Source of the DNA: an uncultured archaeon | GTDB lineage: Archaea > Aenigmatarchaeota > Aenigmatarchaeia > CG10238-14 | Reading direction: 5' to 3' | NCBI GenBank assembly: GCA_964392445.1 | Contig: CAYMPD010000001.1 | Location: forward strand, 46,698-110,697 | Length of the DNA stretch: 64,000 bases | Shown: one piece after another, positions 1 to 64,000 of the stretch | How the letters are laid out: each line of letters starts with the position of its first letter | Numbering within the stretch: the stretch's first letter is position 1 | Position numbers and translations under genes: made by a program | Notes under the pieces: generated by a model | The model's database searches: none | Told to the model about the DNA's origin: nothing | The model's input: only the letters and a program-made list of their open reading frames with translations

Positions 1-9
1 GATGAGACT

Positions 10-1671
10 ATGTTCTGGTCAGACAGAATTGCGAATTTATTGATAGAAAGAAAAAAATATAACTACATAGACAAAAACACTCAAAAACCAGAGAAATTTC
101 AAGTAAAAAGTAGTACTTCTATATCAGGTGTTCCACACATAGGTAATGCTTCTGATGTGATAAGACATGATGCCGTGGTCAGATCTCTAAAAGAAATGGG
201 AGAGAAAGTACATTTTATCTGGGTATCTGAGGATATGGATCCTTTAAGGAAAGTACCTGCCGGAATTCCTAAAGAATTTAGTAAATATTTGGGTATGCCT
301 GTATCAGATTTACCTTGCCCAGAGGGTTGTTGTGAGAGTTATGTCAAGCACTTCACTAGATTATTCATAGAAAGTCTTCATAAGCATTTTGGAACTGAAC
401 CGGAATTAATTTCAACCACAGATGCTTACAAAAATGGGAAATTTTATCCTTATGTTAAATTGTCTTTGGAAAAGATTGATATAATAAAAAAGATACTTAA
501 CAAACATAGAACCAATCCTCTACCTAAAGTTTGGAGTCCCTTAAAACCAGTTTGTGATAATTGCGGGAAGATAATAACTACCAAGATAGATGATGTAAAT
601 AAAGATGTTGTTAGTTACAGATGTGAAGATTACTCCTTTAAAGAATTTGGTCAGAAAGCCTACACTAAAGTTGAGGGTTGTGAACATAAAGGCGGATGTG
701 ACATTACTAAAGGTAATTATAAATTGTTATGGAAGATCGAATGGGCAGCTGAGTGGCCTTTGTGGAAGATTAATTTCGAAGGTGCGGGAAAAGAACACTA
801 TATGCCAGGTGGTTCCTTCTGGAATGCTGGCGAAATTTGTGAAAAAGTGTTTGATTGGCCTGAACCTTATCCTGGAGAAAATGAAATCCAGCCTTATGAG
901 TACATTTTAGTAGACGGAGAAAAAATGTCTGCATCTAAAGGTAATGTGGTCGCAACATGGGAATGGCCTGAATTTGCTCCGCCTGAAATACTTAGAATGC
1001 TCCTTTTAAAGAGACCAAATAAGACAAGAGGATTCTCCTATGAAAAAATACCCGAAATGGTTGATGAATTTGATGAATTAAAGGAAATCTATTATGGCCA
1101 TAAAAAGATTGAAAATGAAAAGGAATTAAGAAATTTGAAAAAACTTTACGAAGTTTCTAGGATCGAAGAAAAATATCATTATACCCCTAGCGTTTCGTTC
1201 AGTTACTTGGCTTTAATAAGTCAGATGATTCCTGAATCTACTACAAGTAATTTTGATAGAGTAATTCAAGTTCTCAAAAAAACCGAACATATTACAGAAG
1301 ATAATGAAGAGATTAGAACTCATGTAAAGAAGAGACTGGAAATGGCTGGAGAGTGGATGAAAAGATATGGTCCCGAAGAGGATAGGATAAAATTATTGAA
1401 AAAGGTACCAAAAGAAATAGTTGGGAAATTGAGTGAAGAACAGAAATCGTCCTTGAAAGAACTTTCGGGATTTATCCAAAAAGACTTTACAAGAAAAGAA
1501 ATGTGGGATGAAATAAAATCAACAGCGGAAAAGTACGGAATAAAACCCGGAAAAATATTCCAAGCAGCTTATCTAGTTCTAATTGGAAGAAAAAGAGGAC
1601 CAAGAATGATACCTTTTATTCAACTATTGGATAGAGATTTCGTGATTAAGAGATTTAGTTTGGAAGATTAA
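10..1671 (+). CDS. lysK: Lysyl-tRNA synthetase, class I (archaeal type)
   Basis: 553 aa; class-I LysRS variant of the HIGH motif (PHIGN near the N-terminus) and KMSASKGN (KMSKS-type) motif; length typical of archaeal LysRS-I. Confidence 0.85.
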   Translation: MFWSDRIANLLIERKKYNYIDKNTQKPEKFQVKSSTSISGVPHIGNASDVIRHDAVVRSLKEMGEKVHFIWVSEDMDPLRKVPAGIPKEFSKYLGMPVSDLPCPEGCCESYVKHFTRLFIESLHKHFGTEPELISTTDAYKNGKFYPYVKLSLEKIDIIKKILNKHRTNPLPKVWSPLKPVCDNCGKIITTKIDDVNKDVVSYRCEDYSFKEFGQKAYTKVEGCEHKGGCDITKGNYKLLWKIEWAAEWPLWKINFEGAGKEHYMPGGSFWNAGEICEKVFDWPEPYPGENEIQPYEYILVDGEKMSASKGNVVATWEWPEFAPPEILRMLLLKRPNKTRGFSYEKIPEMVDEFDELKEIYYGHKKIENEKELRNLKKLYEVSRIEEKYHYTPSVSFSYLALISQMIPESTTSNFDRVIQVLKKTEHITEDNEEIRTHVKKRLEMAGEWMKRYGPEEDRIKLLKKVPKEIVGKLSEEQKSSLKELSGFIQKDFTRKEMWDEIKSTAEKYGIKPGKIFQAAYLVLIGRKRGPRMIPFIQLLDRDFVIKRFSLED

Positions 1672-1708
1672 ATAAAACGTTAAGTAAATTAATTCATAAT
1701 CTATTGTC

Positions 1709-2800
1709 ATGAGTGTCTTTGAAAATCTTCAACAATCCAGAATCTACAAAAACGAGGAAGCATTATCAACAGAATTCTTGCCAAATTTTCTTCCGCATAG
1801 AGAAACACAAATACAAGAGATAGCAAGGAATTTAAACCCGCTCACAAAAGGTAGAAAACCACAAAACACATTCATCTTCGGACCACCAGGAATAGGTAAG
1901 ACTTGTGTGACCAGATTCGTACTTAGAGAATTACAAGATTTTGCAAGCGATAATGTAGATACTGTTTTTATCAACACTTGGGATTATAATACTGCTCCCG
2001 CGTTACTGACCAAGATTGTGGTTGAGTTAGGTTACCCTTTACCAAGGCGAGGACTATCAAAAGATGAAATAATGGAAAAATTAATTGAAGTTTTAAAAAG
2101 AAAGAACAAAAGCTTGGTTGTTGGCCTGGATGAAATTGATCAATTAGTGAAAAAAGATGATTCTGCACTTTATGATTTACTAAGGATTAATCAGTATGTT
2201 AAGACACCTGTAGGTCTTGTAATGATTTCAAACTATGGTAATATTTTTGCTAAAGTTGAACCAAGGATTAAGAGTAGTTTAGACACCCAACAAATAGAAT
2301 TTAAAGGTTATTCGATTCAAGAAATGAAGGATATTATCAAGGAAAGATGTAAAGAAGCTTTTAGAACAGGGATTGTTCAAGAAGGGGTAACACTACTATG
2401 TGCTAATCATGCTGTTAACCGGGGAGGAGATGTTAGAGTAGGACTGGAATGTCTTAGAAAGGCTGCAAGAGCTTGTGAACAAGAAGACGGGGAAAAGATT
2501 CTCGTAAAACACGTGAAACAAATACTTCCTAGCGTTAAAACAGTTAAATTAAGATTGATGAGAGATAGGCTAGAAGGAGTTGACAAAAATATTGTTGAAT
2601 TACTAAAAACCAAGAAGAAGATAATCTTTTCCAAATTTATGAAGGATTACAATAAGAATTATGAAGCATTGTCAGATACTTCTCTTAAACAACATCTGGA
2701 TTACCTTGAAGGAGCAGGATTAGTAAGAACAGAGGAAACGAGAAGTGGTGGAAGAGGAAGAAAGTGTTACATTAGTTTGGTTAAGAGGAAGAAGTTCTAG
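1709..2800 (+). CDS. cdc6: Orc1/Cdc6 replication initiator
   Basis: 363 aa; Walker A GPPGIGKT, AAA+ core, C-terminal winged-helix region; archaeal Orc1/Cdc6 architecture. Confidence 0.9.
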   Translation: MSVFENLQQSRIYKNEEALSTEFLPNFLPHRETQIQEIARNLNPLTKGRKPQNTFIFGPPGIGKTCVTRFVLRELQDFASDNVDTVFINTWDYNTAPALLTKIVVELGYPLPRRGLSKDEIMEKLIEVLKRKNKSLVVGLDEIDQLVKKDDSALYDLLRINQYVKTPVGLVMISNYGNIFAKVEPRIKSSLDTQQIEFKGYSIQEMKDIIKERCKEAFRTGIVQEGVTLLCANHAVNRGGDVRVGLECLRKAARACEQEDGEKILVKHVKQILPSVKTVKLRLMRDRLEGVDKNIVELLKTKKKIIFSKFMKDYNKNYEALSDTSLKQHLDYLEGAGLVRTEETRSGGRGRKCYISLVKRKKF

Positions 2801-2865
2801 GTTAAAATTTATATGTGTGATTCTAACATAATAAGTTAGCGAGGTTAAATCTTAAAGGTTTTAAG

Positions 2866-2940
2866 AGCGAGATGGAGCAGCCTGGAGTGCTCGCGGGGCT
2901 CATAACCCCGAGGTCGGAAGTTCAAATCTTCCTCTCGCTA
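2866..2940 (+). tRNA. tRNA-Met (CAT), probable initiator
   Basis: 75-nt cloverleaf: acceptor AGCGAGA/TCTCGCT with A1:U72, D-stem GAGC/GCTC, anticodon stem CGGGG/CCCCG (three G:C pairs), loop CTCATAA (anticodon CAT), T-arm GGAAG-TTCAAAT-CTTCC. A1:U72 plus GGG/CCC is the archaeal initiator signature. Confidence 0.8.
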
Positions 2941-3001
2941 TCGGCCTATGCTTTTTTTCTGAATTCATTAATTATTTCACTACAAATCCCAAACTATAAC
3001 C

Positions 3002-3841
3002 ATGTGGTTCATCTACGCACTACTATCAGCATTACTTCTTTCATCTTATGCCTTGTTAATGAGAAAGACTCTCAAGGATAAAGGTAATCCAATAGTGTTC
3101 ACGGTAATTCTACAGTTTGTCATTTCCTTAGTTCTAATCTCACTCCTCCCTTTTGAAAATATTAGTTATCTCTTCACTACCAATAACCTCATCGTCTTAG
3201 TTTTAGTAATCATAGGGACCGCTATTCTCGCGATATTATTCACCAAAGGTAGACAACTTGAAGAAGCTTCGAATGTTTCTATTGGCGTTCAAGTAGGACG
3301 TGTTTGGAATCTGATTGGGGCAGCATTAATACTGGGAGAAGATGTAACTGGTTACAAGATAATTGGTGTGGGATTGATTATTCTTGGAAATATTTTGATT
3401 TCGTGGAAAGGCCAAAAACTGAAATTGACTAGAGGTATGATATTCATAATTACTGGAGCTTTATTATTTGCAACTGTTAATTTTGGTGATAAGTTCCTTT
3501 TAAAAACATTTTCTACAGCCTTTTATAACCTCCTACTTTATTCCATTTCTTCAATTATCTTATTCGGATTTATTGGATTCAACTTCAAAAAACTAAAGAA
3601 AGAGTTAAAATTACATGGGTCAGTGGTGTTTCTAATCGGAATTGTTTTTGGACTAGGAATGTATTTTTTTGAATTAGCTCTTAAATTAGGAGAGGTTTCC
3701 AGGGTTTCTCCCGTCCATAGTTCTTCAATGGTTTTCACAATATTAGCGGGTATAATCTTTCTAGGAGAAAGGGATCATCTGTTAAAGAAACTAGTAGCTG
3801 GTATAATCGTCTTTCTAGGAGTCTACTTACTTATTATCTGA
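3002..3841 (+). CDS. DMT/EamA-family membrane permease
   Basis: 279 aa; about 10 predicted TM helices in two repeated halves, typical of drug/metabolite transporter superfamily. Confidence 0.55.
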   Translation: MWFIYALLSALLLSSYALLMRKTLKDKGNPIVFTVILQFVISLVLISLLPFENISYLFTTNNLIVLVLVIIGTAILAILFTKGRQLEEASNVSIGVQVGRVWNLIGAALILGEDVTGYKIIGVGLIILGNILISWKGQKLKLTRGMIFIITGALLFATVNFGDKFLLKTFSTAFYNLLLYSISSIILFGFIGFNFKKLKKELKLHGSVVFLIGIVFGLGMYFFELALKLGEVSRVSPVHSSSMVFTILAGIIFLGERDHLLKKLVAGIIVFLGVYLLII

Positions 3842-4168
3842 TCAAATAGCCTGTGTTCTATCATCAGCCAAATCCACATCAGGAGAAACTATTTCTAAAT
3901 GATCAATCTTCTTTTTTAAAAAATTAATTCTTCCTTCGATATCATCAAGTGTTTTGTCGTAAGTCATCGCATCATCAATTGTTTTATCGAACTTCTGGGA
4001 AAGATAAGAAAGATATTTTGAAATTAGATTGATTTGACTGGTAATTGTATTGACTTTCTCAATTATCTCTTCCATTTCGGGTAGCCCTTTAGGGATTTCT
4101 TTCACTTTTTTTTCTTTCTTTGGTAAAAAGTCGAATGTTTCTTCTTGTTTTCTACTATTTCCGAACAT
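3842..4168 (-). CDS. hypothetical coiled-coil protein
   Basis: 108-aa ORF, charged/heptad-rich; no recognisable motif. Confidence 0.3.
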   Translation of the reverse strand: MFGNSRKQEETFDFLPKKEKKVKEIPKGLPEMEEIIEKVNTITSQINLISKYLSYLSQKFDKTIDDAMTYDKTLDDIEGRINFLKKKIDHLEIVSPDVDLADDRTQAI

Positions 4169-4242
4169 AATAAGATTATTGTTGGTTAAAGATTTAAATG
4201 GAAATGAAGCAAATTAAATGAAATCTAAATTAAATCCTGAAA

Positions 4243-5646
4243 TTATGTAAATGGATCATCCAAATCAGGGGACTCTTCGAAAAGAAATAATCCACTCTTT
4301 TTATCCATCCAAACATTTCGGTATTTATTCGTTCCTAATATTTGTCTGAACAGGGTAGTAGAGGCAACTCTAAACCCTCTTCTAAGATTAACAGGTGGTA
4401 AAATGAATCCATTACCAACTACCGAAAATGGCTCTAATGTAGATACATTATCACCTTCGCGCTCAACAAAAGAACTATAGCCAATAACCGCAGCTTCCAT
4501 CCTACCACCAAAAACACCGGAATTGTTCAAAATAACTGAAGGATATAATATATCATCATCTCTTAATCCAGTAATTTCAGTATCTTGACCTATAGAAACT
4601 CCATGGCCTATAATTGAATTGCTTATGTAGATATCTCCATCACCTCTCCCAGGATTAAAATCTGATCCTATCAGAACATGGCCACCAAATTGGATTTTAG
4701 CTCTCTCTACCTCTTCTAATGATTTTTCGTGAACTAAAACTCTCCCAGACGAAGTATCAAGTCTTTCATAATCATCAAAATCCAACCAATCATAATCACC
4801 AGTAATCGCTTTACCATTAGCACGTAAATAAGCCTTGATAGTTCCAAAGTCCTCCCAATCTTCAATCCTTCCTACCCCTTGTTGCCTTTGACCATAAGCA
4901 TACATTGAAACACCCTGATCAAGGAAATAAGGGAATATATCTCCTCCCATATCATCAAGTTTTACTCCATCCTCAATACCCTCTTCTAATATGTCTAAAA
5001 TAGTTGGAGAGAACATTACAATAGCTGTATTTATATAATCTGATGCGGGATCGGGTGATTTTTCTCTGAAATCCAATATACGGCCAGATTCATCGAATTT
5101 AACTGTTCCAAATTGATCTATCCCTGGCATTGAACCCCAATAAGTTACGCCTATGGTTACTCCTGGTGCATCTTCGTGTACTCTTTGATGGTATTTAGCC
5201 ATATCAATTGGATCAAAATTTGCAAAATTATCAGCATTTAATACCAGAATCAAATTATCCTGGATTTTTTCTCTATTGTTTCTTAAAAAATGGATAAAAG
5301 CGTCACCACTGCCTTCTGTTACACTTCTTCTCTCAAGAGATTTTTCTGGATCATAATAAGTTGAATATCTAATAGATAAATTATCTGCAATATTTCTACC
5401 GTCCTTCAAATCAGCAGGTACAAAAATATCATTAGCTAATCCATGTGTTGTAATATAACCTCTAAGTTCCTCCTGGTGATCCTGGAGAGATAGATATAAC
5501 ATTTCAACTACAGCCCTTAAGGGTGTTCTATTAGCTATATCTAACCAACCCTTTGATATTCCCATCTCAACTCCACCTATGGTCAGAGGATATAATCTAG
5601 TAGCTTCTCCACCTACAGGCACATAAAATACTAATTCTTTAAGCAT
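4243..5646 (-). CDS. Sugar-1-phosphate nucleotidyltransferase (GlgC/RmlA-like) with C-terminal left-handed beta-helix
   Basis: 467 aa; N-terminal GGEATRLYPLT (G-x-G-T-R-L-x-P-L-T pyrophosphorylase signature); Gly/Ile-rich hexapeptide-like C-terminal region. Confidence 0.7.
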   Translation of the reverse strand: MLKELVFYVPVGGEATRLYPLTIGGVEMGISKGWLDIANRTPLRAVVEMLYLSLQDHQEELRGYITTHGLANDIFVPADLKDGRNIADNLSIRYSTYYDPEKSLERRSVTEGSGDAFIHFLRNNREKIQDNLILVLNADNFANFDPIDMAKYHQRVHEDAPGVTIGVTYWGSMPGIDQFGTVKFDESGRILDFREKSPDPASDYINTAIVMFSPTILDILEEGIEDGVKLDDMGGDIFPYFLDQGVSMYAYGQRQQGVGRIEDWEDFGTIKAYLRANGKAITGDYDWLDFDDYERLDTSSGRVLVHEKSLEEVERAKIQFGGHVLIGSDFNPGRGDGDIYISNSIIGHGVSIGQDTEITGLRDDDILYPSVILNNSGVFGGRMEAAVIGYSSFVEREGDNVSTLEPFSVVGNGFILPPVNLRRGFRVASTTLFRQILGTNKYRNVWMDKKSGLFLFEESPDLDDPFT

Positions 5647-5743
5647 ATTAACTCCTAATTTTTCATTTTAATGGATGTATAGGTGGTTATTCTTTTATAG
5701 TGATATCCTCTTCTTTTTTATAAGAAATGAAAAAACAGAAAAG

Positions 5744-5848
5744 TGGGCCGACCCAGAATCGAACTGAGCTTTTCGCCTATCCTGGTCATACCTGTAAGGG
5801 TTCCGCGATCAAAAGACCTCGACGTCCTAACCGATAGACTATCGGCCC
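5744..5848 (-). tRNA. tRNA-like gene with about 30-nt insertion; anticodon arm not resolvable (atypically spliced tRNA or pseudogene)
   Basis: Minus-strand sequence has perfect 7-bp acceptor stem GGGCCGA/TCGGCCC with discriminator A, canonical D-arm (GTCT-ATCGGTTA-GGAC) and T-arm (CTCAG-TTCGATT-CTGGG). The 54 nt between D- and T-arm cannot be folded into a 5-7-5 anticodon arm with any single canonical or non-canonical intron I tried. Confidence 0.45.
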
Positions 5849-5931
5849 TCAGTTAATTAATTGGATAAATTAGATTTAAAAATATATTGATAACGAAAGA
5901 AATCAAAATTAATAAAAGAAAAAAACCTGAA

Positions 5932-6660
5932 TCAGGAAGGAAAAGTATTCCTAACATTCATCATCATATCAATGAATTGCTTTATCTCTTCTCTTGGTTT
6001 ACCTCTGTATGAACCATCGTACATCTTAATCGTTCCTCTTTCTCCATCAAAGGTTACTGTGTATTTGCTTCCATTAACCCAATCAATCTTGGGAATTACT
6101 GAGACTAATCTTAAGGAATTCGGGTTTGAAGAAATGTACTCAAGATATTTTTGATTCTTTTCTAATCTTTTTCCTCTCAAGATCTGATACCACATCCCAT
6201 GGATATACTTGAACATTGCTTTCTTGACCTCCTCACTGTTCTTGTTGACTATTGTTAGTAATTGTTGGGAAGTAAGGTCCACTTGTTCTAATCTCACTTT
6301 TAACAGTCCTTCGAAAAATTTCTTTATTTTTGCTGTTATGTGATCTTTTCCACGATATATCTCTAGTATTCCTGAAACCGTATTCAAATAACATAGGATA
6401 TCCCTACTAATCTTTTCCTCACCATTTTCTCTTAGATAATTCGCTAATTTCTCAGCTCTATCTGAAAATACTCTCTTCATCCCCGTTTCCAAGTCTTCCT
6501 CATAAGTCACTACTATCTCAATTTCCTTATCATTTTCTCTGGATCTTGTTGCTTCAAACTTACATTTTCCTAGATCTACCCCAGTCAAATTATAGAGTAT
6601 ATCTAATCTTTTAGGTATATGCGCCAATTTAAATACCGACACCGTTACCATTCTAATCAC
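5932..6660 (-). CDS. hypothetical protein
   Basis: 242-aa ORF with good coding periodicity; no motif recognised. Confidence 0.45.
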   Translation of the reverse strand: MIRMVTVSVFKLAHIPKRLDILYNLTGVDLGKCKFEATRSRENDKEIEIVVTYEEDLETGMKRVFSDRAEKLANYLRENGEEKISRDILCYLNTVSGILEIYRGKDHITAKIKKFFEGLLKVRLEQVDLTSQQLLTIVNKNSEEVKKAMFKYIHGMWYQILRGKRLEKNQKYLEYISSNPNSLRLVSVIPKIDWVNGSKYTVTFDGERGTIKMYDGSYRGKPREEIKQFIDMMMNVRNTFPS

Positions 6661-6752
6661 CTCGTTTCTATTCTCCAGTGTCTATACATTATATTGTAAT
6701 AAATATTTTTATATTAGTAGTATTTAAATAATACTGGAGGGGTGATGTTGGA

Positions 6753-7223
6753 ATGAACAAGAAAAAAACGTCCAAATCAGAGGAATACGATACCAAAAAC
6801 ACCAGGAGAATACTCAAAACTTTGGCTGAGAATCCTAGAGGTCTTACAATAACTGATGTAGCCTCAAAACTGGATTTAAACAGGCATACTGTTACCAAAA
6901 TCCTTGATAGGTTGTTAATAGAGAAGAGAGTGGATTATGACGAAAAAGGGCCTGCTAAAATCTTTTATTCCACAGGTACTAGTAGGTTTGTTGGGAGAGT
7001 CGATCAAGGTAAGTTTGATAAATTATGGATAGATGTGTTTAAGCCTAAGTATGAGGGTGAACAAGAATTTATAAGAATCAACCAGACCAAACATGATCAC
7101 TTGATTAGAACTCCAAGTAAGTTCAGAAGTGTTGGTGCAGTGGCTGTTAAGAGGAAGAATGTGATTAATCTGATTAGGATATTGAAGGATGTTGCAAGGG
7201 ACGAGTTGAATTTGAAGGTCTGA
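6753..7223 (+). CDS. winged-helix transcriptional regulator (MarR/TrmB-like)
   Basis: 156 aa; N-terminal HTH ILKTLAENPRGLTITDVASKLDLNRHTVTKILDRL followed by wing. Confidence 0.5.
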   Translation: MNKKKTSKSEEYDTKNTRRILKTLAENPRGLTITDVASKLDLNRHTVTKILDRLLIEKRVDYDEKGPAKIFYSTGTSRFVGRVDQGKFDKLWIDVFKPKYEGEQEFIRINQTKHDHLIRTPSKFRSVGAVAVKRKNVINLIRILKDVARDELNLKV

Positions 7224-7277
7224 TGATTATAGGGACTTAAAACGATAGATATTTAAAGCTTAGGATAGAATTAGGGC

Positions 7278-7550
7278 TTGAGAAACATGTATGGCGTTCA
7301 TATATCCAGCACATTTAGTAGAGAATATGTAGGAAGGACTGCGATAGTACCTGCTCCTTCAGATAACGGAGCTCTTTTTCATTGTTATGAAATAGGTTTT
7401 GATGGGGGATTACGTCCTAGAAACTCGAGTCTACCCATAGGACTAAGTGATGTACTAACCAAATATCCAAATTCTGATTTGACAGAAACTGGACTAAAAG
7501 TAGCATGGCAAAAACGTGAAAAAATAATAATCAAACAAAGTCCTAACTAA
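7278..7550 (+). CDS. hypothetical protein
   Basis: 90-aa ORF only. Confidence 0.25.
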   Translation: MRNMYGVHISSTFSREYVGRTAIVPAPSDNGALFHCYEIGFDGGLRPRNSSLPIGLSDVLTKYPNSDLTETGLKVAWQKREKIIIKQSPN

Positions 7551-7605
7551 TTTCTAAATTACAATCAAATTTAAACATTAACCTACCAATAATAAAGGAG
7601 ATTAT

Positions 7606-8028
7606 ATGCCACAAAAACAATTACAAGAAAAAATGCTTCAGTATCAGACTCTAGAAGAAACACTCAAACAATTGAATGAACGTCGAGAGTTATTTGGAAA
7701 TAGATTAATGGAAATAGATCAAACCAAACAAGCAATTCAAGAAGTAGAAAAATCAAAAGAAGATGATGTTTTTGTTCCTCTGGGATCAAGTGTGTTCTTA
7801 CCAGGAAAATTAAATAAAAAAGAAAAGATGATTGTAGGTTTAGGAGCAGATGTTGCATTAGAAAAGGATCCCGATGAGGTTAGAAAGATACTCGATGAAA
7901 GGAAAAAAATACTTGAAAAAGGAATTGAAGACTTGCAAAATAAAATGATTGAAGTTGTAGGTCAAATAAGAGAACTAGAACCAGAAATCCAAAAATTACT
8001 CTCAGAATCACAATTAAAAACGGGTTAA
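7606..8028 (+). CDS. pfdA: Prefoldin alpha subunit
   Basis: 140 aa; two coiled-coil segments flanking a central beta-hairpin region (VFVPLGSSVFLPGKL); conserved archaeal neighbourhood immediately upstream of ftsY. Confidence 0.75.
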   Translation: MPQKQLQEKMLQYQTLEETLKQLNERRELFGNRLMEIDQTKQAIQEVEKSKEDDVFVPLGSSVFLPGKLNKKEKMIVGLGADVALEKDPDEVRKILDERKKILEKGIEDLQNKMIEVVGQIRELEPEIQKLLSESQLKTG

Positions 8029-8031
8029 AGT

Positions 8032-8952
8032 ATGTTTGGTATTCTGAAAAAGAAATTACAAAACGTAGTTCAATCAGTGACAAAGACTGCGGAAAAGGCC
8101 CCAAAGAAAATTATTAAAAAAAAGATTTCCGAAAAAGATTTATCGCAAGTTCTGGAAGATTTAGAACTGAGTTTACTCCAGGCGGATGTAGCTTTTGAAG
8201 TTTCTGAAAAGATAAAAAAAGACCTTAAAGATGCTCTAGTCGGAAAGCAGGTTAAAAGGGGAAAAGTAAAGAAAATAGTGGAAAAAACTATTAGAAAGAG
8301 TTTACTTGAAATCTTGGATGTCCCTAAACTTGATCTGGAAAAGAAAATTAAAGGAAATAAACCTTACCTTGTTTTGTTTCTAGGATTTAATGGTTCAGGG
8401 AAGACTACTACACTCGCTAAAATTGGTCATAGATTAAAAAAGAAGGGGTATTCATGTGTATTTGCGGCCGGAGATTCTTTTAGGGCAGCGGCAATAGAAC
8501 AATTAGAAGAGCACGGAGAGAAATTAGGGATAAAAACAATCAAACATAAGATGGGGGCAGACTCTGCGGCAGTTATTTACGATGCAGTTGAACATGCTAA
8601 ATCAAAGGGAATAGATGTTGTTCTTGCTGACAGTGCGGGAAGAATGCATACCAATCAAAATCTTATGGATGAACTCAAAAAAATAGTTAGAGTTAATAAA
8701 CCTGATTTGAAAATACTTGTTATTGATTCTTTAACTGGGAATGATGCTATTGAGCAGGCTAAGAGATTTGATGAGGTTGTCGGGATTGATGGGGCAATTT
8801 TGACTAAGGTTGATGTTAATCCTAAGGGCGGTGCTATACTTAGTGTTTGTAAGATTCTTGGTAAACCTGTTGTTGGACTGGGTATGGGTCAGAATTATGA
8901 GGACTTGAAAAAGTTTGATAGAGAAGAGTTTGTTGGGAATTTGTTGGGTTAA
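8032..8952 (+). CDS. ftsY: Signal recognition particle receptor FtsY
   Basis: 306 aa; SRP GTPase NG domain: GFNGSGKTTT (G1), DSAGRMH (G3), TKVD (G4). Confidence 0.9.
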   Translation: MFGILKKKLQNVVQSVTKTAEKAPKKIIKKKISEKDLSQVLEDLELSLLQADVAFEVSEKIKKDLKDALVGKQVKRGKVKKIVEKTIRKSLLEILDVPKLDLEKKIKGNKPYLVLFLGFNGSGKTTTLAKIGHRLKKKGYSCVFAAGDSFRAAAIEQLEEHGEKLGIKTIKHKMGADSAAVIYDAVEHAKSKGIDVVLADSAGRMHTNQNLMDELKKIVRVNKPDLKILVIDSLTGNDAIEQAKRFDEVVGIDGAILTKVDVNPKGGAILSVCKILGKPVVGLGMGQNYEDLKKFDREEFVGNLLG

Positions 8953-9360
8953 ATTTCTAACGATCGAATAATTCCCCATAAACTTGGTCGAATTTGTCTG
9001 AAGAAGTTATATCAGTCGGTCTTAAAATTATATTATCATGAACATCAAAAAGCACTAAAGATATCCTTCCACCAAAAGCGTATTCTATAAGGCTTCCATA
9101 AATTTTACAACAGTCTGAAGGGTCAACGATTTTTCCGTTGGATAATTTTAAAAGAGTATGTCCCTCGAATCTGCCCCCTCCATTTCTATATCTAAAATTG
9201 ATTCACAATATATCTTTGAGCCATATTTATTCACTGCTTTTTAATAATAATTACTATATAAACATTTCTATATTTTACTCACTAAATTGTAGTAACTTAT
9301 TCGACCAAAAATCAATTTAAGTCTACATCCTTCTAATTAACTAATACTAGGTGGATAATC

Positions 9361-10686
9361 ATGGCACTCAAAGACATGGGAAAGAGTATAAGCGACTTAA
9401 TGAGGAGAGTACTAACCAAAACAACGGTTGACAGGGACTCTGTAGAGGCTTTAGTAAAGGGTCTTCAAAAAATCCTTCTAAAAGCGGATGTTGACCTTAA
9501 ACTAGTTTATGATCTCTCCCAAAGAATAAGAGACAGATCACTCAAGGAAAAACCACCAGAAGGGTTAACACTCAGAGAACATGTAAGTAAGGTAATCTAC
9601 GAGGAACTGGTAAACTTGCTCGGAGAAAGTCAAGAAACACTGATTGGAAAGAAAAGGATAATGCTTGTCGGTCTCTTCGGATCGGGGAAAACTACTAGTT
9701 CAGCTAAAATAGCAAAACACCTGAAAAAACAAGGTTTAAGAGTAGGAATGATCGCTGCAGATTATCACCGTCCCGCTGCCCCACAACAATTACAACAATT
9801 AGGAAATAAAATAGATGTTCCTGTTTATTACTCAGATACTAAAAGCCCTTTGGAGGCTTTAAGGTCGGGATTAGCCAAATTTCATAAATTAGATAGTATT
9901 ATAATCGACACTGCAGGTAGAGATGCTTTAGACGAAGAACTAGCCGAAGAGCTAAAAAAAATGTACGAAATTGTTAAACCAGACGAAGTTCTATTAGTTA
10001 TACCTGCGGATATAGGGCGTATAGCAGGAAAACAGGCTAGAGAGTTCCATAAGCTCGCTAAAATAACCGGGATTATTGTTACTAAAACAGATGGTACTGC
10101 AAAAGGAGGAGGCGCACTCTCGGCTTGTTCTAACACGGCGGCAAAGGTTAAGTTTATTGGTACTGGGGAGAAGTTGGATGATTTTGAACCTTATGATCCT
10201 GTTAGGTTTGTTTCCCGACTTTTAGGTATGGGGGACCTTGAAGGGCTTCTGGAAAAAGCAAAGGATGCTGAATTTAAAGAAGAAGATATGCAAAAAATAC
10301 TCTCTGGTAAGTTCAGTCTTCAAGATTTCTATGACCAAATATCGGGAATGGACAAGATGGGACCACTGGATCAAGTGATGGACATGATTCCTGGAATGGG
10401 GCACATGGTACCGGATGATATGATAAAAACTCAGAAAAAAAAGATGAAGAAGTGGAAATATATTATGGATTCTATGACTAAGAAAGAAAGAGAGGGTGAA
10501 GATGATATTCATGCATCGAGGATTAAAAGGATCGCTAAAGGTTCTGGAACACAAGAAAGTGATGTTAGGGAATTATTAAAACAGTATAGACAAAGTAAGA
10601 AAATGATTAAAAAACTTGGTGGGATGAAAGGTATGAAAAGAGGTAATCTTGCTAAGATGGCTAAGAAATTGGGTATGAAGTTATGA
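9361..10686 (+). CDS. srp54: Signal recognition particle protein SRP54
   Basis: 441 aa; NG domain GLFGSGKTTS, DTAGR, TKTD; Met-rich M domain (MGDLEGLL...MDMIPGMGHM). Confidence 0.95.
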   Translation: MALKDMGKSISDLMRRVLTKTTVDRDSVEALVKGLQKILLKADVDLKLVYDLSQRIRDRSLKEKPPEGLTLREHVSKVIYEELVNLLGESQETLIGKKRIMLVGLFGSGKTTSSAKIAKHLKKQGLRVGMIAADYHRPAAPQQLQQLGNKIDVPVYYSDTKSPLEALRSGLAKFHKLDSIIIDTAGRDALDEELAEELKKMYEIVKPDEVLLVIPADIGRIAGKQAREFHKLAKITGIIVTKTDGTAKGGGALSACSNTAAKVKFIGTGEKLDDFEPYDPVRFVSRLLGMGDLEGLLEKAKDAEFKEEDMQKILSGKFSLQDFYDQISGMDKMGPLDQVMDMIPGMGHMVPDDMIKTQKKKMKKWKYIMDSMTKKEREGEDDIHASRIKRIAKGSGTQESDVRELLKQYRQSKKMIKKLGGMKGMKRGNLAKMAKKLGMKL

Positions 10687-11900
10687 AAGTAAAAGAAAAA
10701 CTAATCAAAGTCCTGGAAGATGAATACGTCTGCAATAGATGTTTAGGAAGACAGTTTGCTAATCTACTTTCAGGCTACACAAACGAAGAAAGGGGTGAAA
10801 TACTCAGACAATACCTAGCCATGCTAATCGACTCAGGAGAGAAAATAGAGATTAACAAAACCAATTTCTACGAAATAAAATTTCATCTAAAGACTATAAA
10901 ACCCAAAAAACCAGGAAAATGTTCTGTTTGCGGGGATTTATTCCCGAAACTTAAAAAAAAAGTGAAAAAAATAGTTAAGAAATTGGGAAATTACGATTAT
11001 GGTACATTTCTAGTAGGTTCTAGGCCTTCTTCTGAATTGCTCAATAAAGAACAAAGACTCTGGGAAAAAGTAGGCATAGAATGGTGCGAAACCATAAAAT
11101 CAGAGATTAATCGGGTAATTGGAAAGGAAATTGAATCATCTACAGGAAAAGTTATGAAAAGAAAGCTTCCGGATATAACCATACTTTATGACATGACTAC
11201 AGACGAAATAAAACTCAACGTCCGCTCAATCTTTGTTTACGGAAAGTATCAAAAACTGGTTAGAGATATGCCTCAAACAACCTGGAAAACAAGAATTTAC
11301 CCTGTTGCTGTTGAAGATATTGTAGCAGAGCCTTTTATGAAGCAAACTAAAGCCGAAGATCATACGCTTCACGGCTGTGGGAGGGAAGACGTAGATGTTA
11401 AATGTCTGGGTTGGAGGCCTTTTGTTTTGGAACTACATAATCCTCAAAAAAGAGAGATTGATCTTAAGAAAGCAGAAAAAAAGGTAAACAAGTCCAAAAA
11501 AGTGAATGTAAAAGACTTAGAAATAACCAATCACAGGAGAGTGACCAGAATCAAATCAATGAGACCGGACAAAACTTATCTAGCAGAAGTAGAATTCAAA
11601 GAACCATTAAAAAACCTGGAAGAATTAGAAGCTCTCAATGGAACAGTAATATCCCAGAAAACACCTACAAGAGTGATGACAAGAAGAGCAAACAAGACCC
11701 GAAAAAGACGGGTAAAGGATATAAAATATAAATCCCTAAACAAAAAGAAGTTGGAATTGACGGTAAAAACAGAAGCAGGAACATATATCAAAGAACTGAT
11801 TCATGGAGACGAGGGTAGAACCCAACCCAACATATCAGAATTAATAAACAATAAAGTTAAAAGTATAAAGTTAGATGTAATAAAAGTACATTGTGATTGA
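10683..11900 (+). CDS. pus10: tRNA pseudouridine synthase Pus10
   Basis: 405 aa; N-terminal Zn-ribbon with CNRCLGRQF (Pus10 CxxCLGR motif) and second CxxC; catalytic-core signature GREDVDVKCLG containing the catalytic Asp. Confidence 0.8.
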   Translation: MKVKEKLIKVLEDEYVCNRCLGRQFANLLSGYTNEERGEILRQYLAMLIDSGEKIEINKTNFYEIKFHLKTIKPKKPGKCSVCGDLFPKLKKKVKKIVKKLGNYDYGTFLVGSRPSSELLNKEQRLWEKVGIEWCETIKSEINRVIGKEIESSTGKVMKRKLPDITILYDMTTDEIKLNVRSIFVYGKYQKLVRDMPQTTWKTRIYPVAVEDIVAEPFMKQTKAEDHTLHGCGREDVDVKCLGWRPFVLELHNPQKREIDLKKAEKKVNKSKKVNVKDLEITNHRRVTRIKSMRPDKTYLAEVEFKEPLKNLEELEALNGTVISQKTPTRVMTRRANKTRKRRVKDIKYKSLNKKKLELTVKTEAGTYIKELIHGDEGRTQPNISELINNKVKSIKLDVIKVHCD

Positions 11901-12186
11901 AATGACACATAAAGCAAGAGGACCAAGGAGCAAAACAAGAAAATTGCTAAGGAGAGGTATTAGGGATAAAACTAGTGTTAATAAGAGACTCAAAGAATTC
12001 AAGATAGGTTCCAAAGTGGTGATTAAACCAGACCCTTCTATAAGTAAAGGAAGACCATTTAAAAGATTCTATGGCAAAGCAGGAGTAGTTACCGATAAAA
12101 GGGGAAGATCCTATATAATTAAAATAAAAGATGGTGGAAAGGAAAAAGAAATAATAACCCCTCCAGTTCATCTAAAAGGTGTTTAA
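11893..12186 (+). CDS. rpl21e: 50S ribosomal protein L21e
   Basis: 97 aa; KARGPRSKTRKLL N-terminus and FKRFYGKAGVV motif characteristic of L21e. Confidence 0.85.
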   Translation: MIEMTHKARGPRSKTRKLLRRGIRDKTSVNKRLKEFKIGSKVVIKPDPSISKGRPFKRFYGKAGVVTDKRGRSYIIKIKDGGKEKEIITPPVHLKGV

Positions 12187-12519
12187 ATGCAAGAAATAGT
12201 TACAGAAAAAATAATTACAAATACAAGAGCAAAGGAAATACTGAAAAAGAGAGATAAAGAAATAGAACTGGGTTATGATCAAAAAAACTCACTGGATTAT
12301 CTGAAGAAATACGATCAATTGACCAAAACAAAAGCAAAAAAAATGATGGAAGAACTGAGTGAGAAGATCCCAAAATTAAGAAACAGACAGATAATATCAA
12401 TTGTAAATGTTCTACCTCAAGATTTGGATGATCTAAGAGTAGTTATGGAAAAAAATTACACTAGTTTAGATGAAGATGAAAAGAAACTTATTCTTAAAAC
12501 TGTAAAAGATAATATGTAA
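12187..12519 (+). CDS. rpoF: DNA-directed RNA polymerase subunit F (Rpo4)
   Basis: 110 aa; size and position in the conserved archaeal L21e-rpoF-DUF655 cluster; helical Rpb4-like profile. Confidence 0.6.
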   Translation: MQEIVTEKIITNTRAKEILKKRDKEIELGYDQKNSLDYLKKYDQLTKTKAKKMMEELSEKIPKLRNRQIISIVNVLPQDLDDLRVVMEKNYTSLDEDEKKLILKTVKDNM

Positions 12520-12526
12520 GGAGAGG

Positions 12527-13069
12527 GTGATTCTGATGAAAGATGAATATGTAGTAGTGCTAGATTTCTTAGCCAGAGGTCACTCTCACAGTCGAAAGTC
12601 AGAACCTGTTGCTCAAGGCGTAGGAGAGAAGTTCTTAAACCTTCTAGAAGTGGTTATAAAAGATGGTGTTGAAGTAAAAAGTGGGGATAGATTGTACATT
12701 GGTGAAAAGGAAAGGGACAAAGTCAAGTATATCAAAGGAAGGATGAAATACGATGAATTAACAAGTTATGCGAAAAAGGAATTAGAGTATGTTCTTGAAA
12801 AAATAATTGAAGATCATGAGGAGAATTTTGTGAAATTCTTTAACAAGGCTAGACCCGTTTCTACGAGATTACATAGTCTAGAATTACTTCAGGGTATAGG
12901 AAAAAAGCATATGTGGGCGATAATTAGGGGGAGAAGAAGGAAGAAATTTGAAAGTTTGAAAGAATTGAAGGATAGGGTTGATATGCTACCTGAACCCAAA
13001 AGAATGATCAAGAAAAGAATTATTGATGAACTGAAAGGGAAAGATAGGCATAAATTGTTCGTGAGATAG
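12527..13069 (+). CDS. DUF655-family protein (HhH-containing, RNA-polymerase-associated cluster)
   Basis: 180 aa; N-terminal EYVVVLDFLARG segment typical of DUF655; conserved position after rpoF. Confidence 0.6.
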   Translation: MILMKDEYVVVLDFLARGHSHSRKSEPVAQGVGEKFLNLLEVVIKDGVEVKSGDRLYIGEKERDKVKYIKGRMKYDELTSYAKKELEYVLEKIIEDHEENFVKFFNKARPVSTRLHSLELLQGIGKKHMWAIIRGRRRKKFESLKELKDRVDMLPEPKRMIKKRIIDELKGKDRHKLFVR

Positions 13070-13333
13070 TTACCAACTTCTAGCAACATTAGTTACTTCT
13101 ACTTCTTTAACACCAGAAATTGATCTTATTTGCTTTTCTACTCTTTCCATTTCTCCGTCTTTTTCCGGGATTACTTTAACTATTACTAATGATTTGAGCC
13201 CAAATGCTATTGGGATTATTTGTGACTTGGATGGGTTGACTTTTTCTTTTACTTTTTCTTGAAGTGCTTCCATATCTGTTTCTACGCCCTCAGGCATGAT
13301 TTTGAATGTTACCATAACTGATCCTTCACCCAT
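13070..13333 (-). CDS. ef1b: Elongation factor 1-beta
   Basis: 87 aa; MGEGSVMVTFKIMPEGVE N-terminus and overall aEF-1beta size/fold pattern. Confidence 0.85.
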   Translation of the reverse strand: MGEGSVMVTFKIMPEGVETDMEALQEKVKEKVNPSKSQIIPIAFGLKSLVIVKVIPEKDGEMERVEKQIRSISGVKEVEVTNVARSW

Positions 13334-13342
13334 TTAATCACC

Positions 13343-13513
13343 TCAAGGTCCTACAAAACCACATTTACTGCAAGTGTAATCGTTGGAAAGTCTTCTGCAC
13401 TTAGAACATCTGAAAATTGTTTCCTCTCCACAATTAGGACATTTAAACTGAACAAAATTGTCATCTCCTAACAAGTTTACACCGCAACTGTTACATTTCA
13501 TTTTCTTTGCCAT
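13343..13513 (-). CDS. small Zn-ribbon protein (translation-associated, conserved neighbour of EF-1beta)
   Basis: Not in ORF track (56 aa). Own translation: MAKKMKCNSCGVNLLGDDNFVQFKCPNCGEETIFRCSKCRRLSNDYTCSKCGFVGP; four CxxC pairs; 10-nt spacer to ef1b start. Confidence 0.6.
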   Translation of the reverse strand: MAKKMKCNSCGVNLLGDDNFVQFKCPNCGEETIFRCSKCRRLSNDYTCSKCGFVGP

Positions 13514-13571
13514 GATTACCACTTACTTTCTTATTGATTAAGTATGTTAATATTTATAACTGTTGCTGTAA

Positions 13572-13643
13572 GCCCTTGTAGTTTAATGGATAGAATATCT
13601 CCCTGCGGAGGAGGCGATCCGAGTTCGAATCTCGGCAAGGGCA
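13572..13643 (+). tRNA. tRNA-Arg (GCG)
   Basis: 72-nt cloverleaf: acceptor GCCCTTG/CAAGGGC + A, D-arm GTTT-AATGGATA-GAAT, anticodon stem TCTCC/GGAGG loop CTGCGGA (GCG), V CGAT, T-arm CCGAG-TTCGAAT-CTCGG. Confidence 0.85.
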
Positions 13644-13666
13644 TTGCTAGCGAATTTATTTTTTCC

Positions 13667-13969
13667 TTACTCCAATACATAAAACATATTCTTCAACATT
13701 CTAACTGCTTTCTCACAGACCTCTTTTCCTTTTTCTGTTATCCTGTAAACCTTTCTCTTTCTTTTACCTTGAAATTCCTCGTAAAATTCAACCAATCCCT
13801 TCTCTTCCATCCTAGCTAACAAGGGATAAATCTGTCCTGGACTTAATTTCTTTTCTAGTCTGCGCATGAACTCTTCCATTATCTCGTATCCATGCATGTC
13901 TCTTTCGAAGAGCAAAAGTAGTGTGAATAGCTTGGTTGGATTAGTTATGGTATCTTCTTCTGTTTTCAT
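13667..13969 (-). CDS. PadR-family transcriptional regulator
   Basis: 100 aa; MHGYEIM...SPGQIYPLLARMEEKGLV = PadR winged-helix signature. Confidence 0.8.
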   Translation of the reverse strand: MKTEEDTITNPTKLFTLLLLFERDMHGYEIMEEFMRRLEKKLSPGQIYPLLARMEEKGLVEFYEEFQGKRKRKVYRITEKGKEVCEKAVRMLKNMFYVLE

Positions 13970-14049
13970 AGGTCATTATTTGATAGTTATAATATATATA
14001 TATTATTGATATATTAATAGAAAATAAAAAGCTAGTATTTTATCAACTT

Positions 14050-14490
14050 CTATTGGGAAGCATTGTATCTAATTGCGTCAGTTATTAACTCAGCTAAAAT
14101 TGCACTTCCTCCACCTAAAACCATCGATCTTTCATCCCCACTAAGAGCATAAGCAGTCAATGCTGTGACAACTGGAGAAAATATATAATCCCTAAAAAAG
14201 GGCTCACTCCATAGTCCTCTTCCTATAGGAGTATCAGAAAGATTATAATTTAAAGCGTCATGAAGTATAGATGAACCCATTCTTCCTATTGCTGCACCTC
14301 TAACGCTAGGGTCCAGACCTTGATCTTGTTGGGTAAGGGTATCTAAAGCCCAGTCACCTGAGAAAGCCGCTAAATAAGTAAATATTGGATCCATAAACCA
14401 TCTATTTAAAAATCCGTCTTTCTTTCCCATTATTTTTTTAATAGGTCTTCCTAAAGTTCTTTTTTGAGTACTGTATCCTTCTGATTCCAT
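14050..14490 (-). CDS. hypothetical protein (composition outlier: Gly/Ala/Leu/Ser-rich, Lys-poor)
   Basis: 146-aa ORF; amino-acid composition unlike the Lys/Glu-rich neighbours. Confidence 0.4.
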   Translation of the reverse strand: MESEGYSTQKRTLGRPIKKIMGKKDGFLNRWFMDPIFTYLAAFSGDWALDTLTQQDQGLDPSVRGAAIGRMGSSILHDALNYNLSDTPIGRGLWSEPFFRDYIFSPVVTALTAYALSGDERSMVLGGGSAILAELITDAIRYNASQ

Positions 14491-14654
14491 TGAATTTACC
14501 TCTTTCTATTAAATTAAATTTTTTTCTTAGTTAATATGGTAAGTTAAAAAATATAAATATTACTATTAATAAGTGAGAAATTCTAATTTATATTTAATCC
14601 TTAATTTTACTTATAAGAAAAAAGGAGGGTCTCTAATAAATATATTTATTGAAA

Positions 14655-16757
14655 TTACTCATCCACAAATTCCACAGAGCAAGTACTAAGATTTTCCCCT
14701 ATTTCTTTAGGTCCTAACACATAAACCATGAAATTTATCTCAGTTTCATAACTATACTTTCCCAAAGATTGTATCAATTTCCTCTTAACACGTTTTGAAG
14801 AACAAACAAAAACTAAATCCCCATCAACTTTTTCCAAGTACTTATCAATATCATATCCAATAACCGATGTTTTGAATACAACCCTATTCCTCAAATCTTT
14901 CTTCTGGAAAACCAAATCATCTTTATCTTCAACTAATTCCCATCCTCTAGATCCATAATCCTCCTTAACCATCTCCTTCAAGTTCTCAACCGATTCCTCA
15001 TCCTCTCTGTTAATTATCTCCCCATACTTTGAAATGTAAACCAACCTTCCCTTCTTAGTCAAAAAGTAGTAATAAGCATAATTTCTATGCAACTTGACCT
15101 TTTTCCGGTTTATTATACCCTTATCCATTAACTCCTCAGCCCTATTCCTAAAAGTAGTCCCAGAAACACCCAGTCTTCTCTGTATTTGAGAGCTAGATAT
15201 CCCCTTTCCTGGAGCAAGAATTTTCAAAACATTCCAAAGAGACCTGTCCAAACTTTTAGCCATAGAAGCTATATCCTGTTTTTTGTGAAGCATATCTATA
15301 GCCTTTTCTGGGTCTTTTGGGATTTTAATATCCAATTCATCCTTCTTTTTCTCTTTATAGAGCTTTACTATCCTCTTTCCCATTATATCTCTAACTAAAT
15401 CGTCTTTAATCACTGAATTATCAATTCTAAGAAGTGGAAACTTAACCAAGAAAGGATTTCTGAAATCCATTCTCCTGGCAACAATATAACCATGTCCTGT
15501 TGGTAACTTCCTAATATATTCTATTTCCTCATTTGTTTTTAAACCAAGCATGTGTGATGCATCCATAATATCTGAAGAGGATTTAGTATCCAAACCCAGA
15601 TTCATGTAAATATGAGTACTAGTATTACCCAAAGCAGGATAACTTATCAAAGAAGGGTGCTGATCTAAATAAACCAAACCTACTCCTAACTCACGAACCT
15701 CACGAAATATAAGATCAACCACACCTTCCATTCCCGACCTAATCGTCTTCTCCCTATTCAGAATATTATGAGCTTCTTCAATGATTATTACACCATTCAA
15801 TTCGTTCCTCTTATCACTTACAAGCAACCAATCTCTTATCCACTGGAGCATTATTTCAATCATAAAAGTCTTGTCAGCGGTCGCAAGAGGGTCCAGTTCC
15901 AGAATCGTTATCTTTCCTTTTTCAAAGAATTTATCTGGAGTTATACCTTCTTCTGTATCAAATATATGTCCAACCTCACGAAATGTCAATGATTCCAATG
16001 GTCTTTGTGCGGTTGCAATCCAGTTTTTCTCTCTTGATGTCTTAGTTGATTTCAATGCTTCTTCAACACCTTTTTTCAGGTCTTTGATCTTTGGATATCC
16101 AGCTCCATCATCATAAACCTTATCCAGGGCTTTAAGTATAACGTGCCTACCTCCACCCAGCAACCAATAGGCGTGATCGAATATCTCTGCAAATTCCTTA
16201 GCCCATTGAGAAATTGGTATATTTTCAGGAGGTTTTAATGGATTGAATCTGAAGGGTGATACACTTCTACCAACCGTGTAAATACTAACTTTGTCTTTTA
16301 ACTCAGGATCTTTTAACAAATTCCTATAGTTTCTCTTTGAGAAGTCGAATATTAGAACCGGGATATCTTTCTCCGATAGTTTTTTCGTGAGCGATCTCGC
16401 CAGATTAGTTTTACCAGAACCCGAAGAACCAAATATTCCTATATGTGTCAAAAAATCTTCCTCGCTGAGCATTAGTGGATACAAACCTTGTTTATCATAA
16501 AGTACCGTTCCTAATTCCACGTTTCCTTTTAATGCAGCATGTTCTGAAGGAGGTTCCATAACTGGTATATTTTCAAATCTATCCTCTGAGAAAACTGCAG
16601 CCTTGATTGCGTCTATGGTTTCCTGGATTCTTTGTCTTGTTAATTCATCTCCGAGAAGATAAGCTGCTCTGATTTTTTTTGTGGACTTTTTCCCAACTAT
16701 AGGTGCTAGTCTATTGATATCATCAACTATCAATTCTTCATCAGTCCTGTAAACCAT
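14655..16757 (-). CDS. HerA/FtsK-like (DUF87-type) P-loop ATPase with C-terminal winged-helix domain
   Basis: 700 aa; Walker A GIFGSSGSGKTN, Walker B VIIIEEAHN (EEAH as in HerA/VirB4-like ATPases); C-terminal wHTH (SSSQIQRRLGVSGTTFRNRAEELMDKGII) plus about 120-aa unknown tail. Confidence 0.75.
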   Translation of the reverse strand: MVYRTDEELIVDDINRLAPIVGKKSTKKIRAAYLLGDELTRQRIQETIDAIKAAVFSEDRFENIPVMEPPSEHAALKGNVELGTVLYDKQGLYPLMLSEEDFLTHIGIFGSSGSGKTNLARSLTKKLSEKDIPVLIFDFSKRNYRNLLKDPELKDKVSIYTVGRSVSPFRFNPLKPPENIPISQWAKEFAEIFDHAYWLLGGGRHVILKALDKVYDDGAGYPKIKDLKKGVEEALKSTKTSREKNWIATAQRPLESLTFREVGHIFDTEEGITPDKFFEKGKITILELDPLATADKTFMIEIMLQWIRDWLLVSDKRNELNGVIIIEEAHNILNREKTIRSGMEGVVDLIFREVRELGVGLVYLDQHPSLISYPALGNTSTHIYMNLGLDTKSSSDIMDASHMLGLKTNEEIEYIRKLPTGHGYIVARRMDFRNPFLVKFPLLRIDNSVIKDDLVRDIMGKRIVKLYKEKKKDELDIKIPKDPEKAIDMLHKKQDIASMAKSLDRSLWNVLKILAPGKGISSSQIQRRLGVSGTTFRNRAEELMDKGIINRKKVKLHRNYAYYYFLTKKGRLVYISKYGEIINREDEESVENLKEMVKEDYGSRGWELVEDKDDLVFQKKDLRNRVVFKTSVIGYDIDKYLEKVDGDLVFVCSSKRVKRKLIQSLGKYSYETEINFMVYVLGPKEIGENLSTCSVEFVDE

Positions 16758-17301
16758 CTTCTCTCAACTCCTCGAATAATTCAGCTACTTTACTCTCTAT
16801 AGCCAACTGTTCTTCTAATTGGTGAAGCTCTCTTTGGACTTCAAGTCTATCCTTCCAGAACAAAAGATTCTCTCTTCTCCTTTCCATCTTAAGATTAGTT
16901 AGATCTAATTGTAAGTCTCGGATTCTTTCAGGATCATTCAAAGTTTTTATTTGACTTTCTTTTTCATCAATGTCTTGTGTTATTTCAGCTATTGAGTTTT
17001 TATTAATGGTTTGTCTTGCTTGAGCTGCTAATTTCAAATCAGATACTCTAATCTCTAAGAACTTGACTCTTTCAAAAATATTACCTATTAATTCCCCACC
17101 AAGTAATCTTAATGACCTCAGTCTTTCTTCCTTTATTTTTTGCCATCTTTTTTCTTGTTTTGTAACTACTTCTCTAACTATCCTTTCTCTTTCTTCGTAC
17201 AATTCTTGTCTTTCAAAACCTGGCGAAAGTCTCTCATCCTCTTCGTAAGGTCTTCTATCTCTAGGCGTTATATAAGGTGCACGTGGTACTCCGTCTTTCA
17301 T
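16741..17301 (-). CDS. coiled-coil protein, translationally coupled to the HerA-like ATPase
   Basis: 186 aa, almost entirely heptad/charged; overlaps ATPase start by 17 nt. Confidence 0.5.
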   Translation of the reverse strand: MKDGVPRAPYITPRDRRPYEEDERLSPGFERQELYEERERIVREVVTKQEKRWQKIKEERLRSLRLLGGELIGNIFERVKFLEIRVSDLKLAAQARQTINKNSIAEITQDIDEKESQIKTLNDPERIRDLQLDLTNLKMERRRENLLFWKDRLEVQRELHQLEEQLAIESKVAELFEELREDGLQD

Positions 17302-17419
17302 CCAAATCCCATCTGTCTTAATATGTCTTACATGGATGGTAAGATTTAAATACCTATCGGTAGTGACAGATTGCTCGATATAAAATTTATTAGGATTATT
17401 AAGACCTATAATCAGTCTT

Positions 17420-17821
17420 TTACCATCTCTTTAACTTTACTTTTTCCTTTTTACAGAATTTCTCATAATGTTTATCATTACTTAGAATATCATGACAATT
17501 CATGTGTTTCGCGGTTGAAGCAATTATAGAATCTATCAACGGTATTCCAAAAGTATGTGATATTTTACCGGCTTCTATGGTTATTTCATTTGTGGTCTGC
17601 ACTATTTCTATCTTTGGCTTAACTTTTAACCCATTCACAAAAGATTCAACTTTCTTTATAATTTTACCTTTTTTCAAGTAATTCCTAGTATATTCGCCTA
17701 AAACAATGGAAGGGATTATTAAATGATCTTTACCAGATACCGACTTCCTTAATATATTTAATGCCTTTTCATCCTTATCTGAAAGTAGTAGTAAAAACCA
17801 AGTATCGGCACAATGTCTCAT
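17420..17821 (-). CDS. vapC: PIN-domain toxin VapC
   Basis: 133 aa; acidic quartet positions (CADTW, VLGEY, LIDSII, LSND). Confidence 0.7.
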   Translation of the reverse strand: MRHCADTWFLLLLSDKDEKALNILRKSVSGKDHLIIPSIVLGEYTRNYLKKGKIIKKVESFVNGLKVKPKIEIVQTTNEITIEAGKISHTFGIPLIDSIIASTAKHMNCHDILSNDKHYEKFCKKEKVKLKRW

Positions 17822-18063
17822 CTCTCAGATTCCTCTCTTTCTTCTTGTATTCTCTTCCAGTCTTTCTTACCTAAACCTGAAGATGAAAAAAAGTCCACAA
17901 TATCTCTGAAATCTGGTTCTCGTGTTATTTTATCTACAAATATCATACTAGGCACGTAACTAACTTTAACCATGTCCATTGGACATATCCCCTCTTTTTC
18001 TCTAATCGATTTGGGTATTGTTATCTGCCCTTTTTGATTGACTTTAACTATTTTATTTAACAT
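17818..18063 (-). CDS. vapB: AbrB/SpoVT-type antitoxin VapB
   Basis: 81 aa; KVNQKGQITIPKSIREKEGI swapped-hairpin motif; 4-nt overlap with vapC. Confidence 0.7.
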   Translation of the reverse strand: MLNKIVKVNQKGQITIPKSIREKEGICPMDMVKVSYVPSMIFVDKITREPDFRDIVDFFSSSGLGKKDWKRIQEEREESER

Positions 18064-18157
18064 GTATTATTTTAAGAATTTCCTACTTTTATACTTTACT
18101 ATTCAGATACCCCCATAATTAACAAAAATGGAAAGAATAACAGGAAATTCCCAAAAT

Positions 18158-19093
18158 TTAATCTTTCTTCAACTTAATCTTCATCATATCTCTAGCAACA
18201 ACAGCATCAGGAAGAACTTCTCTTGCTTGGTCTTCCAGTTCTTTAGGATCAGTATATCTTCGGCTAATATGAGTGAGAATAAGTTTCTTAACACCAGCTT
18301 TCTTTGCCAATCTTGCGGCTTCTTTAACATCAGCATGAGCCTTAGAACCAACATCTTCCTCGAGGAAAGTCCCGTCATGTATCAGAAGATCCGCGTTCTT
18401 AGAAATTTTAATAATATTATCACAGGGAGCAGTGTCCCCAGAATAAACAACCTTCAAACCTTCCTTCACATAACCAACATCCTCTATCCTAATCTCCTTA
18501 TCTTCCCAAACCATCTTATCTTCCTTTTTCAATTTTTTAAGCCATGGTCCTCTATTTATCCCCATCTCCTCAAGCTTATCCTCATAAATATTCCATTTAT
18601 CTTTCTCCTTAAAACAAAAACCAACAGTAGGAACAGAGTGAAGAACAGGTATTGAACTTATCTCGTAGTTCTCATCCTCGTCTATTTTAGTAATCTCACT
18701 ACCTTCAAACGGGACATTCACTGCTTTAACTGGGAATCTTAATCCAAAGTAACCCATGTCAAGGATGTTTGATACAAATCTTTCAGCCTCGGGAGCAAAT
18801 ATGGTCAAAGGTTTGTCTCTTTTTTCCAGGTTCATAGTTTGTATAAGTGGTATTAATCCCGCAAAATGATCAGCATGCCAATGACTGATAAAAATCTTGT
18901 CAATCGCCATAAAACTTACATCCGACTTCATCAGTTGTTTTTGGGTTCCCTCCCCACAGTCGAAAAGAAATACCTGTCTTTCATTTGTAAAATGTTCTAG
19001 AACTATTGCTGGGTGATTCCTATGAAGACTAGGTATGCCTGACACTGTACCAAGGAATGTTATTGTTATCATAAGTAATTCTTTTAACCTCAA
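18158..19093 (-). CDS. rnz: Ribonuclease Z (tRNA 3' endonuclease)
   Basis: 311 aa; metallo-beta-lactamase motif HWHADH and downstream His/Asp ligands; size of short-form RNase Z. Confidence 0.85.
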   Translation of the reverse strand: MRLKELLMITITFLGTVSGIPSLHRNHPAIVLEHFTNERQVFLFDCGEGTQKQLMKSDVSFMAIDKIFISHWHADHFAGLIPLIQTMNLEKRDKPLTIFAPEAERFVSNILDMGYFGLRFPVKAVNVPFEGSEITKIDEDENYEISSIPVLHSVPTVGFCFKEKDKWNIYEDKLEEMGINRGPWLKKLKKEDKMVWEDKEIRIEDVGYVKEGLKVVYSGDTAPCDNIIKISKNADLLIHDGTFLEEDVGSKAHADVKEAARLAKKAGVKKLILTHISRRYTDPKELEDQAREVLPDAVVARDMMKIKLKKD

Positions 19094-19110
19094 ATTAATT
19101 ATAGTTATTC

Positions 19111-19596
19111 ATGCCACCCAAAATCTGGAGAAGTGTAATGTATGGACTTTTCATTGGTACTACTATCTCTTCAGTAGTTCTTTTTGTTTTCAGAATTATT
19201 CCTATTTCTACAATTGGTATGATAATGATACTTTATCTTTATGCTGCTGTTGGTGGGATCACGGGTTATATTGCTCATAGGAAATTTGAGGATAGTTCTA
19301 ATGTCCCCAGGGAAATAGAAAAGAAACCTGAAGAAAACCCTGATAACCCACCTCCAAAAGAAAAAGTTAATCCCACCCCAGTAAAACAGGAGATAATTAA
19401 AATCGAGAACTACAGACAAAAATTAGATGAAATTAAAAACCTCAAAAGAACTTCTCTTATTCTTAAAGGGTTAGTAAATACTCGAAAAAGGTTAGAAGAG
19501 TTAAAAAAAGAAAGTAACTCTATTCTTGAAGATAGTGTAGAAATAATGGACAATAAAAGTGCTGATTTGACTAAGAGTTATTTGAAGACTAGTTAG
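19111..19596 (+). CDS. membrane protein with C-terminal coiled coil
   Basis: 161 aa; two N-terminal TM helices, Pro/Lys-rich linker. Confidence 0.4.
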   Translation: MPPKIWRSVMYGLFIGTTISSVVLFVFRIIPISTIGMIMILYLYAAVGGITGYIAHRKFEDSSNVPREIEKKPEENPDNPPPKEKVNPTPVKQEIIKIENYRQKLDEIKNLKRTSLILKGLVNTRKRLEELKKESNSILEDSVEIMDNKSADLTKSYLKTS

Positions 19597-20699
19597 CTGT
19601 TTGTCGCTCCTGGGGTTGGTGTATCATCTACTTCGAAATCATTTGTATCACTATCCGTATCTATTCCATTAGATATCCTTGCGGTCGATCTACCGTCCTC
19701 AGGAATGGGTGCATTATCTGATGCATCACCATCATCAAAATCTCCATATGCTACTTGGTCTACAACCTCTGATAGCTCTCTTAGTATTATAACATCTCCG
19801 CCATCGTTTAAACCAAAACTGAAATCATCTCCTTTCACAAGTACCAAATACCCATTTTCCGGAATAACCATGCCATCTAAAGTGGTATTTCCACCCCCGC
19901 TACCATAAGTGGATCCTGTATTATCTTCAATTGTCCAACCAGTCAAATTAACCTCAGAACTTCCCTTATTGTATAATTCAATCCATTCATCTTCACCAGT
20001 GTTAGGATCTGAGACAAACTCATTAATTACCACTCCTTTATTGCTCTCATAGCCTTTTTTCTTTGTAGATGGAAATTCAGACTCAGATTTTATTTGCTCC
20101 ATTTTTTCGACTTCTTCTTGGAGTTCTTGTTCTACTCCGGCACAAACTTCCACAACATTCTCCTGATTTACACCCTCAAAGGTTTCGGTAACCTCACCCT
20201 TTTCCAAAACTTTAGTCAACTCTCCATTTGGAGTTGTACAAATCTGCTCAATATAACCTAAACTTCTTGTGATTTTAAATCGGTATTCATTTGTTGTTAT
20301 TTTCCAAACCGTTTTTTCGGTATCTTCTTTGACCACTGTTACTTTACCTGGTTTAGAGAGTTCCTGAAATACCTCCCCAGCAGAAATACGCATAGTAAAT
20401 TTACCAAAGGGTGTTTCATAAGTCTTTTCGAATTTTTCCGAACTAAAAATCTTTGACATTTTACTAGGAACACTTTCAACCTCACTTTCATCAGCCATAT
20501 CCAAAACTAATTTACCCGTAGGAACAGAATCACTTAACGGACCAGTGACAAGGAAAGGTATCGAAATAAGACCAGTTATAATCGAACTGATGATGACAAT
20601 ATCACTCAATGTCATGCTAATAATTGAAAATGTTCCCTTATATAATTTTCTATCTAATATAAAATTTTTTAATATGTTATATCCTAATGTAAAATACAT
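19593..20699 (-). CDS. membrane-anchored lamin-tail-domain (LTD) protein
   Basis: 368 aa; N-terminal TM; C-terminal EWIELYN...LTGW...VILRE beta-sandwich LTD pattern, acidic tail. Confidence 0.55.
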   Translation of the reverse strand: MYFTLGYNILKNFILDRKLYKGTFSIISMTLSDIVIISSIITGLISIPFLVTGPLSDSVPTGKLVLDMADESEVESVPSKMSKIFSSEKFEKTYETPFGKFTMRISAGEVFQELSKPGKVTVVKEDTEKTVWKITTNEYRFKITRSLGYIEQICTTPNGELTKVLEKGEVTETFEGVNQENVVEVCAGVEQELQEEVEKMEQIKSESEFPSTKKKGYESNKGVVINEFVSDPNTGEDEWIELYNKGSSEVNLTGWTIEDNTGSTYGSGGGNTTLDGMVIPENGYLVLVKGDDFSFGLNDGGDVIILRELSEVVDQVAYGDFDDGDASDNAPIPEDGRSTARISNGIDTDSDTNDFEVDDTPTPGATNS

Positions 20700-20853
20700 T
20701 AACTCCCTAAATCCCTAAAAAGTCGATTTTGAAGTCCTATTAGGAGTCCATATCTTTTAACCACTTTAAAGTAGCATTCAATTTAGCCCGTACCCCACTC
20801 TATCTCACACTCACTTTCAATCCGTGAGAGTTGTTCTATATTATATATTTTTT

Positions 20854-20906
20854 AAAACATATTTTACTTCTATCATATTTTTATTATATAATATAAAACA
20901 TATTTT
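20854..20906 (+). repeat. two direct copies of AAAACATATTTT (20854-20865, 20895-20906)
   Basis: Read directly in divergent intergenic region upstream of wHTH gene 20997; same 12-mer as half-site of palindrome at 22546. Confidence 0.4.
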
Positions 20907-20996
20907 CTGATTATAGTTTAAGTTAACTTATTTTAAAATCTATATATTTTGATTAAACCGCCTGAACATATAAATACTTGGGAAAACTAATAATTA

Positions 20997-21305
20997 TTGG
21001 ATTGTATGGCGGTAAAAGAAACTGAATTAACAAAGCTCTTCTTAAGGACTAAGCCTGTTAGAATGCTAATTGCTTTGAAGAAAGGTCCCAAATATTGTAC
21101 CCAAATTTCAAAGGAAATAGACTGTACCTATTCTCATACAATAAAACTTTTGGACGAGTTGGAAACATTGAATCTAGTCACATTCAAAAAACAAGGAAGG
21201 ATCAAAATTGTCAACCTAACAGAAAACGGCGAAGATCTTGCACATTCTATTGAAGGTACATTGATGAAATTGGCTAGAATCCGAGAGCAAAATAAGGAAG
21301 AGTGA
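20997..21305 (+). CDS. winged-helix DNA-binding protein
   Basis: 102 aa; HTH segment CTQISKEIDCTYSHTIKLLDELETLNLV. Confidence 0.5.
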   Translation: MDCMAVKETELTKLFLRTKPVRMLIALKKGPKYCTQISKEIDCTYSHTIKLLDELETLNLVTFKKQGRIKIVNLTENGEDLAHSIEGTLMKLARIREQNKEE

Positions 21306-21456
21306 CACTAAATAGTGTCATAAATGAGGGTTCTTGGTCTAACTGATAGTCTTTTGTTGTGTTATAGGGGGGTTTTTTCTCTTATTTAAAAGTAGTCAAT
21401 ATATGATGACATATTTATTTACTAGAAAAGGGGTATAATATAACAGGTATCATTAT

Positions 21457-22397
21457 ATGATGACGGATAATACATCAGAAGTAAAATGCCCTACATGTCG
21501 AAAAACATTCAAAAAGACTAGATATAGAAAAAAATACTGTTCTAGAGAATGTGCTCAAATAGGGATTGCTAATAGACCAAGAACAGAGGCGCTTAAATAT
21601 AAGGATAGATACTGTAAGTTTTGTGGAAATTTGTTTAGATCATCAAGAAGAGATCAAAAATTTTGTTCTAAAAGCTGCTATTATGATTATGTTAAACATA
21701 CCAATAAGTTGAGAAGACGTAAAGGACCTAACAAAGCGGAAAACATCTTATTAGGATAATAAAAGGACATGGTCTCCCTTTCAAATTTGTAGGGAATGGA
21801 GAATTCCATGTTGGGAAGAAAAATCCTGATTTTATCGGGATTGGTAAGCAAAAGTACAAAATAATAGAACTCTTCGGCGATTATTGGCATAAAAAGAAAA
21901 ATATAAGATATCACAGAACAGAAGAGGGAAGACAACTATATTATTGGAAAAGTGGTTATGATTGCTTAATAATATGGGAATCAGAATTAGAAAATGAAAA
22001 AAAGATTGTGAATAAAATTAAAAATTATCTAAGAGGTGATAACGTGCAAATTAAAACTTGGGTGATAAATAAAATAGACTATGATGAGTTTGACTGGAAT
22101 GACTTTATGGATACATTATTTCCAGGGAAAAAGGAGAAAACTAGAGAAGCTGCAAGTAAAATTTTGAAATATTTGAAAGAAAACCCAGCGACATTAAATG
22201 AAATTATTAAAAATAAGAATTTAGTTAGAGGGACAGCTTATAACGCATTTGACTATCTTAGAAAATCTGGACTTATATACAGAAAAGATAAGTATTCGAA
22301 AATAATAATCTCTGAGCAATTTGGAAGGGCACTTGAAAGGCTTGCTAAGTACTGGTATTTGTGGTGTAGAGGAGTTAAAGAAAAAAGAACTAGATAA
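21457..22397 (+). pseudogene. frameshifted gene: Zn-ribbon + Vsr/DUF559-like PD-(D/E)XK endonuclease + C-terminal wHTH
   Basis: Frame 1 ORF (21457-21759, CPTC...CSREC, CKFC...CSKSC) ends ...AENILLG*. Frame 0 is open from 21732 with no start codon and reads KGHGLPFKFVGNGEFHVGKKNPDFIGIGKQKYKIIELFGDYWH...GYDCLIIWESEL (Vsr motifs PDIV, FVDGCFWH, GWrVLrvWE), continuing to 22397 with a wHTH. The 22008..22397 ORF in the track is the tail of this frame (internal GTG). Frames join across an A-run near 21750-21762. Confidence 0.55.
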
Positions 22398-22545
22398 TAT
22401 AGGGTAAGGGAACAATTTTTATGTCCGAAAAGGGGGTGTTTTTACCTTAAATTATATACTAATTTATAATAAATTTTGATATAAGTTTAGTTAAATAATA
22501 ATTGAAAAGTATATTATTCATAATAACTAATTTTTGATACTTCCT

Positions 22546-22569
22546 AACATATTTACTAAAAAATATGTT
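22546..22569 (+). promoter_or_regulatory. palindrome AACATATTT-N6-AAATATGTT
   Basis: Read directly in AT-rich spacer; its half-site AAAACATATTTT occurs twice as direct repeat at 20854-20865 and 20895-20906 on the other side of the wHTH/Vsr-like islet. Confidence 0.4.
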
Positions 22570-22597
22570 TTATTTTATATAATAAGTATTCACACAC

Positions 22598-22610
22598 AAA
22601 AGTGAGAGTT
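22598..22610 (+). repeat. AAAGTGAGAGTTA motif copy 1
   Basis: Exact 13-mer, 80 nt upstream of gene 22691; starts a short GTG-initiated MRVK... reading frame. Confidence 0.6.
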
Positions 22611-22690
22611 AAATTTTGGAAAGTAGAAATAAGTTTTAGTCGGAAAACACGAGGAGAAGGGTTATAAGCACATAAAATCTTAATTTAGTT

Positions 22691-23116
22691 ATGAAAATTC
22701 CTGAAAGTGTTGGCTGGGATAGAATAAACGAAGGATTGAAAAAACTAGATGTAGTTGGGATAAACCATTTCAGTCTTGGGTTACCTAAGGAAAGTGAGGG
22801 AACAAATCCTGAAAAGGTAGAACTTTTCTTCGAGGAAATGGGAAAAATTATTGGAATAGAGAATCCTAAAGAGGTGAAATCGACTGAGTGGTTCATCTAC
22901 CCTGATGGTAAAACTCCAGGATATGAGCATCTACTTTGGCCTGGTAAAAAAGTTTTTTATCATATTGAAATCGATGTTAAGGATTCTAATGAAAGAATAA
23001 TGGAGGTTTTTCCTGAAGCATTTGAAGAAAGGCCCGGAATGTTTTGGTTAACAGTAGATAAGGGTTTCTTGGGAATACTGTGGGCGGTCATTATAACTAA
23101 CAAGAGAGAAAAGTGA
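22691..23116 (+). CDS. hypothetical protein
   Basis: 141-aa ORF; preceded 80 nt upstream by AAAGTGAGAGTTA motif. Confidence 0.4.
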   Translation: MKIPESVGWDRINEGLKKLDVVGINHFSLGLPKESEGTNPEKVELFFEEMGKIIGIENPKEVKSTEWFIYPDGKTPGYEHLLWPGKKVFYHIEIDVKDSNERIMEVFPEAFEERPGMFWLTVDKGFLGILWAVIITNKREK

Positions 23117-23120
23117 GGGT

Positions 23121-23498
23121 ATGAAGCTAATAAACAAGACCAAAAATAAAGTAATCGCAACAAAAATAATAGTAAGGAAGAGCAGGATAGGGTTAATGTT
23201 AGGACTGATCCCATACAAAACCAAAAACGAATACATCTACGATTATTTGAAGTTCAAAAAGTTCGGTAGAAAAGATGCTATGCTATTCAAAGTGAGAGGT
23301 AAAGGTGGGATTCATACATGGTTTATGAGTTTTCCGATAAGTGTTTTCTTCCTGGATAAGGATATGAAAGTAATTGATAAGGTTCAACTATATCCTTTTG
23401 AGAGATATAAACCAAAGAAAAGATATGAGTGTTTTGTTGAATTGGATGGTTCCTGGATAAATAAGATAAGGATTGGAGAGGAATTAGAACTAAAGTGA
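23121..23498 (+). CDS. DUF192-family protein
   Basis: 125 aa; IHTWFMSFPISVFFLD...ELDGSW matches DUF192 (COG1430) pattern. Confidence 0.55.
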   Translation: MKLINKTKNKVIATKIIVRKSRIGLMLGLIPYKTKNEYIYDYLKFKKFGRKDAMLFKVRGKGGIHTWFMSFPISVFFLDKDMKVIDKVQLYPFERYKPKKRYECFVELDGSWINKIRIGEELELK

Positions 23499-23504
23499 GA
23501 GTTA
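23492..23504 (+). repeat. AAAGTGAGAGTTA motif copy 2
   Basis: Exact 13-mer spanning the TGA stop of the DUF192 gene. Confidence 0.6.
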
Positions 23505-23720
23505 ATCCTTCAAACTTGGGAATCCTTCTAGGTTCTTTATATCGTAAATTTCGATTAGTTTTTTTCTGCCTTCCTTTGTTTTCGATAATTCCTTGTAAAC
23601 TCTTTGGTGGTTTTGGAAAAGTGAGTTAATGAATTGGGTGTGAATCTTTCTCCACTTATCTGGGTTATTTCTAACAAATTCTGCCCATCTTTCTATTTGA
23701 TCTTGATGTGTTTCCCTCAT
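23502..23720 (-). CDS. hypothetical small protein
   Basis: 72-aa ORF, 4-nt overlap with upstream minus-strand gene. Confidence 0.3.
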   Translation of the reverse strand: MRETHQDQIERWAEFVRNNPDKWRKIHTQFINSLFQNHQRVYKELSKTKEGRKKLIEIYDIKNLEGFPSLKD

Positions 23721-24274
23721 AATCTCAACTTCTTAATCATTTGTTTGATCTTTTTTACTTCTTCTTCTTTTACTTTATCCTTGTATACCCTCCTCAAATA
23801 CTCGGCGTCTTCCAAGTCTTTGGGGGATTTTAATAAGTCTTCCTTAAAGGCTATATTCATGTTAATGGAACTAAACCATACATCTAAACCAGTTAAAGGT
23901 AATTTTTCTTTTGTTTCGAATTGATAGTTATCAAGTTCATCCTTCGCGAATTTAAGTTCAATTTCGGGTAAAGGGTTATCTTCACGGGCATACCTCACAG
24001 GGATATTACTATCCAAATAATCATAAATTTCTTCTAAATCAGGGCTTTGTATACAAGTAAATCCTTCTTCTACTAAATCTTTGTGTAATTTCTTAAAATT
24101 CTCATAGCCCATTCTCCGTATTATTATGTCTATATCTTCTGTTCCCCGAGTTCTACCTGAGGCTATCACAACAAACCCAGACACTACTATGTACTCTACA
24201 TGCTCCTCAAGTATTTCACAAAAATCGGAACAAAACTCATTCAATACATTCTTATCTGATATCTGCCTTTCCAT
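23717..24274 (-). CDS. nucleotidyltransferase-domain protein
   Basis: 185 aa; GFVVIASGRTRGTEDIDIII = minimal nucleotidyltransferase (GS...D-x-D) signature. Confidence 0.5.
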   Translation of the reverse strand: MERQISDKNVLNEFCSDFCEILEEHVEYIVVSGFVVIASGRTRGTEDIDIIIRRMGYENFKKLHKDLVEEGFTCIQSPDLEEIYDYLDSNIPVRYAREDNPLPEIELKFAKDELDNYQFETKEKLPLTGLDVWFSSINMNIAFKEDLLKSPKDLEDAEYLRRVYKDKVKEEEVKKIKQMIKKLRL

Positions 24275-24308
24275 GATTATTACTAGAATTCCAGAAATTT
24301 ATTCTTGA

Positions 24309-24321
24309 AAAGTGAGAGTTA
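24309..24321 (+). repeat. AAAGTGAGAGTTA motif copy 3
   Basis: Exact 13-mer in spacer between two minus-strand genes. Confidence 0.6.
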
Positions 24322-24945
24322 TTTCACTACTTTAACACTCTTAATTACAACATCTTCAGCAGGAACATTCCCGTACATACCTACATTGTGAGTTTTTACC
24401 TTAGCTATAGAATCAACAACGTCCATACCTTCAATCACTTTACCAAAAACAGCATAACCATAAGGATCATTACCTCCTGGATTAAGAAAATCATTATCAA
24501 CTAGGTTAATGAAAAACTGGGAAGTTGCGGAATCAGGGTTGTTTGTCCTTGCCATTGCTATAGTGCCTCTTTCATTTGTTAGTCCACTGTCCTTGGCTTC
24601 GTTCTTGATAGTTGAGTATTTCGTTTCTTTTTCAGTCATTCCAGGTTCAAATCCTCCGCCCTGTATCATAAATCCATCTATCACTCTGTGAAAGATTAGT
24701 CCATCATAAAACCTATTCTCGACATACTTGAGGAAATTCTCGGTTGTTTTAGGTGCTCTTTGTCCATCTAACTCCAAAACGATTGTCCCCTTATTCGTTA
24801 CCATCTCGACATTGACCATACCCGAAACTTTGTTGTTAGAAATATTAATTAGTTTGTAACCGAAAAATGTAAGAACCACCAAAATTGTTATTAAACCTAG
24901 TATCAAATATTTTCTCTCTATCTGAATTTCCACTGACATGAACAA
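24319..24945 (-). CDS. Peptidyl-prolyl cis-trans isomerase, cyclophilin type, membrane-anchored
   Basis: 208 aa; N-terminal TM; [15 protein letters not shown]...NTNGSQFFI-like cyclophilin core. Confidence 0.85.
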
Positions 24946-24976
24946 TATTTGAAAAATAGATTATTATTTTTTACCG

Positions 24977-24989
24977 AAAGTGAGAGTTA
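24977..24989 (+). repeat. AAAGTGAGAGTTA motif copy 4
   Basis: Exact 13-mer; GTG within it opens a 33-codon hydrophobic ORF (MRVKLTILDLIIASIGLILLGLGYIDQCNCVSI) upstream of the ATP-grasp cassette. Confidence 0.6.
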
Positions 24990-25103
24990 AACTAACAATT
25001 TTAGATTTAATTATTGCCTCTATAGGTCTTATTTTATTAGGACTAGGATATATAGACCAATGTAATTGTGTGAGTATTTGATCAGGTGATAGACTGAAGG
25101 AAC

Positions 25104-25125
25104 CCAGATAGATTCCTTTTCAGGT
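25104..25125 (+). repeat. 22-nt direct repeat, left copy (CCAGATAGATTCCTTTTCAGGT)
   Basis: 20/22 identity with 27792-27813; the two copies bracket the ATP-grasp/amidohydrolase three-gene cassette. Confidence 0.6.
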
Positions 25126-25136
25126 CCCTGAAAAGG
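25115..25136 (+). promoter_or_regulatory. perfect 10-bp-arm palindrome CCTTTTCAGG-TC-CCTGAAAAGG
   Basis: Read directly; overlaps left direct repeat, about 65 nt upstream of ATP-grasp gene start; operator- or hairpin-like. Confidence 0.45.
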
Positions 25137-25199
25137 GGATTTATATAGTTTCATCACCACCAAAATGCTTAATTTAGAGGTCATGTATATATTTCTTGT

Positions 25200-26081
25200 A
25201 TGAAAATTGTTATTTTAGGCTCCCCAGAAAGGAGAAAAAAAGACTTAGAACTCCTGAAAGACGCAAAAGGGGTTTTTGATAAAGCTTTATATGTTTCAAT
25301 AGATTCCGTTAAGTTGGAGGTATCAGACGAAATGAAAGTATCCTTCGAAAAGACTGATCTTTCAGATTTCGACGTAATTCTCCCTGTGCCCACATATGAA
25401 CACAAAGAAACCTATTATATGTGTCTGAAAATTCTTGAAAAAAGTTGTTATGTTCCATACAAGAGCGATGATTTCTTTTTACTCTGGAACAAACCACTTT
25501 TAATAAAGAAACTTCAAGAGAGTGATATTAACGTGAGGAAAACAGTTGTAGTCGCATCTAATTATATACCCGAAAATGCTGTAAAAGAATTGAAATTGCC
25601 TATCATTGTTAATTCATATAAGGGGAAAGTTTTGGTCACCGACAAAAATACCCTTAAGGATGTTATGGATTTATTTAAAAAAGGTATAATGAATAGACTT
25701 GAGAAGCCTATATCGGCTAATAAGAGTATCTGGTGCTTTATTGTCGGTGACGAAGTTATTGGTTGTTATGAAAAAGTAGGTGATGAGAGAAAAAGAATGA
25801 CTAAAGCCAGTTCGGATATTACTAAATTATCTAAAAGGATAAAATCCATTGTCAATACTGATTTCTGCATAATTAATTTCCTAGAAACTAAAGACAAAAT
25901 AATCGTAAAAAATATTAGTGTGACACCAGATTTCCCGTTGTTTGAAAAAATCACAGGTAAAAACCTAGGCTTGAGTTTACTAATTTATGTTAAAAGCCAG
26001 ATTGAAGAAGAAAAACTTCCTTTTATAACGAAATTCATAATAGACGTTATGGATTTATTGAAAAGGTTGGTGAAACAATGA
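25200..26081 (+). CDS. ATP-grasp (RimK-like) paralog, probably catalytically degenerate
   Basis: 293 aa; N-terminus and domain order parallel the downstream RimK-like gene (MKIVILG..LSDFDVILP) but lacks the Gly-rich ATP loop; 4-nt overlap with next gene. Confidence 0.5.
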   Translation: MKIVILGSPERRKKDLELLKDAKGVFDKALYVSIDSVKLEVSDEMKVSFEKTDLSDFDVILPVPTYEHKETYYMCLKILEKSCYVPYKSDDFFLLWNKPLLIKKLQESDINVRKTVVVASNYIPENAVKELKLPIIVNSYKGKVLVTDKNTLKDVMDLFKKGIMNRLEKPISANKSIWCFIVGDEVIGCYEKVGDERKRMTKASSDITKLSKRIKSIVNTDFCIINFLETKDKIIVKNISVTPDFPLFEKITGKNLGLSLLIYVKSQIEEEKLPFITKFIIDVMDLLKRLVKQ

Positions 26082-26944
26082 AAATAGCGATATTGGGTAA
26101 AGTAAAAAGGAGTTACGAAGAAATAAAGATCATAAAAGAAGCGAAGAAAGTTTTTAACTCTGTTTTATATTTACCTATACCAGAAGCGAGGATAGAGATA
26201 AATTCCGACTTCAGTGTTAAATTTAAGAACGAAGATTTGTCGGACTTTGACTGTATATTACCAAGGATTCCCCGAAGTTATAGGACATATGGATTCACGT
26301 TATTGTCAGCTCTTAAAGGCAAAACATTTGTGCCAATAGAGCCAATGTCCTTGTTCAACTGTCATAATAAATTCCTAACCCTCATGATACTGAATGAAGA
26401 GGGTTTACCTGTACCTAAAACATTACTATCCGAAAAGAGAAAAATCATCGAGGATTCCTTGGATGAAATAGGTTATCCAGTTGTAATGAAACTTCTCTAC
26501 GGTTCCATGGGGAAAGGTGTAATGTTTGCAGACGGCAAACAATCTGCTATAAGTTTCATGGACACACTTGAAAGATTCGACGAACCAATTTTCGTCGAGG
26601 AATTTGTTCCAAATAATGGAGAGGATATTAGAATTTACATGGTAGATCATGAACCCATTGCTTGTATGAAGAGAGTGGCAAAAGAAGGGGAAAAAAGGTC
26701 TAATATTGGGATTGGGGGAAAAGGGGAAAAGTACATATTGCCTGAAAAATACGAAGATCTGGTCCACAGTGCATCCAAGTCACTTGAAGCCAGGATTTGT
26801 GGCTTGGATTTGATGGAATCCAAGAAAGGACCCGTTTTTATTGAAGCTAATATCAACGCCCAATTCAAGGGACTAGAAGAAGCTACCAAAATCAACGTTG
26901 CAAAAATTATAATAGAATTTATGAAGAGCTGTGTGAAAGAGTGA
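26078..26944 (+). CDS. RimK/LysX-family ATP-grasp ligase (alpha-L-glutamate ligase-like)
   Basis: 288 aa; GYPVVMKLLYGSMGKGVMF (Lys + Gly loop), EEFVPNNGEDIRIYMVD, GLDLMESKKGPVFIEANINAQF (catalytic E-x-N). Confidence 0.8.
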   Translation: MKIAILGKVKRSYEEIKIIKEAKKVFNSVLYLPIPEARIEINSDFSVKFKNEDLSDFDCILPRIPRSYRTYGFTLLSALKGKTFVPIEPMSLFNCHNKFLTLMILNEEGLPVPKTLLSEKRKIIEDSLDEIGYPVVMKLLYGSMGKGVMFADGKQSAISFMDTLERFDEPIFVEEFVPNNGEDIRIYMVDHEPIACMKRVAKEGEKRSNIGIGGKGEKYILPEKYEDLVHSASKSLEARICGLDLMESKKGPVFIEANINAQFKGLEEATKINVAKIIIEFMKSCVKE

Positions 26945-26948
26945 AAGA

Positions 26949-27785
26949 ATGGATTTTCTTAGATTTAGTGACTTAAAATCAATGGATAGTTTTCTAGAGG
27001 AGATTAGTGTCAAAAGAGAAGACAAAATGGAGTATTACAAATTTAGCAAGTTCGAGGAGAACAGAATTCTTTTTACAGCCGAGCACAGCAAAATCGTGAA
27101 ATTTCAGACCTCTAAATTCCCAAGACCCAATTGTATCGAATTAGGTGATAGAAATACTGACAAAATCGCTAAACTGATGTCCTACAAACTTAAATCTGGG
27201 TATCTTATTTTCGGGTACCCGAGAACGGAAGTTGATGCATCAAGATCTTTCAGAACTTTGGGTGGAGATGAAAAAATAAAGGCTGCAGTTACAAGAAAAA
27301 AAGAATTATTAGGAAAAGTGGATGTAAAGATACACCAAAATGAGAAATATTTGTCAAACCTTCAGAAATACCATTCTATAGTTGAAAAATCGAACCCTAA
27401 GATAATAGCGTCCATCCATGGTATACAGAGGAGACACAAAAATGATGTAGTTTTTGGGTTAGGTGAGAATTCTGAGTATGTGGGTGGGGCGAAGGAAGAG
27501 AAAAGGTTAATGAATATACTCGAAAAAAATCTTGAAGAAAATGGTCAATCAGACTTGAAATTCAGAGTTTCAAAAAAATATTATACTGGTAAAAGGAATT
27601 TTGTTTTACATCGAAATATCCTCGAGTTCAATAGAAGTAATCCAGAAAAAAGGTACGGCATGCAGATAGAATTTAATAGGAGAACCAGAGTGGGAGATAA
27701 ATCCAAAGAGTTCATAAAAAAGAAATATCAAATTGTATGTCAAATAATAGCGGATTCAATTTTAGAGTGGGGAAAACCTAAATGA
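26949..27785 (+). CDS. putative creatininase/ArfB-family-like amidohydrolase (tentative)
   Basis: 278 aa; FTAEHS, GDRNTDKIAKL, IIASIHGIQRRHKN segments resemble creatininase-family metal ligands (EQHG / TD..IA / NGHxxN) from memory; cannot be confirmed without a profile search. Confidence 0.4.
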   Translation: MDFLRFSDLKSMDSFLEEISVKREDKMEYYKFSKFEENRILFTAEHSKIVKFQTSKFPRPNCIELGDRNTDKIAKLMSYKLKSGYLIFGYPRTEVDASRSFRTLGGDEKIKAAVTRKKELLGKVDVKIHQNEKYLSNLQKYHSIVEKSNPKIIASIHGIQRRHKNDVVFGLGENSEYVGGAKEEKRLMNILEKNLEENGQSDLKFRVSKKYYTGKRNFVLHRNILEFNRSNPEKRYGMQIEFNRRTRVGDKSKEFIKKKYQIVCQIIADSILEWGKPK

Positions 27786-27791
27786 GTCGAT

Positions 27792-27813
27792 CCAAATAGA
27801 TTCCTATTCAGGT
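27792..27813 (+). repeat. 22-nt direct repeat, right copy (CCAAATAGATTCCTATTCAGGT)
   Basis: 20/22 identity with 25104-25125; 7 nt downstream of cassette's last stop codon; further weak similarity extends about 40 nt (GGGATT-AT...). Confidence 0.6.
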
Positions 27814-27908
27814 AAGGGACCCAAAGAAGCCTAGATGCTCAGAAATGATGGGATTATTTCAATGGAGGGTGTGAAAAAGTATTATGATAAAAAACCATGA
27901 GTATCAAA

Positions 27909-27921
27909 AAAGTGAGAGTTA
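27909..27921 (+). repeat. AAAGTGAGAGTTA motif copy 5
   Basis: Exact 13-mer 50 nt upstream of ndk. Confidence 0.6.
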
Positions 27922-27970
27922 AATACAAAAAATTTAACTGATAAAACCAAATTAATTCAGAGGTGAGTTC

Positions 27971-28567
27971 ATGGGAGATGTATGGCAAAGGACATTATTT
28001 ATGGTTAAACCTGATGGTGTTAAAAGAGGGTTAGTGGGAGAGTGTTTTAGAAGAGCAGAGAACGCTGGATTAAGTGTTATAGCAATGAAAATGATCCATC
28101 CAACAAGAGAACAGGCGGATAGACATTATCCAAGTGAGGAAGATGATAAAGACTGGTTCCTAAAGGTAGCCGAGAAAGGAAGAAAAGGATACGAGAAAAG
28201 AGGTTTAGAATTTCCTTACGATGATATGGAATATGCCAGAAACATCAAAAAATGGTTAGTTGATTACTTATCTTCTGGTCCTGTTGTTGCTTCGGTTTTA
28301 GAAGGTCCAAATGCGATTAGTATGGTTAGGAAGATTTGTGGAGCAACGGAGCCTGCTCAAGCGGAAATAGGTACAATAAGGGGAGATTTCTCGGTTGATA
28401 GTTACAAACTGGCAAATAAACTAGAAAGACCACTCAAGAACATAGTTCATGCAGCATCCAGTCCTAAAGACGCGGAGAAAGAGATTAAAGTTTGGTTTAG
28501 TGAAGATGAAATAATGGAATATAAGAGAGCGGAAGAAGGTGTGATGTTCGATCCAATCGAAAAGTGA
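27971..28567 (+). CDS. ndk: Nucleoside diphosphate kinase (long form with insertion)
   Basis: 198 aa; TLFMVKPDGV, GTIRGDF, NIVHAAS (catalytic His) motifs; about 45-aa insertion relative to 150-aa NDKs. Confidence 0.85.
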   Translation: MGDVWQRTLFMVKPDGVKRGLVGECFRRAENAGLSVIAMKMIHPTREQADRHYPSEEDDKDWFLKVAEKGRKGYEKRGLEFPYDDMEYARNIKKWLVDYLSSGPVVASVLEGPNAISMVRKICGATEPAQAEIGTIRGDFSVDSYKLANKLERPLKNIVHAASSPKDAEKEIKVWFSEDEIMEYKRAEEGVMFDPIEK

Positions 28568-28631
28568 GACTTCACAGGGTAAAATCCTCGTCACTAGTTA
28601 CAAAAATCCAGACTTAGACGGAACTGCATGT

Positions 28632-29498
28632 ATGGTTGGTTATTCTGAATTGCTTAGAAAGAAAGGTGAGGATGCTAGTCCAGGTTATTTTGGAAATCTT
28701 CAAAGGGAGACTAAGTATCTTCTTAAGAAATTCCGTATCTCTAGACCTAAGAAGGGTGAGGATCTAATCGAAAAGTGTGATAAGGTTGTAGTAGTTGACA
28801 ATGTTAACCCCATTGGTTTATCGGAAAAAATAGACCTTGAAAAGGTCGTGGAAGTTATCGATCACCATTATTCTGAAAAGAGACTTTTGAAAGAATATCC
28901 TAATGCTAAAGGGGAGATAGAAGAGGTTGGAGCGGCAGCAACATTAATAGTTGAAAAGTATATGGAATCTGAAATACCGATCGACAGAGATCCTGCAATC
29001 TTGCTTTACAGTGGCATTATTTCCAATACCTTGAATTTCCAATCAAATACAACAACTGAAAGGGATAAGAAAGCTGCGAAATGGTTGAGAAAGTTAATTG
29101 ATATCCCTAAAACTTTTGCAAGAGATATGTTCGCCTCGAAATCGGATCTAAGTGATAAGAAAATTTATGATGTGTTAACTGGTGATTTGAAAGAACTGAA
29201 AGATGATTCTCTTTATATTGCACAACTAGAGATAATTGATTTAGAAAAAACAGTGAGAGAAGGGAAAGAGGAAATAACCAAAGCGCTCAAGACGATTAAA
29301 AAAGAAAAAAGTGGAAAATATGTCTTCCTAACGGGAATGGATCTCGAGAAAGGATTCAATCTCTTTTTGGTAGTGGATGATAAAAGTAAGGAACTTCTTG
29401 AGAAAGCTCTAAATGTTAAATTTGTTAATAATATAGCCAGGCGAGAAGGATTAATCATGAGAAAGGAAATAATACCAATAATTGAAAAATACTTGTGA
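28632..29498 (+). CDS. DHH-family phosphoesterase (start unresolved; conserved N-terminal motif lies upstream of first ATG)
   Basis: VVVVDNV..EVIDHHYS (DHH motif). The same frame is open from 28545 and encodes KILVTSYKNPDLDGTAC (DHH motif I) with no ATG/GTG/TTG before 28632. Confidence 0.7.
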   Translation: MVGYSELLRKKGEDASPGYFGNLQRETKYLLKKFRISRPKKGEDLIEKCDKVVVVDNVNPIGLSEKIDLEKVVEVIDHHYSEKRLLKEYPNAKGEIEEVGAAATLIVEKYMESEIPIDRDPAILLYSGIISNTLNFQSNTTTERDKKAAKWLRKLIDIPKTFARDMFASKSDLSDKKIYDVLTGDLKELKDDSLYIAQLEIIDLEKTVREGKEEITKALKTIKKEKSGKYVFLTGMDLEKGFNLFLVVDDKSKELLEKALNVKFVNNIARREGLIMRKEIIPIIEKYL

Positions 29499-29511
29499 AA
29501 AGTGAGAGTTA
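29499..29511 (+). repeat. AAAGTGAGAGTTA motif copy 6
   Basis: Exact 13-mer whose last A is the A of the NUDIX ATG; preceded by TGA stop of DHH gene. Confidence 0.6.
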
Positions 29512-29987
29512 TGAAACCAGGTAAAGACTTCATTGGCTTAGGAGTAGGAGCAATAATACAAAACGAAAAGGACCAAGTCCTACTTCTTAAAAGACCAGAT
29601 ACAATAACCCCTGATAGAACAACATCTGGAATGTGGTCAGTTCCTGGGGGTGAAGTTAAGTTTATGGAAAAAGTTGAAGATGCACTCAAACGAGAAGTGA
29701 GAGAAGAGATAGGAGTGGAAGTTGAAATAATTAAACCTATAGAATATCATGATCAGATACTAGATGAATCCCAAGTACACTGGCATTGTCAATCATTTCT
29801 TTGCAAAATTAAAGAGGGTAAACCTGAAATACATGAACCAAGTAAATGTGAGGATTTGAAGTGGTTTGATACTGATATTCTCCCCGAGAAGTGTGGTATA
29901 GCCCATATTGTTGTTCCTCTGTACAAGCTTGGCTGGATTAGTAAGAGTGAGTATGAAAGGAGATTAAGAAACACCCCCGAGAGTTGA
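29511..29987 (+). CDS. NUDIX hydrolase
   Basis: Nudix box GGEVKFMEKVEDALKREVREEIGVEVE; ATG at 29511 is immediately preceded by AAAGTGAGAGTT (track used in-motif GTG 29502). Confidence 0.8.
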   Translation: MKPGKDFIGLGVGAIIQNEKDQVLLLKRPDTITPDRTTSGMWSVPGGEVKFMEKVEDALKREVREEIGVEVEIIKPIEYHDQILDESQVHWHCQSFLCKIKEGKPEIHEPSKCEDLKWFDTDILPEKCGIAHIVVPLYKLGWISKSEYERRLRNTPES

Positions 29988-30526
29988 TTAGTATGGATAT
30001 AGAAATTTTCAAGAAAAATAAAAAGTCTCTCCTAGTCATGGGAATTGGTATTATAATAGGGATGATCGGGCTTTTTCTGTTCCCAACTTTTCTAATCTTT
30101 ACTATTTTTCTTGTAGGTACTGGAATCTTAAACTTCGTACAGAGTAGGATGGAACTTCCATTTGACCTGACACCCTCCTTAGCTATCTTGATTCTCTTCT
30201 CGATAAAATTAGGATTTCTTGAGGGGATGATATTTCTGATATTGGGTTCTATAATACCCGGGATACTGGGAGGGGGATTTAATCACATGACTTTATTTTT
30301 CTTCCTTTTAGCTATGGGTATAAGTTATCTGGGATCATCATCTTTAATTGGGGACTTGAGAATCTATGGTATTGTCCTTATTGTGATTCAAGGCGTCTTT
30401 AGTTATCTAATCATAAAGCTCTTTTCGGTTGATCCTACGGATATTTTATCTGTTTTTCTAGGGTTCTTTGTAAACATTAGTTATTTTTTAGTTTTAAGTG
30501 AGTTAATAGCGAGCGTATTGGTTTGA
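29984..30526 (+). CDS. polytopic membrane protein
   Basis: 180 aa, 5-6 predicted TM helices; 4-nt overlap with NUDIX gene. Confidence 0.5.
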   Translation: MISMDIEIFKKNKKSLLVMGIGIIIGMIGLFLFPTFLIFTIFLVGTGILNFVQSRMELPFDLTPSLAILILFSIKLGFLEGMIFLILGSIIPGILGGGFNHMTLFFFLLAMGISYLGSSSLIGDLRIYGIVLIVIQGVFSYLIIKLFSVDPTDILSVFLGFFVNISYFLVLSELIASVLV

Positions 30527-30563
30527 ATGATACTTATTTCTTTATTTTCCTAAAAAGTGAGAC

Positions 30564-30749
30564 ATGAGTTATTGGTATTGTTTGGATTGCAGAAAAGTCG
30601 TGGATACTTATATGGATATTTTCAAAGCTTTCTCGCTTTGCTGTAAAGAGTGTGGGAGTACTAGGTTGTTGAAATTGAATAAGATGGATGAGAAAGAGTT
30701 TGATAAATTTGTTGAAGAATTCAAAAGGAAGACTGGGGAGGTTGAGTGA
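30564..30749 (+). CDS. Zn-ribbon protein with acidic C-terminal tail ending in Glu (LysW-like architecture)
   Basis: 61 aa; CLDC...CKEC ribbon then MDEKEFDKFVEEFKRKTGEVE; ATG directly preceded by AAAGTGAGAC. Confidence 0.45.
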   Translation: MSYWYCLDCRKVVDTYMDIFKAFSLCCKECGSTRLLKLNKMDEKEFDKFVEEFKRKTGEVE

Positions 30750-30750
30750 A

Positions 30751-31155
30751 GTGAAGGTTTATGTTGCGTCTAGATTTAATAATCAGCAAAAAGTCAAAGA
30801 AATTTATAGGGAACTGATTGAAAATGGGTTTGAAATAACTGTTGATTGGACCAAACATAAAAAAGTGAAGCCTTATGAAAAGAATCCTAAAATGTCTGAG
30901 AAATATTCAAAGGAAGATATCGAGGGGGTAAAAGATTCTGATATTTTAATTTTGTTGACTACTGAAAACCCTGGTAAAGGCATGTTTGTAGAAATGGGGG
31001 CTGCTATAATAGTAAATATACTTACAGGAAAACCAAAGATTTACATAATTGGAGATTATAATAAACAATCCCTATTTTACTTTCATCCGAACGTTAAGCG
31101 CCTAAACACGATAGAAGATGTTATTGAAGACTTGAAGAAAAGTGAGGTTTCATGA
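30751..31155 (+). CDS. nucleoside 2-deoxyribosyltransferase-like Rossmann protein (tentative)
   Basis: GTG start at 30751 preceded by GGGGAGGTTGA (SD-like); MKVYVASRFNN...ENGFEITVDW resembles NDT-like family N-terminus; track ORF (30688) starts inside upstream gene. Confidence 0.45.
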   Translation: MKVYVASRFNNQQKVKEIYRELIENGFEITVDWTKHKKVKPYEKNPKMSEKYSKEDIEGVKDSDILILLTTENPGKGMFVEMGAAIIVNILTGKPKIYIIGDYNKQSLFYFHPNVKRLNTIEDVIEDLKKSEVS

Positions 31156-31517
31156 CCAAAGAAATGACCTTAAAAGAACTCCAAAAGGTTCAGAAAGAGT
31201 TCGATGAAAAATACTTTAGTAAATACTGGATTGATAAGGAAGATATAGATCAGAAGATTAACTTTCTCAAAGACATGGCCATAGCCTTAACAGGAGAATT
31301 AGGTGAATTCGCAAACATCATCAAAAAAGTGAGTAGGGACAGAAAGAATCTTGGTAAAGAACCTAATAAGGAAAATATCCAGAAACTCAAGGAGGAATTG
31401 ACGGATTGTTTTATTTACCTTATAATCCTATCCAACATACTCGAAATGGACATAGAAAAACAGTATCTAAAGAAGACAAATCTAAATCACAAAAGATTTC
31501 AGAAGTACTTAAAATAG
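31152..31517 (+). CDS. MazG-like nucleotide pyrophosphohydrolase
   Basis: 121 aa; all-alpha EExGE motif LTGELGEFANIIKK and second EELTDCFIYLIIL helix typical of MazG/dimeric dUTPase-like NTP-PPases; start overlaps upstream stop (ATGA). Confidence 0.65.
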   Translation: MTKEMTLKELQKVQKEFDEKYFSKYWIDKEDIDQKINFLKDMAIALTGELGEFANIIKKVSRDRKNLGKEPNKENIQKLKEELTDCFIYLIILSNILEMDIEKQYLKKTNLNHKRFQKYLK

Positions 31518-31535
31518 AAGTGGAAAAAGAAAAAA

Positions 31536-31646
31536 CTACTTACTAAATATCATACTTCCTATTAATGGTATTAGAGCTGCTCCGAAGAGTAAGCCCATTA
31601 CCAATAATGTTCCACCAACTTGAGTGCTGGCAAATTGTAATGACAT
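31536..31646 (-). CDS. possible small hydrophobic protein
   Basis: Own translation: MSLQFASTQVGGTLLVMGLLFGAALIPLIGSMIFSK (36 aa, one TM); below ORF-track cutoff. Confidence 0.2.
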   Translation of the reverse strand: MSLQFASTQVGGTLLVMGLLFGAALIPLIGSMIFSK

Positions 31647-31830
31647 AACTAATTACTTTCATAGTATGATTTAAAAGCTTTGGAGGTATTTTATTACAGA
31701 AATACTTAAATTACCCTTCTAAAAACCACTTTTGTTGGTATTTAATATATGTTAAAATGAAGTGAAAATTAAATTGAAATTTGGGAAAAGTTAAATATTT
31801 ATATTACAAAATCCTATATAGTAAGATTAT

Positions 31831-32001
31831 ATGGAAGAAAATTTTATCAGAAGGGTGAGAAAAAGTGGTTCAAGCCACTGTATTAATATTCCAGTAGAGA
31901 TAGTAAATTTACTCAACCTGGATGATGGAGAATTAGTAAAAGTTACAATTAAAAAAATACGAAAGGAGGTGAGTGATGATGCCGAAACACAAAGTGATTG
32001 A
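31831..32001 (+). CDS. possible AbrB/SpoVT-like small DNA-binding protein
   Basis: Own translation: MEENFIRRVRKSGSSHCINIPVEIVNLLNLDDGELVKVTIKKIRKEVSDDAETQSD (56 aa); overlaps glutaredoxin start by 29 nt. Confidence 0.35.
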   Translation: MEENFIRRVRKSGSSHCINIPVEIVNLLNLDDGELVKVTIKKIRKEVSDDAETQSD

Positions 32002-32218
32002 ATACGGGACTGAAACGTGCCCCTGGTGTCATAGAGCAAGAGAATTCTTTGAGGAGAATGAGATTAAGTACAAGTACATAGATGTGGGGAAGGACAGAAA
32101 AGCAGCAAAAGAAATGATTGAGAAGACAGGTCAAAGAGGAGTACCAGTGATTGAAATAGATGGGGAATTTATTGTTGGGTTTGATGAGAAAAAGATTAGG
32201 GAGAAGTTAGGTCTGTAA
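31973..32218 (+). CDS. Glutaredoxin-like protein
   Basis: 81 aa; CPWC active site in thioredoxin fold; GGAGGTGA SD upstream. Confidence 0.75.
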   Translation: MMMPKHKVIEYGTETCPWCHRAREFFEENEIKYKYIDVGKDRKAAKEMIEKTGQRGVPVIEIDGEFIVGFDEKKIREKLGL

Positions 32219-32232
32219 AAATATCCTTTATT

Positions 32233-32928
32233 TTAACCTAAAACCCGCCTAAGAATTTTAGAAAGACTATAGCAAAGAAAAGGTTCCACTAATAAATAAC
32301 TTTTTCCAATTTTTCGAACAGCTTTTTTTGTACCCTTTCTTTCACTATTCCCAACGAAAATTACTGGAGTTCCTCTATTAGGTCCCCTTTGCCTTATTCT
32401 TTCTGCAACATAAAACCCAGAAGTCCAGTATAATCTTTGCATATGCATTTTTCTTGCTACATCTAAAGAGAGATTAGGAACGTCCCTTTCTACTAATTCT
32501 GCAATTCTTCTTTGTATTGGCCGGGTATCTGCGTATCTTTCGTTCTCCCTAAAAAGTCTTTTTAATTCTCTCCTTGTTTCTGGAGAAAATTCGCTTGAAT
32601 CCAGTTCGGAGTCTGGCCCAAGAGTTAAAGACATCATTAAAAGATCGAATGGGGGTTCCGCCTTTGGGAAATGTGTTTTTCCGAAAGCATAAGCTTCGAA
32701 AGGGTATACAGTTTCTGATATATCTCCTCCAGATTCTAATTCTGGTTTCCAACAAATTCCCAGAATGATGAGGTCCCAGGGTTCTTTCCATAGTCTTTGA
32801 ACTGTGTCTGGGTACATTGAATAATCCAAGCTAGAATATCTTGATATTGTATTTTTATATTCATCCAACCTTTCTTCATCTCTCAATAAACCTACTTCAT
32901 AGTCTGCCCAAAAGGTTCTAGGGGACAT
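32233..32928 (-). CDS. hypothetical protein
   Basis: 231-aa ORF, comparatively GC-richer codons; no motif recognised. Confidence 0.45.
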   Translation of the reverse strand: MSPRTFWADYEVGLLRDEERLDEYKNTISRYSSLDYSMYPDTVQRLWKEPWDLIILGICWKPELESGGDISETVYPFEAYAFGKTHFPKAEPPFDLLMMSLTLGPDSELDSSEFSPETRRELKRLFRENERYADTRPIQRRIAELVERDVPNLSLDVARKMHMQRLYWTSGFYVAERIRQRGPNRGTPVIFVGNSERKGTKKAVRKIGKSYLLVEPFLCYSLSKILRRVLG

Positions 32929-33037
32929 ACTATGAAAAACTGGAAAATTAAATATTTAAACCCAATCTTTATAAGATAAACACCCAACCCACAAAAAATA
33001 AGTCTATCCTTACCAATAATTATATCTTAGGTGAACA

Positions 33038-34012
33038 TTGATGTATGACGTAATAATAATTGGGGGAGGACCTGCGGGTCTAACGGCTGGTATTTATGCT
33101 ATAAGAAGAACATTGAAAACTTTAATTATAAGTGAAGAATTTGGTGGTGTGGTTGCCACTGTCCCCTCGATTGAAAATTATCCTGGGTTCAAGGAGATTA
33201 GTGGAAGGGATCTGATGAAAAGAATGGTGGAGCAAACCAAAAATTTAGGAGTGGAAACTGTTAGCAGTGAGTCCGCAAGAGAGATAATTGAAAAGAAAGA
33301 TAAATTTATAATAAAAACAGAAGTGAGTGAGTATGAAGCCAAAGCTGTTATACTTGCATTTGGGAGATCGCCTAGACACTTAGATGTTCCGGGGGAAGAT
33401 GAATTTGAAAATAAAGGTGTCTCTTACTGTGTTAACTGTGATGGCCCGCTTTTCAAGGACGAAGTTGTTTGTACTGTTGGAGGTGGAAATGCTGCTTTGG
33501 ACGCTGCTTTAATGATGAGTGAGATTGCAAAGAAAGTTTATGTAATCCACAGGAGAGATGAGTTCCGTGGGTTTGAAGCGTTTGTAAATAAGATAAAAAA
33601 TAAAGACAATGTGGAATTTGTTCTGGATTCGGTTGTTAAGGAATTCAAAGGGGATAAGATGTTGAAATCAGTAATAGTTGAGAATGTTAAAACCAAAGAG
33701 ACAAGAGAGTTAGAAGTAGCAGGATCTTTCATCGAGATAGGTTCTGTGGTAGAGAGTGATTTTGTTAAGCATCTGGTTAAAGTTAATGATAGTAGACTCA
33801 TAGTAGTTAATAAGAATTGTCAGACTTTTTACCCAGATTCAGATAAAGTGAGGCCTGGAATATTTGCTGCAGGAGATGTTACAGATAATCCCTTCAAACA
33901 AATCGTGGTTGCTACTGGACAAGGAGCTATTGCCGCATTAGAAGCTTACAATTATGTTCAAGGTAGAGAAGGAGAACTTTATGCTGATTGGGGACATAAA
34001 AAGGAAAAATAA
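33038..34012 (+). CDS. trxB: Thioredoxin reductase
   Basis: 324 aa; FAD GxGxxG (IIGGGPAGLTAG), redox CVNCDG, NADPH GGGNAALDAA. Confidence 0.85.
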   Translation: MMYDVIIIGGGPAGLTAGIYAIRRTLKTLIISEEFGGVVATVPSIENYPGFKEISGRDLMKRMVEQTKNLGVETVSSESAREIIEKKDKFIIKTEVSEYEAKAVILAFGRSPRHLDVPGEDEFENKGVSYCVNCDGPLFKDEVVCTVGGGNAALDAALMMSEIAKKVYVIHRRDEFRGFEAFVNKIKNKDNVEFVLDSVVKEFKGDKMLKSVIVENVKTKETRELEVAGSFIEIGSVVESDFVKHLVKVNDSRLIVVNKNCQTFYPDSDKVRPGIFAAGDVTDNPFKQIVVATGQGAIAALEAYNYVQGREGELYADWGHKKEK

Positions 34013-34028
34013 AGGAGGTTGTTGGATT

Positions 34029-35129
34029 ATGATGAAATTAGAAGTTAAACAAGATGAATGGGGGCCTGAAAAGATTCTGTCAGTTTACGATCCTAAAACT
34101 GGGATGAAAGGATTTACGGTCATAGATAACACTGTCAGAGGGCCTGGTAAAGGAGGAATAAGAATGGTTTCTGATGTTACTGTGGGTGAAGTGTTTAAAT
34201 TAGCAAGAGCAATGACTTGGAAAAATGCTTTAGCGGACTTACCATTTGGCGGTGCAAAGTCGGGGATAATTTGGGACGGAAAACAAGACAAAAAAGTTTT
34301 AATGAGAGCTTTCGCCCGTGCAATCAAACCAGTAGTTCCAAGTGAATATGTTGCTGGACCTGATATGAATACTACTGAAAAGGAGATGGCCGCATTTGCA
34401 GATGAGATAGGAAATATGAAAGCTTCAACGGGAAAACCGTCAGAAATGGGTGGTTTACCACATGAATTGGGTTCAACGGGGTTTGGAGTTGCTGAATCAA
34501 CTGAGGTAACTGTTGAACATCTTGGTTGGGATATGGATGATTTAACTGTGGCAATAGAAGGGTTTGGGAATGTAGGGACTTTTACAGCGAAATTTTTATC
34601 AGAGAAAGGAGCAAAAATAGTTGCTGTTTCTGATTCCAAGGGGACAATATATAATAAAGATGGGATGGATGCTGAAAAACTAATCAAAGTAAAAACTGAG
34701 ACTAAGGCTGTAAAGAATTATGGTGATGGTAAAGTATTGCCCCCAGAAAAATTGTTTGAACTTCCTGTGGATATTCTAATCCCAGGCGCAAGACCAAATG
34801 TTATAACAGATAAAAACAAAGAAAAAGTCCAAGCAAAAATAATCGTAGAAGCAGCAAACATACCAATTCCCGAGTCGGTCGAAGAATGGTTTCACCAAAA
34901 AGGTGTTCTAGTAGTTCCAGATTTTGTGGTCAATGCTGGTGGAGTGATATCAAGTTATGTGGAGTTTATTGGTGGTAATGAAGAGAAGATGTTTAAAACA
35001 ATCAGAGAAAAAGTGAGACGTAATAGTGAATTGGTTCTGAAGAGATCTAGAAAAGAGGGAGAAGTTCCAAGAGAATCTGCGTTAGCTATTGCTCAGGAAA
35101 GAGTCAGACAAGCGATGGAAAATAGATAG
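34029..35129 (+). CDS. Glu/Leu/Phe/Val dehydrogenase-family enzyme (short GDH-like)
   Basis: 366 aa from ATGATG at 34029 (SD GGAGGTTG upstream); GPGKGGIRM substrate-binding motif, GFGNVG NAD(P) Rossmann motif. Confidence 0.8.
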   Translation: MMKLEVKQDEWGPEKILSVYDPKTGMKGFTVIDNTVRGPGKGGIRMVSDVTVGEVFKLARAMTWKNALADLPFGGAKSGIIWDGKQDKKVLMRAFARAIKPVVPSEYVAGPDMNTTEKEMAAFADEIGNMKASTGKPSEMGGLPHELGSTGFGVAESTEVTVEHLGWDMDDLTVAIEGFGNVGTFTAKFLSEKGAKIVAVSDSKGTIYNKDGMDAEKLIKVKTETKAVKNYGDGKVLPPEKLFELPVDILIPGARPNVITDKNKEKVQAKIIVEAANIPIPESVEEWFHQKGVLVVPDFVVNAGGVISSYVEFIGGNEEKMFKTIREKVRRNSELVLKRSRKEGEVPRESALAIAQERVRQAMENR

Positions 35130-35183
35130 TCCTCAAATTACCAAGAATAAAAATCCAAAAAACAAATACTAGTAAGAATTCAA

Positions 35184-35864
35184 ATGAAACTAGTATTATT
35201 TTCAAAAACAGAAATTGAAGAAGAACTTAAGCAAGAAATTAAAGATTATGGTTTTGAATATTCTGAAAAAAACCCAAATTTTGTAATAAGTATGGGTGGT
35301 GATGGGACTTATTTAAGATCTGAAAGACAGTGGCCTGGTATTCCTAAGTTAATTGTAAAACAAAATAGTATCTGCAGGAAGTGTGAGACCGATACGTTAG
35401 AGAAAGCACTTGAGAAATTAAAGAAAGGTAAGTTTGAGATAAAAGAAAACATCAAACTAGAAGCTAGGATAAGAAGAAAAAAAGTAACCTGTGTGAACGA
35501 ATTCTCGATCAGAAACATGTACGCGACAACCGCTATAAGGTTCTATTTGTGGATAAATGAAGAAAGAACAGACGAAATAATTGGAGATGGGGTAATAATT
35601 GCAACGCCATTCGGTTCAACAGGTTATTACAAATCAGTGGGTGGAAAAGAGTTTAAAGAAGGGATAGGAATAAGTTTTAACAACCCAACAGAAAAAATGA
35701 AGCATTTAGTAGTTCCAGAGGACTCAGAAATAAAAGTAAAGGTAATAAGGGAAGATGCCGTTTTTAATTCGGATAATGACCCAAGAGTTATTCTTCTTAA
35801 AAAAGATGAGGTTGTTAAAATTAAAAAAAGTAAAAAGGTTGCAAAGCTCGTTGATATAAGATAG
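35184..35864 (+). CDS. nadK: NAD kinase (short form)
   Basis: 226 aa; GGDGT and DGVIIATPFGSTGY motifs. Confidence 0.75.
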   Translation: MKLVLFSKTEIEEELKQEIKDYGFEYSEKNPNFVISMGGDGTYLRSERQWPGIPKLIVKQNSICRKCETDTLEKALEKLKKGKFEIKENIKLEARIRRKKVTCVNEFSIRNMYATTAIRFYLWINEERTDEIIGDGVIIATPFGSTGYYKSVGGKEFKEGIGISFNNPTEKMKHLVVPEDSEIKVKVIREDAVFNSDNDPRVILLKKDEVVKIKKSKKVAKLVDIR

Positions 35865-35903
35865 AAAAGCAATCGATAAATAATTAAAGAATAATTCTTT
35901 GGT

Positions 35904-36128
35904 ATGAACTTGCGTTTGATTGGGTTTGGGGGTTTATTAGGCGTAGTTGTATTTTTATTTAGTCAGCTTTTATTGATTTCCTGGACTGGAGAGGCGATTT
36001 TCACTGAACCACACAGTGGTATATTAATGGGAGAATTGATTCTATTGGTACTTTTAATGGTATTTACCTCATTTCTGCTAGTAGAAGAGCTTAAAAACGG
36101 GGGAAGGAGTTTAAAAAGGTTGAAATAA
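35904..36128 (+). CDS. small membrane protein
   Basis: 74 aa, two TM helices. Confidence 0.3.
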   Translation: MNLRLIGFGGLLGVVVFLFSQLLLISWTGEAIFTEPHSGILMGELILLVLLMVFTSFLLVEELKNGGRSLKRLK

Positions 36129-36172
36129 AAGACTTAAATATGTTTTTAGTGATAATAGTAGTAAATCTGTGA

Positions 36173-37234
36173 TTGAAAATGGCCAAGAAAAAATCTAAAG
36201 AAGATAAAAAGGTCTTTACAATTAAAATTCCTTCTTTTAGCTTAAAGCACGTTATCATTGTACTTGGTATTTTACTTGCTGTTAGCGCATTTTTCAATTT
36301 TAGAGGAGGTTGTTTTGGTACAGGTGCTTTAGTTAAGCCATCTCCTCTTGAAGGTAAACTAACAGAAAAGGAGGTAAGTGATAAGGCTGTTGATTATATA
36401 AACAATAATCTAGTGGCAACAGGTGAAGTTACATTGGTTTCTATGGAGGAAACTAATGGCATGTATAAACTAACTACTTCTTATCAAGGTCAAGAAATTC
36501 CTATTTATGCTACTTTGGATGGTAATTACATGTTCTTGCCTCAAGGTACAATTAACCTGGAAGAAACACCTGAAACCACGGAACCTGAAGAGCAGGAACC
36601 ACCTGAGGTACCAAAACAAGATGAAGTTGTAGCTAATGCGTTTATTATGAGTTATTGTCCTTATGGTTTACAATTTTTGAAAGCTTATGTTCCAGTTATG
36701 GAATTACTTGGTGATAAAGCCGATATACAAGTGAATTTTGTTGATTATGCCATGCACGATAAACAGGAACTCGATGAAAATAGCAGGATGTATTGTATAC
36801 AAAAAGAACAGGAAGATAAATTTACTGAATATCTTAGATGTTTTATCGTTGAAGGCGATTATGAAGGGTGTATTGAAGAAGTTGGAATAGAAGAAGCCAC
36901 TTTGAATGAATGTATAATTTCACTTGACGAGGAATATAAAATCACAGAACTTTATGAAGATAGAAGTACCTGGTCAAACGGCCAATTCCCAATGTACCCA
37001 GTAGAAACAGAACTTAATGAACTATACGGTGTCAGAGGATCACCAACATTTGTTGTTAATGGTCAAGCTGTAAGTGTTAACAGATCACCAGAAGCGATAA
37101 AAGATGCTATTTGTGCAGGATTTAATACACCACCAGAAGAATGTGAACAGGAATTGAGTACAACTGCAGAACAACCAAGCTTTGGTGCCATTGGTTCAGG
37201 AAGTGGAGGCAGTGATTCCACAGCCCAATGCTAA
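36173..37234 (+). CDS. membrane-anchored DsbA-like thioredoxin-fold protein
   Basis: 353 aa; N-terminal TM, SYCPYGLQF (CxxC-type CPYG), GSPTFVVNG; acidic linker. Confidence 0.6.
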   Translation: MKMAKKKSKEDKKVFTIKIPSFSLKHVIIVLGILLAVSAFFNFRGGCFGTGALVKPSPLEGKLTEKEVSDKAVDYINNNLVATGEVTLVSMEETNGMYKLTTSYQGQEIPIYATLDGNYMFLPQGTINLEETPETTEPEEQEPPEVPKQDEVVANAFIMSYCPYGLQFLKAYVPVMELLGDKADIQVNFVDYAMHDKQELDENSRMYCIQKEQEDKFTEYLRCFIVEGDYEGCIEEVGIEEATLNECIISLDEEYKITELYEDRSTWSNGQFPMYPVETELNELYGVRGSPTFVVNGQAVSVNRSPEAIKDAICAGFNTPPEECEQELSTTAEQPSFGAIGSGSGGSDSTAQC

Positions 37235-37268
37235 AACTAATTAATTTCTGATTGTAATTATTCTAATT

Positions 37269-37544
37269 ATGAAGTCAAGGCTACATTGTTTTATCTCAGG
37301 TAGGGTTCAAGGAGTACGTTTTAGATCTTATACAAAAAAGAGTGCTGAGAGATTGGGGCTGAAAGGTTGGGTTAAGAATTTGTCCGACGGAAGAGTGGAA
37401 AGTGTAGCTGAAGGAGAAAAGAAGAAGTTAGAGAAATTTATTAAACTTCTGGAGAGGGGTTCTATGTTATCTAGGGTAGATGAAGTAAAAGTTGATTGGG
37501 GGGATTATACCGGTTCTTTCTCAAAATTTAGGATAGTTTACTAA
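37269..37544 (+). CDS. acyP: Acylphosphatase
   Basis: 91 aa; VSGRVQGVRFRSYT and GWVKNLSDGRVE motifs. Confidence 0.8.
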   Translation: MKSRLHCFISGRVQGVRFRSYTKKSAERLGLKGWVKNLSDGRVESVAEGEKKKLEKFIKLLERGSMLSRVDEVKVDWGDYTGSFSKFRIVY

Positions 37545-37562
37545 TTTTATAACTACTTAACA

Positions 37563-38285
37563 GTGGTATTTAAATTTCTAACTGGTTATTTTACCCATAT
37601 GGGAAAACTTTTGTTGCTCTTAAAAGCTACTTTAATTGTTTTAATCCCTCTTTTAGTCGCGATTCTGTATGGAATTTTTATAGGAAATGTAAATGTTAAC
37701 AGCCAAGAAACTTATGAGGTTGAAGAGAATTTATGTGAGATACCAGAAGATGCTCCTGAAGATCAGGTAATAATAGATTTTTTAGAGAAGAGTTATGAAA
37801 GTGTTATTAATCAAAAAGATGGGAATATTCCTATGGTAGTTTTTGAGCAAAGACTAGAGTATGCTACTGATTATAGACCTGAAATTAGTGATTACCTAGA
37901 AACTAGGGGTTATCGATATCAGTTGCCAACAGAAGCGCAAAAAACCCTGGAAGGATTAGTCGAAGAAGATAGTTATTCTAAGACCGTTAATAACATTCAC
38001 AATTGGATAATTGAAAATATAGACTATAACTACAACAGAAACTGGTATACAGCAGAATCAACTTGGGAGGAGAAGGCAGCTAACTGTAACGGGATTAGTT
38101 TTTTGAGTTGTGGGATGATGAGGGAAGTGGGGATACCTTGTATAGTTGTTGCTAACCATGACCACGCTTGGACTGAATATTTGTATGTGGATGATCAAGG
38201 AAGATTGGTTTGGAACGTGTGGGACCAAGGGTTAGAAGGTTATCCTGTTCTTGGTAATAATGTTTATGAGTATGATTTGGATTAG
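37563..38285 (+). CDS. transglutaminase-like cysteine protease domain protein, membrane-anchored
   Basis: 240 aa; N-terminal TM; Cys-His-Asp core CNGISFLSCGMMREVGIP...HAWTEY...D. Confidence 0.6.
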   Translation: MVFKFLTGYFTHMGKLLLLLKATLIVLIPLLVAILYGIFIGNVNVNSQETYEVEENLCEIPEDAPEDQVIIDFLEKSYESVINQKDGNIPMVVFEQRLEYATDYRPEISDYLETRGYRYQLPTEAQKTLEGLVEEDSYSKTVNNIHNWIIENIDYNYNRNWYTAESTWEEKAANCNGISFLSCGMMREVGIPCIVVANHDHAWTEYLYVDDQGRLVWNVWDQGLEGYPVLGNNVYEYDLD

Positions 38286-38287
38286 AA

Positions 38288-39178
38288 TTATTTAGTCGTC
38301 ACAATAGGTTTATCCTGAACAATAACGGTTTCTTCGTGTTGTGCAACCTTGGCTTCGGATTTTTCACGTAGAGGTGGGTATCCTCTTATTACTCCACGAT
38401 TTTCAAGTTCTCTTAAAGCTAGGTGAAGTCTTAATGGGGTTGTGACATCTTTTAACCATCTCTTTGCAAAAGGTAGAGTCTTGTATTCTTCTCCTATTTT
38501 TTCGATTATTTTTCTTGATTCTCTTAATCTAACTGGAGCTAGTTGGTTGAACATGTAAATTAGGGTGGGAGATGATTCTTTTACCATTCCTTCTCCTCGG
38601 GTGGTAAACACTTCCATTCCTAGAACACTATCTTCGGGGATTAGTTGATCACTTGGGATTTTGCCATTGGGGATTGATAGTTCACCATGCTGCAGATATT
38701 GTCCGACACTGTGTCCTGCAAGATTACGGATTGGTTTAACTCCATGAGAAAGAACTACTTCCTCTATCAACTCAGAAATCTCACCAACTGTCTTACCCGG
38801 TCTTATTTCTTTTGTGACCTGATCTACTGCGTCCTTTGAAGCTTCAATTAAATCATTGTCCTGTCCACCAATACTAACTGTTGTAGCAGCATCAGCAATA
38901 TAACCATCAACATGAACACCTATGTCAACCTTCACCAAATCTCCATCCTTGAGAGTGAGGGTATCATCAATATCAGGAGTATAGTGGGCGGCTATGTCAT
39001 TGATTGAAAGATTAATTGGAAATGCTATTCCTGCTCCTTTGTCCTTAATCATTTTTTCTATTTTTTCTCCTAATTCCAGAACACTTACTCCCTCCTTGAC
39101 TTGTTTCAGTGTTAATTTCCTGACTTCTTTATGTATTTCTCCAGCCTTTCTATAATTTTTAAGAACTTCTTTTTCCAC
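38288..39178 (-). CDS. map: Methionine aminopeptidase, type 2
   Basis: 296 aa; pita-bread metal ligands (D..D..H..E..E) in IAAHYTPD, VDIGVHVDGYIAD, archaeal type-2 insertion. Confidence 0.85.
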   Translation of the reverse strand: MEKEVLKNYRKAGEIHKEVRKLTLKQVKEGVSVLELGEKIEKMIKDKGAGIAFPINLSINDIAAHYTPDIDDTLTLKDGDLVKVDIGVHVDGYIADAATTVSIGGQDNDLIEASKDAVDQVTKEIRPGKTVGEISELIEEVVLSHGVKPIRNLAGHSVGQYLQHGELSIPNGKIPSDQLIPEDSVLGMEVFTTRGEGMVKESSPTLIYMFNQLAPVRLRESRKIIEKIGEEYKTLPFAKRWLKDVTTPLRLHLALRELENRGVIRGYPPLREKSEAKVAQHEETVIVQDKPIVTTK

Positions 39179-39253
39179 TATATCAACTCCATGACTATTT
39201 AGTTACTAATATTGAAATAATAATAATAATAATAATAAACGATGTATAATTAA

Positions 39254-40183
39254 TTGTTAGGTGTGGTAATGGGAAAAGGTCAGATGTCGATTCAAATGAT
39301 TGTTGCCCTTGTTATACTTCTTGTTGTAGCTGTTGTCACGATTAGAGTGTTTCTTAAAAAAATGGGGGAAGCAGAACAGCCCCAACAAAATATGAAGGAG
39401 ATTATTCGGGATATAGGCTTTGAAGGTCAGTGTGAGAGACTTTGTAACGAGTATAAACTCGACGAATCAACAGCTGCTCTGGCCAAATACTGTTATACTA
39501 AGTTGGAAGGGGATACTGATCTAAACAATAATGGATTAGTGGACAGTTTTAATGCTAATACCAAGGTTCTTCCGATTTGTGAGGACGGAGTTTATTGTTT
39601 TCATGTGGTTGAATGCAAGACCAATACTGGCGTTGTTGACTGGGAGGATTGTAGGAAGACTGTTTGTGATGAGTACTCGAAGATTGATGGCGTTGATGTT
39701 GATGGTAAGGTGAAAGAATTGTTTCCAAGTGAAGGGAGTTGTGATTTACCTAGAGGTGAGAATTGGTGGGATATGTACTTTGGACCGATACCATGTAGTT
39801 TTCCTCCTGGGATTCTTGGGTTGAAGGATTGTTCTTATGATAGTGATACTGATGAGTTAATTTGTACGACTAATTGTGGTTCTGATCCAGATCCAGAGAT
39901 TGTGGTTGTTTTGACGGATACCGATGCTGATCCTGTTTGGAGTGCTGTTATGAATGTGACTCACCAATTTTTAATGGGTCCCGATGGGGAAGAAGATTTT
40001 TCGGGCGGAGAGATAATAACATTTGATGAAGATGAGAATGAAATAAAAGTGGAGAATCTTGTTAGTAATTGTAGTAAAGATGTTAATTTTGATTTTACTG
40101 ATCGGGATGATTGGTTTGTTTTTCTTGTTTCTACTGGTTTTCCACCGGAGTATGATATTGCTTATGTACAGGGAGTTGAGTGA
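39254..40183 (+). CDS. secreted Cys-rich protein
   Basis: 309 aa; N-terminal signal/TM, about 20 Cys, acidic. Confidence 0.5.
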   Translation: MLGVVMGKGQMSIQMIVALVILLVVAVVTIRVFLKKMGEAEQPQQNMKEIIRDIGFEGQCERLCNEYKLDESTAALAKYCYTKLEGDTDLNNNGLVDSFNANTKVLPICEDGVYCFHVVECKTNTGVVDWEDCRKTVCDEYSKIDGVDVDGKVKELFPSEGSCDLPRGENWWDMYFGPIPCSFPPGILGLKDCSYDSDTDELICTTNCGSDPDPEIVVVLTDTDADPVWSAVMNVTHQFLMGPDGEEDFSGGEIITFDEDENEIKVENLVSNCSKDVNFDFTDRDDWFVFLVSTGFPPEYDIAYVQGVE

Positions 40184-40194
40184 AGTGAGGTTTA

Positions 40195-42147
40195 ATGGAA
40201 ATATATAAGAAAAGAATTTCCTTACTCTTTATTTTATTCTTATCTTTTATGATATTTTCTATAAATATTATTAATGCGGATACTTGGGAAGATACATGCG
40301 AAAGTGACGAAGATTGTACTGAATATATAGATGAAAATACTGGAAACCCCATCGACACATGTAAAGATAATACTAAATGGTTTTGTGCTGTAGATTGGGG
40401 AACTTCAGAATGTGATCATCCTATTAAAAATTGCAGATTAAAATGTTTAGAAGGTTGTTGTTGGGTTGCTGACGGGAGTACTAATTGTGATAGTGGTTAC
40501 AGTTATTGTTATTGTCCGGATGGTCCTCCTCCTGAGGACGATGTTGGTTGTGAAAATATACCAAAAGACCATGTCCCAGAAAGTTGTCCTAAATGTAAAA
40601 ATTGTGAAGACTGTATATACCATTGGTGGACACCAGGAGGAAATTCATGCGGTTGGTGTGGTGATGATAATACATGTAAATATGGAAGTCTTTCTGGACC
40701 TGAAGAGGGAGAGTGTAATGATTGGTACTGGGTTAATTGTGAAGGAGCTGCGGAACCTCAAGAATGTTCACAAGGTTCACAGGAATCGACTGATTGGGAT
40801 TGGACACCAGACGGATGTATAACGTCACAATGGAACTGTGAAAATTGCGGTACAGCAGATGAATGCTGTGAGATTTGGGGAGATCCAGGATGTGAGTCTG
40901 GATTATATGTAAAAGGAACTAAGGGTTATATTTACGTTGTAGATCCTTCTATAAGTCAGGTTGCATGTGAAGAATATGAGCCTCCTAATGAAGCTCGTAT
41001 TGAAATTAGTCTTGATCCTGAACAGGAATGTTATGAACCAGGTGATGAAATGAACTATATAACACTTAAATTCTATTTAAATGACGTTTTAACAGATCCT
41101 AGCGAAAAGACCCTAAAAATAAAATATCATGAAGAAGATTTAATTAATGATTATACTGATCAGCTTTCTAAAAACAAAATAGGTGAATATAAATTCACTT
41201 GGGATTTGACTATAGAGGAGGAGGATGCTACGGGACTCAGAAAAATAACCGCAACAGCAACTTTTCCAGGAGGAGAAACAACAGAAGCAACTAAAGAATA
41301 CGAAATTCAAGAGACTTGTGATGGTAGTAGTGATGATGCTATCCCAATAACCGACTGTCAAGAAATAACTGAACCAGGGAATTACGTTTTAGCGAATGAT
41401 ATTACTATGACTGGTCAAAATAAAGTTAGTTATGATAAATCCAGTGGAGGTACTTATTACGCTTGTATAGTTATTAGTACTTCGAATGTTAATATAGAAG
41501 GTAATGGAAAGAGTATAGAAGGTTACCGAGAATATTTAGGTATAGCCATTTTAGGAGATAACAATAAGATTGAAAATTTAAAATTAAAAAATTTCTGGAC
41601 AGGCATTAGGATATATAGTGGAAAAAATGATAATACAATAACTGATACCGTAATTACAAATATGGACGAAGATGGTATATTTGTTGATTCAAATTCCAAT
41701 ATAATAAAAAACAATATATTTGAAAATAATGGGAGAAACGGAGTTTTTATCACTACGATCACTACGGATACAGAAGACAATACAATAGAAGGGAATGTTA
41801 TTAAAAAGAGTGGAGTTAATGGGATTGTGATTTTTGGGGGTACTCATAAAATTAATGGAAATACTGTCTGTGAAAACACTAATAATGATATAATGTTATC
41901 AGCGAGATCAACAACCTCTGAACTTTCCAATAACGTTTGTAACATTCTATCATACCCTTTGGGCCCAGGACGATGTGGAAGATTATGTCCCGGTACCAGT
42001 ACTCAATATTCTACCGAAACCCCCGAAGCAGGAGAATCACTCCAATTATCTTTTTACGGGCAAGATATATATCAAGGAGGACTAGCAATAATAACAGACC
42101 ACTTCAACGACCAATCATCCAACGAATCGAACACGGCTCAGAGGTAG
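40195..42147 (+). CDS. secreted Cys-rich protein with right-handed parallel beta-helix (pectate-lyase-like) repeats
   Basis: 650 aa; signal peptide, N-terminal Cys-rich module (about 40 Cys), then repeated N-x-I/V-x-x-N-G motifs typical of PbH1 repeats; ATG preceded by AAGTGAGGTTTA. Confidence 0.55.
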   Translation: MEIYKKRISLLFILFLSFMIFSINIINADTWEDTCESDEDCTEYIDENTGNPIDTCKDNTKWFCAVDWGTSECDHPIKNCRLKCLEGCCWVADGSTNCDSGYSYCYCPDGPPPEDDVGCENIPKDHVPESCPKCKNCEDCIYHWWTPGGNSCGWCGDDNTCKYGSLSGPEEGECNDWYWVNCEGAAEPQECSQGSQESTDWDWTPDGCITSQWNCENCGTADECCEIWGDPGCESGLYVKGTKGYIYVVDPSISQVACEEYEPPNEARIEISLDPEQECYEPGDEMNYITLKFYLNDVLTDPSEKTLKIKYHEEDLINDYTDQLSKNKIGEYKFTWDLTIEEEDATGLRKITATATFPGGETTEATKEYEIQETCDGSSDDAIPITDCQEITEPGNYVLANDITMTGQNKVSYDKSSGGTYYACIVISTSNVNIEGNGKSIEGYREYLGIAILGDNNKIENLKLKNFWTGIRIYSGKNDNTITDTVITNMDEDGIFVDSNSNIIKNNIFENNGRNGVFITTITTDTEDNTIEGNVIKKSGVNGIVIFGGTHKINGNTVCENTNNDIMLSARSTTSELSNNVCNILSYPLGPGRCGRLCPGTSTQYSTETPEAGESLQLSFYGQDIYQGGLAIITDHFNDQSSNESNTAQR

Positions 42148-42284
42148 AAATAACACCCCAATCACCAGGACAACTAGTAACGAGAGCAATATCGTTCGAC
42201 CCTGAAGTCAAAGTCACCAATCTTGTTCAGGAAGTGGAGGAGTAACAATCAACCTTTTTTACCCAGTATTCCTAATTTGTTATT

Positions 42285-44642
42285 ATGAACAAAACATTCA
42301 TCCTCGTCGTGATCATTCTTCTACTAATACCTGTAATCCGAGCTGGGGGTGTACCTGGTACCAAAATAGCCACTTTTGTCTCGAAATATTCATCTAGAAG
42401 TATGGACCCTGATACATATGAATACTACCAAAAAATAAAAGAAAATTATAATGTTTACATTGTCCAAGACTCTTCTGTTGCAGGTGATAGTCATGATTGG
42501 AAAACCGCTTCCCAAATTTCAGATCTAGTTTTCGTTACCGCCCTCAGTCACAAAATGTTAAATGAAAGTAAAGATGCGTTCTGTGAGAATTTGGGTCACA
42601 TATTAACAGAATCTGTTGGTTTAATTTTCGCAGGTAACTCTCTAATCTTCTATAGTAATAACACACCAGATGGAACTATTAATACTTCAAGTTGTATTTA
42701 TACTGATTATTTTGATTTTGGTCACGCCGCTCCTAATACAGAAATAACTGACAATAAAATCAAGATATCAGAGTATCATGAAATAACAGAAGGATATGAA
42801 ACAAAAGAATATAATTTAGCTCAATCTAACAAAATTTACCCTATAGTCTCTCCTAAGAATGGCCTGAACTTAGCCACTGTCTATGGGGACCCAGATGGTT
42901 CTGGGTCGATGGTAATAGGTCCAGATGATTATCCAACAGTGGTTTTATGGCAAGGAATTCGTCACAACACCCTAGTTTGGGGACTAACAACATCCGAAAT
43001 GGAGGGTTGTACGGATTGTCTTGGATGGGATTTATTTGAACAAATAATAGACTGGATATCAGACGAAGAAAACATGGGATTTGAGATTTACACGGATAAA
43101 GAGGTATATTTTTTGGATGAAACCATTAACATTGATGTCCAATCTCATGTTGATATCGAAGATATTAAGGGGAAAATAATCTACCCAACTGGCAGAGAAG
43201 AAGAATTATATTTCACTGGCTCGGGAAAATTTTGGAGTAGTATGTATCCTTTTGAAGTTGGTGATCCTCCTGGTAATTATACTATATCCACTACAATAGA
43301 TACATTGAATATAAGAAAAGAAGTCATTGTTAAGACAATGGAGATTGACATAGATGTCATTAATAATACAAAAGAAGTTGAAATTTATGTTGATCTAAAA
43401 GACAAATACAATGATCTCTTGGAAAACGGTAATATGAATATAACTATAACTAAGCCTTCTGGCATCCAAAGCAGTTACAATTTTGAAGATACTAGTTCTG
43501 CTCATCTTATATATAACGTCACCGAGAGTGGTATTCATGTTGTTTATATTTCTGCTCAAGGGAATGGTGGTTCACAATCTAAAACTGAAAGTTTCTATTT
43601 CAAACTAAAACCAAAACTGACTTTTATACCTGAAAATATCACTGAAACGGTTAACTATCCTCAAAACCTGACAAGAAGTATAACTATAAGTAACGATGGT
43701 AATGAGAGTGTTGCTAATGTTGTACCTAAAAGCGGGGGAGAGATTGGTGATTGGATTGATTTTAACGATACCCCCTTTAGTCTAGGAAAAGGGAACTCTA
43801 CCTACTTATCCTTGGAAATATCTGTACCTGAAGTGGGTGAAGGTGAACACAAAGGATTTATCAACTTCAGTTCAAGTGAGGGGTCTGATATATTTCCTAT
43901 AACTGTCGAAATTGATTATTTAGGTCAATTATCTGTAAAACCTCAATCATATCAAGAAGTGTTTTCAACGGGTGAAATACGAGAACTAGAATATCAATTA
44001 GAAAATATTGGTAAAGGAAGTTTAGAAATAAAATCAATAACACCTAGCCAACAAATAGAAGAATGGGTTCATGTCTCCAACCAACCTAGACTAATTCCAT
44101 CAGGAGGAAGAGCATCATTAAAAGTTCTAGTGTCGACTCAGGGTGTAGATGTTGAGGGAATGTTAAAGACGATAAGTGGGAATCTCGAAATAGTCACTGA
44201 TTTAGGTACATATGATTCTCCTCCCAGTTTGAGTTTTAAGGTCTACTCTGATATCTCTAAAAAGGCTGAAGGATTTTACCCAGATTTAGTTGAAATTGAG
44301 AGAAAATTGGAAGACCTAAAAGAGAAAACAGATGTGACAGAATTCCAAGAAGAAGTTGATAATATAAGGCTGAAAATAATGCAAGTTCAGGAACTTTATA
44401 ATAACGAACAGTTAGAAAGTGCTTATGAAAAATATAACTCGATTCAATCAGAAATTGACAATCTGGAATCAAAGGTTGATCAAAAGGAGACTGAACTGGA
44501 ACAAAGAAAACAAAAAACTATAACTATTGCTATTATCGCCGTGGGAGTTTTAGTTGGAATAATAATTCTTTACATAATCATCAAGAAACTTAAAGGGAAA
44601 TCCGAGTATGGGTGGTTATATCAGAAATGGAAAAATCGTTAA
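42285..44642 (+). CDS. large cell-surface protein with C-terminal coiled coil and TM anchor
   Basis: 785 aa; N-terminal signal, beta-rich Asn/Thr-rich body, coiled coil, C-terminal TM + KK tail. Confidence 0.5.
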   Translation: MNKTFILVVIILLLIPVIRAGGVPGTKIATFVSKYSSRSMDPDTYEYYQKIKENYNVYIVQDSSVAGDSHDWKTASQISDLVFVTALSHKMLNESKDAFCENLGHILTESVGLIFAGNSLIFYSNNTPDGTINTSSCIYTDYFDFGHAAPNTEITDNKIKISEYHEITEGYETKEYNLAQSNKIYPIVSPKNGLNLATVYGDPDGSGSMVIGPDDYPTVVLWQGIRHNTLVWGLTTSEMEGCTDCLGWDLFEQIIDWISDEENMGFEIYTDKEVYFLDETINIDVQSHVDIEDIKGKIIYPTGREEELYFTGSGKFWSSMYPFEVGDPPGNYTISTTIDTLNIRKEVIVKTMEIDIDVINNTKEVEIYVDLKDKYNDLLENGNMNITITKPSGIQSSYNFEDTSSAHLIYNVTESGIHVVYISAQGNGGSQSKTESFYFKLKPKLTFIPENITETVNYPQNLTRSITISNDGNESVANVVPKSGGEIGDWIDFNDTPFSLGKGNSTYLSLEISVPEVGEGEHKGFINFSSSEGSDIFPITVEIDYLGQLSVKPQSYQEVFSTGEIRELEYQLENIGKGSLEIKSITPSQQIEEWVHVSNQPRLIPSGGRASLKVLVSTQGVDVEGMLKTISGNLEIVTDLGTYDSPPSLSFKVYSDISKKAEGFYPDLVEIERKLEDLKEKTDVTEFQEEVDNIRLKIMQVQELYNNEQLESAYEKYNSIQSEIDNLESKVDQKETELEQRKQKTITIAIIAVGVLVGIIILYIIIKKLKGKSEYGWLYQKWKNR

Positions 44643-44968
44643 CCTTTGAGTTTAATTTGAATATGAACTCCCTGTGGGACCTGAATCCTCAGAACCTTTC
44701 TTAAAGCCCTATCATCAGCCTGCATATCGATTATTCTTTTGTGTACTCTCATTTCCCATCTATCGTAAGTTGTGTTTCCGTGCCCTGTACCGTCCCCGCA
44801 AGGTGTTTTCATAGTTGTTACCTTTAACTTTTTGGTAGGTAGGGGTATAGGACCTTTCCAATTAACTCCTAACTTCTTGGCAACTCCAGTTATCTCTGTA
44901 CAAATCTCTTTTAATTTTTCTGGGTCTTTGCTTGAAAGCTTAATTCTTGCCATCTGCATAAGTATCAA
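44639..44968 (-). CDS. rps10: 30S ribosomal protein S10
   Basis: 109-aa ORF (true start probably a few codons in: MQMARIKL); GPIPLPTKKLKVTT...DRWEMRVHKRIID uS10 signature; follows tuf as in archaeal str cluster. Confidence 0.85.
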   Translation of the reverse strand: MILMQMARIKLSSKDPEKLKEICTEITGVAKKLGVNWKGPIPLPTKKLKVTTMKTPCGDGTGHGNTTYDRWEMRVHKRIIDMQADDRALRKVLRIQVPQGVHIQIKLKG

Positions 44969-45007
44969 ATACTAAATGTGATGTTAATGCATTTAAATCT
45001 TTTGTTC

Positions 45008-46261
45008 TCAGGTTCCTTCTTTCCAGGAATTCAAATATTTTTTCTGTTTTTTAGTTAATTTATCGATTTTTATTCCCATTGAATCTAATTTCAGAGAAGC
45101 GATTCTTTTATCAATCTCGGGAGGTACATCATAAACTTTATTTTTTAGTTTCTTTTGATTTTTAACAACATATTCCGCAGATAAAGCATGATTACTGAAA
45201 GACATATCCATCACATTACAAGGATGTCCTTCTGCACCTGCTAGATTAACTAGTCTTCCTTCTGCAAGTAAATAGATTTTTTTACCGTTTTTCAGGGTAT
45301 ATTCAACCGTGTTTTCTCGGATTTTTTTCTTGTTTTTAGCAATTTTTTCAAGTCCCTTTACATCTACTTCCACATTAAAGTGTCCAGAATTAGCAACTAT
45401 AGCACCATTCTTCATTAACCCGAAGTGTTTCTCTGTGATAATATCTCTGTCACCTGTAGAAGTAACGAAAATATCTCCTAACTTTGCGGCTTCATTCATA
45501 GGCATTACCCGATAACCATCCATAACCGCTCTTAAGGCACGAAGAGGATTAACCTCTGTTATTATAACATTTGCACCCATTCCTCTAGCCCTTTTTGCTA
45601 TTCCACTCCCACAGTCCCCATAACCACCCATAACAAAGGTTTTTCCAGCGAACATAATATTAGTTGATCTAAGAATCCCATCAATTGTACTTTGAGCCGT
45701 TCCGAGATGATTATCAAACATGTGCTTAGTGGGTGTATCATTGACAGCAATGATCGGGTATTTCAACGCCCCATCTCTCTCCATGGCTCTAAGTCTTATT
45801 ACACCCGTCGTAGTCTCTTCCTGTCCCGCATAAACATCCTTGATTAGCTCCTGTCGGTCGCTGTGGATGGTTGAAATAAGGTCTGCACCATCATCTATAG
45901 TAATACTTGGCTTAAGATCTAGGGCTTTGTTAAGACACCAGTAATATTCCTTGTTAGTACATCCTCTCCAAGCGTAAACGTGAATTCCTTCCTTAGCAAG
46001 AGCTGCAGCGACATCATCTTGGGTAGATAAAGGGTTGGATTGACATAAACCTACTTTTGCTCCGCCCAATTTCAAGGTTTTAACTAGAACTGCGGTTTCT
46101 TTTGTGACGTGTAAACAGCAACCTATGGTTAATCCTTTGAATGGTTTATTTTTCTTGAATTCTTCTCTTATTTTCATCAGAACAGGCATATGATCTTCTG
46201 CCCATTCTATTTTTAATTTTCCTTGCTTAGTCAATTTAATATCTTTTACCTTATAATCCAA
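45008..46261 (-). CDS. ahcY: Adenosylhomocysteinase
   Basis: 417 aa; SAHH NAD-binding GYGDCGSG and substrate motifs HVTKETAVLVKTL, CNVMDMSFSN-like regions. Confidence 0.9.
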   Translation of the reverse strand: MDYKVKDIKLTKQGKLKIEWAEDHMPVLMKIREEFKKNKPFKGLTIGCCLHVTKETAVLVKTLKLGGAKVGLCQSNPLSTQDDVAAALAKEGIHVYAWRGCTNKEYYWCLNKALDLKPSITIDDGADLISTIHSDRQELIKDVYAGQEETTTGVIRLRAMERDGALKYPIIAVNDTPTKHMFDNHLGTAQSTIDGILRSTNIMFAGKTFVMGGYGDCGSGIAKRARGMGANVIITEVNPLRALRAVMDGYRVMPMNEAAKLGDIFVTSTGDRDIITEKHFGLMKNGAIVANSGHFNVEVDVKGLEKIAKNKKKIRENTVEYTLKNGKKIYLLAEGRLVNLAGAEGHPCNVMDMSFSNHALSAEYVVKNQKKLKNKVYDVPPEIDKRIASLKLDSMGIKIDKLTKKQKKYLNSWKEGT

Positions 46262-46346
46262 ATTATCTACCTCCCTAAAAGTTACTATTTAATTTTCTCG
46301 GTTCATTGATAAATAGGTTTAAATATTTCAGAAATATTATTTTTGC

Positions 46347-46568
46347 ATGGTATTAACAAATTTGCCTCAAGATATTAGAATTATAAACGAATACCAATTA
46401 CCTTCTGATGTAAAATTTGTTGATCTCTCCCATCCAGAGGTTGAAACTCGCCCATTTGATACCGTATATTCAGTTTTAGTTAAAGATAGAGTAGTGGGTG
46501 AATTAATACCCAAATACGGGAGATTATGTGAAGTTGAATATGAAGGTCATATATACTCATCAAGATAA
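46347..46568 (+). CDS. hypothetical small protein
   Basis: 73-aa ORF only. Confidence 0.25.
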   Translation: MVLTNLPQDIRIINEYQLPSDVKFVDLSHPEVETRPFDTVYSVLVKDRVVGELIPKYGRLCEVEYEGHIYSSR

Positions 46569-47465
46569 TTAAAATCTAACAATTTCCCTAAATTTCTGGT
46601 ATCTTTGCTCAATATCTTCCATTTTCAACGATAAAAATTTACCCACACTAAAATCCTCAACAGCAAAAGAACCCATAACATTACCATAAACAATTGCTTC
46701 TTTGAGTATTTTTTCGTCTAATTTTCCTTTTCTTGAGATATGCCCCAGAAAACCACCAGCAAACGAGTCCCCAGCACCAGTAGGGTCAACAATATCCTCC
46801 ATTGGGTAAGCAGGTGCAGGGAAAACAGTATCATTAGAAACTAATAGAGAACCATGTTCCCCTTTTTTGACAACGACATAATCTGGTCCCCATGAAAGAA
46901 TCTTTTTAGCCGCTTTAATCAGATTAGGTTCCTTACACATCATTCTTATTTCATCATCATTTAACACAACAACATCCACCGAGGACATCATCTCTTTGAC
47001 CTTATTTCTCTTGTTTTTTATCCAGTATTCGATTGTATCACACACTGACAAGACGGGATTATCAACTTGTTTCAAAACTTTAAGATTCTGAACAGGATCA
47101 TTATTCGCTAAGTAAACATAATCAGCTTTTTTGTAATAATCAGGCAATTCTGGGTTAAAATTCTCAATCACATTCAACTCAGTTTTGTTCTCCTCTCTTT
47201 TGCTGAATCCGTAGTCAAACGCTGAGTCATAAAAGAATGTTTTGCCTTTTTTGTCTACTTTTACCCCAGACAAGTCTAGTCTTTTCTTCAGAATTTTATA
47301 GTATTTATCGGGAAAATCTCCGCCGATTATCCCAACTATACCTGTTTTCGAGAAGAAACTTGCTGATAAGCCTGTGTAAACTGCTGCTCCACCTAGGATT
47401 CTTTCCATGGTTTTAAAGGGTGTTCTTGTCGTATCCAAAGCAACTGTACCAACGCAGATAATCAT
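46569..47465 (-). CDS. PfkB-family carbohydrate/nucleoside kinase
   Basis: 298 aa; C-terminal DPTGAGDSFAGGFLG anion-hole motif, N-terminal GG dipeptide region. Confidence 0.75.
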   Translation of the reverse strand: MIICVGTVALDTTRTPFKTMERILGGAAVYTGLSASFFSKTGIVGIIGGDFPDKYYKILKKRLDLSGVKVDKKGKTFFYDSAFDYGFSKREENKTELNVIENFNPELPDYYKKADYVYLANNDPVQNLKVLKQVDNPVLSVCDTIEYWIKNKRNKVKEMMSSVDVVVLNDDEIRMMCKEPNLIKAAKKILSWGPDYVVVKKGEHGSLLVSNDTVFPAPAYPMEDIVDPTGAGDSFAGGFLGHISRKGKLDEKILKEAIVYGNVMGSFAVEDFSVGKFLSLKMEDIEQRYQKFREIVRF

Positions 47466-47496
47466 AGTTAGAAATAGTTTTTTAGAATTAAGTGTT

Positions 47497-48783
47497 TTAA
47501 TTGGAAATAAAATTTTCCATTATTTTCCCAGCTTTGTCAAATACTTCCTCCTCGTCAATCCCAAGAATATCCTTATCCTTCATCAAAAATTTACCATTAA
47601 CAATAGTACTATCAACATCCCAACCCCGACAAGAATAAACCAGACTAGAGACAACGGTACTCTTACCATGAACAGGTTGGAGATGGGGTTTCTTAAAGTC
47701 AACAAGAATTAAATCCGCACTTTTACCTTCCTCCACACTTCCAACTTTATCGTCAATTCTAAAAACACTAGCACCATCAATAGTAGCCAAATCCAAAGCC
47801 TTCTGAGCGGGAATAAATGTAGGATCTCTGTTATAAAACTTGTTAACCAATGAACAATTCTTCATCTCTTCGAACATATCCAGATTATTGTTAGAAGCAC
47901 AACCATCTGTACCTAAACCTACTCTAATATTTTTGCTAAAAATCTCTCTCAGGGGCGGCATTCGACCATTAGCAAGTTTCATATTAGAAGTGGGGCAATG
48001 AACAACACTACAATTCCTTTTAGAAAATATATCAACATCCTTATTAGTCAACCAATTGCAATGGACAGCTATTAGTTTGTCGTTTAAAATTCCAATCTCA
48101 TCCAAGTGTTCCACAGGTGTTTTTTTCTTAGTTTTCTGAAAATCTTTAACCTCTTTCTCTGTTTCTGAAACATGCGTGTGCATAAGAATATCGTATTTGT
48201 CTGAACTTTCTTTTAATTTAAGTAATGTTTCTTCAGAACAGGAATAGGGAGCGTGCATGTTGACTAATGGAGTTATTAACTCATCTCCTAACCATTTTTT
48301 CGTAAATCTATCAGAGTAAGGAAGTTGTTTTCCAATATTCCAATCAAATATTACTTCACCTAAGAAGCACCTTAAACCCGTTTCTTCAACGGCTTTCGCT
48401 ATATCATCTACATGAATGTACATGTCGTTAAAACAAGTAACCCCAAATCTTATCATTTCCAAACAGGCAAGAAGAGAACCTAAATAGCAGTCTTCTGGTT
48501 TTAACTTTGCTTCTAATGGCCATATCTTCTCCTCCAACCAAGGTTTGAGCTCCATATCATCCGCATACCCGCGAAAAAGAGTCATGGATGAGTGAGTGTG
48601 AGCGTTGATTAGCCCTGGTAAAAGAACTTTTCCTTTTCCGTCAATTACATGATCTGCTTCTACTTTGGGATTTCCTATTTCTACTATTTTACCGTCTTCA
48701 ATGTAAACTGATTTATTTCTAAGGATTTCTCTTTTGGAATTTTGGGTTACTATCCAATCGGGATTTTTGAGTAGGATTGACAT
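47497..48783 (-). CDS. amidohydrolase, MTA/SAH deaminase (MtaD)-like
   Basis: 428 aa; metal-binding HTH (LPGLINAHTHS), downstream H..H..D ligands of TIM-barrel amidohydrolase superfamily; context next to ahcY/MTAP. Confidence 0.7.
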   Translation of the reverse strand: MSILLKNPDWIVTQNSKREILRNKSVYIEDGKIVEIGNPKVEADHVIDGKGKVLLPGLINAHTHSSMTLFRGYADDMELKPWLEEKIWPLEAKLKPEDCYLGSLLACLEMIRFGVTCFNDMYIHVDDIAKAVEETGLRCFLGEVIFDWNIGKQLPYSDRFTKKWLGDELITPLVNMHAPYSCSEETLLKLKESSDKYDILMHTHVSETEKEVKDFQKTKKKTPVEHLDEIGILNDKLIAVHCNWLTNKDVDIFSKRNCSVVHCPTSNMKLANGRMPPLREIFSKNIRVGLGTDGCASNNNLDMFEEMKNCSLVNKFYNRDPTFIPAQKALDLATIDGASVFRIDDKVGSVEEGKSADLILVDFKKPHLQPVHGKSTVVSSLVYSCRGWDVDSTIVNGKFLMKDKDILGIDEEEVFDKAGKIMENFISN

Positions 48784-48817
48784 GTTAAGTTTTATTGAAT
48801 TGAAAATTTAAATTAGG

Positions 48818-49780
48818 TTAGTGATAAAGGTCTCTAATAAGTTCACGAGATAATATTTCGATTCTAGGTCCAATTTTTTCCATCGCGGCCAATACCTCAG
48901 CATCATCAGTATTATTAGTAAGTGTATCATGATCAAATTTTTCATCATAAACCTCTTCCATTGTATTTGATATACCGGATATTCCTAAAACTCTTACATC
49001 TTCCAAATCATCTGAGCCCTCCAGGCCCAGAAACCCTCTCATTCCTATAAGTTCTATAATAGTTGACATCCCAACACTACCCAATCCAAATGCTCGAAAT
49101 CTTGATGTTTTAGCGGCAGGCTCAAATTCGGAGCCAGCAACATACCTATAAACACCAGTTCTACATGGTATTTCAAGTTTTTCAGCGATGTCTTTTACCC
49201 TATCTGTGAGCTCTAAGTCATAAATACCACCATAATAAGGTTGTGGGAGATGGTGAACTACACGAACATCAGGAGGTGGACATATTAAAGGGTTCTGATC
49301 ATGAGTTAAAGATGAGTAATCGTGATCAATTATTAGCATCAAATCCCCCACTTCATAGTCGGAATTAAGGCCCCCAGCAGCATTTGTCAAGACCAAAAGT
49401 TCTATACCCATTAATTTCATTAATCTCGTTAAAAATGCTATTTCATGTCCATTATATCCTTCATGGTAATGATTCCTACCGTTTGCAACTATTGTTTCAA
49501 CATCTTCAAAATACCCTACTGAGAATTTCTTTTCGTGTCCAATTGCGGAATATCTTCCAGGAATAGGAGGGAAACATAGAATATTAGAATATGGAATCTC
49601 AACACCACCCTCTGGTACTATACAACCCTTTTGTGCCGAACCAAGAATAAAACCTAATCTTGGACTTTGAAGACTTCTAGGAACTTGATCTAATAAATCT
49701 CTATAGGCTCTTGAAAGATCATGTGAAGTAAGATATTCCTTTTCCGCCTTTTCAATATAATTTAACCAGGGATTTATCAT
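48818..49780 (-). CDS. purine nucleoside / methylthioadenosine phosphorylase family
   Basis: 320 aa; FGLGSVGMSTIIELIGMRG (phosphate-binding G-x-G... VGMST) PNP/MTAP signature. Confidence 0.75.
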   Translation of the reverse strand: MINPWLNYIEKAEKEYLTSHDLSRAYRDLLDQVPRSLQSPRLGFILGSAQKGCIVPEGGVEIPYSNILCFPPIPGRYSAIGHEKKFSVGYFEDVETIVANGRNHYHEGYNGHEIAFLTRLMKLMGIELLVLTNAAGGLNSDYEVGDLMLIIDHDYSSLTHDQNPLICPPPDVRVVHHLPQPYYGGIYDLELTDRVKDIAEKLEIPCRTGVYRYVAGSEFEPAAKTSRFRAFGLGSVGMSTIIELIGMRGFLGLEGSDDLEDVRVLGISGISNTMEEVYDEKFDHDTLTNNTDDAEVLAAMEKIGPRIEILSRELIRDLYH

Positions 49781-49892
49781 AACCCTTTAATTAAAAATAA
49801 AATATTAATAAAGAAATCTAAACTTTCGTATAAAATAATTTAACTTCTAGTAGAATTTAACTAAAAATAAAATAAGAAAAAAGAGGAGGTCA

Positions 49893-51167
49893 CTACTTCT
49901 TAACTAAATCAATCACAATTCCAGCAGCAACTGTCTGTCCCATGTCTCTAATAGCAAACTTTGCTAATTGTGGAATATCTGTTTGTTTCTCTGCTACCAT
50001 GTCTCTTGTTGGAACAACCCTAATCCTCGCAGCATCACCTGTTTTCAAGAAATCTGGTTTCTCTTTAACAACCTGACCTGTCTTTGGATCAATCTTTGCA
50101 ATTATCTCTTCAACCTTACAAGCAACTGAAGCTGTTCCTAAGTGGAATACGGGTGTATATCCTGCTGTCATAACAGTTGGGTGATTCAAAACAACAATCT
50201 GTGCTGTGAATTCCTTTACAACTGTTGGTGGATTATCTGGATGTCCTGCTACATCTCCACGTTTAACGTCTTTCTTTCCTAAACCTCTAACATTGAATCC
50301 AACATTATCTCCTGGTTTAGCCTCTGGTTGTTTTTTGTGGAACATTTCTATTGATTTAACTTCACCTTCTTTTCCAGATGGCTGGAATACAACCTTATCT
50401 CCAACCTTTAGTACACCTGTCTCTATTCTACCAACTGGAACTGAACCTACACCTGTAACTGTATAAGCGTCTTGGACTGGTATTCTCAATGGCTTATCAA
50501 CTGGTAATTCAGGTGGTTCTATTGTACTGTCCATTGTATTAATTAAGGTCTCTCCCTCATACCACTTTGTATTCTCTGATTTTTCAAATACATTGTCTCC
50601 CTTTAAACCAGAAACTGGTACAAATGGTACCTTTGAAACATCATATCCTATTGATTTCAATAGTTTTTTTACGTTTGAAACAACTTCCTCATATCTTTTT
50701 TGATCATAATTTGCTGCATCCATTTTATTGATAGCAACCACTAACTGATTAACTCCCAATACTTTCATTAAGAATGCATGCTCTTTTGTCTGTTCTTGAA
50801 CACCTTCTCCCGGCTTTGCAGAAACAACAAATAGAGAAGCGTCCGCTTGTGATGCCCCAGTAATCATATTTTTAACAAAATCCCTGTGACCAGGACAATC
50901 AATTACTGTGTAAAAATATTTTTTTGTTTTAAACGGTCTGTGCATAATGTCAATAGTTAGACCTCTTTCTCTCTCTTCCTTTAATTTATCCATTACATAA
51001 GCAAATTCCCAAGTTTCTTTCTTATACTCCTTGGCCAACTGCTCCATCTTTCTCATCTGTTCTGGTTTTATTGCTCCAGAATCAAATAATAATCTCCCAA
51101 TTAGAGTAGACTTTCCAGCATCTACATGACCAGCACTTATTATGTTAATTTTTGGTAATTCTGCCAT
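49893..51167 (-). CDS. tuf: Elongation factor 1-alpha
   Basis: 424 aa; GHVDAGKST, DCPGH, NKMD GTPase motifs; GGAGGTG SD upstream. Confidence 0.95.
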   Translation of the reverse strand: MAELPKINIISAGHVDAGKSTLIGRLLFDSGAIKPEQMRKMEQLAKEYKKETWEFAYVMDKLKEERERGLTIDIMHRPFKTKKYFYTVIDCPGHRDFVKNMITGASQADASLFVVSAKPGEGVQEQTKEHAFLMKVLGVNQLVVAINKMDAANYDQKRYEEVVSNVKKLLKSIGYDVSKVPFVPVSGLKGDNVFEKSENTKWYEGETLINTMDSTIEPPELPVDKPLRIPVQDAYTVTGVGSVPVGRIETGVLKVGDKVVFQPSGKEGEVKSIEMFHKKQPEAKPGDNVGFNVRGLGKKDVKRGDVAGHPDNPPTVVKEFTAQIVVLNHPTVMTAGYTPVFHLGTASVACKVEEIIAKIDPKTGQVVKEKPDFLKTGDAARIRVVPTRDMVAEKQTDIPQLAKFAIRDMGQTVAAGIVIDLVKK

Positions 51168-51215
51168 ACCTACACCTCCTCTTTAAATAATATTTATATT
51201 ATTCTTATATATTTA

Positions 51216-53405
51216 TTAACTTTCTACCCCTGGAATTTTTTCACTCAACCCCCTTCTTTTTCTTACTTTTAAAACGGTTTGGTCTTGCAAACTCTTGGGT
51301 AGTTTCTCATATATAACATCAATTAAACTATAAAAACCTTTGCCTCCAGTCGCAGATTTCAATTCTGAGTTAAATCCGAACATTTCTGAAACCGGTAGCT
51401 TTGCTTGTATCATAGTCATTCCTCTTTCCTCATCCATTCCCAAAACCTGTCCTCTTCTGTTTTGAACCTCTTTTATCGCACCGCCCATATTTTCTGTAGG
51501 TACATCTATCCTGATTATTTGTTTAGGTTCAAGAATACTTGGTTCTCCTAGAAGCATTCCAATCTTAACCCCATGTCTAATTGCGGGTAAAACTTGTCCA
51601 GGGCCACGATGAACAGGATCTTCATGTAAACTAGCGTCAACTAAAGTAGCTTTTACCCCATAACATGGTTCTCTTGCTAAAGGCCCTTCATCCATTATAG
51701 ATTTGAATCCATCCTTCACCATTTCCATTGCTTCGTTCAGGTATTGTACACCTTTACATGAATTGAGAAGCATGTTCCTCTCGTAAATTAACTCAAGATT
51801 CTTGACATCATCAGCACTCATTCCTAACTCTTTTAAATCATCTATTAATTCTTGATTTTTCTTTTTCATATCATAGGTTGAGGGTATAGTATCTTCCTTC
51901 ATTGCCTCATAGTATTGTCTTTCAAGTGGCTCGATAATAAAGTAGAATCTGTTGTGTTTGTTCGGCGACTTTCCTTCTATCTCAGGTGATTTTTTAACTA
52001 GTGTTTCTCTGTAAACAACAATCGGCGGAGAAGCCCTGAATTCCAAGCCCATTTCTTTTAATTTTCTTTCCACTTTTGCATCAATATGTAATTCTCCTAA
52101 CCCAGAAACAAGATACTCCCCAGTTTCCTGATTAATTTTAACTCTGATAGTCGTATCCTCTCGCCCAAGTTTTTTCAAGAAGTTGATTAGTTTTGTTAGG
52201 TCTCTTGGGTTTTTCGGCTCCAAAGCTTTGGTAACTACAGGCTCAAATATATGTTTGATTTGTTCAAAAGGTTGAATTAGATAATCTGGTTCACAAATAG
52301 TTTCGCCAGAAAATGCATCAGGTATACCAACCAAACCAACAATATTCCCAGCCACGACTTCATCTACTTGTATCCTGTGTGGACCTTTGTAAACACTTAC
52401 TTGTTGTAATCTACCCGTCTTTCTTTTGCCGATCATCTTCACATCAGTTCCTTTGACTACTTTTCCAGAGAATATTCTCGCAGTTGCAATAAAACCAGCA
52501 TGTGGATCTGGTGTAACCTTGGTAACTACACCTGCCAAATGTCCATCAACATCAACCTTTTTCATGGATTGACCAATTTCCGAATCCATATCCCCAGACC
52601 ATATCTTCGGTATCCTGTACTCTTGTGCTTTAATCGGTGAAGGAAGATGTTTAATAATCATGTTAAGAACTACCTGGTGTAAAGGTGATTTTTCGGCAAG
52701 ATCGCTCTGTTTATCTTGTTCCGTCTTTTCAATTATCTCAGTGAAAGATATGCCCGTTTTTTCCATGTAAGGAATCGAAGTTCCCCATTTTTCCAGGGCT
52801 GAGCCAAAAGCAACTGAGCCATCGGCAACATTAACTAACCACTTGTCTTTGTATTCCTTTTCAGCATATTTTTGTATTAGAACATTAACATCAGTAATTA
52901 TTCGTGTGAATTTTTCTTGCATCTGCTCTGGTGTGAGTTTTAGTTCTTTGATTAGTCTATCAACCTTGTTAATGAATAGAATAGGTTTAACTCTTTCTTT
53001 TAAAGCCTGACGTAGGACTGTCTCGGTCTGAGGCATAGCACCTTCTACAGCGTCAACTAGGAGTATAGCACCATCTACAGCTCTTAGAGCGCGCGTGACA
53101 TCCCCACCGAAGTCCACATGACCGGGAGTGTCTATTAGATTGATTAGATAATCGTCCCCGTCCCAATTGTGAACCATACTAGCATTTGCTGACCAGATTG
53201 TTATTCCTCTTTCCTGTTCTTGATCATCTGTGTCCAAAAATCTTCTTTGGCCAGCTACATTAAACGAGATCATTCCCGCTTGTGCTATCAAACTATCAGA
53301 AAAGGTTGTTTTCCCATGGTCAATATGGGCGATTGTTCCTATATTTCTGATTTTGCCCGGTTTGTACATCAGTTTCTTTACTTTTTCTATCATTTCTTCT
53401 GCCAT
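51216..53405 (-). CDS. fusA: Elongation factor 2
   Basis: 729 aa; AHIDHGKTT, DTPGH, NKVD; diphthamide-region HRGPGQ present. Confidence 0.95.
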   Translation of the reverse strand: MAEEMIEKVKKLMYKPGKIRNIGTIAHIDHGKTTFSDSLIAQAGMISFNVAGQRRFLDTDDQEQERGITIWSANASMVHNWDGDDYLINLIDTPGHVDFGGDVTRALRAVDGAILLVDAVEGAMPQTETVLRQALKERVKPILFINKVDRLIKELKLTPEQMQEKFTRIITDVNVLIQKYAEKEYKDKWLVNVADGSVAFGSALEKWGTSIPYMEKTGISFTEIIEKTEQDKQSDLAEKSPLHQVVLNMIIKHLPSPIKAQEYRIPKIWSGDMDSEIGQSMKKVDVDGHLAGVVTKVTPDPHAGFIATARIFSGKVVKGTDVKMIGKRKTGRLQQVSVYKGPHRIQVDEVVAGNIVGLVGIPDAFSGETICEPDYLIQPFEQIKHIFEPVVTKALEPKNPRDLTKLINFLKKLGREDTTIRVKINQETGEYLVSGLGELHIDAKVERKLKEMGLEFRASPPIVVYRETLVKKSPEIEGKSPNKHNRFYFIIEPLERQYYEAMKEDTIPSTYDMKKKNQELIDDLKELGMSADDVKNLELIYERNMLLNSCKGVQYLNEAMEMVKDGFKSIMDEGPLAREPCYGVKATLVDASLHEDPVHRGPGQVLPAIRHGVKIGMLLGEPSILEPKQIIRIDVPTENMGGAIKEVQNRRGQVLGMDEERGMTMIQAKLPVSEMFGFNSELKSATGGKGFYSLIDVIYEKLPKSLQDQTVLKVRKRRGLSEKIPGVES

Positions 53406-53407
53406 AA

Positions 53408-54010
53408 TTATCTCGCCCCACTGGCCTCTCTCTCAATCCTTTCTTTTTCCTTAATCGCAAAAGACTTCGAGGAATCATTTTTATAAGCATGAATTATCTC
53501 ATCTACCAATGCATCAACCATTGATATTTTATTACCAAACGACTTCCTGTAAGACGATTGAACAATTATCGACAAAGCCGAATCAACTCTTCTTTGAGGA
53601 GATGTAATAACAGCTTTCCTAACTATCGTCCCTCCAATCTGATAAGAACTTATCTCCTCCCTCAAAGATGCATTTTCCAAAGCCCCAACTAGAATCTCTA
53701 TTGGGTTCTTTTTAGTCTTCTTTTCTATTTTTTCAAAACCTTCTTTTACAATATTAAGAATAGTTTGACTTTTTCCAGTAGTTCTACCTGAAGAAATAAG
53801 ATGTTTTTTCCCTCTATGACCAGGCACCATCAACTTGTTAACAAGTCTTTCTACAATATTCACTCTAGACTTACCAAATTTCTTTTGACTAAACTTCCCA
53901 CCAGTATTGGGAACAATAACTGGATCAAGATTAATATAAGGTTTTAATCCAGGATCATTCACCTTAATATCCTCAAAGGACCATCTGTTAAAAAGTTTAA
54001 TTTCTACCAT
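53408..54010 (-). CDS. rps7: 30S ribosomal protein S7
   Basis: 200 aa; uS7 pattern, conserved position between S12 and EF-2. Confidence 0.9.
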   Translation of the reverse strand: MVEIKLFNRWSFEDIKVNDPGLKPYINLDPVIVPNTGGKFSQKKFGKSRVNIVERLVNKLMVPGHRGKKHLISSGRTTGKSQTILNIVKEGFEKIEKKTKKNPIEILVGALENASLREEISSYQIGGTIVRKAVITSPQRRVDSALSIIVQSSYRKSFGNKISMVDALVDEIIHAYKNDSSKSFAIKEKERIEREASGAR

Positions 54011-54015
54011 AACTA

Positions 54016-54441
54016 TTACCTCACTGGTTTCTGCTTTTTACCTGCAAGTATTTCTGATAAGGCAACTCCATTCACTTTGACAACTTTGTATTTCAAACCC
54101 CACTGACTTCCAACGGGACCACCTTGAGAACCACCTACACCCTCTATCAAAACCTCGTCATGTTCAGTTATTTTATCAATCGCATGGTCACCTGGAACAA
54201 AGGCTGTAACCCTAATATTGTTCTTAACTAATTGTACTCTGACGGTTTTAATCAAACCAGAGTGAGGCTGTTTTTGCTCGCAAGATCTTTTATCAATAAC
54301 TATTCCTCTAGCTTGGGGAGCACCTTCTAACGGCTCTTTCTTTTTGAGATTGAGTTGTCTACGCATGTATTTATTATCCTTCCATTTGAATTTCTTTCTA
54401 TCTTTCTTAAGTTTTCTCGCGGCAAATTCTCCTCTAGCCAT
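54016..54441 (-). CDS. rps12: 30S ribosomal protein S12
   Basis: 141 aa; PKKPNSA-like and VRVQLVKNN...AFVPGDGH uS12 motifs. Confidence 0.9.
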
Positions 54442-54857
54442 TATTTCACCCTCAAATCTGATACATTATGGACTCTCTTTAATATTTCCCTATATATTTT
54501 TATTTTTTCCCCCCCACGCCCAATCACATAACCTTTATCGGATTTATCAACTTTTATCTCTATCTCAACCGAATCAGTATTATTGATCACAGTTACTTCC
54601 TTTGCTTGAGGGATTAAATTTTTAACGAATTCAACAAGATTAGGCGAGTATTCGAAGACTTTAACATTCTTTTCAATAGATTTTTCAACGTTTTTGATAG
54701 AACTTCCGCCCCTACCTATAGCCAACCCAATCTTCCCTTCTTCTACTATAAAATAAACGTCATCTTCATCAACAAAACAGTCTTTTACATGAACTTTTGT
54801 TATATTTTCAAATAAGTTCAGTAGTCTTATAGTCTCCATATTAAGTACAATTGTCAT
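54441..54857 (-). CDS. nusA: NusA-like transcription termination factor (two KH domains)
   Basis: 138 aa; two GxxG KH motifs ([21 protein letters not shown]); canonical position L30e-NusA-S12. Confidence 0.8.
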
Positions 54858-55126
54858 TTTTTACTCCCTTTTATTGCTAGCACGCTTACTGAAAATGGTT
54901 TACCGCAAACCAAACCCAATTCCAAGTTATCTTTGGGGTATTCTTTTACGATTATTTTTGAAATTTTTGAATTGTGAAGTATATTTTCCAATTTATCTCT
55001 TGGTAAATTATTTGAATGAACTACAAGTTTTGGTTTTCCAGTTTTAATTTCCTTTATTACACTTTTATAACCGAATATTATTCTTTTCTCCTTAACTGCG
55101 TCTTTTATAGTTTTATTCAAATCCAT
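54854..55126 (-). CDS. rpl30e: 50S ribosomal protein L30e
   Basis: 90 aa; L30e/L7Ae-fold size and conserved position after rpoA''. Confidence 0.8.
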   Translation of the reverse strand: MDLNKTIKDAVKEKRIIFGYKSVIKEIKTGKPKLVVHSNNLPRDKLENILHNSKISKIIVKEYPKDNLELGLVCGKPFSVSVLAIKGSKK

Positions 55127-57693
55127 TAATCTTCACCCATCCTTGCAACCAGATCAAATATTCCGGTACCCACGGGAACTTGCTGATTTATCATAACATT
55201 TTCAAATAAACCTGAGAAATCGTCAACTTCACTTCTAACCGAGGCCTTAATTAGGTGTTTTACTGTCTCTTCGAAACCCGCCCTTGTAAGTACAGAAGAT
55301 TTCATTCCAGCAACACCATACCTTCCTATCGCCTCTAACTCCCCTGTGAACACCATTATATCCGTCAAAATCATTACATGTCTATCATCTACATTCAAAC
55401 CCTGTTGAGACATCGTAGATTTTGTTTCCTCTATCAAAGCTCTTCTAGTAGCCTCTATACCCAGAACTTCTTGAACCTCGTAGAAATTATTAGTATGACA
55501 TCTCTTTGAGTCAACTTCTTCCATTTTAAGCACTTCGGAGTAATTAGATCCGAATGTTCTTATAACCCAGTCATCACCTTCCCTTAGAACAACCGCATTT
55601 GAAACTCCCTTAAGACCAAGTACGTTAATATTAAGTAATCTTTTTTTCAATTTCCTAAGATATTTAGTACTCAATTCCTTGTCCTCATCCTTGGATTCGA
55701 TTGTTACCCTGCTCTGCCTGACTGTAACCTTATTTCTTCTAAACTTCTTATTTATTAATTTAACTATCTCTTCCCTCTCTGACTTTTTAGTATCCTTAAG
55801 CTTAGCTCTGATTCTTTTATCAGTTAAATCCAATGAAACAGAATCTAGATATGATTTCATCTTTTTCTCTTTTATTTTATTAGCAAATCTCTCAGCTTTC
55901 TTTTGGGTATTGTATTTTCCCCTAAGATAAACAGTCATAGTTGGTGTTCTTGGCTCTTTTCTAGCATCGAATATTTCTATCAAACGAGGTAAACCAAGTG
56001 TAACCTGAAGACCAGCAGAACCCGCAAAGTGGTAAGTTCTCATTGTATTGTGTGTAACTATTCCATCAAAAGTTGTGAATGTCTCTAAGCCGTCAACAGA
56101 AAGATCGTAAACATATTCTTTTGTCGGTTTTACATAAGAAATTTCAACTATCTCGTCCCAGACAACATCCGAGTTAAACATCCTCTTCATGATTTCAAGT
56201 TCTTCGTCTATATCCACATTCTTTTCTTTAGCAAGTCTCTCAAAAAGGTTTATGTATCTGTAAAGTGTGGTTCTTCCTATCTTTTGTCTTTTAGTAAAGT
56301 TGTTAACATATCTTGTTGGATAGTTCAGTTTTTTTGCTGTTCGATGAAATAAATCACCAAATCCAGATATCATATCTGTGAAATCTTGAGAACTATTATC
56401 CCAAAACTTTTCTGCCATTTCAGAGAGCTTTACCAATCTCTTTCTCTTTTTCTCTATATCAGATCCTATCCTTGACAAGAATATGGGTGCATATTTGTAA
56501 GGAATAAGGAGGTAGTATTGTTTTTCATCTTTATTTTTACTGGCAAATATACCAAACCTAGTAAGTAAAAGTTTAATGCCATCTATTAGTTCTTCGGAAT
56601 TAGAATGTACCCTTATCATTTTTCTACTAACACTCACACTACCATCTCCATCAAAGTATCCCCTTAAAAGGCCAGAAACAAAATTTTCTTTCGCACTGTA
56701 AGCAAATTCTGGAACTCTTTTATTATAAGATCCCTTACCACAAGTATTCTCAATAAAGCGAGAAAATACACATGAATTTATCTCAAAATCTCTTGATGGT
56801 CCAAAAGCTCCTCGATATTCTCTGGTTTTAAAATCTACGTTTAACATTTGAGCGAAATTTTTGAAATTGGTTGAAAATCCCTTACTTATATTGGTAATTC
56901 TAATTTGACTATTCAAACAGCTGCCTTCAGAAAGATAAGCACCACTAAACCAACCAAATATTGAATTTAAAGGTATTTTCTCAGGAATTTTATTTATATC
57001 GTGAGTAGAAGAGAAAATCTGTCTATCTTTAACAAAGTATCTATCGGAAGGAACGTAATCTAACATGTTCAGATGTCCATTGCAATTTTCTGGTAAATAC
57101 TTCATCACTGGAATCCTATCACTGATACTTAGCTTTTTACCCGCTATTGGAATTACTTTATTGTTTTTTCTGATTAAGAACGAGTGATGATCTGTTGCGG
57201 TAATTATTCTCCCAGATTTTGTTTTTATTTTCATTAGTTTTTCATTAGTTTTATGTCTGATGCAAGAAGATATTCTCTTCCATTTAATTTTTTCATCTTG
57301 ATCTAAACTTAAAGTGAAAACATCCACGCCTTCAGGTAAATCGCAAATCTCATGTCCTTTTTCTCTTTCGAAGTTATAACTGTCTAGCATTTCATCCACA
57401 AATTCCCCAATTTTAAGGATTCTTATGTTATCGTCCATTTTTAGAATAAGTCTTTCATTATAATCGGTCGACATCTGAGTAGCTGGTTCAGAGAGTGATT
57501 GAGCAGAAATTATGCCTATAGCCTCACCAGGTTCAAATGAACTCTTAAGGTATCTTTTTTTAACTTCTTCTATCAATTTATTTCTCTTATAAGAACTAAA
57601 TTTCTCCTTCTTGCAAAGGCTCTCTATTTGATCCATTATTTCCATTGGTAATTCTAACTCATCTAAATATTTGGTCTGAGATTTTTTTGACAT
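55126..57693 (-). CDS. rpoA2: DNA-directed RNA polymerase subunit A'' (Rpo1C) interrupted by an in-frame intein
   Basis: 855 aa vs about 380 for A''; extein junction SEPATQM | TMRTYHFAG reconstitutes the conserved GEPGTQMTLRTFHFAG motif. Confidence 0.9.
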   Translation of the reverse strand: MSKKSQTKYLDELELPMEIMDQIESLCKKEKFSSYKRNKLIEEVKKRYLKSSFEPGEAIGIISAQSLSEPATQMSTDYNERLILKMDDNIRILKIGEFVDEMLDSYNFEREKGHEICDLPEGVDVFTLSLDQDEKIKWKRISSCIRHKTNEKLMKIKTKSGRIITATDHHSFLIRKNNKVIPIAGKKLSISDRIPVMKYLPENCNGHLNMLDYVPSDRYFVKDRQIFSSTHDINKIPEKIPLNSIFGWFSGAYLSEGSCLNSQIRITNISKGFSTNFKNFAQMLNVDFKTREYRGAFGPSRDFEINSCVFSRFIENTCGKGSYNKRVPEFAYSAKENFVSGLLRGYFDGDGSVSVSRKMIRVHSNSEELIDGIKLLLTRFGIFASKNKDEKQYYLLIPYKYAPIFLSRIGSDIEKKRKRLVKLSEMAEKFWDNSSQDFTDMISGFGDLFHRTAKKLNYPTRYVNNFTKRQKIGRTTLYRYINLFERLAKEKNVDIDEELEIMKRMFNSDVVWDEIVEISYVKPTKEYVYDLSVDGLETFTTFDGIVTHNTMRTYHFAGSAGLQVTLGLPRLIEIFDARKEPRTPTMTVYLRGKYNTQKKAERFANKIKEKKMKSYLDSVSLDLTDKRIRAKLKDTKKSEREEIVKLINKKFRRNKVTVRQSRVTIESKDEDKELSTKYLRKLKKRLLNINVLGLKGVSNAVVLREGDDWVIRTFGSNYSEVLKMEEVDSKRCHTNNFYEVQEVLGIEATRRALIEETKSTMSQQGLNVDDRHVMILTDIMVFTGELEAIGRYGVAGMKSSVLTRAGFEETVKHLIKASVRSEVDDFSGLFENVMINQQVPVGTGIFDLVARMGED
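56047..57471 (-). mobile_element. intein (475 aa) with LAGLIDADG homing-endonuclease domain in rpoA''
   Basis: Begins Ser (STDYNERL), ends ...IVTHN followed by Thr (+1); internal LLRGYFDGDGSVS (LAGLIDADG block) and second DOD-like block; coordinates derived from codon positions 75-549 of the ORF. Confidence 0.8.
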
Positions 57694-60142
57694 CTATTCC
57701 ACCTTTTTGTATTTTTGATGGATCTAAACCATCTTCTCCTGGGACAAATTGGACTATATTATTGCTACTGTCCCGAACGGTTTTATCATAAGTAACCTTC
57801 AAGTCTTTCAAAGCCGCGATTAATCTTCTTTCCAAATAACCACTATGCCTGGTTTTCAAAGATTTATCCATCAGCCCCTCTCTACCATTCATAGCATCAA
57901 AGAAGAATTCAAATGGACTAAGTCCTTGTTTGTAACCATTACTAACAAATCCCTTTGATTCTATAGATTTATCACCTCTTTTGAAATGTGAGAATGTTCT
58001 ATTATAGAAACCTATGTTAATTCTTTGACCCTTCACTGTTTCTTGACCTATCATTGCTGATGACTGGACTATATTCACTAAACTTCCTCTAGCCCCACTT
58101 TTAGCCATGATATTGATATTATTTTCCGGCATATCTTCTTTGACGATTTGGGTAACTTCATTTAACATATCAGCAAGTTCTTTTTGTATTAACGTCTCTA
58201 ATGTTTCTTCTGATGTTTTACCTATTATCAAATCGACCTTACCATCTTTAAAGTTCTTAATTATTTTATCGGTTTTAGACTTAACTTTATCTAATAATTT
58301 ACCCACTTTCTCACGCGCCTTATCACTTAAATCGGTGTCTGAAATGGAAAGACTAAATCCGTATAAAGATAAAATTTCAATTGAAAGTTTTGACATGTTA
58401 AACAGGAATTCCTTAGCATAAACATGCCCATACTCCTTATCGATGTAATCAAGTATCTTACCCTTAAAAGCCGCAAGTCCTCTTTCATCTATTGTACCTT
58501 TAACCAACTGACCATCTTTAATTACTACTTCATCGCTCTTACCCTTATACTCGAAATTAAGATCATCAGGTAAAAATAAGGAAAATATTTCTTTTCCCGA
58601 TAATGTTTTTTTGTTAGGAATTTCTATGTCAGGATCACATGCTCTTACTATATTTACAACATCTTTACGTTTGAATTTTTTATCCCCATTGGTCAAAATA
58701 TAAAATCCTGTTATATAATCATTTACAACCCCTATTATTGGTCCACTAAATCTAGGACTTCTGATTTGAGTGGTAACTGAAGCTAGAAGCTCGGTCTCGG
58801 TTTGCGACTCTTTGGTCTGAGGGACATGTATATTCATCTCATCCCCATCAAAATCTGCGTTATAAGGAGGACAAACAACTGGATTTAGTCTGAAAGTCTT
58901 GTAAGGCATTACTCTCACTCTATGACCCATCATACTCATTCTGTGAAGTGAGGGTTGTCTGTTGAAAATTACCCAATCACCATCACTTAGTTGTTTTTCT
59001 ACAGTATATCCGGGTTCAAGTTCTTCTGCTATCTCTTTTTTATTGATTTCCGATAGTTTCTTTCTTCTACCATCAGGTCTTATTATGTAATTAATAGTTG
59101 GCCAATTAGGATAATTCTCTACTAACTCTTTTAGATATTCTGAATTCCTCTCTTCCACGACAAGAGGTATTGTTAGTTCCCTTGCAATCTCTAGAGGAAC
59201 ACCAATCTCATCTATATCTAACATAGGATCTGGGCTAATTACGGTTCTTGCAGAAAAGTCCACTCTTTTCCCAATTAAATTGTGTCTAAATCTACCTTCC
59301 TTCGATTTTAATCTTTGTGTTAAAGTTTTCAATACTCTCCCTGATCGATGCCTAGCTGGAGGGACACCAGAAATTCCATTGTCTATGTAAGTCGCTACAT
59401 GATACTGTAAAAGTTCCCATAGGTCTTTGATTATAAAATCAGGCGCTCCTAAGTCTATATTCTCCCTTAATCTTTTGTTTATCCTTACTATATCCACCAA
59501 TTTATGAGTTAGATCGTCCTCAGATCTCTCACCTGATTCTAATGTAATAGAAGGTCTCATGGTCACAGGAGGTACTGGAAATAAACTTATTATGAAGTGT
59601 TCGGGTCTAGTATTTCTTATCCCCATATAAGCCAAATCTTCATCCGATATATTTTCTAATCTTTTTCTAACTTCTGTCTGGGTTAGTGTTTTTCCACCTT
59701 CGAGATGAGTTGTTGGTTTAATGAACTTGATTTTCTTTTGTTTTTCATTACAATATGGACAGGTTGTTTTGGAAAGTCTTCTCAATTTTCTCAAGGATTT
59801 TTTACTTTTTCTAAATTTATCTAACCTCTCTTCAGTAACAAGTATCCTATTACACTTCCTACAAGTTAACCTAAGGATATTGTATATTAGTTTAGCATAA
59901 TTAACATTCACCACTGGTCTCGTGAGCTCCAAATAACCAAAGTGACCCGTACATTCACCAACTGAACCCCCACATCTTCTACATCTCAGCCCAGGATCAA
60001 TTGTTCCTAGTCTTGGATCCATCAAACCTCCTTCAACTGGATACCCTTCCTGATCATACAAATCAGTCTTACTTATTCTAGCTGCTGCCATTTTCTTGAT
60101 AACTTCTGGCTTCATAACCCCGAAAACTATTTTATCTATCAT
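57659..60142 (-). CDS. rpoA1: DNA-directed RNA polymerase subunit A' (Rpo1N)
   Basis: 827 aa; Zn-binding CRRCGG..C, NADFDGDEMN catalytic motif; overlaps A'' start by 35 nt. Confidence 0.95.
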   Translation of the reverse strand: MIDKIVFGVMKPEVIKKMAAARISKTDLYDQEGYPVEGGLMDPRLGTIDPGLRCRRCGGSVGECTGHFGYLELTRPVVNVNYAKLIYNILRLTCRKCNRILVTEERLDKFRKSKKSLRKLRRLSKTTCPYCNEKQKKIKFIKPTTHLEGGKTLTQTEVRKRLENISDEDLAYMGIRNTRPEHFIISLFPVPPVTMRPSITLESGERSEDDLTHKLVDIVRINKRLRENIDLGAPDFIIKDLWELLQYHVATYIDNGISGVPPARHRSGRVLKTLTQRLKSKEGRFRHNLIGKRVDFSARTVISPDPMLDIDEIGVPLEIARELTIPLVVEERNSEYLKELVENYPNWPTINYIIRPDGRRKKLSEINKKEIAEELEPGYTVEKQLSDGDWVIFNRQPSLHRMSMMGHRVRVMPYKTFRLNPVVCPPYNADFDGDEMNIHVPQTKESQTETELLASVTTQIRSPRFSGPIIGVVNDYITGFYILTNGDKKFKRKDVVNIVRACDPDIEIPNKKTLSGKEIFSLFLPDDLNFEYKGKSDEVVIKDGQLVKGTIDERGLAAFKGKILDYIDKEYGHVYAKEFLFNMSKLSIEILSLYGFSLSISDTDLSDKAREKVGKLLDKVKSKTDKIIKNFKDGKVDLIIGKTSEETLETLIQKELADMLNEVTQIVKEDMPENNINIMAKSGARGSLVNIVQSSAMIGQETVKGQRINIGFYNRTFSHFKRGDKSIESKGFVSNGYKQGLSPFEFFFDAMNGREGLMDKSLKTRHSGYLERRLIAALKDLKVTYDKTVRDSSNNIVQFVPGEDGLDPSKIQKGGIDVKKISDQIFR

Positions 60143-60146
60143 TATC

Positions 60147-61943
60147 TCATTCCTCTTTTACAACTATTTTTGGATGTATTAACATACTCTTTAGCTCGTC
60201 TAAAAGAAGCTTGAAAGCATAAGCCATTTTAACTTCAATAATCTTAGAATCTCCACAAACAGGACAGAATTTTTTGTTTTTTATTTTATCATAAACAGCT
60301 GGTAAACCACATTCTTTGCATATCGGAATCTTTGTCTTGTCTGCATCAAATCTTTCTTTGAGTAATAGAGAACTACCATGAGCGATTAAACAGTCCTTCT
60401 CCATCTCTCCTAATCTAAGTCCTCCTCTCTTAGATTTTCCTTCTGTAGGTTGCTTTGTCAATAAAGTGACAGGTCCTCTGGATCTTGCGTGTATCTTATT
60501 TGAAACTAAGTGATCTAATTTCTGGTAAAAGACGCTTCCAGCAAATATATTATTCTTGTACTTCTCACCTGTATCTGCATTATAAAATGAGTCTTTCCCA
60601 TTCTCGTTAAATCCGTTTTCTTCTAATTTCTCTCTTAAATCCTTCTCTGAAACAGGATGAAAAGCAGGACTCATTATCCTTTCACCTTCTAAAGCAGATA
60701 CTTTACCCGTCATTATTTCTAAAAGTTTTCCCATAGTCATCCTTGATGGAATTCCGTGGGGATCAAATATTATATCCGGAACAACTCCTTGTTTTGAAAA
60801 TGGTAAATCTTCTTGAGGAATAATTAAACCAATAACACCTTTCTGACCGTGCCTGCTCGCAAACTTATCACCTATTTCTGGTTTTTTCAAATCTCGAACA
60901 ACCACCTTGACAAGTCTATTTCCTCCCTCGCTCTCAGTTACGAAAACCCTATCAACTATCCCTTGCTCACCATGTCTTAACTTAACAGATGTCTCTCTGA
61001 GATTTTCCAAATCGGTAATAAATTGATCCGGACTTCCTAAGAATCTTAAAGGTGAGGTTTTACCTATTACAACCTGCTCGTTCTCCAGTTCTGTTTCAGG
61101 ATTAACGATTCCATCTTCTGGTAAATGTTTGTAAGCATCCTCTCCTCCGTATCCCTTCACACCAGGTTCTGGAACGCCTATAATATCCTCCTGACCACCC
61201 ATGTACCTTTTTTCCTCAGCTTCATAAGATCTGAAAAGATAGCTCCAAAACAAACCTCTTTCTATCGCGGACTTATTCATGATTACTGCGTCTTCTATAT
61301 TAAAACACTTGAATGGCATTAAAACCACAGTTGTGTTATGTCCACCAGAATGAGTTTCGTGTTGAAGGACATCGTCTATATGAGTTTTAACCAAGAATTT
61401 TTGGGGGTAAACAAGAATATTAGTTTTTGTGTCAACTCTCTTCAGAAAATTCGTAGAGAACATACCAATTGCCTGTCCAATCATCTTAGAACCAAAATTT
61501 ACTCTGTCACCACGATTGAATTCAGGAAAAGGAACAAAGGCAGTTGATATGCCAAAAATGACCAAAGGATCAAGTTCAAGATGTGTGTGTTCTTTTGTGA
61601 GGTTCTTAGGCTTGAGAGCTACATAAGCATTTTCTTCTTCCTCCGCATCCAAATACTCAATAATACCAGTGTTGATTAAATCGTGCCACTTCATTTCTCC
61701 CTTCTTTAATTTTTCCAAGTGTTCTCTCGTTAACTTGGGTTTACCATCTTCAACCACGATTAATGGTCTCCTTACCCTCCCAGGATCAGTGACTATTTTT
61801 ACCTCGTTAAGATATTCCAAATGAGAAATATTGATTTGATTAGGTACTTTTCCTGCTCTTCTTTTTTCTCTTAAATCATCTACTAATTTATCTGGTTCAT
61901 CGGTGTCCCCGACATATCTACCATCAATAAATATCTCTGTCAT
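60147..61943 (-). CDS. rpoB1: DNA-directed RNA polymerase subunit B' (C-terminal half of split Rpo2)
   Basis: 598 aa; GDKFASRHGQKG, C-terminal CxxC...CxxC Zn motif; 4-nt overlap with B''. Confidence 0.95.
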   Translation of the reverse strand: MTEIFIDGRYVGDTDEPDKLVDDLREKRRAGKVPNQINISHLEYLNEVKIVTDPGRVRRPLIVVEDGKPKLTREHLEKLKKGEMKWHDLINTGIIEYLDAEEEENAYVALKPKNLTKEHTHLELDPLVIFGISTAFVPFPEFNRGDRVNFGSKMIGQAIGMFSTNFLKRVDTKTNILVYPQKFLVKTHIDDVLQHETHSGGHNTTVVLMPFKCFNIEDAVIMNKSAIERGLFWSYLFRSYEAEEKRYMGGQEDIIGVPEPGVKGYGGEDAYKHLPEDGIVNPETELENEQVVIGKTSPLRFLGSPDQFITDLENLRETSVKLRHGEQGIVDRVFVTESEGGNRLVKVVVRDLKKPEIGDKFASRHGQKGVIGLIIPQEDLPFSKQGVVPDIIFDPHGIPSRMTMGKLLEIMTGKVSALEGERIMSPAFHPVSEKDLREKLEENGFNENGKDSFYNADTGEKYKNNIFAGSVFYQKLDHLVSNKIHARSRGPVTLLTKQPTEGKSKRGGLRLGEMEKDCLIAHGSSLLLKERFDADKTKIPICKECGLPAVYDKIKNKKFCPVCGDSKIIEVKMAYAFKLLLDELKSMLIHPKIVVKEE

Positions 61944-63490
61944 GGTTTACCACCCATATTTTTCTTAACATAATCAAACAGTAATTTCCTATCCTTTTCA
62001 GCTAAACCTGTTGTTACCCTAGCCATTATAGCCAAGTATTTTCTTAAACCAATTGTTGCTCCTTCTGGTGTCTGAGATGGATCTATTCTCCCCCAGTGTG
62101 TGGGATGTAATTCCCTTGCTTCAAAGTGTTCCTGAGTTGGTGTTAGTGGAGATAGGACATTCCGAATGTGAGATATAGTTTTAACAAAACTATCTCTTTC
62201 TAACCTCTGAGAAACACCAGTTCTCCCACCTACCCAAGAACCTATAGCTATTGCTGAGACTATTTGGTTTGTTAAAACATTTGATTCGACTATAGAAGGC
62301 AAAGGTGGGAATCTTCCTCTTTTCGTAAGTTTTTGATAATTATAATTTATCCTAGTTATTAGGCCCCACTTGCCAAGTAAAATTGATCTGAATAGAATCT
62401 CTAAAAGGTCGCCAACTAGTCTTATTCTCTTGTTGGAATAATGATCTAAATCATAATCAGGTATCTTGTCAAGGTTGGATTGAATTATTTTCTCGATGGC
62501 TTTTGCCAAGAATTCTCCTTTTTCGTATCTATTCTTTTCTTTCTGTCCCAAATGAGGTAGTAAGTATCTATCTATAATTTTCTCAGCCCTTGCTATCCTA
62601 TACTCTTTTTGAGGTATTTTTAGATGAGCACCTATTTCTTCTATCGCCTCCTCAACTGTTGAAGAGTCAGTTTCAAATAGATTTGAATAGAATTCCTGCT
62701 GTACTTCTGGATCATCAGATATTTTTTCTATTATTTCTTTGTCAGATTCTAGCCCCAAAGCTCTCAGAAGAATAACAACTGGAAGCCTGTTAATGTTAGC
62801 AAAGTTGATCCTTATTATTCCATCCGTCTTTCTTTCAACTATGTGTCTTTGAACATAACCATCTTTTGAAGAATGTATACGAGCGTTTTCTGTTATATTT
62901 GATAAGCTTGAGTCCTCAATAATAATCCGGTTAGGGCATATCTCTTCTATTAAAACTAGGACCCTTTCTGTACCATTAATGATAAAGTATCCTCCAGGAT
63001 CGTCTGGATCTTCGCCAGCTTCTATAAGTTCTCTTTTACTCATACCTGAAAGAGGACACATCTTAGATTTAATCATAACAGGTAAATCACCGAAATTTAC
63101 ATACATTGTTTCACTTTCTATCCCATTTAAAACAGGTGTCATTTCAATATACATTGGTGCTGCGTAACTGAGATCCCTCATCCTAGCCTCTAAAGGAAGT
63201 ATTTCTCTTATAGAACCATCCGCCTCTTTTACTGACGGTCTTCCTATTTTAAACTTACCGAGTTTTATCTTGAAATCTCCTATATCAGGAACCTCTGGCT
63301 TAATTTCTTTTATTTCCTTTATAATTCTAGGTATTCTTGACTCGATGAACTCATTGAAAGATTCTAACTGAAAATCTATAAATCCCTCTTCTTTTACAAA
63401 TGATTCTAACAATATTTGAAATCCTTCTAAATCGTTCTTTTTTAAATTAGATACCTTCTTTTCCTTTTGTTGGATTTTAGACGACTTCAA
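61940..63490 (-). CDS. rpoB2: DNA-directed RNA polymerase subunit B'' (N-terminal half of split Rpo2)
   Basis: Conserved N-terminal LESFNEFIE region. The longest ORF (to 63553) would overlap tRNA-Asp by 44 nt, so an in-frame TTG at 63488-63490 is proposed as start; start uncertain. Confidence 0.85.
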   Translation of the reverse strand: MKSSKIQQKEKKVSNLKKNDLEGFQILLESFVKEEGFIDFQLESFNEFIESRIPRIIKEIKEIKPEVPDIGDFKIKLGKFKIGRPSVKEADGSIREILPLEARMRDLSYAAPMYIEMTPVLNGIESETMYVNFGDLPVMIKSKMCPLSGMSKRELIEAGEDPDDPGGYFIINGTERVLVLIEEICPNRIIIEDSSLSNITENARIHSSKDGYVQRHIVERKTDGIIRINFANINRLPVVILLRALGLESDKEIIEKISDDPEVQQEFYSNLFETDSSTVEEAIEEIGAHLKIPQKEYRIARAEKIIDRYLLPHLGQKEKNRYEKGEFLAKAIEKIIQSNLDKIPDYDLDHYSNKRIRLVGDLLEILFRSILLGKWGLITRINYNYQKLTKRGRFPPLPSIVESNVLTNQIVSAIAIGSWVGGRTGVSQRLERDSFVKTISHIRNVLSPLTPTQEHFEARELHPTHWGRIDPSQTPEGATIGLRKYLAIMARVTTGLAEKDRKLLFDYVKKNMGGKP

Positions 63491-63544
63491 CTCATCACCA
63501 AAATAGAAGCGCCCTGGACGGGATTTGAACCCGTGTCCCGGGAG

Positions 63545-63562
63545 TTCTCCCACTTAAAGTGT
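63545..63562 (-). other. tRNA-Asp intron 2 (about 18 nt, canonical 37/38)
   Basis: ACACTTTAAGTGGGAGAA follows anticodon-loop CTGTCA and precedes C38-TCCCG. Confidence 0.6.
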
Positions 63563-63575
63563 TGACAGTCCCGGA

Positions 63576-63605
63576 TTCTACAACATTTTAAATCATTAAA
63601 TGTTT
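63576..63605 (-). other. tRNA-Asp intron 1 (about 30 nt, D-arm region, non-canonical position about 24/25)
   Basis: Sequence AAACATTTAATGATTTAAAATGTTGTAGAA (RNA sense) interrupts ...TATCA | TCCGGGA...; boundaries +/-2 nt. Confidence 0.55.
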
Positions 63606-63705
63606 TGATAGACCGAGCTACACTACCAGGGCAGATTAGGTTAAAACAGAATTTTGTAGTTTGTTTTTGGGAGATCAATAAACAACACCGGGGTAATTAT
63701 TAAAT

Positions 63706-63819
63706 AGTTGGCAACGTCCTGGATTTCCCGCCAATGGCAGTACACCCCAGATCACTAGAGGTCTTAATTACCGTGTTCGGATGAGAACGGATGTTTCCCC
63801 TCTGTTTTGGTCGCCAACT
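63706..63819 (-). rRNA. rrf: 5S ribosomal RNA
   Basis: Minus-strand RNA of about 114 nt with 10-bp terminal helix I (GUUGGCGAC/GUUGCCAAC with a G-U that is an A-C mismatch on the other strand), GUUCUCAUCCGAACACGGUAAUUAAG (loop C/helix III CCGAAC...GUUAAG consensus) and GUACUGCC; TTTAAAT TATA box about 25 nt upstream. Confidence 0.75.
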
Positions 63820-63917
63820 CTAATACTATATACCATCATCTATTTAAATCTAATCAATATCGTGTATTTTTAGGAAATAAGATATAAATGTTTTATTTCT
63901 CTTAAAAGAAAGGTCAA

Positions 63918-64000
63918 TCCCCTCGGCCGGGGTTGAACCAGCAACCTCACGGTTTCTACGAACGCTTACTGGTGATGAATGCAAAACAGCAAACATCTAC
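63918..64000 (-). tRNA. partial tRNA (3' portion; 5' part beyond window edge, probably intron-containing)
   Basis: Minus strand: T-arm GCTGG-TTCAACC-CCGGC, acceptor 3' strand CGAGGGG + A ending at 63918; complementary 5' strand CCCCTCG not present within the remaining 80 nt, implying an intron and truncation by the window. Confidence 0.35.

Follow-up and report, generated by a model that had tools for sequence, protein, structure and literature searches.

The motif known as bulge-helix-bulge (BHB) and found at the exon-intron junctions of archaeal tRNA precursors consists of a 4-bp helix between two flanking 3-nt bulges, with the cut after the second nucleotide of each bulge and with the anticodon's first two bases lying inside the helix (PMC4090602), and this is the definition that we use throughout. 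Known introns of this kind measure 11-129 nt, and position 29/30 is among the listed non-canonical intron sites and is also a site at which tRNA genes are split (PMC4090602). Descriptions of genes with several introns, in which canonical and non-canonical BHB introns occur together, come chiefly from Thermoproteales, and a single gene may hold as many as three (PMC4033280). In DPANN archaea tRNA gene disruption is increased and tRNA sets look incomplete to standard predictors. This pattern is associated with variants of the splicing endonuclease EndA, namely epsilon2 in ARMAN-2 and alpha4 with an L3 loop in several DPANN lineages (Kaneta et al. 2018, PMC5829648).

Here we analyze a stretch of 64,000 nt, hereafter the window, from an uncultured archaeon of Candidatus Aenigmarchaeota (DPANN). 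Positions 5744-5848 of its minus strand very probably hold a functional-looking tRNA-Val(UAC) gene with two predicted BHB introns, a reading drawn from the gene and its orthologues. The gene resembles the known multi-intron tRNAs (for example Pyrobaculum tRNA-Pro, with three introns; the field of SPLITS/SPLITSX and of the archaeal mode of tRNAscan-SE) in having short introns within BHB or relaxed motifs, in combining a canonical 37/38 with a non-canonical 29/30 position (PMC4090602), in yielding a normal cloverleaf, and in being missed by standard detectors; across the tRNA-Val alleles considered below, the introns span 11-20 nt. It is unlike the crenarchaeal multi-intron tRNAs in that its host is a low-GC DPANN archaeon, and unlike the known multi-intron cases in that close relatives of the window differ by both introns together. 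The disruption described for DPANN concerns the same superphylum and the same rise in non-canonical and multiple introns, but that survey sampled Pacearchaeota, Woesearchaeota, Nanohaloarchaea and Mancarchaeum (PMC5829648), whereas the window gene comes from Aenigmarchaeota, for which we found no description of tRNA introns in the literature searched. The split tRNA-Ala of Caldivirga maquilingensis is broken at the same point, 29/30 in the 5' strand of the anticodon stem, and follows the same BHB logic, but its pieces come from separate loci, and in the window gene a 19-nt intron links them in cis. Multi-intron archaeal tRNAs are well established as a phenomenon, and the Aenigmarchaeota gene is ordinary in kind.

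Results

The 105-nt minus-strand sequence of 5744-5848 is GGGCCGAUAGUCUAUCGGUUAGGACGUCGAGGUCUUUUGAUCGCGGAACCCUUACAGGUAUGACCAGGAUAGGCGAAAAGCUCAGUUCGAUUCUGGGUCGGCCCA. The gene bounds are exact, with G1 at 5848 and the discriminator A73 at 5744, and the pair list bears out the intact acceptor, D and T arms that a preliminary description had reported: the acceptor stem has 7 bp (GGGCCGA/UCGGCCC), the D stem 4 bp (GUCU/GGAC) and the T stem, with its loop UUCGAUU, 5 bp (CUCAG/CUGGG). CCA is absent from the encoded 3' end. The preliminary description had found no foldable anticodon arm, and had considered two or more unusual introns, a permuted or trans-spliced tRNA half, or a decayed tRNA left as an integration scar. 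Its failure to fold the middle holds up. When every single-intron removal from the 54-nt middle is enumerated, 0 solutions have a 5-bp stem with at most one G-U pair, a 7-nt loop with U33 and R37, and a variable loop of 4-5 nt; the standard single-intron tRNA that had been named as the outcome that would overturn the observation did not appear. The suggestion of two or more unusual introns was the right one, with one intron at a non-canonical position (29/30) and the other at the canonical position (37/38).

Removal of both introns (Table 1) leaves a 72-nt product, GGGCCGAUAGUCUAUCGGUUAGGACGUCGCCCUUACAAGGCGAAAAGCUCAGUUCGAUUCUGGGUCGGCCCA, in which 21 of 21 cloverleaf pairs form, U33 and A37 are present, and which ARAGORN reads as tRNA-Val(tac). 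With intron 1 alone taken out, ARAGORN already gives Val(tac) with a 14-nt canonical intron. Excision of intron 1 joins UCG to CC, giving the stem strand UCGCC, the full complement of GGCGA, and excision of intron 2 closes the anticodon loop (CUUACA plus A). The assignment to valine is borne by the anticodon UAC, the 7-nt loop CUUACAA, A73, and orthology to recognized tRNA-Val genes. Two loop-like stretches singled out earlier find their place in this structure. CUUUUGA, proposed as the loop of a tRNA-Lys(UUU), sits inside intron 1, in its hairpin loop region, so the lysine guess was wrong. CUUACAG, noted as loop-like and unpaired, was close: its CUUACA does belong to the anticodon loop, but the final G is the first base of intron 2.

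Table 1. Features of the 64-kb window, in window coordinates; RNA nt are counted from the 5' end of the 105-nt (Val) or the tRNA-Asp precursor.
Feature	Position	Strand	Description
Initiator-type tRNA-Met	2866-2940		Intron-less
NDP-sugar pyrophosphorylase	4243-5646	-	Downstream of tRNA-Val
T-rich trailer CUUUUCUGUUUUUUC	5729-5743	-	Probable transcription termination signal
tRNA-Val exon 3	5744-5778	-	RNA nt 71-105: A38, GGCGA, variable loop AAAG, T arm, acceptor 3' strand, A73
tRNA-Val intron 2, 14 nt GGUAUGACCAGGAU	5779-5792	-	Canonical position 37/38; RNA nt 57-70
tRNA-Val exon 2 CCCUUACA	5793-5800	-	RNA nt 49-56: last two nt of the anticodon-stem 5' strand and loop 32-37 including UAC
tRNA-Val intron 1, 19 nt AGGUCUUUUGAUCGCGGAA	5801-5819	-	Non-canonical position 29/30; RNA nt 30-48
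tRNA-Val exon 1	5820-5848	-	RNA nt 1-29 = tRNA positions 1-29: acceptor 5' strand, D arm, G26, anticodon-stem UCG
A/T-rich TATA-like box ATATATTTTTAAAT	5874-5887	-	Putative archaeal promoter, about -39 to -26 from G1
Pus10 tRNA pseudouridine synthase homologue	10683-11900	+	Assigned by synteny with L001
tRNA-Arg	13572-13643		
tRNase Z-type metallo-beta-lactamase (tRNase Z homologue)	18158-19093	-	
RNA polymerase subunit ORF, 855 aa	55126-57693	-	
tRNA-Asp(GUC), two introns	63510-63632	-	Just downstream of 5S rRNA
tRNA-Asp canonical intron, 18 nt	63545-63562	-	Position 37/38; RNA nt 71-88
tRNA-Asp intron, 30 nt	63576-63605	-	D-stem 3' strand, about 24/25; RNA nt 28-57
5S rRNA	63706-63818		

At the default settings ARAGORN calls only the tRNA-Met and the tRNA-Arg in the window, and Rfam only these two and the 5S rRNA; at 5744-5848 ARAGORN makes no call and Rfam reports nothing, at the gathering threshold or at E<=10. 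In its intron mode, ARAGORN offers a poor one-intron model of a tRNA-Cys(ACA), whose anticodon stem contains an A-A mismatch and two G-U pairs and whose long extra arm is unpaired. The two short introns that interrupt the gene are the reason that neither the standard tRNA finders nor the preliminary description could fold it.

Each of the two introns lies in a BHB motif whose central helix carries one mismatch. For intron 1, the bulges are C28 G29/A30 on the 5' side and A47 A48/C49 on the 3' side (the slash marks the cut); the central helix is formed by U27.G43, G26-C44 and C25-G45 with an A24xG46 mismatch, the inner hairpin GGUC-UUUU-GAUC has 4 bp, and the outer helix has 3 bp (A21-U52, G22-C51, G23-C50). 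For intron 2, the bulges are C36 A37/G and A U/A38, the central helix consists of C32-G, U33.G and U34-A with an A35xC65 mismatch, the inner helix has 2 bp, and the outer helix is the 5-bp anticodon stem itself. In H/h1/h2 terms intron 1 scores 3/3/4 and intron 2 scores 3/5/2, with three of four positions paired in each central helix. The positions 29/30 and 37/38 and the lengths of 19 and 14 nt are inside the known range (11-129 nt, PMC4090602).

How easily could such an arrangement come about by chance? A paired anticodon stem can be obtained from six two-intron solutions, and in only one of the six do both junctions lie in BHB motifs; we rejected the five other junction sets, which have no BHB motifs. 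At least one paired two-intron solution turns up in 22% of 1000 shuffled middles (in 10% with an all Watson-Crick stem), and because of this a paired solution alone is weak evidence. BHB motifs are much rarer: with random junctions in shuffled precursors, the quality seen at intron 1 was reached in 0 of 12000 trials and that seen at intron 2 in 0.3%. The case for a two-intron tRNA-Val rests on the BHB geometry together with the orthologues. The minimum free energy fold of the precursor (-39.3 kcal/mol) is in another register than the BHB model (-22.4 kcal/mol, counting the listed pairs only), and this register is broken in the orthologues L005 and L019. One further candidate, deletion of a 3-nt AGG to give a tRNA-Gln(UUG), which is also what ARAGORN suggests when intron 2 alone is removed, was rejected: 3 nt falls well short of the smallest known intron, 11 nt (PMC4090602), the junction lacks a BHB motif, and the orthologues are valine tRNAs.

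The same gene is found without introns in relatives of the window, whose contigs we designate by L numbers. Nine distinct relatives have an intron-less tRNA-Val(UAC) of 72-73 nt at the syntenic site, and these match the predicted spliced product. The JGI contig L001 carries the 72-nt gene GGGCCGATAGTCTATCGGTTAGGACGGTGCCCTTACAAGGCATAGAGCTCAGTTCGATTCTGGGTCGGCCCA at the orthologous intergenic site, and this differs from the predicted product only at 27:43 (U-A to G.U), at 28:42 (C-G to U-A) and at one variable-loop base. The eight others (L007, L008, L009, L010, L012/13, L015-18, L020 and L021) were obtained by pattern scans and by look-ups through the conserved 242-aa neighbor. Without exception the intron-less orthologues read as Val(UAC) and have CUUACAA as their loop, and the five that were scanned score 56.6-62.3 bits against Rfam RF00005 and are called Val by ARAGORN. 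Aligned with them, the predicted product shows 95% mean column identity. Among seven aligned mature sequences a standard pair fills each of the 147 pair cells, the pairs 27:43 and 28:42 have changed on both sides, and exon 2 is invariant across the seven orthologues.

Both introns recur at identical junctions in three relatives, L005 (15 and 11 nt), L019 (20 and 14 nt) and L022 (15 and 12 nt). Across the four intron-bearing alleles, exons are 89-99% identical and introns 50-73%; the neighboring protein is only about 60% identical among these lineages. All four share one BHB geometry, with an intron 1 inner hairpin that varies from 2 to 5 bp, and in L019 a change of exon C25 to U25 in the central helix of intron 1 is matched by an intron change from G to A that keeps the pair. 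Exons and splice motifs are under evident constraint across the four lineages. The first 26 nt of exon 1 are identical in L001 and L005, and the A/T-rich box is kept, as the block TTTTTAAATCTAATTTATCCAATTA, upstream of the orthologues in L001, L008 and L009. An exact search with a 25-mer from exon 1 against genome contigs gave 0 matches, and look-ups of contigs encoding FtsY or the exact NDP-sugar pyrophosphorylase found no record.

The genomic surroundings are archaeal (class I LysRS, Cdc6, prefoldin and FtsY in the window), and the best protein relatives and DNA-pattern matches are Aenigmarchaeota MAGs, as are the best relatives of the NDP-sugar pyrophosphorylase. L001, with 76% identity in the pyrophosphorylase, is fully syntenic: LysRS, Cdc6, EamA, a 108-aa protein, the pyrophosphorylase, the tRNA, the 242-aa protein, wHTH, prefoldin, FtsY, SRP54 and Pus10. 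The neighbors had looked accessory, but they are not: the block of 242-aa protein, wHTH, prefoldin, FtsY and SRP54 is conserved beside the tRNA across Aenigmarchaeota contigs. Four contigs were set aside: L002 and L003 have distant pyrophosphorylase homologues with no synteny and no tRNA, and L004 and L006 carry an unrelated tRNA-Glu(UUC) with the same D arm. The contig L011 stops short of the tRNA site. Intergenic content around tRNA-Val varies, with a glycosyltransferase, Q_salvage, MazE or LAGLIDADG-like ORF in other relatives. The pyrophosphorylase gene downstream of the tRNA is missing in L005 and L007, and L005 has an insert of about 1.2 kb (119-1399), including a 231-aa ORF (418-1113), between its 242-aa-protein homologue and tRNA-Val.

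Other tRNA genes in these genomes are interrupted as well. Just downstream of the 5S rRNA, the window has a hidden two-intron tRNA-Asp(GUC), whose D-stem intron has a BHB with H 4/4 and a 7-bp inner helix; with both introns out, ARAGORN reads the 75-nt tRNA as Asp(gtc). Default ARAGORN and Rfam miss this gene, and ARAGORN -i miscalls it as SeC(tca). Two-intron genes therefore make up two of the four tRNA genes in the 64-kb window. In L001 the orthologue of the initiator-type tRNA-Met (8460-8555, -) is interrupted in its D loop, where 21 nt (AGAUUCAUUUGAAUCCUCUAU) follow nt 14 and show a good BHB-like motif (H 4/4, 5-bp inner helix); both Rfam and ARAGORN miss this gene. Val introns are present only in the window and the iMet intron only in L001, so intron presence is reciprocal between the two genomes. 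In L015, L017 and L018, the iMet orthologue (-, positions 38-166 of the reverse complement) is 129 nt long, versus 75 in the window, and contains three insertions (14, 16 and 24 nt) at about 29/30, 37/38 and 43/44. The insert at 29/30, ACAAUUUGGCGAAA, is built like Val intron 1, with an AA bulge coming after a GCGx helix strand, and by hand its central-helix pairs are 4/4 Watson-Crick.

Several side observations concern the same contigs. In L008, ARAGORN -i proposes a 148-nt 'tRNA-Gly(ccc)' with a 57-nt intron (3354-3501, -), which may represent a further multi-intron tRNA. The acceptor 5' strand (AGCGAGG) has a copy 28 nt upstream of tRNA-Met in the window (2838-2865) and in L001 (about 8556-8583, -); it is conserved in both genomes as AGCGAGGTTAAA(T/C)CTTA... 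and could be a leader element or a duplication remnant. The RNA polymerase subunit ORF looks interrupted by a putative homing-endonuclease or intein-like segment, with a LAGLIDADG/intein-like block visible by eye in the translation (...GWFSGAYLSEGSC...LLRGYFDGDGSV...VTHNT).

Discussion

We read the locus as a tRNA-Val(UAC) gene with two introns, and other readings of it have to be weighed against this one. It might be a former tRNA-Val with two junk insertions, a pseudogene or integration scar that no longer functions, as the preliminary description had considered. Standard detectors do miss the gene, and most relatives have a clean intron-less gene at the site. The insertions, however, are exactly where excision restores a perfect cloverleaf, they are flanked by BHB geometry, and they have the same junctions in four lineages, with conserved exons, diverged introns and one compensated helix pair. 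Nor does the neighborhood resemble a scar: neither an integrase nor a partial copy of the tRNA lies next to it, the gene is complete in length, the neighbors are conserved core genes, and the flanks (from the 242-aa protein to SRP54 on one side, Cdc6 and LysRS on the other) are syntenic in relatives, the tRNA-Val site itself in more than ten of them. No other tRNA-Val was found in the window, which also speaks against this reading. We regard decay as very unlikely.

Even less probable, to the point that we give them almost no weight, are two readings with a different architecture. ARAGORN -i models the window gene as a class-II-like tRNA-Cys(ACA) with a single 20-nt intron at 31/32 and a long extra arm, and it has a similar model for L005, but the anticodon stem of this model is defective, as described above, its 'extra arm' forms no helix, and its junction has no BHB (sets shifted from the chosen junctions reach at most H 2 for intron 2, and H = 1 for a shifted intron 1). 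Every intron-less orthologue, moreover, is Val(UAC) with the loop CUUACAA. The locus could alternatively be part of a split, permuted or trans-spliced tRNA, dependent on a partner transcript encoded elsewhere; only the initial failure to fold the middle pointed that way, although 29/30 is a known split site in the Caldivirga tRNA-Ala (PMC4090602). The three exons are nevertheless contiguous and colinear inside 105 nt, in order at one locus, and together make a complete tRNA, and on these grounds the permuted or trans-spliced half is rejected.

The exon-intron structure of the tRNA-Val gene, its BHB geometry and its orthology to intron-less tRNA-Val genes can be read directly from the sequences. 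By analogy with archaeal tRNA processing (PMC4090602, PMC5829648), a precursor of about 105 nt would be transcribed from the upstream TATA-like box, EndA would cut after the second nucleotide of each 3-nt bulge (G29/A30, A48/C49, A56/G57 and U70/A71), and an RtcB-type ligase would join the three exons. RNase P and tRNase Z would trim the ends and CCA would then be added, a step that is called for because CCA is not encoded. The outer helix of intron 1 (nt 21-23 paired to 50-52) and the central helix of intron 2 overlap at nt 51-52, and the full anticodon-stem helix for intron 2 is available only after excision of intron 1. This overlap and this dependence suggest that splicing is probably sequential, with intron 1 removed before intron 2. 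The motif of intron 1 pairs the D-stem 3' strand (A21-C25) with exon 2 and the intron, and so the precursor would need a non-cloverleaf fold. Such precursor folds are usual for non-canonical introns. Neither EndA nor RtcB was found among the 20 window ORFs scanned with Pfam; homologues of tRNase Z and Pus10 are encoded in the window (Table 1).

The distribution of the introns is patchy. Across 13 distinct orthologous loci both introns are present in four, neither in nine, and exactly one in none. The anticodon stem goes with the introns: all intron-bearing alleles have UCGCC/GGCGA, and all intron-less ones (G/U/C)UGCC/GGCA(U/G). In a neighbor-joining tree of the adjacent 235-242-aa protein, a tree of a single protein that cannot separate repeated loss from lateral spread, the window groups with intron-less L001 and L008, and L019 with L012, which is intron-less too; the grouping of the window with L001 and L008 is supported by gene order, in that they share the pyrophosphorylase insertion. 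Several en-bloc losses of the introns with parallel stem change would fit this pattern, and en-bloc loss could proceed via a reverse-transcribed spliced tRNA. An anticodon-arm allele that spread laterally or through gene conversion would fit it too. Because of the distribution over the 13 loci, the tracking of the stem variant, the neighbor-protein tree with the gene order, the similarly rapid and reciprocal intron turnover in iMet and Asp, and the design that the 29/30 intron of iMet in L015 shares with Val intron 1, we tentatively speculate that the introns and the linked stem variant (C28-G42/U27-A43) form one allele or cassette that is gained and lost en bloc, and possibly passes from one Aenigmarchaeota lineage to another, through lateral transfer or gene conversion, although we consider this idea doubtful as it stands.

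In the window, two introns each hide two of the four tRNA genes from default ARAGORN and Rfam, and the tRNA complements of MAGs from Aenigmarchaeota and other DPANN will look incomplete unless intron-aware tools are used. Since tRNA genes can be hidden by introns in this way, an apparently missing isoacceptor should not be read as a sign of genome reduction or host dependence. The loci with and without introns, together with the reciprocal differences in iMet, provide a clean comparative series for the gain and loss of archaeal tRNA introns, and this series bears on how a DPANN splicing endonuclease deals with non-canonical sites. If the introns and their stem variant do prove to behave as a cassette, the clade would be a natural system in which to date and dissect archaeal tRNA intron gain and loss.

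Follow-up and report, generated by a model that had tools for sequence, protein, structure and literature searches.

The 13-bp sequence AAAGTGAGAGTTA occurs in six exact copies, all on the + strand, between positions 22599 and 29511 of a 64-kb window (the whole stretch of DNA that was analysed) from a DPANN Aenigmarchaeota contig, and the balance of the evidence inclines towards its being an asymmetric operator of local winged-helix proteins that has been multiplied into co-oriented intergenic sites. The statistics of the motif, its orientation, its position at gene junctions, its conservation, its co-occurrence with winged-helix (wHTH) genes, its spacing from TATA boxes and its coincidence with rearrangement breakpoints are observed directly.

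Copies of the 13-mer in the window

By chance 0.01 copies of AAAGTGAGAGTTA would be expected, and none of 100 shuffles reaches six. It is the most repeated complex 13-mer of the 64-kb window, in which no exact copy was found outside the 22599-29511 array. The repeated 13-mer, first noted in a preliminary description of this DNA, is real, and a word search of the window recovers all six exact + strand copies (22599, 23492, 24309, 24977, 27909, and 29499), the first of them starting at 22599 and not 22598. The variants reported at 28561, 30554, 23110, and 40183 are likewise in place, with that assigned to 31138 starting at 31139. The sequence is asymmetric over about 13 bp and is not palindromic, and its extended form is (A)AAAGTGAGAGTTA(A). 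The copies in and beyond the array are as follows, those marked as new being absent from the preliminary description.

22599..22611, +, site 1, exact, head of the array; 18-20 nt 3' of a conserved TATA box; contains the predicted transcription start
23110..23122, +, degenerate site AAAGTGAGGGTAT where a 141-aa ORF meets DUF192
23289, copy with 1 mismatch within the DUF192 coding sequence, encoding FKVRGK (new)
23492..23504, +, site 2, exact; the entire spacer of two convergent genes
24309..24321, +, site 3, exact; between the stop of cyclophilin (-) and the promoter of a nucleotidyltransferase gene (-)
24977..24989, +, site 4, exact; in the divergent spacer past the cyclophilin start
27909..27921, +, site 5, exact; opens the conserved 62-nt NDK leader; TATA-like sequence upstream
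28561..28573, +, variant site AAAGTGAGACTTC at the NDK/DHH junction; includes the NDK stop codon
29499..29511, +, site 6, exact; the entire DHH-NUDIX spacer, its last A being the A of the NUDIX ATG (29511)
30554..30566, +, degenerate site AAAGTGAGACATG directly 5' of a Zn-ribbon gene
31139..31151, +, degenerate site AAAGTGAGGTTTC 5' of a MazG-like gene
35010, additional copy within the gdh coding sequence (new)
40183, +, variant copy

The array sites are all direct repeats, whichever way the neighbouring genes point, and for several copies the gap between the neighbouring genes, 0-15 nt long, is taken up by the site. The overlap of the motif with the TGA stop of an upstream gene and the sharing of its last A with the NUDIX ATG, both described before, are borne out; the upstream stop is the TGA of the motif at 23492, 28561, and 23110. 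At site 2 this TGA is the DUF192 stop, with the TTA of the motif forming the stop of a 72-aa minus-strand gene, and at site 3 the TTA is the stop of cyclophilin (-). The placement at the 5' ends of genes that had been proposed does not hold for every copy: those at 23492 and 24309 each adjoin a minus-strand gene at its 3' end, and the TTA is read there as a TAA stop. Embedded blocks of minus-strand genes have a + oriented site at the 3' end in 10 out of 12 cases.

At site 4 the GTG of the motif opens a 33-codon hydrophobic ORF, and GTG-initiated frames beginning MRV are present as reported. The site at 23110, AAAGTGAGGGTAT, doubles as a GAGG ribosome-binding site. The motif is not the generic ribosome-binding site, as was correctly recognised, since other genes have canonical GGAGGTGA-type sites in front of them. 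Across four genomes, namely the window and the loci L153, L154, and L155, there are 25 junction copies that differ from the 13-mer at no more than one position. Degeneracy among the sites is graded, the core AAAGTGAG being retained and the 3' half variable at some junctions, a pattern to be expected if the sites bind with different strengths.

Conservation of the sites and of the adjoining winged-helix locus

Conservation in related genomes, which the preliminary description had put forward as a check on its claim, is striking, and the claim stands. The same 13-mer is found in the same orientation at gene boundaries in the syntenic loci of L153, L154, and L155, where the DHH proteins are just 60-67% identical. 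There are four exact copies in L153, three in L154, and four in L155, plus copies with 1 mismatch, all on the + strand. The non-coding DNA flanking the sites often cannot be aligned between genomes.

Site 1 has orthologues at L153 4868, L154 2043, L155 505, and L159 3744, with the spacing from TATA box to motif conserved. Site 2 corresponds to L153 6409 and a collinear block begins exactly there, while the left flank of site 3 and the right flank of site 4 are both orthologous to L153 7226. Orthologues of site 5 (L153 7800, L154 4395, L155 7093) and site 6 (L153 9391, L155 8652) are present, and the NDK/DHH junction site is found in all four genomes with 1-2 mismatches. Of the degenerate sites, that at 23110 has a 1-mismatch copy at the equivalent L154 junction (2634), AAAGTGAGACATG recurs identically at L154 6278, and AAAGTGAGGTTTC has relatives at L153 11028, L154 6861, and L155 9660.

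The head of the array adjoins a locus with the following features.

19593..20699, -, lamin-tail-domain (LTD) protein gene; divergent, with the minus-oriented site pair in its promoter; candidate target
20805..20832, inverted pair at the LTD-gene promoter, adjoining the LTD TATA box: degenerate copy AAAGTGAGTGTGA on the - strand (20817-20805) and partial copy GTGAGAGTT on the + strand (20824-20832), neither listed in the preliminary description
21006..21305, +, wHTH1, 99-aa winged-helix protein; candidate site-binding protein
22044..22397, +, wHTH2, 117-aa winged-helix protein; second conserved gene, directly upstream of promoter P1
22574..22583, +, TATA box of P1, TTTATATAAT; part of a 26-nt promoter
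22612..22690, +, purine-rich leader following site 1; sequence conserved in five genomes
23121..23498, +, DUF192 gene; conserved first gene 3' of the P1 site in all genomes; candidate target

A scan with the wHTH1 alignment identified eight loci, and wherever downstream sequence is available a site with no more than two mismatches lies in the interval from wHTH2 to DUF192. This site is GAAGTGAGAGTTC in a genome of 47% GC and AAAGTGAGAGTGAGAGTTA in genomes of 25-33% GC. In 194 kb of 31 other Aenigmarchaeota loci both the motif and wHTH1 are absent. The motif co-occurs with the conserved wHTH gene pair in nine genomes, which, with the conserved TATA spacing, makes a regulon-specific operator or promoter element the best supported of the four explanations first offered. 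Identity of wHTH1 between genomes is 62-86%, above that of DUF192 (45-72%) and of DHH; wHTH2 has a GTG start and a canonical AGAGGTGAT ribosome-binding site. Matches of both proteins in Pfam and NCBIfam are weak and generic wHTH alone. In the distant genomes only the P1 copy is present, in a fixed place in the promoter adjoining the wHTH genes, while in the clade of the window the site is amplified to almost all junctions, those at the 3' ends of minus-strand genes among them.

At P1 the 3' end of the TATA box is 13-20 nt upstream of the motif GTG in six genomes. In standard archaeal promoters the centre of the TATA box is about 26-27 nt before the start, and by this geometry transcription would be predicted to begin inside the motif in each of the six. 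Conservation of the NDK and P1 leaders starts exactly at the motif, with no conserved RNA structure found in the 22612..22690 leader across five genomes. The 26-nt P1 promoter has an inverted duplicate at 20881-20906. Over the sites as a whole, the interval 14-32 nt upstream has an excess of AT-rich, TATA-like sequence (mean AT 0.77 vs 0.67), and a strong 8-mer TATA-like match is present upstream of 37% of sites vs 14% of random positions; there is none at the NDK/DHH junction, the convergent junctions, or several other copies.

At the LTD promoter the pattern ACTCAC-N9/10-GTGAG is invariant in the window, L153, and L154. The array, most of which is on the + strand, has all its copies in + orientation, also where they flank embedded minus-strand genes, and the LTD-promoter copy is minus. 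This opposite orientation at the LTD promoter would suggest that the orientation of the site tracks the direction of transcription.

The proposed operator model and its analogues

The protein docking at the 13-mer would be wHTH1 (21006-21305), wHTH2 (22044-22397), or both. The ancestral layout across the Aenigmarchaeota appears to be the LTD gene (-), wHTH1, wHTH2, the TATA box with the site, and DUF192. Bound over the P1 start, the protein would block recruitment of RNA polymerase or its escape from the promoter, repression being the presumed outcome, and the minus-oriented variant pair may act likewise at the divergent LTD promoter. In the window's clade the site would then have been copied into almost all junctions of a stretch of about 9 kb, pointing along the + strand array. 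Copies behind TATA-like sequences are probable operators of internal promoters (NDK, possibly NUDIX). Those inside operons or before embedded minus-strand genes, with no apparent promoter, might by analogy with mycobacteriophage stoperators be orientation-dependent roadblocks. Read-through on the + strand would end at them, so that the array is silenced and polymerase does not enter the embedded genes in antisense. Since the sites are the only repeats of the region, they may have become places of cassette insertion, loss, and reordering.

The usual targets of winged-helix regulators are palindromes, bound by dimers, and that this 13-mer is non-palindromic argues against an operator, as does its letter-perfect conservation over 13 positions, which is unusual for cellular operators. 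Archaeal operators that overlap the start, such as those of the TrmB-family, Lrp-type, and MDR1-type, are usually palindromic and degenerate and occur once or twice per promoter. The arrangement here is like these in that a winged-helix gene adjoins the candidate target, the site covers the predicted start just 3' of the TATA box, and there is a second site in a divergent promoter, that of LTD. It is unlike them in that the site is asymmetric and invariant, and that one clade has a dozen junction copies, including some at non-promoter positions.

The closest analogue is the operators and stoperators of Cluster A mycobacteriophages (L5 gp71 and relatives), although the proteins are unrelated. 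Stoperators are asymmetric, 13 bp long, and found both in promoters and in the short gaps between genes, and their orientation is tied to transcription (PMC9283540). As in L5, there are many near-identical asymmetric copies of 13 bp in promoter and short intergenic positions, often touching stop or start codons, and a regulator gene, here the candidate regulators, is nearby (PMC9283540). Unlike phage L5, the array is on an archaeal cellular chromosome, syntenic across genera and without phage genes, and its sites also flank embedded opposite-strand genes and match rearrangement breakpoints. In place of a repressor of the gp71 type, a monomer with an HTH and a stoperator domain, there are two distinct candidates for binding, both winged-helix proteins about 100 aa long, and the transcription machinery is the archaeal TBP/TFB/RNAP. 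There is no meaningful similarity of L5 gp71 to wHTH1 and wHTH2 (BLASTP E = 0.73 and E = 7.2), which leaves the roadblock mechanism as pure analogy.

Rival readings: possible cassette exchange, RNA-level roles and promoter elements

Site-specific recombination at cassette boundaries, another of the original suggestions, fits part of the evidence. The 13-mer would be the core crossover site of a dedicated system with an integron-like variable array, in which circular cassettes, of one site and at least one gene, are excised and re-inserted at other copies, and the copy behind P1, taken as a strong promoter, is the counterpart of attI/Pc. Collinear blocks and cassette gain or loss do end exactly at the sites: 23492-24321 of the window matches L153 6409-7238, the sites on either side being part of the match. 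Between the two genomes the order of the cyclophilin and toxin-antitoxin-like cassettes is reversed, with their orientation unchanged. In L155 there is a retroelement block (RT and bAvd; a DGR cassette) between two sites where L154 has one, giving upstream-site-insert-site-downstream, and NUDIX is flanked by two sites in three genomes, L154 having one site and no NUDIX. The site-insert-site form is also seen for the cyclophilin cassette. The sites are direct repeats regardless of gene orientation, and there is a reversed toxin-antitoxin-like cassette, as is typical of chromosomal integrons. Such exact coincidence of sites with gain, loss, and reordering of cassettes would be equally expected from a recombination site.

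Even so, a dedicated recombination system is judged unlikely, though it is still in contention. No integrase or recombinase was found by Pfam among the ORFs from 12 to 42 kb or in the precomputed Pfam annotation of L153-L155, although integron arrays without IntI do exist, so that this absence alone is not decisive. At 24 of the 25 sites there is no RYYYAAC (R'' inverse core) 40-140 nt upstream, and there is no attC-like hairpin. The more distant genomes have a single site in a fixed promoter place beside the wHTH genes, two indels have one boundary away from a site (141-aa ORF vs Metallophos; RimK operon vs 106-aa gene), and there are junction sites, NDK-DHH among them, at which no rearrangement has taken place. 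Cassette identity of 72-80% between genomes argues against recent exchange, and ordinary recombination between the region's only repeats would give the same breakpoints. Identity of the sites with integron attC was rejected, there being no folded 57-141-nt palindrome and no R''/R' core pair; no consistent hairpin was found at the sites, GTTRRRY fits only some of them, and several are coding on both sides.

The likeness to integrons, including archaeal ones (PMC9668308), is in the co-oriented sites at cassette boundaries, the head promoter, and the gain, loss, and reordering at sites, as well as the reversed cassette. The differences are that no IntI gene is seen, that the 13-mer is linear and letter-perfect, that relatives have a single promoter copy tied to regulator genes, and that many of the 'cassettes' are conserved housekeeping-type genes. 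It is conceivable, but quite unlikely, that the array is a new integron-like cassette-exchange platform of DPANN archaea, with a linear 13-bp core, a recombinase of a new type or encoded elsewhere, and the winged-helix pair as factors for site recognition or directionality. With its head promoter, co-oriented sites, and capture, loss, and shuffling of cassettes, this would be a previously unrecognised exchange platform.

A role of the motif in the + strand RNA seems similarly doubtful, whether in translation initiation or coupling, where it would be an atypical ribosome-binding site that brings its own UGA stop and GUG start, or as a processing or stability signal that a protein reads at the 5' end of each cistron. 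The stop/restart coupling that had been suggested is in keeping with only a subset of sites. Many sites contain the upstream stop codon, and there is an ATG or TTG 10-13 nt after the site at NUDIX (three genomes), DHH (L154, L155), DUF192 (window, L154), epimerase (L155), and Zn-ribbon. Where sites form the entire spacer 10-13 nt before a start codon, those copies may have a translational role. The ORF opened by the motif GTG is conserved between the window and L153, and GTGA, but no more, is common to the motif and the canonical GGAGGTGA ribosome-binding site; the 16S rRNA gene lies outside the window. Many copies are nevertheless far from starts or beside minus-strand genes, where they would occur in antisense RNA only. 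The P1 and NDK-leader copies are 60-100 nt before the next start, NDK having its own GAGGTGA site, and with the P1 start predicted inside the motif the RNA would hold only half of it. There is no conserved RNA structure or Rfam match, and the co-inheritance with wHTH and the LTD inverted pair are left unexplained. A fixed Shine-Dalgarno spacing was rejected, as the nearest start codon is more than 20 nt away for the P1, NDK-leader, convergent, and minus-gene-adjacent copies. The conserved leader peptides proposed earlier did not hold up either: the peptides of the GTG frames are not conserved, and the MRV frames range from 5 to 21 codons among orthologous copies.

It is very improbable that the copies each belong to a + strand promoter of their own, as its initiator or a promoter-proximal element, and form a start motif peculiar to the lineage with no binding protein dedicated to it, given that known archaeal initiator elements are about 2 nt and not 13, that TATA-like sequence is missing at the NDK/DHH, convergent, and several other copies, that copies preceding minus-strand genes would drive only antisense RNA, and that the tight wHTH linkage is unexplained, even though TATA-like sequence is enriched 14-32 nt upstream and conservation of the NDK and P1 leaders begins at the motif.

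Copies of the 13-mer and the genes around them

The 13-mer AAAGTGAGAGTTA is present in six exact copies in the window (22599, 23492, 24309, 24977, 27909, and 29499), all on the + strand, where dinucleotide-preserving shuffles of the window give an expected count of 0.01. It is the most repeated of the non-trivial 13-mers of the window, with no exact copy in the remaining 55 kb, and the variant copies listed in the preliminary description are also found. The flanks of the six exact copies are mutually unrelated, so that the 13-mer is a short discrete motif rather than the end of a longer repeat; a longer hidden repeat or MITE is ruled out by these unrelated flanks and by a conserved core of 13–15 nt. 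The motif had been described as marking the 5' ends of genes. All of the exact copies are indeed at gene boundaries, but some of these boundaries are not 5' ends.

Selected copies of the 13-mer (sites numbered from the left) and their positions relative to genes
22599 and 27909, +: sites 1 and 5, next gene 62–90 nt downstream
23492, +: site 2, fills the spacer of two convergent genes completely; TGA serves as the stop of the DUF192 gene and TTA as the TAA stop of the minus-strand 72-aa gene
24309, +: site 3, its TTA gives the stop of the minus-strand cyclophilin gene
29499, +: site 6, forms the whole DHH–NUDIX spacer

Genes around the motif
Left part: lamin-tail-domain (LTD) protein (minus strand), two small winged-helix genes, a 141-aa ORF, DUF192
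Middle: 72-aa gene and 185-aa nucleotidyltransferase-like gene (minus strand), cyclophilin (minus strand), two RimK-type ligases and a 278-aa gene
Right part: NDK, DHH/DHHA2 phosphoesterase, NUDIX, membrane protein, Zn-ribbon protein, nucleoside deoxyribosyltransferase-like protein, MazG-like protein

The window is from a DPANN Aenigmarchaeota MAG of ~35% GC and contains an archaeal rpo/S12/S7/EF-2/EF-1alpha cluster. Its EF-1alpha has a 100% match on an NCBI contig, and the relatives of EF-1alpha carry the label Aenigmarchaeota; the window's own proteins have no record under exact look-up. The start codon of the DHH/DHHA2 gene has been lost, there being TCG at 28557–28559 where homologues have a TTG start (TTGAAAAGTGAGAG in the related locus L153), and the conserved N-terminus KILVTSYKNPDLDG is without an in-frame ATG, GTG, or TTG ahead of 28632. 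In the homologues, this TTG is found 4 nt ahead of the motif or occupies motif positions 11–13. A frameshift by a 1-nt homopolymer error, which would make the GTG of the motif the DHH start, was dropped, because the homologues start at TTG and the window has TCG at that codon. The public protein record is a truncated 288-aa form without the DHH domain.

Conservation in related loci and the winged-helix genes

The sequence compared amounted to 64 kb for the source genome and ~20 kb for each relative. With RimK homologues as anchors (no more than 67% identical; 194 kb from 31 further contigs of Aenigmarchaeota), not even 10-mers of the motif were found and comparable repeats were absent; neither a RimK-based genome scan nor a literature search for the 13-mer sequence gave anything useful. 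Homologues of DHH led to three syntenic loci, L153 (GCA_014728985.1), L154 (a JGI contig), and L155 (GCA_016783305.1, of the same species as L156–158). These carry four, three, and four exact copies of the 13-mer, respectively, in addition to copies with 1 mismatch, at a DHH identity of just 60–67%, and all are at gene boundaries and on the DHH strand. The 25 junction copies in the four genomes, of which the orthologous ones are not independent observations, give the consensus (A)AAAGTGAGAGTTA(A), with almost no variation at any position. The conservation in related genomes to which the preliminary description looked is therefore borne out, the motif being kept far beyond its flanks.

A copy with 1 mismatch, AAAGTGAGAGGTA, is within the DUF192 CDS (encoding FKVRGK) and kept in all genomes (window 23289–23301, L153 5126, L154 2813, L155 766, L159 5465), and L159 has an exact copy within an epimerase gene, where it encodes KVRVK. 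Such copies in coding sequence may be either functional sites or coincidences retained by protein selection. Directly after site 4, the window and L153 share 55 nt (24999–25053; L153 7248–7302) at 100% identity, against just 70–80% for neighbouring genes at the DNA level. This stretch is in a hydrophobic ORF that opens with GTG and has 33 codons in the window and 27 in L153, and it has no match in Rfam or viral contigs; the lack of any synonymous change suggests nucleotide-level constraint or recent conversion.

Directly to the left of the first copy, in all of these genomes, are two small winged-helix genes, wHTH1 (~100 aa, 79–86% identical) and then wHTH2 (~113 aa; 22044–22397 in the window). 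Scanning species-representative genomes with an alignment of wHTH1 gave eight loci. The order LTD (minus strand), wHTH1, wHTH2, site, DUF192 recurs at every one with readable downstream sequence, and each of these has the site with no more than 2 mismatches between wHTH2 and DUF192. In the more distant genomes this is the single copy of the site.

The site between wHTH2 and DUF192 in loci from the wHTH1 scan
L159: AAAGTGAGAGTTC
L160 (47% GC genome): GAAGTGAGAGTTC
L161: AAAGTGAGAGTGA
L162, L163, and L165: AAAGTGAGAGTGAGAGTTA

wHTH1 is more conserved (62–86%) than DUF192 (45–72%) and matches the uncharacterised archaeal winged-helix structure AF_1382 (PDB 2qvo, E = 2.6e-5); the other matches of wHTH1 and wHTH2 are weak and to generic wHTH. 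In the window, wHTH2 is behind a window-specific insertion of ~650 bp (21394–22043) that separates it from wHTH1. The insertion contains a 100-aa Zn-ribbon ORF with a weak NinG-like match, followed in another reading frame by a start-less open frame that runs into wHTH2; on visual inspection the sequence of this frame (...ELFGDYWH...) suggests a nuclease, and Pfam gives no nuclease match. The whole resembles an inserted gene that has decayed or been frameshifted.

Promoter geometry and a candidate operator

The first copy follows a conserved TATA box in the arrangement TTTATATAAT-N-AAAGTGAGAGTTA, in an intergenic region with a mean column identity of 80% over the four genomes. The archaeal TATA box is centred ~26–27 nt upstream of the transcription start, which would place the predicted start of this putative promoter, P1, within the motif, near 22604 in the window. 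The predicted start is also inside the motif in L159, L160, L161, and L163, with a TATA-to-GTG distance of 13 to 20 nt. Next to the TATA box of the divergent LTD promoter is an inverted pair that is also conserved, ACTCAC-N9/10-GTGAG, the fuller member of which is directed at LTD, on the minus strand. Just a subset of the amplified copies (P1, those upstream of NDK, and the DHH/NUDIX junction) have a TATA-like sequence upstream, there being none at the NDK/DHH junction or the convergent junctions.

The BRE/TATA region of P1 is also part of a 26-nt inverted repeat (20881–20906 and 22560–22585, 96% complementary; AAAATATGTTTTAT(T/A)TTATATAATAA), the second copy facing the opposite way in the LTD–wHTH1 spacer, with further partial AT-rich copies at 20838–20866. 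After site 1 there is a purine-rich leader (22612–22690; AAATTTGAAAAGTAGAAATAAGTTTTGGG...GAGAAAGGCTAAAAGG), kept in five genomes, for which no consensus structure is predicted and no conserved ORF was found.

These sequence patterns point to the 13-mer as a candidate protein-binding operator for wHTH1 and/or wHTH2, since it is co-inherited with the pair, the ancestral copy holds a fixed promoter position, the divergent promoter has an oppositely oriented copy, and the junction copies degenerate in a graded manner. In the clade of the window, the site has multiplied in the direction of the + strand array, promoterless positions included. It is immediately before embedded minus-strand gene blocks in 10 of 12 cases, and we infer by analogy that co-oriented junction copies may act as roadblocks to elongation.

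Among described architectures, the nearest is that of the operator/stoperator sites of Cluster A mycobacteriophages, where asymmetric 13-bp sites occupy promoters as well as short spaces between genes, have an orientation tied to transcription, and mediate an orientation-dependent block to elongation (PMC9283540). Neither wHTH1 nor wHTH2 is related to L5 gp71, and the sites here are carried by the chromosome of a cellular archaeon, so the likeness is a functional analogy rather than family membership. Should the co-oriented junction copies prove to be roadblocks, they would extend stoperator-like silencing architectures for the first time beyond the actinobacteriophages, and for the first time to an archaeal (Pol II-like) polymerase. 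To our knowledge, gene regulation in the DPANN archaea is almost unstudied because these organisms are uncultured; the candidate regulator–site pair is concrete and testable, wHTH1, wHTH2, and the 13-bp site all being short enough for synthesis.

Block boundaries and other readings of the site

The preliminary description also raised the boundaries of recombination cassettes. In blastn comparisons, collinear blocks start and stop at the site: window 23492–24321 corresponds to L153 6409–7238 with both flanking sites included, the cyclophilin block begins at window 24309 and L153 5722, and the NDK-to-MazG block begins at window 27909 and L153 7800. The order of the cyclophilin cassette and the 72/185-aa cassette is exchanged between the window and L153. 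NUDIX is between two sites in three genomes and absent from L154, where one site remains. Likewise, L155 has a diversity-generating retroelement block between two sites where L154 has one; it is at L155 4493–7092 (the same in L156), and its three genes, for an RVT_1 reverse transcriptase, bAvd, and a 234-aa protein, are on the minus strand. Two differences have one boundary off any site. One, upstream of DUF192, is the 141-aa ORF as against Metallophos, and the other is the RimK operon as against a 106-aa gene.

This breakpoint pattern is real, and blocks and gene gain or loss bounded by the sites would favour a dedicated recombination function. Such a function is a live but less likely rival reading, as the breakpoints can arise by recombination between what are the sole repeats of the locus; no recombinase gene was found near the array, and there are no attC features. 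The sites do mark the entry and exit points of genes, the retroelement included, and the locus is therefore a natural case of regulatory repeats channelling rearrangement in very small genomes. A canonical integron attC is ruled out, there being no R'' core, no hairpin, and, by Pfam, no IntI.

The RimK-type operon, missing at this position in L153, is flanked by a 22-nt direct repeat, CCARATAGATTCCTWTTCAGGT (25104–25125 and 27792–27813, 91% identical), the first copy of which is part of a 10-bp palindrome, CCTTTTCAGG/CCTGAAAAGG; the repeats may delimit the RimK insertion.

A virus or provirus origin is not supported: in one direct check, a 44-nt element of the locus had no match in viral contigs, and a 14-mer scan of these gave just single chance matches. 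A structured RNA or known RNA family is ruled out by unremarkable fold z-scores, a P1 leader that lacks a consensus structure, and the absence of any above-chance match in Rfam. Conserved leader peptides, suggested previously, are contradicted by MRV... frames of 5 to 21 codons among orthologous copies. That the motif is not a generic ribosome-binding site, as also proposed, holds, other genes of the window using GGAGGTGA-type sites or appearing leaderless and half of the copies being without a start codon nearby. Replication-origin boxes and strand-polar motifs (KOPS/Chi-like) are ruled out by the restriction of the copies to one 9-kb locus and by GC skew that merely tracks gene orientation.

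A second 13-mer, GTTATGATAAATC, is present three times in the window (41429, 49771, and 55185), and the copy at 49771 overlaps the start of the gene at 48818–49780.

Follow-up and report, generated by a model that had tools for sequence, protein, structure and literature searches.

An archaeal operon of a RimK-family ligase, its dead paralog and an FGase-fold hydrolase as a candidate module for adding and removing glutamate

Introduction

In bacteria, RimK/RimB reversibly glutamylate ribosomal protein S6, and in eukaryotes TTLL/CCP do the same to tubulin; we know of nothing comparable described in archaea. The question raised by the locus examined here is whether a three-gene operon at positions 25200-27785 of the window (the whole stretch of archaeal DNA that was analysed, 64,000 nucleotides in length) encodes such a system. 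The operon consists, in order, of a dead ligase paralog, a RimK-family ligase, and an FGase-fold hydrolase. No combination of RimK or another ATP-grasp protein with a formylglutamate amidohydrolase was found in the literature searched, a scope that did not extend to the amidoligase survey of Iyer et al. (2009).

The RimK-family ligase and its dead paralog

The second gene (26078..26944, + strand) encodes a protein of 288 aa, which a preliminary description of this DNA had called an active-looking RimK/LysX-type ATP-grasp enzyme. This was borne out by profile searches, in which the protein matched PF08443 at 4.4e-39 (134.5 bits, cutoff 21), Rimk_N at 1.2e-8, and TIGR00768 at 175.8 bits (cutoff 143.4), the last of which places it in the RimK family of alpha-L-glutamate ligases. 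The best solved relatives were the RimK structures 7qyr, 5zct, and 4iwx, which aligned end to end at approximately 1e-32, and by comparison with these the catalytic set is complete (the Lys of VVMKL, GSMGKGV, DIR, KRSNIGIGG, and D..E.N). Equivalog models were matched below their cutoffs, with 120.8 bits for RimK (NF007764, cutoff 331), 141 bits for MptN (cutoff 350), which was the second-best NCBIfam model, 125.6 bits for LysX (TIGR02144, cutoff 275.6), and 58.3 bits for CofF (cutoff 300). Because the ligase falls below every one of these cutoffs, the amino acid added and the acceptor are given here as predictions; judged from its homology, the protein adds an amino acid, most likely L-glutamate, and it is annotated as an active RimK-family ATP-grasp enzyme and predicted alpha-L-glutamate ligase.

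The first gene of the operon (25200..26081, + strand) encodes a RimK-like ATP-grasp protein of 293 aa that shares 24% identity with the ligase over the full length and is distinguished by a weak profile match and by motif losses. It matched PF08443 at only 1.6e-7 and TIGR00768 at 49.5 bits, under the cutoff of 143.4. The absence of the Gly-rich ATP loop, which had been remarked on previously, is evident in the protein, which has likewise lost the RSN..GGG segment together with the D/E/N Mg ligands, so that the paralog is classified as a pseudo-enzyme. Identical catalytic losses were found across its orthologs (11-12 compared), in a few of which the Lys survives, and the mean column identity among these orthologs is 44% despite the losses. 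At least five matches were obtained when a profile of the pseudo-ligase was searched against proteins. The dead RimK paralog is an unannotated protein family.

The FGase-fold hydrolase

The third gene (26949..27785, + strand) encodes a protein of 278 aa that is annotated, from a fold search and conserved residues, as a divergent FGase-fold metallo-amidohydrolase and predicted deglutamylase. Searches of Pfam and NCBIfam, a phmmer search of the PDB, and a 3-sequence profile search all returned no matches, and the window protein did not match PF05013 even at E <= 10. Genome and metagenome scans gave no matches with a 3-sequence seed, and an 8-sequence alignment served as seed for a further scan. 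The family has 35 representatives in 1.84 billion proteins. Of the 28 family members compared with PF05013, 4 matched at E <= 1, and the most divergent, P0035, was alone in passing the threshold of the model (46.2 versus 28.9 bits). The AF2 model was generated with a 28-sequence alignment as input (pLDDT was 38 with a 3-sequence input). The fold search identified the three-dimensional fold as that of FGase, followed by PghP and the M14 carboxypeptidases as the next fold relatives.

Residues A44, H46, R92, D96, H157, G172, and E241 are invariant in the family (H46, R92, D96, H157, and E241 in the alignment of 28 sequences). The conserved set of His, Asp or Glu, His, and an additional Glu corresponds to H46, D/E67, H157, and E241, and Arg residues are conserved as well. 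Metal binding and specificity are putative assignments drawn from these residues and the fold. The family motifs are AEHS, GDRNTD, and SIHG; the AEHS, D-NTD, and IHG segments pointed out in the preliminary description are therefore real, but their attribution to the creatininase/ArfB/MftE group is rejected, because the Pfam search that had been proposed gave no match to Creatininase (PF02633) and the fold search gave FGase. Membership in the M14 metallocarboxypeptidases was also rejected, as the HxxE motif is absent (the sequence reads H46-S-K-I). The hydrolase is a new, very rare, and deep branch of the FGase fold, and its family is unannotated.

Gene order and distribution

The stop codon of the pseudo-ligase and the start codon of the ligase share 4 nt (ATGA), and start-stop overlaps between these two genes were seen again at other loci. 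The gap between ligase and hydrolase is 4 nt; the coordinates given earlier for the three genes are correct, and the 5 nt reported for this gap is not. The order dead ligase, ligase, hydrolase is kept in 13 independent archaeal loci, a recurrence that agrees with the earlier proposal that the three genes form one functional cassette and answers the neighborhood comparison suggested with it. The triad is almost confined to tiny DPANN (Aenigmatarchaeota-type) archaea, and its flanking genes vary from lineage to lineage. At one locus (L002) the hydrolase gene sits between two ATP-grasp genes, and at another (L008) it is paired with a circularly permuted ATP-grasp gene, which indicates that the pairing of ATP-grasp and hydrolase survives rearrangement. 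Two members of the hydrolase family have no adjoining ATP-grasp gene. Multiplied hydrolase paralogs lie beside the triad at some loci, a pattern suggestive of more than one eraser or specificity and not of a single supply step.

Nucleotide-metabolism genes were found near the triad in the window (NDK and NUDIX), at L001 (NUDIX and dTMP kinase), and at L003, L014, and L024 (HIT), although this proximity is inconsistent across loci. No small or acidic-tail protein was conserved beside the triad in the neighborhoods of the triad loci; a 61-aa ORF near the L024 triad encodes a hydrophobic membrane peptide and no Zn ribbon. A defence system was rejected for want of PADLOC matches, and a viral origin because neither the repeat described below nor the hydrolase had viral matches.

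Proposed function

Positions 25200-27785 are interpreted, with a probability of about one half, as a single operon encoding a self-contained module that adds and removes glutamate. By homology, the RimK-family ligase uses ATP to activate the carboxylate of an acceptor, to which it then couples an amino acid through the alpha-amino group. The amide bond of N-acyl-glutamate that is cut by FGase is of the type made by RimK, and the hydrolase would thus undo the addition; its predicted activity is removal of the glutamate placed by the ligase. The dead paralog, whose gene is translationally coupled to that of the ligase, retains the N-terminal pre-ATP-grasp domain but none of the catalytic machinery, and it would probably be a non-catalytic subunit of a hetero-oligomer serving in substrate recruitment or in regulation of the ligase. 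The acceptor would be encoded elsewhere in the genome, most likely as the C-terminus of a housekeeping protein, and would be distinct both from the Zn-ribbon protein nearby and from the product of the upstream mini-ORF. A more specific proposal, put forward tentatively and at less than even odds, is that this is the first dedicated archaeal writer/eraser of protein C-terminal (poly)glutamylation, in which the ligase and an obligate dead paralog would form a hetero-oligomer, the paralog would pick the target, and the FGase-fold deglutamylase would reverse the modification; in genome-reduced DPANN archaea, a housekeeping protein such as a ribosomal or translation factor would be tuned in this way.

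Against the module as proposed, the one protein that RimK has been proven to modify is, to our knowledge, bS6, and it is missing from Archaea. Small molecules are also glutamylated by RimK-family enzymes, namely MptN, CofF, and mammalian RIMKLA/B, and it is possible, if on balance unlikely, that no protein is modified here: the product of the ligase would be a glutamyl dipeptide, oligo-alpha-glutamate in free form, or a cofactor or metabolite that has been glutamylated, and the FGase-like enzyme would degrade or recycle this product. The rank of MptN, a tetrahydromethanopterin:Glu ligase, as second-best NCBIfam model (141 bits) is in line with this, as are the small N-acyl-glutamate substrates of the FGases, to which the hydrolase is structurally closest, the lack of a substrate protein encoded nearby, and the frequent location of the triad near nucleotide-metabolism genes. 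The ligase is nevertheless well under the MptN and CofF cutoffs (141 versus 350 and 58 versus 300), the methanopterin and F420 pathways are, as is well established, generally missing in DPANN archaea, and the nucleotide genes are near the triad at some loci and not at others; in addition, a conserved and coupled dead paralog would be more usual in machinery acting on macromolecules.

It is improbable that the two activities are instead sequential, with the FGase-like enzyme acting on scavenged N-acyl-glutamates or peptides to free the glutamate that the ligase uses next. Free glutamate is the product of FGase (HutG), DPANN archaea are known to rely on scavenging, and the genes are tightly linked, but cells are normally rich in glutamate, the pseudo-ligase would be unexplained, and the multiplied hydrolase paralogs do not fit a single supply step.

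Retention of the adding-and-removing module in archaea with very small genomes, which seldom keep dispensable genes, suggests that its role, whether regulatory or metabolic, is an important one. The dead RimK paralog family and the FGase-fold branch gain a concrete biochemical hypothesis, and finding the substrate could expose a level of post-translational control that is new for DPANN archaea, together with a new class of deglutamylase.

The Zn-ribbon protein and the mini-ORF

Two small ORFs reported in the preliminary description, a 33-codon mini-ORF beginning MRVK (24980-25081, with a GTG start) and a 61-aa Zn-ribbon ORF ending in TGEVE (30564-30749), were both confirmed in the sequence. 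They had been proposed as substrates in a LysW-like carrier system, in which the Zn-ribbon protein or the MRVK peptide would be glutamylated. The Zn-ribbon protein does carry a CxxC...CCxxC knuckle and a C-terminal Glu, and 4 of 5 homologs share an identical TGEVE tail; homolog P0042 has ...GELK at its end. However, no LysW match was found in Pfam or NCBIfam, and the gene lies within a separate nucleotide-metabolism operon (NDK-DHH-NUDIX-TM-ZnR-NDT-MazG), to which it is probably translationally coupled. The same Zn-ribbon operon is present in a close Aenigmarchaeota relative (L011/L012) in which the syntenic slot lacks the triad, the mini-ORF is likewise kept in triad-less L011, and no Zn-ribbon homolog occurs within approximately 8 kb of the triad at any other locus tested. 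The Zn-ribbon protein is therefore not LysW-like, and the carrier proposal is considered very doubtful for both ORFs.

Flanking repeats and hairpin

A 22-nt direct repeat brackets the operon, with the left copy, CCAGATAGATTCCTTTTCAGGT, at 25104..25125 (+ strand) and the right copy, CCAAATAGATTCCTATTCAGGT, at 27792..27813 (+ strand), unstructured and 6 nt past the hydrolase stop codon. As noted previously, the copies agree at 20 of 22 nt and the left one overlaps a palindrome, specifically its left arm. The pair exceeds chance (2 matches versus 0 expected, and none in 100 shuffles of the window). The palindrome is a perfect 10-bp one (25115-25124 / 25127-25136) within a hairpin at 25113..25138 (+ strand), in the stretch separating the mini-ORF from the start of the operon, that was identified from the sequence and from RNA folding; a longer hairpin around it folded with a dG of -21.6 kcal/mol (z -3.1). 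The hairpin region gave a terminator-like match and is directly followed by a TATA-like TTTATATA at 25140-25147, and the hairpin is possibly an operator or a terminator.

That the repeats mark an att-type or target-site-duplicated cassette, so that the grouping of the genes reflects mobility and not shared function, would be consistent with the statistics of the repeat, with the differing surroundings of the triad in each lineage, and with a slot between two AAAGTGAGAGTTAA motifs that holds the triad here and a different 106-aa gene in L011. This explanation is given very little weight, since the other 11 triad loci have no flanking repeats above shuffle level (the repeat is unique to this genome), there is no adjoining gene for an integrase or transposase, neither repeat nor hydrolase has viral matches, target-site duplication by insertion into the 106-aa gene of L011 is rejected for lack of any remnant of a disrupted gene, and the conserved internal order and coupling would be left unexplained.

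Comparison with known systems

Among archaeal systems, the LysX/ArgX-LysW-LysK clusters also combine a RimK-family ATP-grasp ligase with a metallohydrolase. The neighbors here are NDK, DHH, NUDIX, NDT, and MazG, and no equivalents of LysW, LysZ, LysY, or LysJ were found with Pfam and NCBIfam, in agreement with the earlier statement that this is not a Lys/Arg biosynthesis cluster with an amino-group carrier protein; moreover, LysK is an M20 enzyme, whereas the hydrolase of the operon has the FGase fold. FGase/HutG (PF05013; 2q7s, 2odf) shares with the hydrolase the same order of motifs (His, Asp/Glu, Arg..Asp..Arg, His, Glu), and the most divergent family member passes the PF05013 threshold. 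The window protein and most of its relatives, in contrast, have no PF05013 match, the FGase structures are 13-15% identical to it, and in the genome it is paired with an ATP-grasp ligase instead of histidine-utilisation genes. No relationship to PghP/YndL (DUF867) was detected at the sequence level, and those phage or Bacillus enzymes act on a gamma-linked polymer and have no ligase partner.

In Pseudomonas, Glu tails are put on RpsF by RimK and taken off by the co-transcribed RimB (PMC7343187, PMC11957791). The RimABK system of Pseudomonas and E. coli thus resembles the operon, as interpreted here, in having an ATP-grasp ligase, a dedicated glutamate-removing hydrolase, and a third partner (PMC7343187, PMC11957791). 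The third partner of RimABK is a regulatory EAL phosphodiesterase, whereas here it is a dead ligase paralog; RimB belongs to the retropepsin-like aspartic proteases, whereas the predicted eraser is an FGase-fold metallo-amidohydrolase; and the RimK target bS6 does not occur in archaea, while the ligase falls under the RimK equivalog cutoff. The resemblance to tubulin glutamylation by TTLL/CCP is one of analogy, as the ligase is RimK-type and not TTL-type, and the hydrolase lacks the M14 HxxE. By analogy with these two systems, the best reading of the module is that it would be to archaea what RimK/RimB is to bacteria and TTLL/CCP to eukaryotes.

Gene organization and conservation of the module

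Three ORFs were located on the + strand, encoding a pseudo-ligase (25200-26081, 293 aa), a RimK-family ligase (26078-26944, 288 aa), and a predicted FGase-fold hydrolase (26949-27785, 278 aa). The first two overlap at ATGA and the last two are separated by 4 nt; the preliminary description had placed all three correctly and had given this gap as 5 nt. A possible coupling uORF of 6 codons, read by eye (ATG TAT ATA TTT CTT GTA TGA; 25183-25203), could also be present; it is preceded by a Shine-Dalgarno-like AGAGGT and ends in a stop codon that shares bases with the start codon of the pseudo-ligase at 25200 (GTATGA).

The ligase scored above the curated RimK-family threshold (TIGR00768, 175.8 vs 143.4 bits), matched PF08443 (4.4e-39) and Rimk_N (1.2e-8), and could be aligned over its full length to RimK structures (7qyr, 5zct, and 4iwx) at approximately 1e-32. 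It fell under every equivalog cutoff (MptN, 141 vs 350; LysX, 125.6 vs 275.6; RimK, 120.8 vs 331; CofF, 58 vs 300). All catalytic motifs (VVMKL, GSMGKGV, DIR, KRSNIGIGG, and D..E.N) were complete in a structure-sequence alignment, which, together with the TIGR00768 and PF08443 matches, agrees with the initial reading of an active-looking RimK-type ATP-grasp enzyme.

The 293-aa protein is a paralog of the ligase (24% identity) that retains the N-terminal domain. Absence of the Gly-rich ATP loop, noticed at the outset, was borne out by alignment, and further catalytic losses were found: a 13-residue deletion has removed the RSN..GGG segment, and the DIR arginine and 3/3 Mg ligands are gone as well. 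The losses of the loop, the segment, and the Mg ligands are shared by twelve orthologs from independent loci, with a mean column identity of 44%; on sequence grounds, these identical losses and this conservation identify the paralog as an old pseudo-enzyme under selection, rather than a decaying duplicate.

Genomic-neighbourhood comparison with homologous loci from other archaeal contigs (designated L) showed that pseudo-ligase, ligase, and hydrolase genes follow one another in this order at 13 independent loci, comprising the window, L001, L003 (with L004 and L005), L010, L013, L014, L017, L018, L019, L020, L021, L023, and L024 (with L025 and L026). The ligase start usually overlaps the pseudo-ligase stop. 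All records with the module that name an organism belong to Candidatus Aenigmatarchaeota, and the remainder are labelled uncultured archaeon. The ATP-grasp/hydrolase pairing is retained in two variants, L002 (ligase, hydrolase, second ATP-grasp) and L008/L009 (hydrolase paired with a circularly permuted ATP-grasp); two hydrolase-family members are solitary, with no ATP-grasp neighbour. The ATP-grasp gene beside the FGase-like gene at L008 8783-9658 and L009 4691-5566 appears circularly permuted in that residues 7-30 of its product resemble the C-terminal Mg-binding strand of the YheCD, TTL, and ATP-grasp_3 profiles and residues 142-267 resemble the start of the RimK profile, the protein stopping just short of the expected D/E/N motif. 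Clustering of ORFs within approximately 8 kb of the triads revealed neither a further gene common to the majority of loci nor a small protein that is conserved; the module is self-contained, and its substrate is presumably encoded elsewhere.

The predicted hydrolase family

The 278-aa protein had no match in Pfam, NCBIfam, or PDB sequences, and a word-index search of 5.8 billion proteins returned just two relatives. When 1.84 billion cluster representatives were searched exhaustively with a profile, 35 family members were recovered, 27 of them scoring <1e-30. In a 28-sequence alignment, A44, H46, R92, D96, H157, G172, and E241 were invariant, G66, T70, R99, H129, and G158 were nearly invariant, and D/E67 was conserved. 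The AlphaFold2 model obtained with this alignment reached a pLDDT of 95.9 and a pTM of 0.93; with a three-sequence alignment as input the pLDDT was only 38. The most divergent member, P0035, which was recovered by a 3-sequence profile at 3.6e-10, exceeded the Pfam FGase threshold (46.2 vs 28.9 bits), and two other members matched weakly. The protein thus represents a deeply diverging lineage within the FGase fold and is not creatininase-like, as had previously been proposed; no creatininase-family chain was found among its top matches.

Several lineages also carry, a few genes away from the triad, members of a second, remote family of FGase-like paralogs of approximately 320-340 aa, which matches the main family at an hhalign E of 3e-4 to 1e-3 (L004 8344-9342 and 9375-10340; L014 4250-5158 on the - strand and 5201-6211; L017 4016-4990 on the - strand; L024 11747-12766). 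Its motifs are APH, GD.G[ST], and PR..G.D..R, a HIT-family gene often follows it, and no copy was found in the window.

Proposed function

The module is a conserved, translationally coupled operon in which the RimK-type ligase is intact, its paralog is dead, and the third product combines the FGase fold with a conserved metal-hydrolase-like residue set. RimK-family enzymes join the alpha-amino group of glutamate to an acceptor carboxylate through an amide bond, FGase cleaves the amide of N-acyl-L-glutamate, and glutamyl bonds are also cut by PghP and CCP enzymes. We infer, with a probability of about one half, a system of reversible alpha-glutamate addition and removal, in which the ligase would add alpha-linked glutamate to a carboxylate acceptor, the hydrolase would remove it, and the pseudo-ligase would act as a non-catalytic subunit in substrate recruitment or regulation. 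A protein C-terminus is favoured as the acceptor because the pseudo-subunit is obligate and because DPANN archaea generally lack the cofactor pathways; both points count against a small-molecule acceptor, which is considered less likely.

Neighbouring operon and mini-ORF

The 61-aa Zn-ribbon protein (30564-30749) had been likened to LysW-type carriers. No LysW match was obtained in Pfam or NCBIfam, just weak generic zinc-ribbon matches; five homologs are known (74-91% identical), one of which ends ...GELK. Its gene lies in a nucleotide-housekeeping operon (27971-31517) encoding NDK, a DHH/DHHA2 phosphoesterase (family II pyrophosphatase-like), a NUDIX protein, a 180-aa membrane protein, the Zn ribbon, a nucleoside 2-deoxyribosyltransferase-like (NDT-like) protein, and a MazG/dUTPase-like protein, and its stop codon abuts the next gene. 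The operon is kept in identical order in two relatives, L012 and L011 (Candidatus Aenigmarchaeota archaeon, GCA_014728985.1), the latter having a Zn-ribbon homolog with 87% amino-acid identity and, in the slot that the triad occupies in the window (25068-27908), an unrelated 106-aa minus-strand gene. The Zn-ribbon protein probably functions with this operon.

The region of the 33-codon MRVK mini-ORF (24980-25081) is 90-94% identical at the nucleotide level to L011 (24977-25067 vs 6770-6858; 93.6% over 78 nt), and the triad is absent there. This exceeds the 67-80% identity of the flanking protein genes and suggests, from the comparison of sequences, that either the nucleic acid (DNA or RNA) or a small hydrophobic peptide is under constraint; Rfam gave no match in the region. 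That the Zn-ribbon protein or the mini-peptide is the substrate is very improbable, since L011 keeps both the operon and the mini-ORF without the triad and the surroundings of the other triads tested contain no homolog of the Zn-ribbon protein.

Repeats, recurrent motif, and genomic setting

Direct repeats of 22 nt (20/22 identical) were found at 25104 and 27792 as described, with the left copy overlapping a perfect 10-bp palindrome (25115-25124 / 25127-25136); a comparable pair occurred in 0/100 shuffles. The palindrome extends to a hairpin (-21.6 kcal/mol, z -3.1) followed by a TATA-like TTTATATA at 25140-25147, and the right copy is unstructured. The flanking repeat is confined to this genome: at 11 other triad loci the best flank-to-flank 22-mer match was 14-16/22, equal to shuffles. 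No disrupted-gene remnant, recombinase, or viral match was found for the triad region. The hairpin (25113-25138) and the AAAGTGAGAGTTAA motif may be operator, leader, or recombination elements.

The 14-15 nt motif AAAGTGAGAGTT[AC]A has 9 copies in the window (<=2 mismatches) vs 0.8 expected, those within 22.6-29.5 kb being all on the + strand (22599, 23492, 24309, 24977, 27909, and 29499; also 23289 and 28561; partial at ~30553), and copies in L011 lie at 4412, 5953, 6770, 7344, 7997, and 8935. Every synteny breakpoint with L011 carries the motif, and the slots after it hold different genes; the PPIase block and the 72-aa + 185-aa block have exchanged places. Another variable slot (22623-23119), between the copy at 22599 and a DUF192 gene, holds a 141-aa gene (22691-23116); in L011 the equivalent spacer is 70 nt long and lacks this gene. 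Because it stands immediately upstream of start codons inside operons, the motif may be partly Shine-Dalgarno-like; a TATA-like box lies ~25 nt upstream of the copies at 22599, 24977, and 27909. The motif may act as a leader or ribosome-binding site, or as a site of recombination.

Synteny of the region with L011 extends across 4.3 kb at 75% nucleotide identity, and the G+C content of the window is approximately 35%. Given a 5S rRNA (63706-63818, 69 bits), tRNA-Met (2866-2940), tRNA-Arg (13572-13643), and a long series of large ORFs on the - strand (51216-63553), the window looks like core chromosome, not an island.

Comparison with known systems

Full-text literature searches returned no paper joining RimK/ATP-grasp enzymes with formylglutamate amidohydrolase (the 2009 amidoligase survey of Iyer et al. 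lay outside the search) and, on RimK in DPANN, nothing bearing on the triad. The functionally closest system is Pseudomonas RimABK, in which RimK adds polyglutamate tails to RpsF and RimB, encoded on the same transcript, shortens them (PMC7343187, PMC11957791). The triad differs from it in three respects: its predicted eraser belongs to another fold, a dead ligase takes the place of the accessory protein, and archaea have no S6 substrate. By analogy, the writer/eraser logic of TTLL/CCP would parallel that of the triad.

Follow-up and report, generated by a model that had tools for sequence, protein, structure and literature searches.

In eukaryotes, modified pyrimidine nucleotides are cleared in two successive steps, in which DCTPP1 converts an NTP into an NMP and PPi, and DNPH1 subsequently splits the NMP into the base and the sugar phosphate. 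For this DCTPP1-then-DNPH1 logic, see Fugger et al. (2021), cited in PMC11183266. At the archaeal locus analyzed here, the product of a MazG gene matches the structures of DCTPP1 (RS21-C6), and the protein encoded next to it has the fold of DNPH1 (Rcl), BcmB, and MilB and conserves their Tyr and Glu positions; the MazG start overlaps the stop of its neighbor (ATGA). The likeness lies in sequence and fold, and the locus departs from the eukaryotic pair as follows: the two genes are adjacent prokaryotic genes; no clear counterparts of the residues with which DNPH1 binds phosphate are seen in the archaeal protein; and the gene of the latter is dispensable and allele-swapped among relatives.

The window (the whole stretch of 64,000 nucleotides that was analyzed) belongs to a DPANN archaeon, tiny and of symbiotic type, as a preliminary description had supposed, the closest loci being those of Aenigmatarchaeota metagenome-assembled genomes. 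Seven co-oriented open reading frames were found on the plus strand at positions 27971-31517, overlapping or nearly abutting as described earlier, with gaps ranging from -4 to 37 nt (successively 10, counted to the conserved N-terminus of the second product, 12, 5, 37, 1, and -4 nt). The features of the locus are as follows.

27909-27922, plus strand: AAAGTGAGAGTTAA element, exact 14-mer, 62 nt 5' of the NDK start
27971-28567, plus strand: nucleoside diphosphate kinase (NDK), long archaeal form, 198 aa (PF00334)
28561-28568, plus strand: AAAGTGAG junction motif, with the NDK stop codon (TGA, 28565-67) inside it
28578-29498, plus strand: DHH + DHHA2 phosphoesterase, divergent family II pyrophosphatase-like (PPase-like; PF02833, NF003877)
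29511-29987, plus strand: MutT-type Nudix hydrolase, 158 aa (PF00293), preceded by AAAGTGAGAGTT at 29499
29993-30526, plus strand: polytopic membrane protein, lineage-specific, 177 aa, no family match
30527-30563, plus strand: T-rich spacer (TTATTTCTTTATTTTCC) and AAAAGTGAG, preceding the Zn-ribbon gene
30564-30749, plus strand: zinc-ribbon protein, 61 aa (CxxC...CxxC; cysteines 6, 9, 26/27, and 30)
30751-31155, plus strand: NDT-superfamily (NDT-like) protein, 134 aa, GTG start (PF05014 and fold)
31152-31517, plus strand: all-alpha MazG-type NTP pyrophosphohydrolase, DCTPP1/RS21-C6-like (PF08761, PF03819)

We lean, if only slightly, toward regarding this locus as a compact set of genes with which an Aenigmatarchaeota (DPANN) archaeon maintains its nucleotide pool, by house-cleaning and by salvage. 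Families whose substrates are (d)NTPs, (d)NMPs, or pyrophosphate account for five of the seven products, while the Zn-ribbon and membrane proteins bear no link to nucleotides. Most of the products are familiar enzymes for the clean-up or recycling of DNA and RNA building blocks, and the cluster as such is fairly ordinary. The MutT-type Nudix and DCTPP1-like MazG enzymes would hydrolyze (d)NTPs that are non-canonical or in surplus, releasing (d)NMP and PPi; the DHH-DHHA2 enzyme would then remove this PPi, or else some related phosphoanhydride; the NDT-like protein would either split the (d)NMP so formed at its N-glycosidic bond (cf. DNPH1 and BcmB) or swap bases on deoxynucleosides; and NDK would re-equilibrate the NDP and NTP pools.

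The earlier identifications of NDK, Nudix, and MazG were borne out. NDK scored 139 bits against a cut-off of 27 in the profile search (PF00334), carries the catalytic His motif NIVHAA at residue 157 in agreement with NxxH(G/A), and aligned end to end with the long-form NDK of Pyrobaculum aerophilum (1xqi; E 9e-42), including the insertion of roughly 50 residues common to both. Nothing notable distinguishes the two proteins; at this locus, the NDK stop sits in the ribosome-binding motif of the next gene. The Nudix protein (PF00293; 72.6 bits vs 21.1) possesses a perfect Nudix box, GEVKFMEKVEDALKREVREEIGV, at residue 47 (consensus Gx5Ex7REUxEExGU), and its nearest solved structures are MutT/Nudix 4dyw and NUDX1. 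An assignment to the 8-oxo-dGTPase MutT (TIGR00586 and equivalents) was rejected at 44.3 bits vs 97.9, leaving a generic MutT-like Nudix. MazG exceeded the cut-offs of both PF08761 (36 bits vs 22.9) and PF03819 (28.1 bits vs 22), matched the DCTPP1/RS21-C6 structures with an E-value of 4e-6, and retains the metal-binding ExxE...ExxD motifs (ELGE at 49 and ELTD at 82). The Zn-ribbon protein showed a weak match to PF09723. The membrane protein, whose gene could also begin at a TTG (29984) that overlaps the stop codon of Nudix, had no match in Pfam, NCBIfam, PHROG, or PADLOC; only five homologues were found, and all of those with a source name or a taxon-assigned locus are of Aenigmatarchaeota. 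Its model of seven helices was set aside because of a pLDDT of 59.

The DHH gene had been read as a nanoRNase/pAp phosphatase, which proved to be the wrong subfamily. Its C-terminal domain is DHHA2 (PF02833, 51.7 bits; PF01368, 24.8 bits on the truncated reading frame) instead of the DHHA1 of NrnA-type enzymes, the NrnA model yielding an E-value of 3.6e-5 and 22.8 bits vs 350. The protein covers positions 3-305 of 308 of the Mn-dependent pyrophosphatase profile NF003877, N-terminus included (E 2e-56), and aligned over the full length with Bacillus subtilis PpaC (1k23; residues 2-302 to 3-303; E 2e-33), which bears the same DHH-DHHA2 pair. The DHHA2 domain thus makes it a divergent family II pyrophosphatase-like enzyme. 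The DxD, Asp75, DHH, Lys205, and Arg-Lys295/296 equivalents are common to PpaC. The family II metal ligands are His9, Asp13, Asp15, Asp75, His97, and Asp149 (B. subtilis numbering); in the 1k23 alignment, Tyr stands in the place of His9 and Asn in that of Asp149, and SRKKQ is changed to MRKEI. These differences from PpaC are kept subfamily-wide: among 120 homologues, Tyr occupies the His9 position in 100 and Asn the Asp149 position in 109, and the C-terminal motif reads MRK(E/Q)IxP. As two metal ligands are replaced and the score falls under the NF003877 cut-off (191 bits vs 283), PPi may not be the substrate of the PPase-like protein. One locus outside the lineage (L007) has a canonical PPase besides the PPase-like one, so that the latter represents a paralogous subfamily typical of CPR/DPANN genomes.

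The start of the PPase-like gene is peculiar. Its frame is open from 28545 with no ATG, GTG, or TTG ahead of 28632, and the ATG at 28632 is not the start, the conserved catalytic N-terminus GKILVTSYKNPDLDG lying upstream of it. At the start codon position, four relatives have AAAGTGAGAGT-TTG, in which TTG is the start, while the codon is TTC in L005 and TCA in the window. The gene has lost the ancestral TTG and is left without a canonical start before the conserved N-terminus, and the motif at 28561-28568 is its ancestral ribosome-binding site. The database gene call (P0157) is truncated to 288 aa and lacks the catalytic N-terminus.

The window contains 19 copies of the motif AAAGTGAG, where 3.8 would be expected, and 0 of 100 shuffles came to 19; the enrichment is real. 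The claim that the motif precedes each of the seven genes goes too far: exact copies lie 2-5 nt ahead of four of the seven starts, resembling a Shine-Dalgarno sequence (28561 at the PPase junction, 29499 for Nudix, 30554 for Zn-ribbon, and 31139 for MazG). The remaining starts have variants or no motif: GAGGTGAG at the NDK start, together with an exact copy 62 nt upstream (27909), GAGTGAAGTG before the NDT-like gene, and only GAGAGTTGA before the membrane protein gene. Other operons in the window use GGTGA/AGTGAGG. The AAAGTGAGAGTTAA element also lies 62-63 nt ahead of the NDK ATG in four relatives (L005, L058, L059, and L061) and may represent a BRE/TATA-like promoter element or else a leader element; the NDK leader had no Rfam match and its folding was not unusual (z 0.22). 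Tight spacing and the Shine-Dalgarno-like junctions favor an operon, and the start/stop overlap (ATGA) and the 1-nt gap suggest translational coupling. On the other hand, the T-rich spacer is kept 5' of the Zn-ribbon gene in L005, L058, L059, and L061 regardless of the upstream gene, and this conservation makes a single seven-gene operon unlikely as the ancestral state. The spacer may be a terminator/promoter boundary separating two sub-units, and, together with a minus-strand insert in relatives, argues for two units as far as sequence features can tell. The cluster is probably transcribed as one or two units, with translation coupled via (A/G)GTGAG junctions.

The full seven-gene order was found again in one relative (L005), and partial versions in L002/3, L058, L059/60, L061/62/65, and L064. 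NDK-PPase and Zn-ribbon-MazG are constant pairs, and the Zn-ribbon gene lies immediately 5' of (NDT)-(HIT)-MazG in every relative covering the interval (70-92% identity). In contrast, Nudix (missing from L058 and L061/65), the membrane protein, the NDT-like gene (missing from L059 and L061/65), and elsewhere HIT come and go; a HIT hydrolase is inserted between the NDT-like and MazG genes in L002, and in L058, L059, L061, and L065 a DUF4405 gene on the minus strand sits inside the cluster, which is thereby split in these four lineages. Thus, of the house-cleaning and salvage module proposed earlier, the nucleotide families, the operon-like packing, and the retention of nucleotide hydrolases by relatives held, but the seven genes are not conserved together as a single unit. 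The cluster is composite in its evolution, with the two pairs as stable cores and Nudix, the membrane protein, the NDT-like gene, and HIT being gained, lost, or replaced at motif-bearing junctions.

The genes could instead be unrelated housekeeping genes of a small dense genome, kept together by descent with no shared pathway or regulation, an explanation that we consider unlikely but worth serious weight. The shared synteny reaches unrelated genes, cyclophilin upstream and AbrB-Grx-TrxR-GDH downstream, so that a gene order conserved among relatives this close argues only weakly for functional coupling. Furthermore, outside the lineage, the PPase-like and NDT-like genes adjoin other genes (L001, L004, L006, L007, and 50 further loci), and the minus-strand gene splits the cluster. 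Against descent alone, five of the seven genes here, and six families across the relatives, are nucleotide-acting, turnover has repeatedly added nucleotide hydrolases (NDT-like alleles, HIT, and Nudix) rather than random genes, and the ATGA overlap and 1-nt gap suggest coupling.

A further rival to the pool-maintenance reading concerns the NDT-like gene. Its GTG start at 30751 was placed correctly in the preliminary description, homologues opening with MK(V/I)YVAS, and the assignment held up in profile, family-level, and fold tests, the score against PF05014, its best sequence family, being marginal (26.6-27.2 bits, just below the gathering score of 28.8). PF05014 was matched by 57 of 81 family members (E<=0.01; best 2e-10). 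Searched with the AF2 model (pLDDT 87), the top folds were BcmB, DNPH1, MilB, BlsM, NDT, and YtoQ, and all of the top 38 PDB matches fell within the NDT-like superfamily. Y4 and E81, corresponding to the N-terminal Tyr and the nucleophile Glu, are near-invariant (at least 90% conserved), while the N-terminal loop YVASRF is conserved only at Tyr. Like the PF05014 nucleoside 2-deoxyribosyltransferases, the family has a Rossmann-like fold and a GxxxE(M/L)G motif that contains the catalytic Glu, but it differs in its own DW(T) motif, the MKVYVAS N-terminus, and a fold ranking toward N-glycosidases over transferases. The predicted structure thus places the gene in the NDT superfamily, closest in fold to the nucleotide N-glycosidases BcmB/DNPH1/MilB. 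If it were instead a true nucleoside 2-deoxyribosyltransferase, it would supply deoxynucleosides by base exchange to an organism without de novo synthesis, with the hydrolases feeding it. Besides the PF05014 affiliation, the PDB sequence matches are NDTs, albeit weak (E about 0.4), and Desulfotalea NDT had the highest TM-score (0.70). We nevertheless judge this reading rather improbable, as the best folds by E-value are N-glycosidases (BcmB, DNPH1, and MilB), the cluster has no nucleoside kinase or phosphorylase, and the gene is dispensable.

Between the window and L064, the NDT-like proteins share 57% amino acid identity with dS saturated, while the Zn-ribbon and MazG proteins of the same pair share 92% and 95%, indicating allelic replacement. 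A joint reading, which we find quite doubtful, is that the repeated 8-14-nt junction element AAAGTGAG(AGTTAA) would serve both as a ribosome-binding or leader signal and as microhomology through which whole genes are gained, lost, reordered, or have their alleles replaced. A hot-swappable site would then lie in the Zn-ribbon-[NDT-like/HIT]-MazG slot, with distant NDT-like (nucleotide N-glycosidase) alleles exchanged, possibly selected by modified nucleotides in viral or host DNA, and expression of the PPase-like gene of the same lineage would need no canonical start codon, translation beginning at a near-cognate AUC or resulting from a frameshift out of NDK. Least credible is a conflict module in which Zn-ribbon-NDT-like-MazG, with Nudix, would keep out or break down nucleotides that are modified or viral, or deplete nucleotides upon infection. 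This would explain the swapping of the NDT-like gene, for which a distant allele stands in a backbone that is otherwise 85-97% identical; in its favor are also the presence/absence variation of the gene, the relatives of the family in 16 viral contigs, and weak PADLOC matches of Nudix to PDC-S07 (3e-18) and of the NDT-like protein to ThsB TIR-like (1e-3). Those matches are, however, generic single-protein, fold-level similarities, no known defense-system architecture was matched in PADLOC and no sensor/effector pairing is seen, the nearest viral relatives are merely 25-35% identical, and MazG, Zn-ribbon, NDK, and the PPase-like protein are conserved as housekeeping genes (dN 0.02-0.06).

Under the pool-maintenance reading, the locus provides a concrete, testable enzyme set for policing the nucleotide pool. 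It also corrects one database gene call, in which the PPase-like gene was annotated minus its catalytic N-terminus, and delineates a DHH-DHHA2 subfamily, typical of CPR/DPANN genomes, in which the metal ligands are altered and the substrate of which is worth examining. That the NDT-like gene has been replaced with gene precision while the backbones are nearly identical hints that nucleotide specificity is under selection, a matter of broader interest if modified DNA of hosts or viruses is involved. Co-regulation and a tie to a host-dependent lifestyle, both proposed earlier, may apply to the cluster. As DPANN archaea are thought to depend on their hosts for nucleotides, the enzymes retained for policing and recycling the pool would reflect that lifestyle.

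The window is AT-rich (~35% GC) and carries one 5S rRNA and two tRNAs. At 27971-31517, we found the seven overlapping or near-abutting plus-strand genes seen in the preliminary description, with successive gaps of 10, 12, 5, 37, 1, and -4 nt. In order, and all on the plus strand, they are:

Gene 1: long-form NDK, aligned end to end with the Pyrobaculum NDK 1xqi (E 9e-42)
Gene 2: DHH + DHHA2 protein (PPase-like), from profile and solved-structure searches
Gene 3: Nudix protein of the MutT type, in which the Nudix box is perfect
Gene 4: membrane protein, polytopic, without a family match in the searches
Gene 5: zinc ribbon (Znr) of 61 aa, CxxC...CxxC
Gene 6: NDT-like protein, start GTG at 30751
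Gene 7: MazG-type NTP pyrophosphatase of the all-alpha class, with DCTPP1/RS21-C6 as the closest match (E 4e-6)

Genes 1, 3, 6, and 7 have intact catalytic motifs, and the predicted structure of the membrane protein had a pLDDT of 59. The 3' limit of the cluster is marked by a 36-aa hydrophobic ORF (MSLQFASTQVGGTLLVMGLLFGAALIPLIGSMIFSK; 31536-31646, minus strand), which is convergent with the MazG gene and preceded by a TATA-like TTTAAAT ~30 nt upstream; this region is 95-98% identical in L064, a locus of a relative.

The nearest loci were those of Aenigmatarchaeota MAGs. One of them, L005, possesses all the seven genes in the identical order with 55-87% identity, and the arrangements in the other relatives are given below.

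Gene order in related loci; (-) denotes the minus strand
L064: Nudix - membrane - Znr - NDT - MazG - AbrB - Grx - TrxR - GDH
L002/3: Nudix ... Znr - NDT - HIT - MazG - ...
L058: NDK - PPase - DUF4405(-) - Znr - NDT - MazG
L059/60: NDK - PPase - Nudix - DUF4405(-) - Znr - MazG
L061/62/65: NDK - PPase - DUF4405(-) - membrane - Znr - MazG

The pairs NDK-PPase and Znr-MazG were constant in every locus covering them, and Nudix, the membrane protein, the NDT-like protein, and HIT were variable members. A minus-strand gene interrupts the cluster in four lineages (L058, L059, L061, and L065), and a conserved T-rich spacer lies 5' of the Zn-ribbon gene in all the relatives compared. Synteny reaches cyclophilin upstream and Grx-TrxR-GDH downstream; in loci outside the lineage, different genes flank the PPase-like gene and the NDT-like gene, and the locus of the database protein P0006 has an unrelated gene context. 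Thus, conservation alone is no proof of a functional unit, and mere synteny is a rival explanation. Against it, nucleotide hydrolases were recurrently recruited to the same slots, which supports a functional theme. Two local differences were also seen: a 231-aa ORF with no family match (32233-32928, minus strand), absent from the otherwise collinear L064 (alignment gap 32205-32925), appears to be an insertion specific to the strain, placed between Grx and TrxR, and L059 bears a diversity-generating retroelement (DGR; reverse transcriptase RVT_1 and bAvd) between SdpI and NDK (2783-4181).

The junction motif AAAGTGAG occurs in 19 copies in the window against 3.8 expected, 16 of them on the plus strand at 22.6-35 kb. 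It lies 2-5 nt 5' of the ATG of the Nudix, Zn-ribbon, and MazG genes and one further gene (23121), and also at the ancestral PPase start (see below); the variants GAGGTGAG and GAGTGAAGTG stand 5' of the NDK and NDT-like genes, respectively. Neither the motif nor a variant was found before the membrane gene, and the preliminary observation taken as a whole is confirmed in part: the seven genes stand, the motif before each of them does not. Other operons of the window have GGTGA or AGTGAGG 5' of their starts, and the junction motif often takes in the stop codon of the preceding gene (NDK, 22691-23116, and 23121-23498). At gene starts, AAAGTGAG appears to behave as a Shine-Dalgarno-type signal; the 16S 3' end, for anti-SD pairing, is not within the window.

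A longer form, AAAGTGAGAGTTA(A), is present in six near-exact copies of 13-14 nt (plus strand; 22599, 23492, 24309, 24977, 27909, and 29499) and, with up to 2 mismatches, in 12 copies against 1.6 expected. Some copies are away from gene starts: one is 62 nt 5' of NDK, and others are between or next to genes of the minus strand. The distance to NDK is 62-63 nt in five lineages, and this constant spacing suggests that the NDK-upstream element is a promoter or leader. Neither a riboswitch nor any other known RNA family was detected within 22.4-32.3 kb, and the leader of NDK is unstructured with no unusual fold; a scan for sigma-70 promoters and terminators carries no information for archaeal DNA. 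In the window and L005, a mini-ORF of 9 codons begins at the GTG of the NDK-upstream motif (MRVKYKKFN, window 27912-27941; MRVNYKNFN, L005 7334-7363). Its length is not preserved in L058, L059, and L061, so that what is conserved is probably the DNA sequence itself.

AAAGTGAGAGTTA(A) recurs in L005 (4399, 5254 as a variant, 5940, 6757, and 7331), L058, L059, and L061. It marks the left border of one gene block after another, always in the plus orientation, even beside minus-strand genes, whose TAA stop codons share bases with its GTTA segment. The blocks vary in order and composition among the relatives, with the element at every junction. Between the window and L005, the cyclophilin block and the block of 72+185 aa have traded places. 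Two tandem RimK-type ATP-grasp ligase genes and a gene for a 278-aa protein without family match (25200-27785) form a block flanked by motif copies; it was found in the window alone and not in L005, and other relatives have SdpI, a hydrolase, or a DGR in its place. These arrangements suggest a boundary or recombination role besides that in expression. An integron attC identity for the 14-mer was rejected, as the repeat is too short, the core sites are misordered, and no integrase was seen. Past the copy at 24977 (TTTTAGATTTAATTATTGCCTCTATAGGTCTTATTTTATTAGGACTAGGATATATA), ~56 nt are identical in L005 despite widely differing coding regions (window 24977-25085; L005 6757-6846), with neighbouring genes that differ between the genomes; the stretch is readable as a small hydrophobic ORF from the GTG in the motif (MRVKLTILDLIIASIGLILLGLGYIDQCNCVSI in the window, MRVKLRFLDLIIASIGLILLGLGYIRL in L005). 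An 18-nt repeat, ATAGATTCCT(T/A)TTCAGGT, is intergenic upstream of RimK (25108-25125) and of NDK (27796-27813); two copies are not significant alone (reached in 10/100 shuffles).

Family and fold place the product of 30751-31155 (gene 6) in the NDT superfamily as previously suspected, and not in an unrelated family. Its own PF05014 score, 26.6-27.2 bits, is slightly short of the gathering score of 28.8. A profile built from eight close homologues retrieved 5605 representative proteins (E<=1e-3), and 57 of the 81 aligned family members matched PF05014. The best PDB matches of the AlphaFold model (pLDDT 87) were all of this superfamily, in the order of BcmB CMP N-glycosidase, DNPH1, MilB, BlsM, Desulfotalea NDT, and YtoQ, and Tyr4, Asp32-Trp33, and Glu81 are near-invariant in the family.

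The DNA identity between the window and L064 is 85-97% regionally and falls to 55-65% exactly within 30771-31125, with the breakpoints around the NDT-like gene at junction motifs. At the protein level, the two are 95% (MazG), 92% (Znr), 96% (AbrB), and 91% (Nudix) identical, but only 57% identical for the NDT-like protein; between L064 and L002, the NDT-like proteins are 86% identical and the MazG proteins only 79%. The saturated dS and the dN of 0.30 of the NDT-like gene, set against the values of the flanking genes (dN 0.015-0.11, dS 0.25-0.9), argue that it was replaced by a distant allele and did not evolve faster in place. Relatives of the NDT-like family with 25-35% identity are present in 16 viral contigs, and PADLOC gave generic matches only. 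A conflict module is another rival explanation for the cluster.

Gene 2 departs from the preliminary description, which took it for a nanoRNase/pAp phosphatase. Those enzymes have DHHA1, and the domain present here is DHHA2. Translated from 28566, gene 2 matches the model of Mn-dependent inorganic pyrophosphatase over positions 3-305 of 308 (E 2e-56) with 191 bits, under the curated cut-off of 283. In a residue-for-residue alignment with the B. subtilis PPase, the metal ligands His9 and Asp149 are replaced by Tyr and Asn, and the canonical C-terminal SRKKQ by MRKEI. Among the best 120 homologues listed, which are mainly of CPR bacteria and DPANN archaea, Tyr for His9 was found in 100, Asn for Asp149 in 109, and MRK(E/Q)I in most. 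Furthermore, the Aenigmatarchaeota MAG locus L007 has, within 4 kb, a Tyr/Asn-type paralogue together with a family II pyrophosphatase of canonical sequence (GHKNPDTDS ... SRKKQIVP), the two genes lying at 7962-8930 and 12136-13071. Thus, gene 2 belongs to a separate, paralogous subfamily of DHH-DHHA2 proteins, for which PPi would be the most likely substrate. A HIT-like gene follows the Tyr/Asn-type paralogue in L007.

The conserved N-terminus of gene 2, GKILVTSYKNPDLDG, bears the DxD motif and precedes the first ATG (28632), at which the 288-aa public call P0157 starts; the public annotation thus comes without the catalytic DxD motif. The open frame begins only at 28545, and no ATG, GTG, or TTG occurs in it from there up to 28632. 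Four related lineages share the junction AAAGTGAGAGT-TTG-AAx-..., where the TTG, 3 nt past the motif, is the PPase start. This ancestral codon is TTC in L005 and TCA in the window; seven codons upstream, an in-frame TTG of L005 stands against TCG in the window. In the junction sequences inspected, the 19 codons that precede Met29 show 7 synonymous and 0 non-synonymous differences between the window and L005, so this segment is translated. Candidate explanations are near-cognate ATC initiation at 28584 (or 28551), a +1 shift from the NDK frame at AAG-TGA-G, and errors in the assembly consensus. The best 120 homologues listed include no NDK-PPase fusion and are 288-337 aa long except one of 352 aa; in a metagenome scan, no relative of the NDK-PPase junction closer than L005 turned up.

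For the cluster as a whole, nucleotide-pool house-cleaning and salvage is the best-supported reading. The preliminary proposal to this effect is supported in part: the family memberships stand, with another subfamily for gene 2, and the substrates, step order, and co-regulation are inferred. Nudix and MazG would hydrolyse (d)NTPs that are aberrant or in surplus, giving (d)NMP and PPi; the DHH-DHHA2 enzyme would clear PPi or a related phosphoanhydride; base removal or exchange would fall to the NDT-like enzyme; and NDK would rebalance the pool. The pairing of MazG and then an N-glycosidase mirrors the eukaryotic DCTPP1/DNPH1 logic, namely an NTP pyrophosphatase followed by an N-glycosidase. Pure base-exchange salvage is a further rival explanation. 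No description of this cluster was found in the literature searched. Its features that merit follow-up are the NDT-like gene with its swapped allele, the PPase-like gene that lacks a canonical start, and the element repeated at the junctions.
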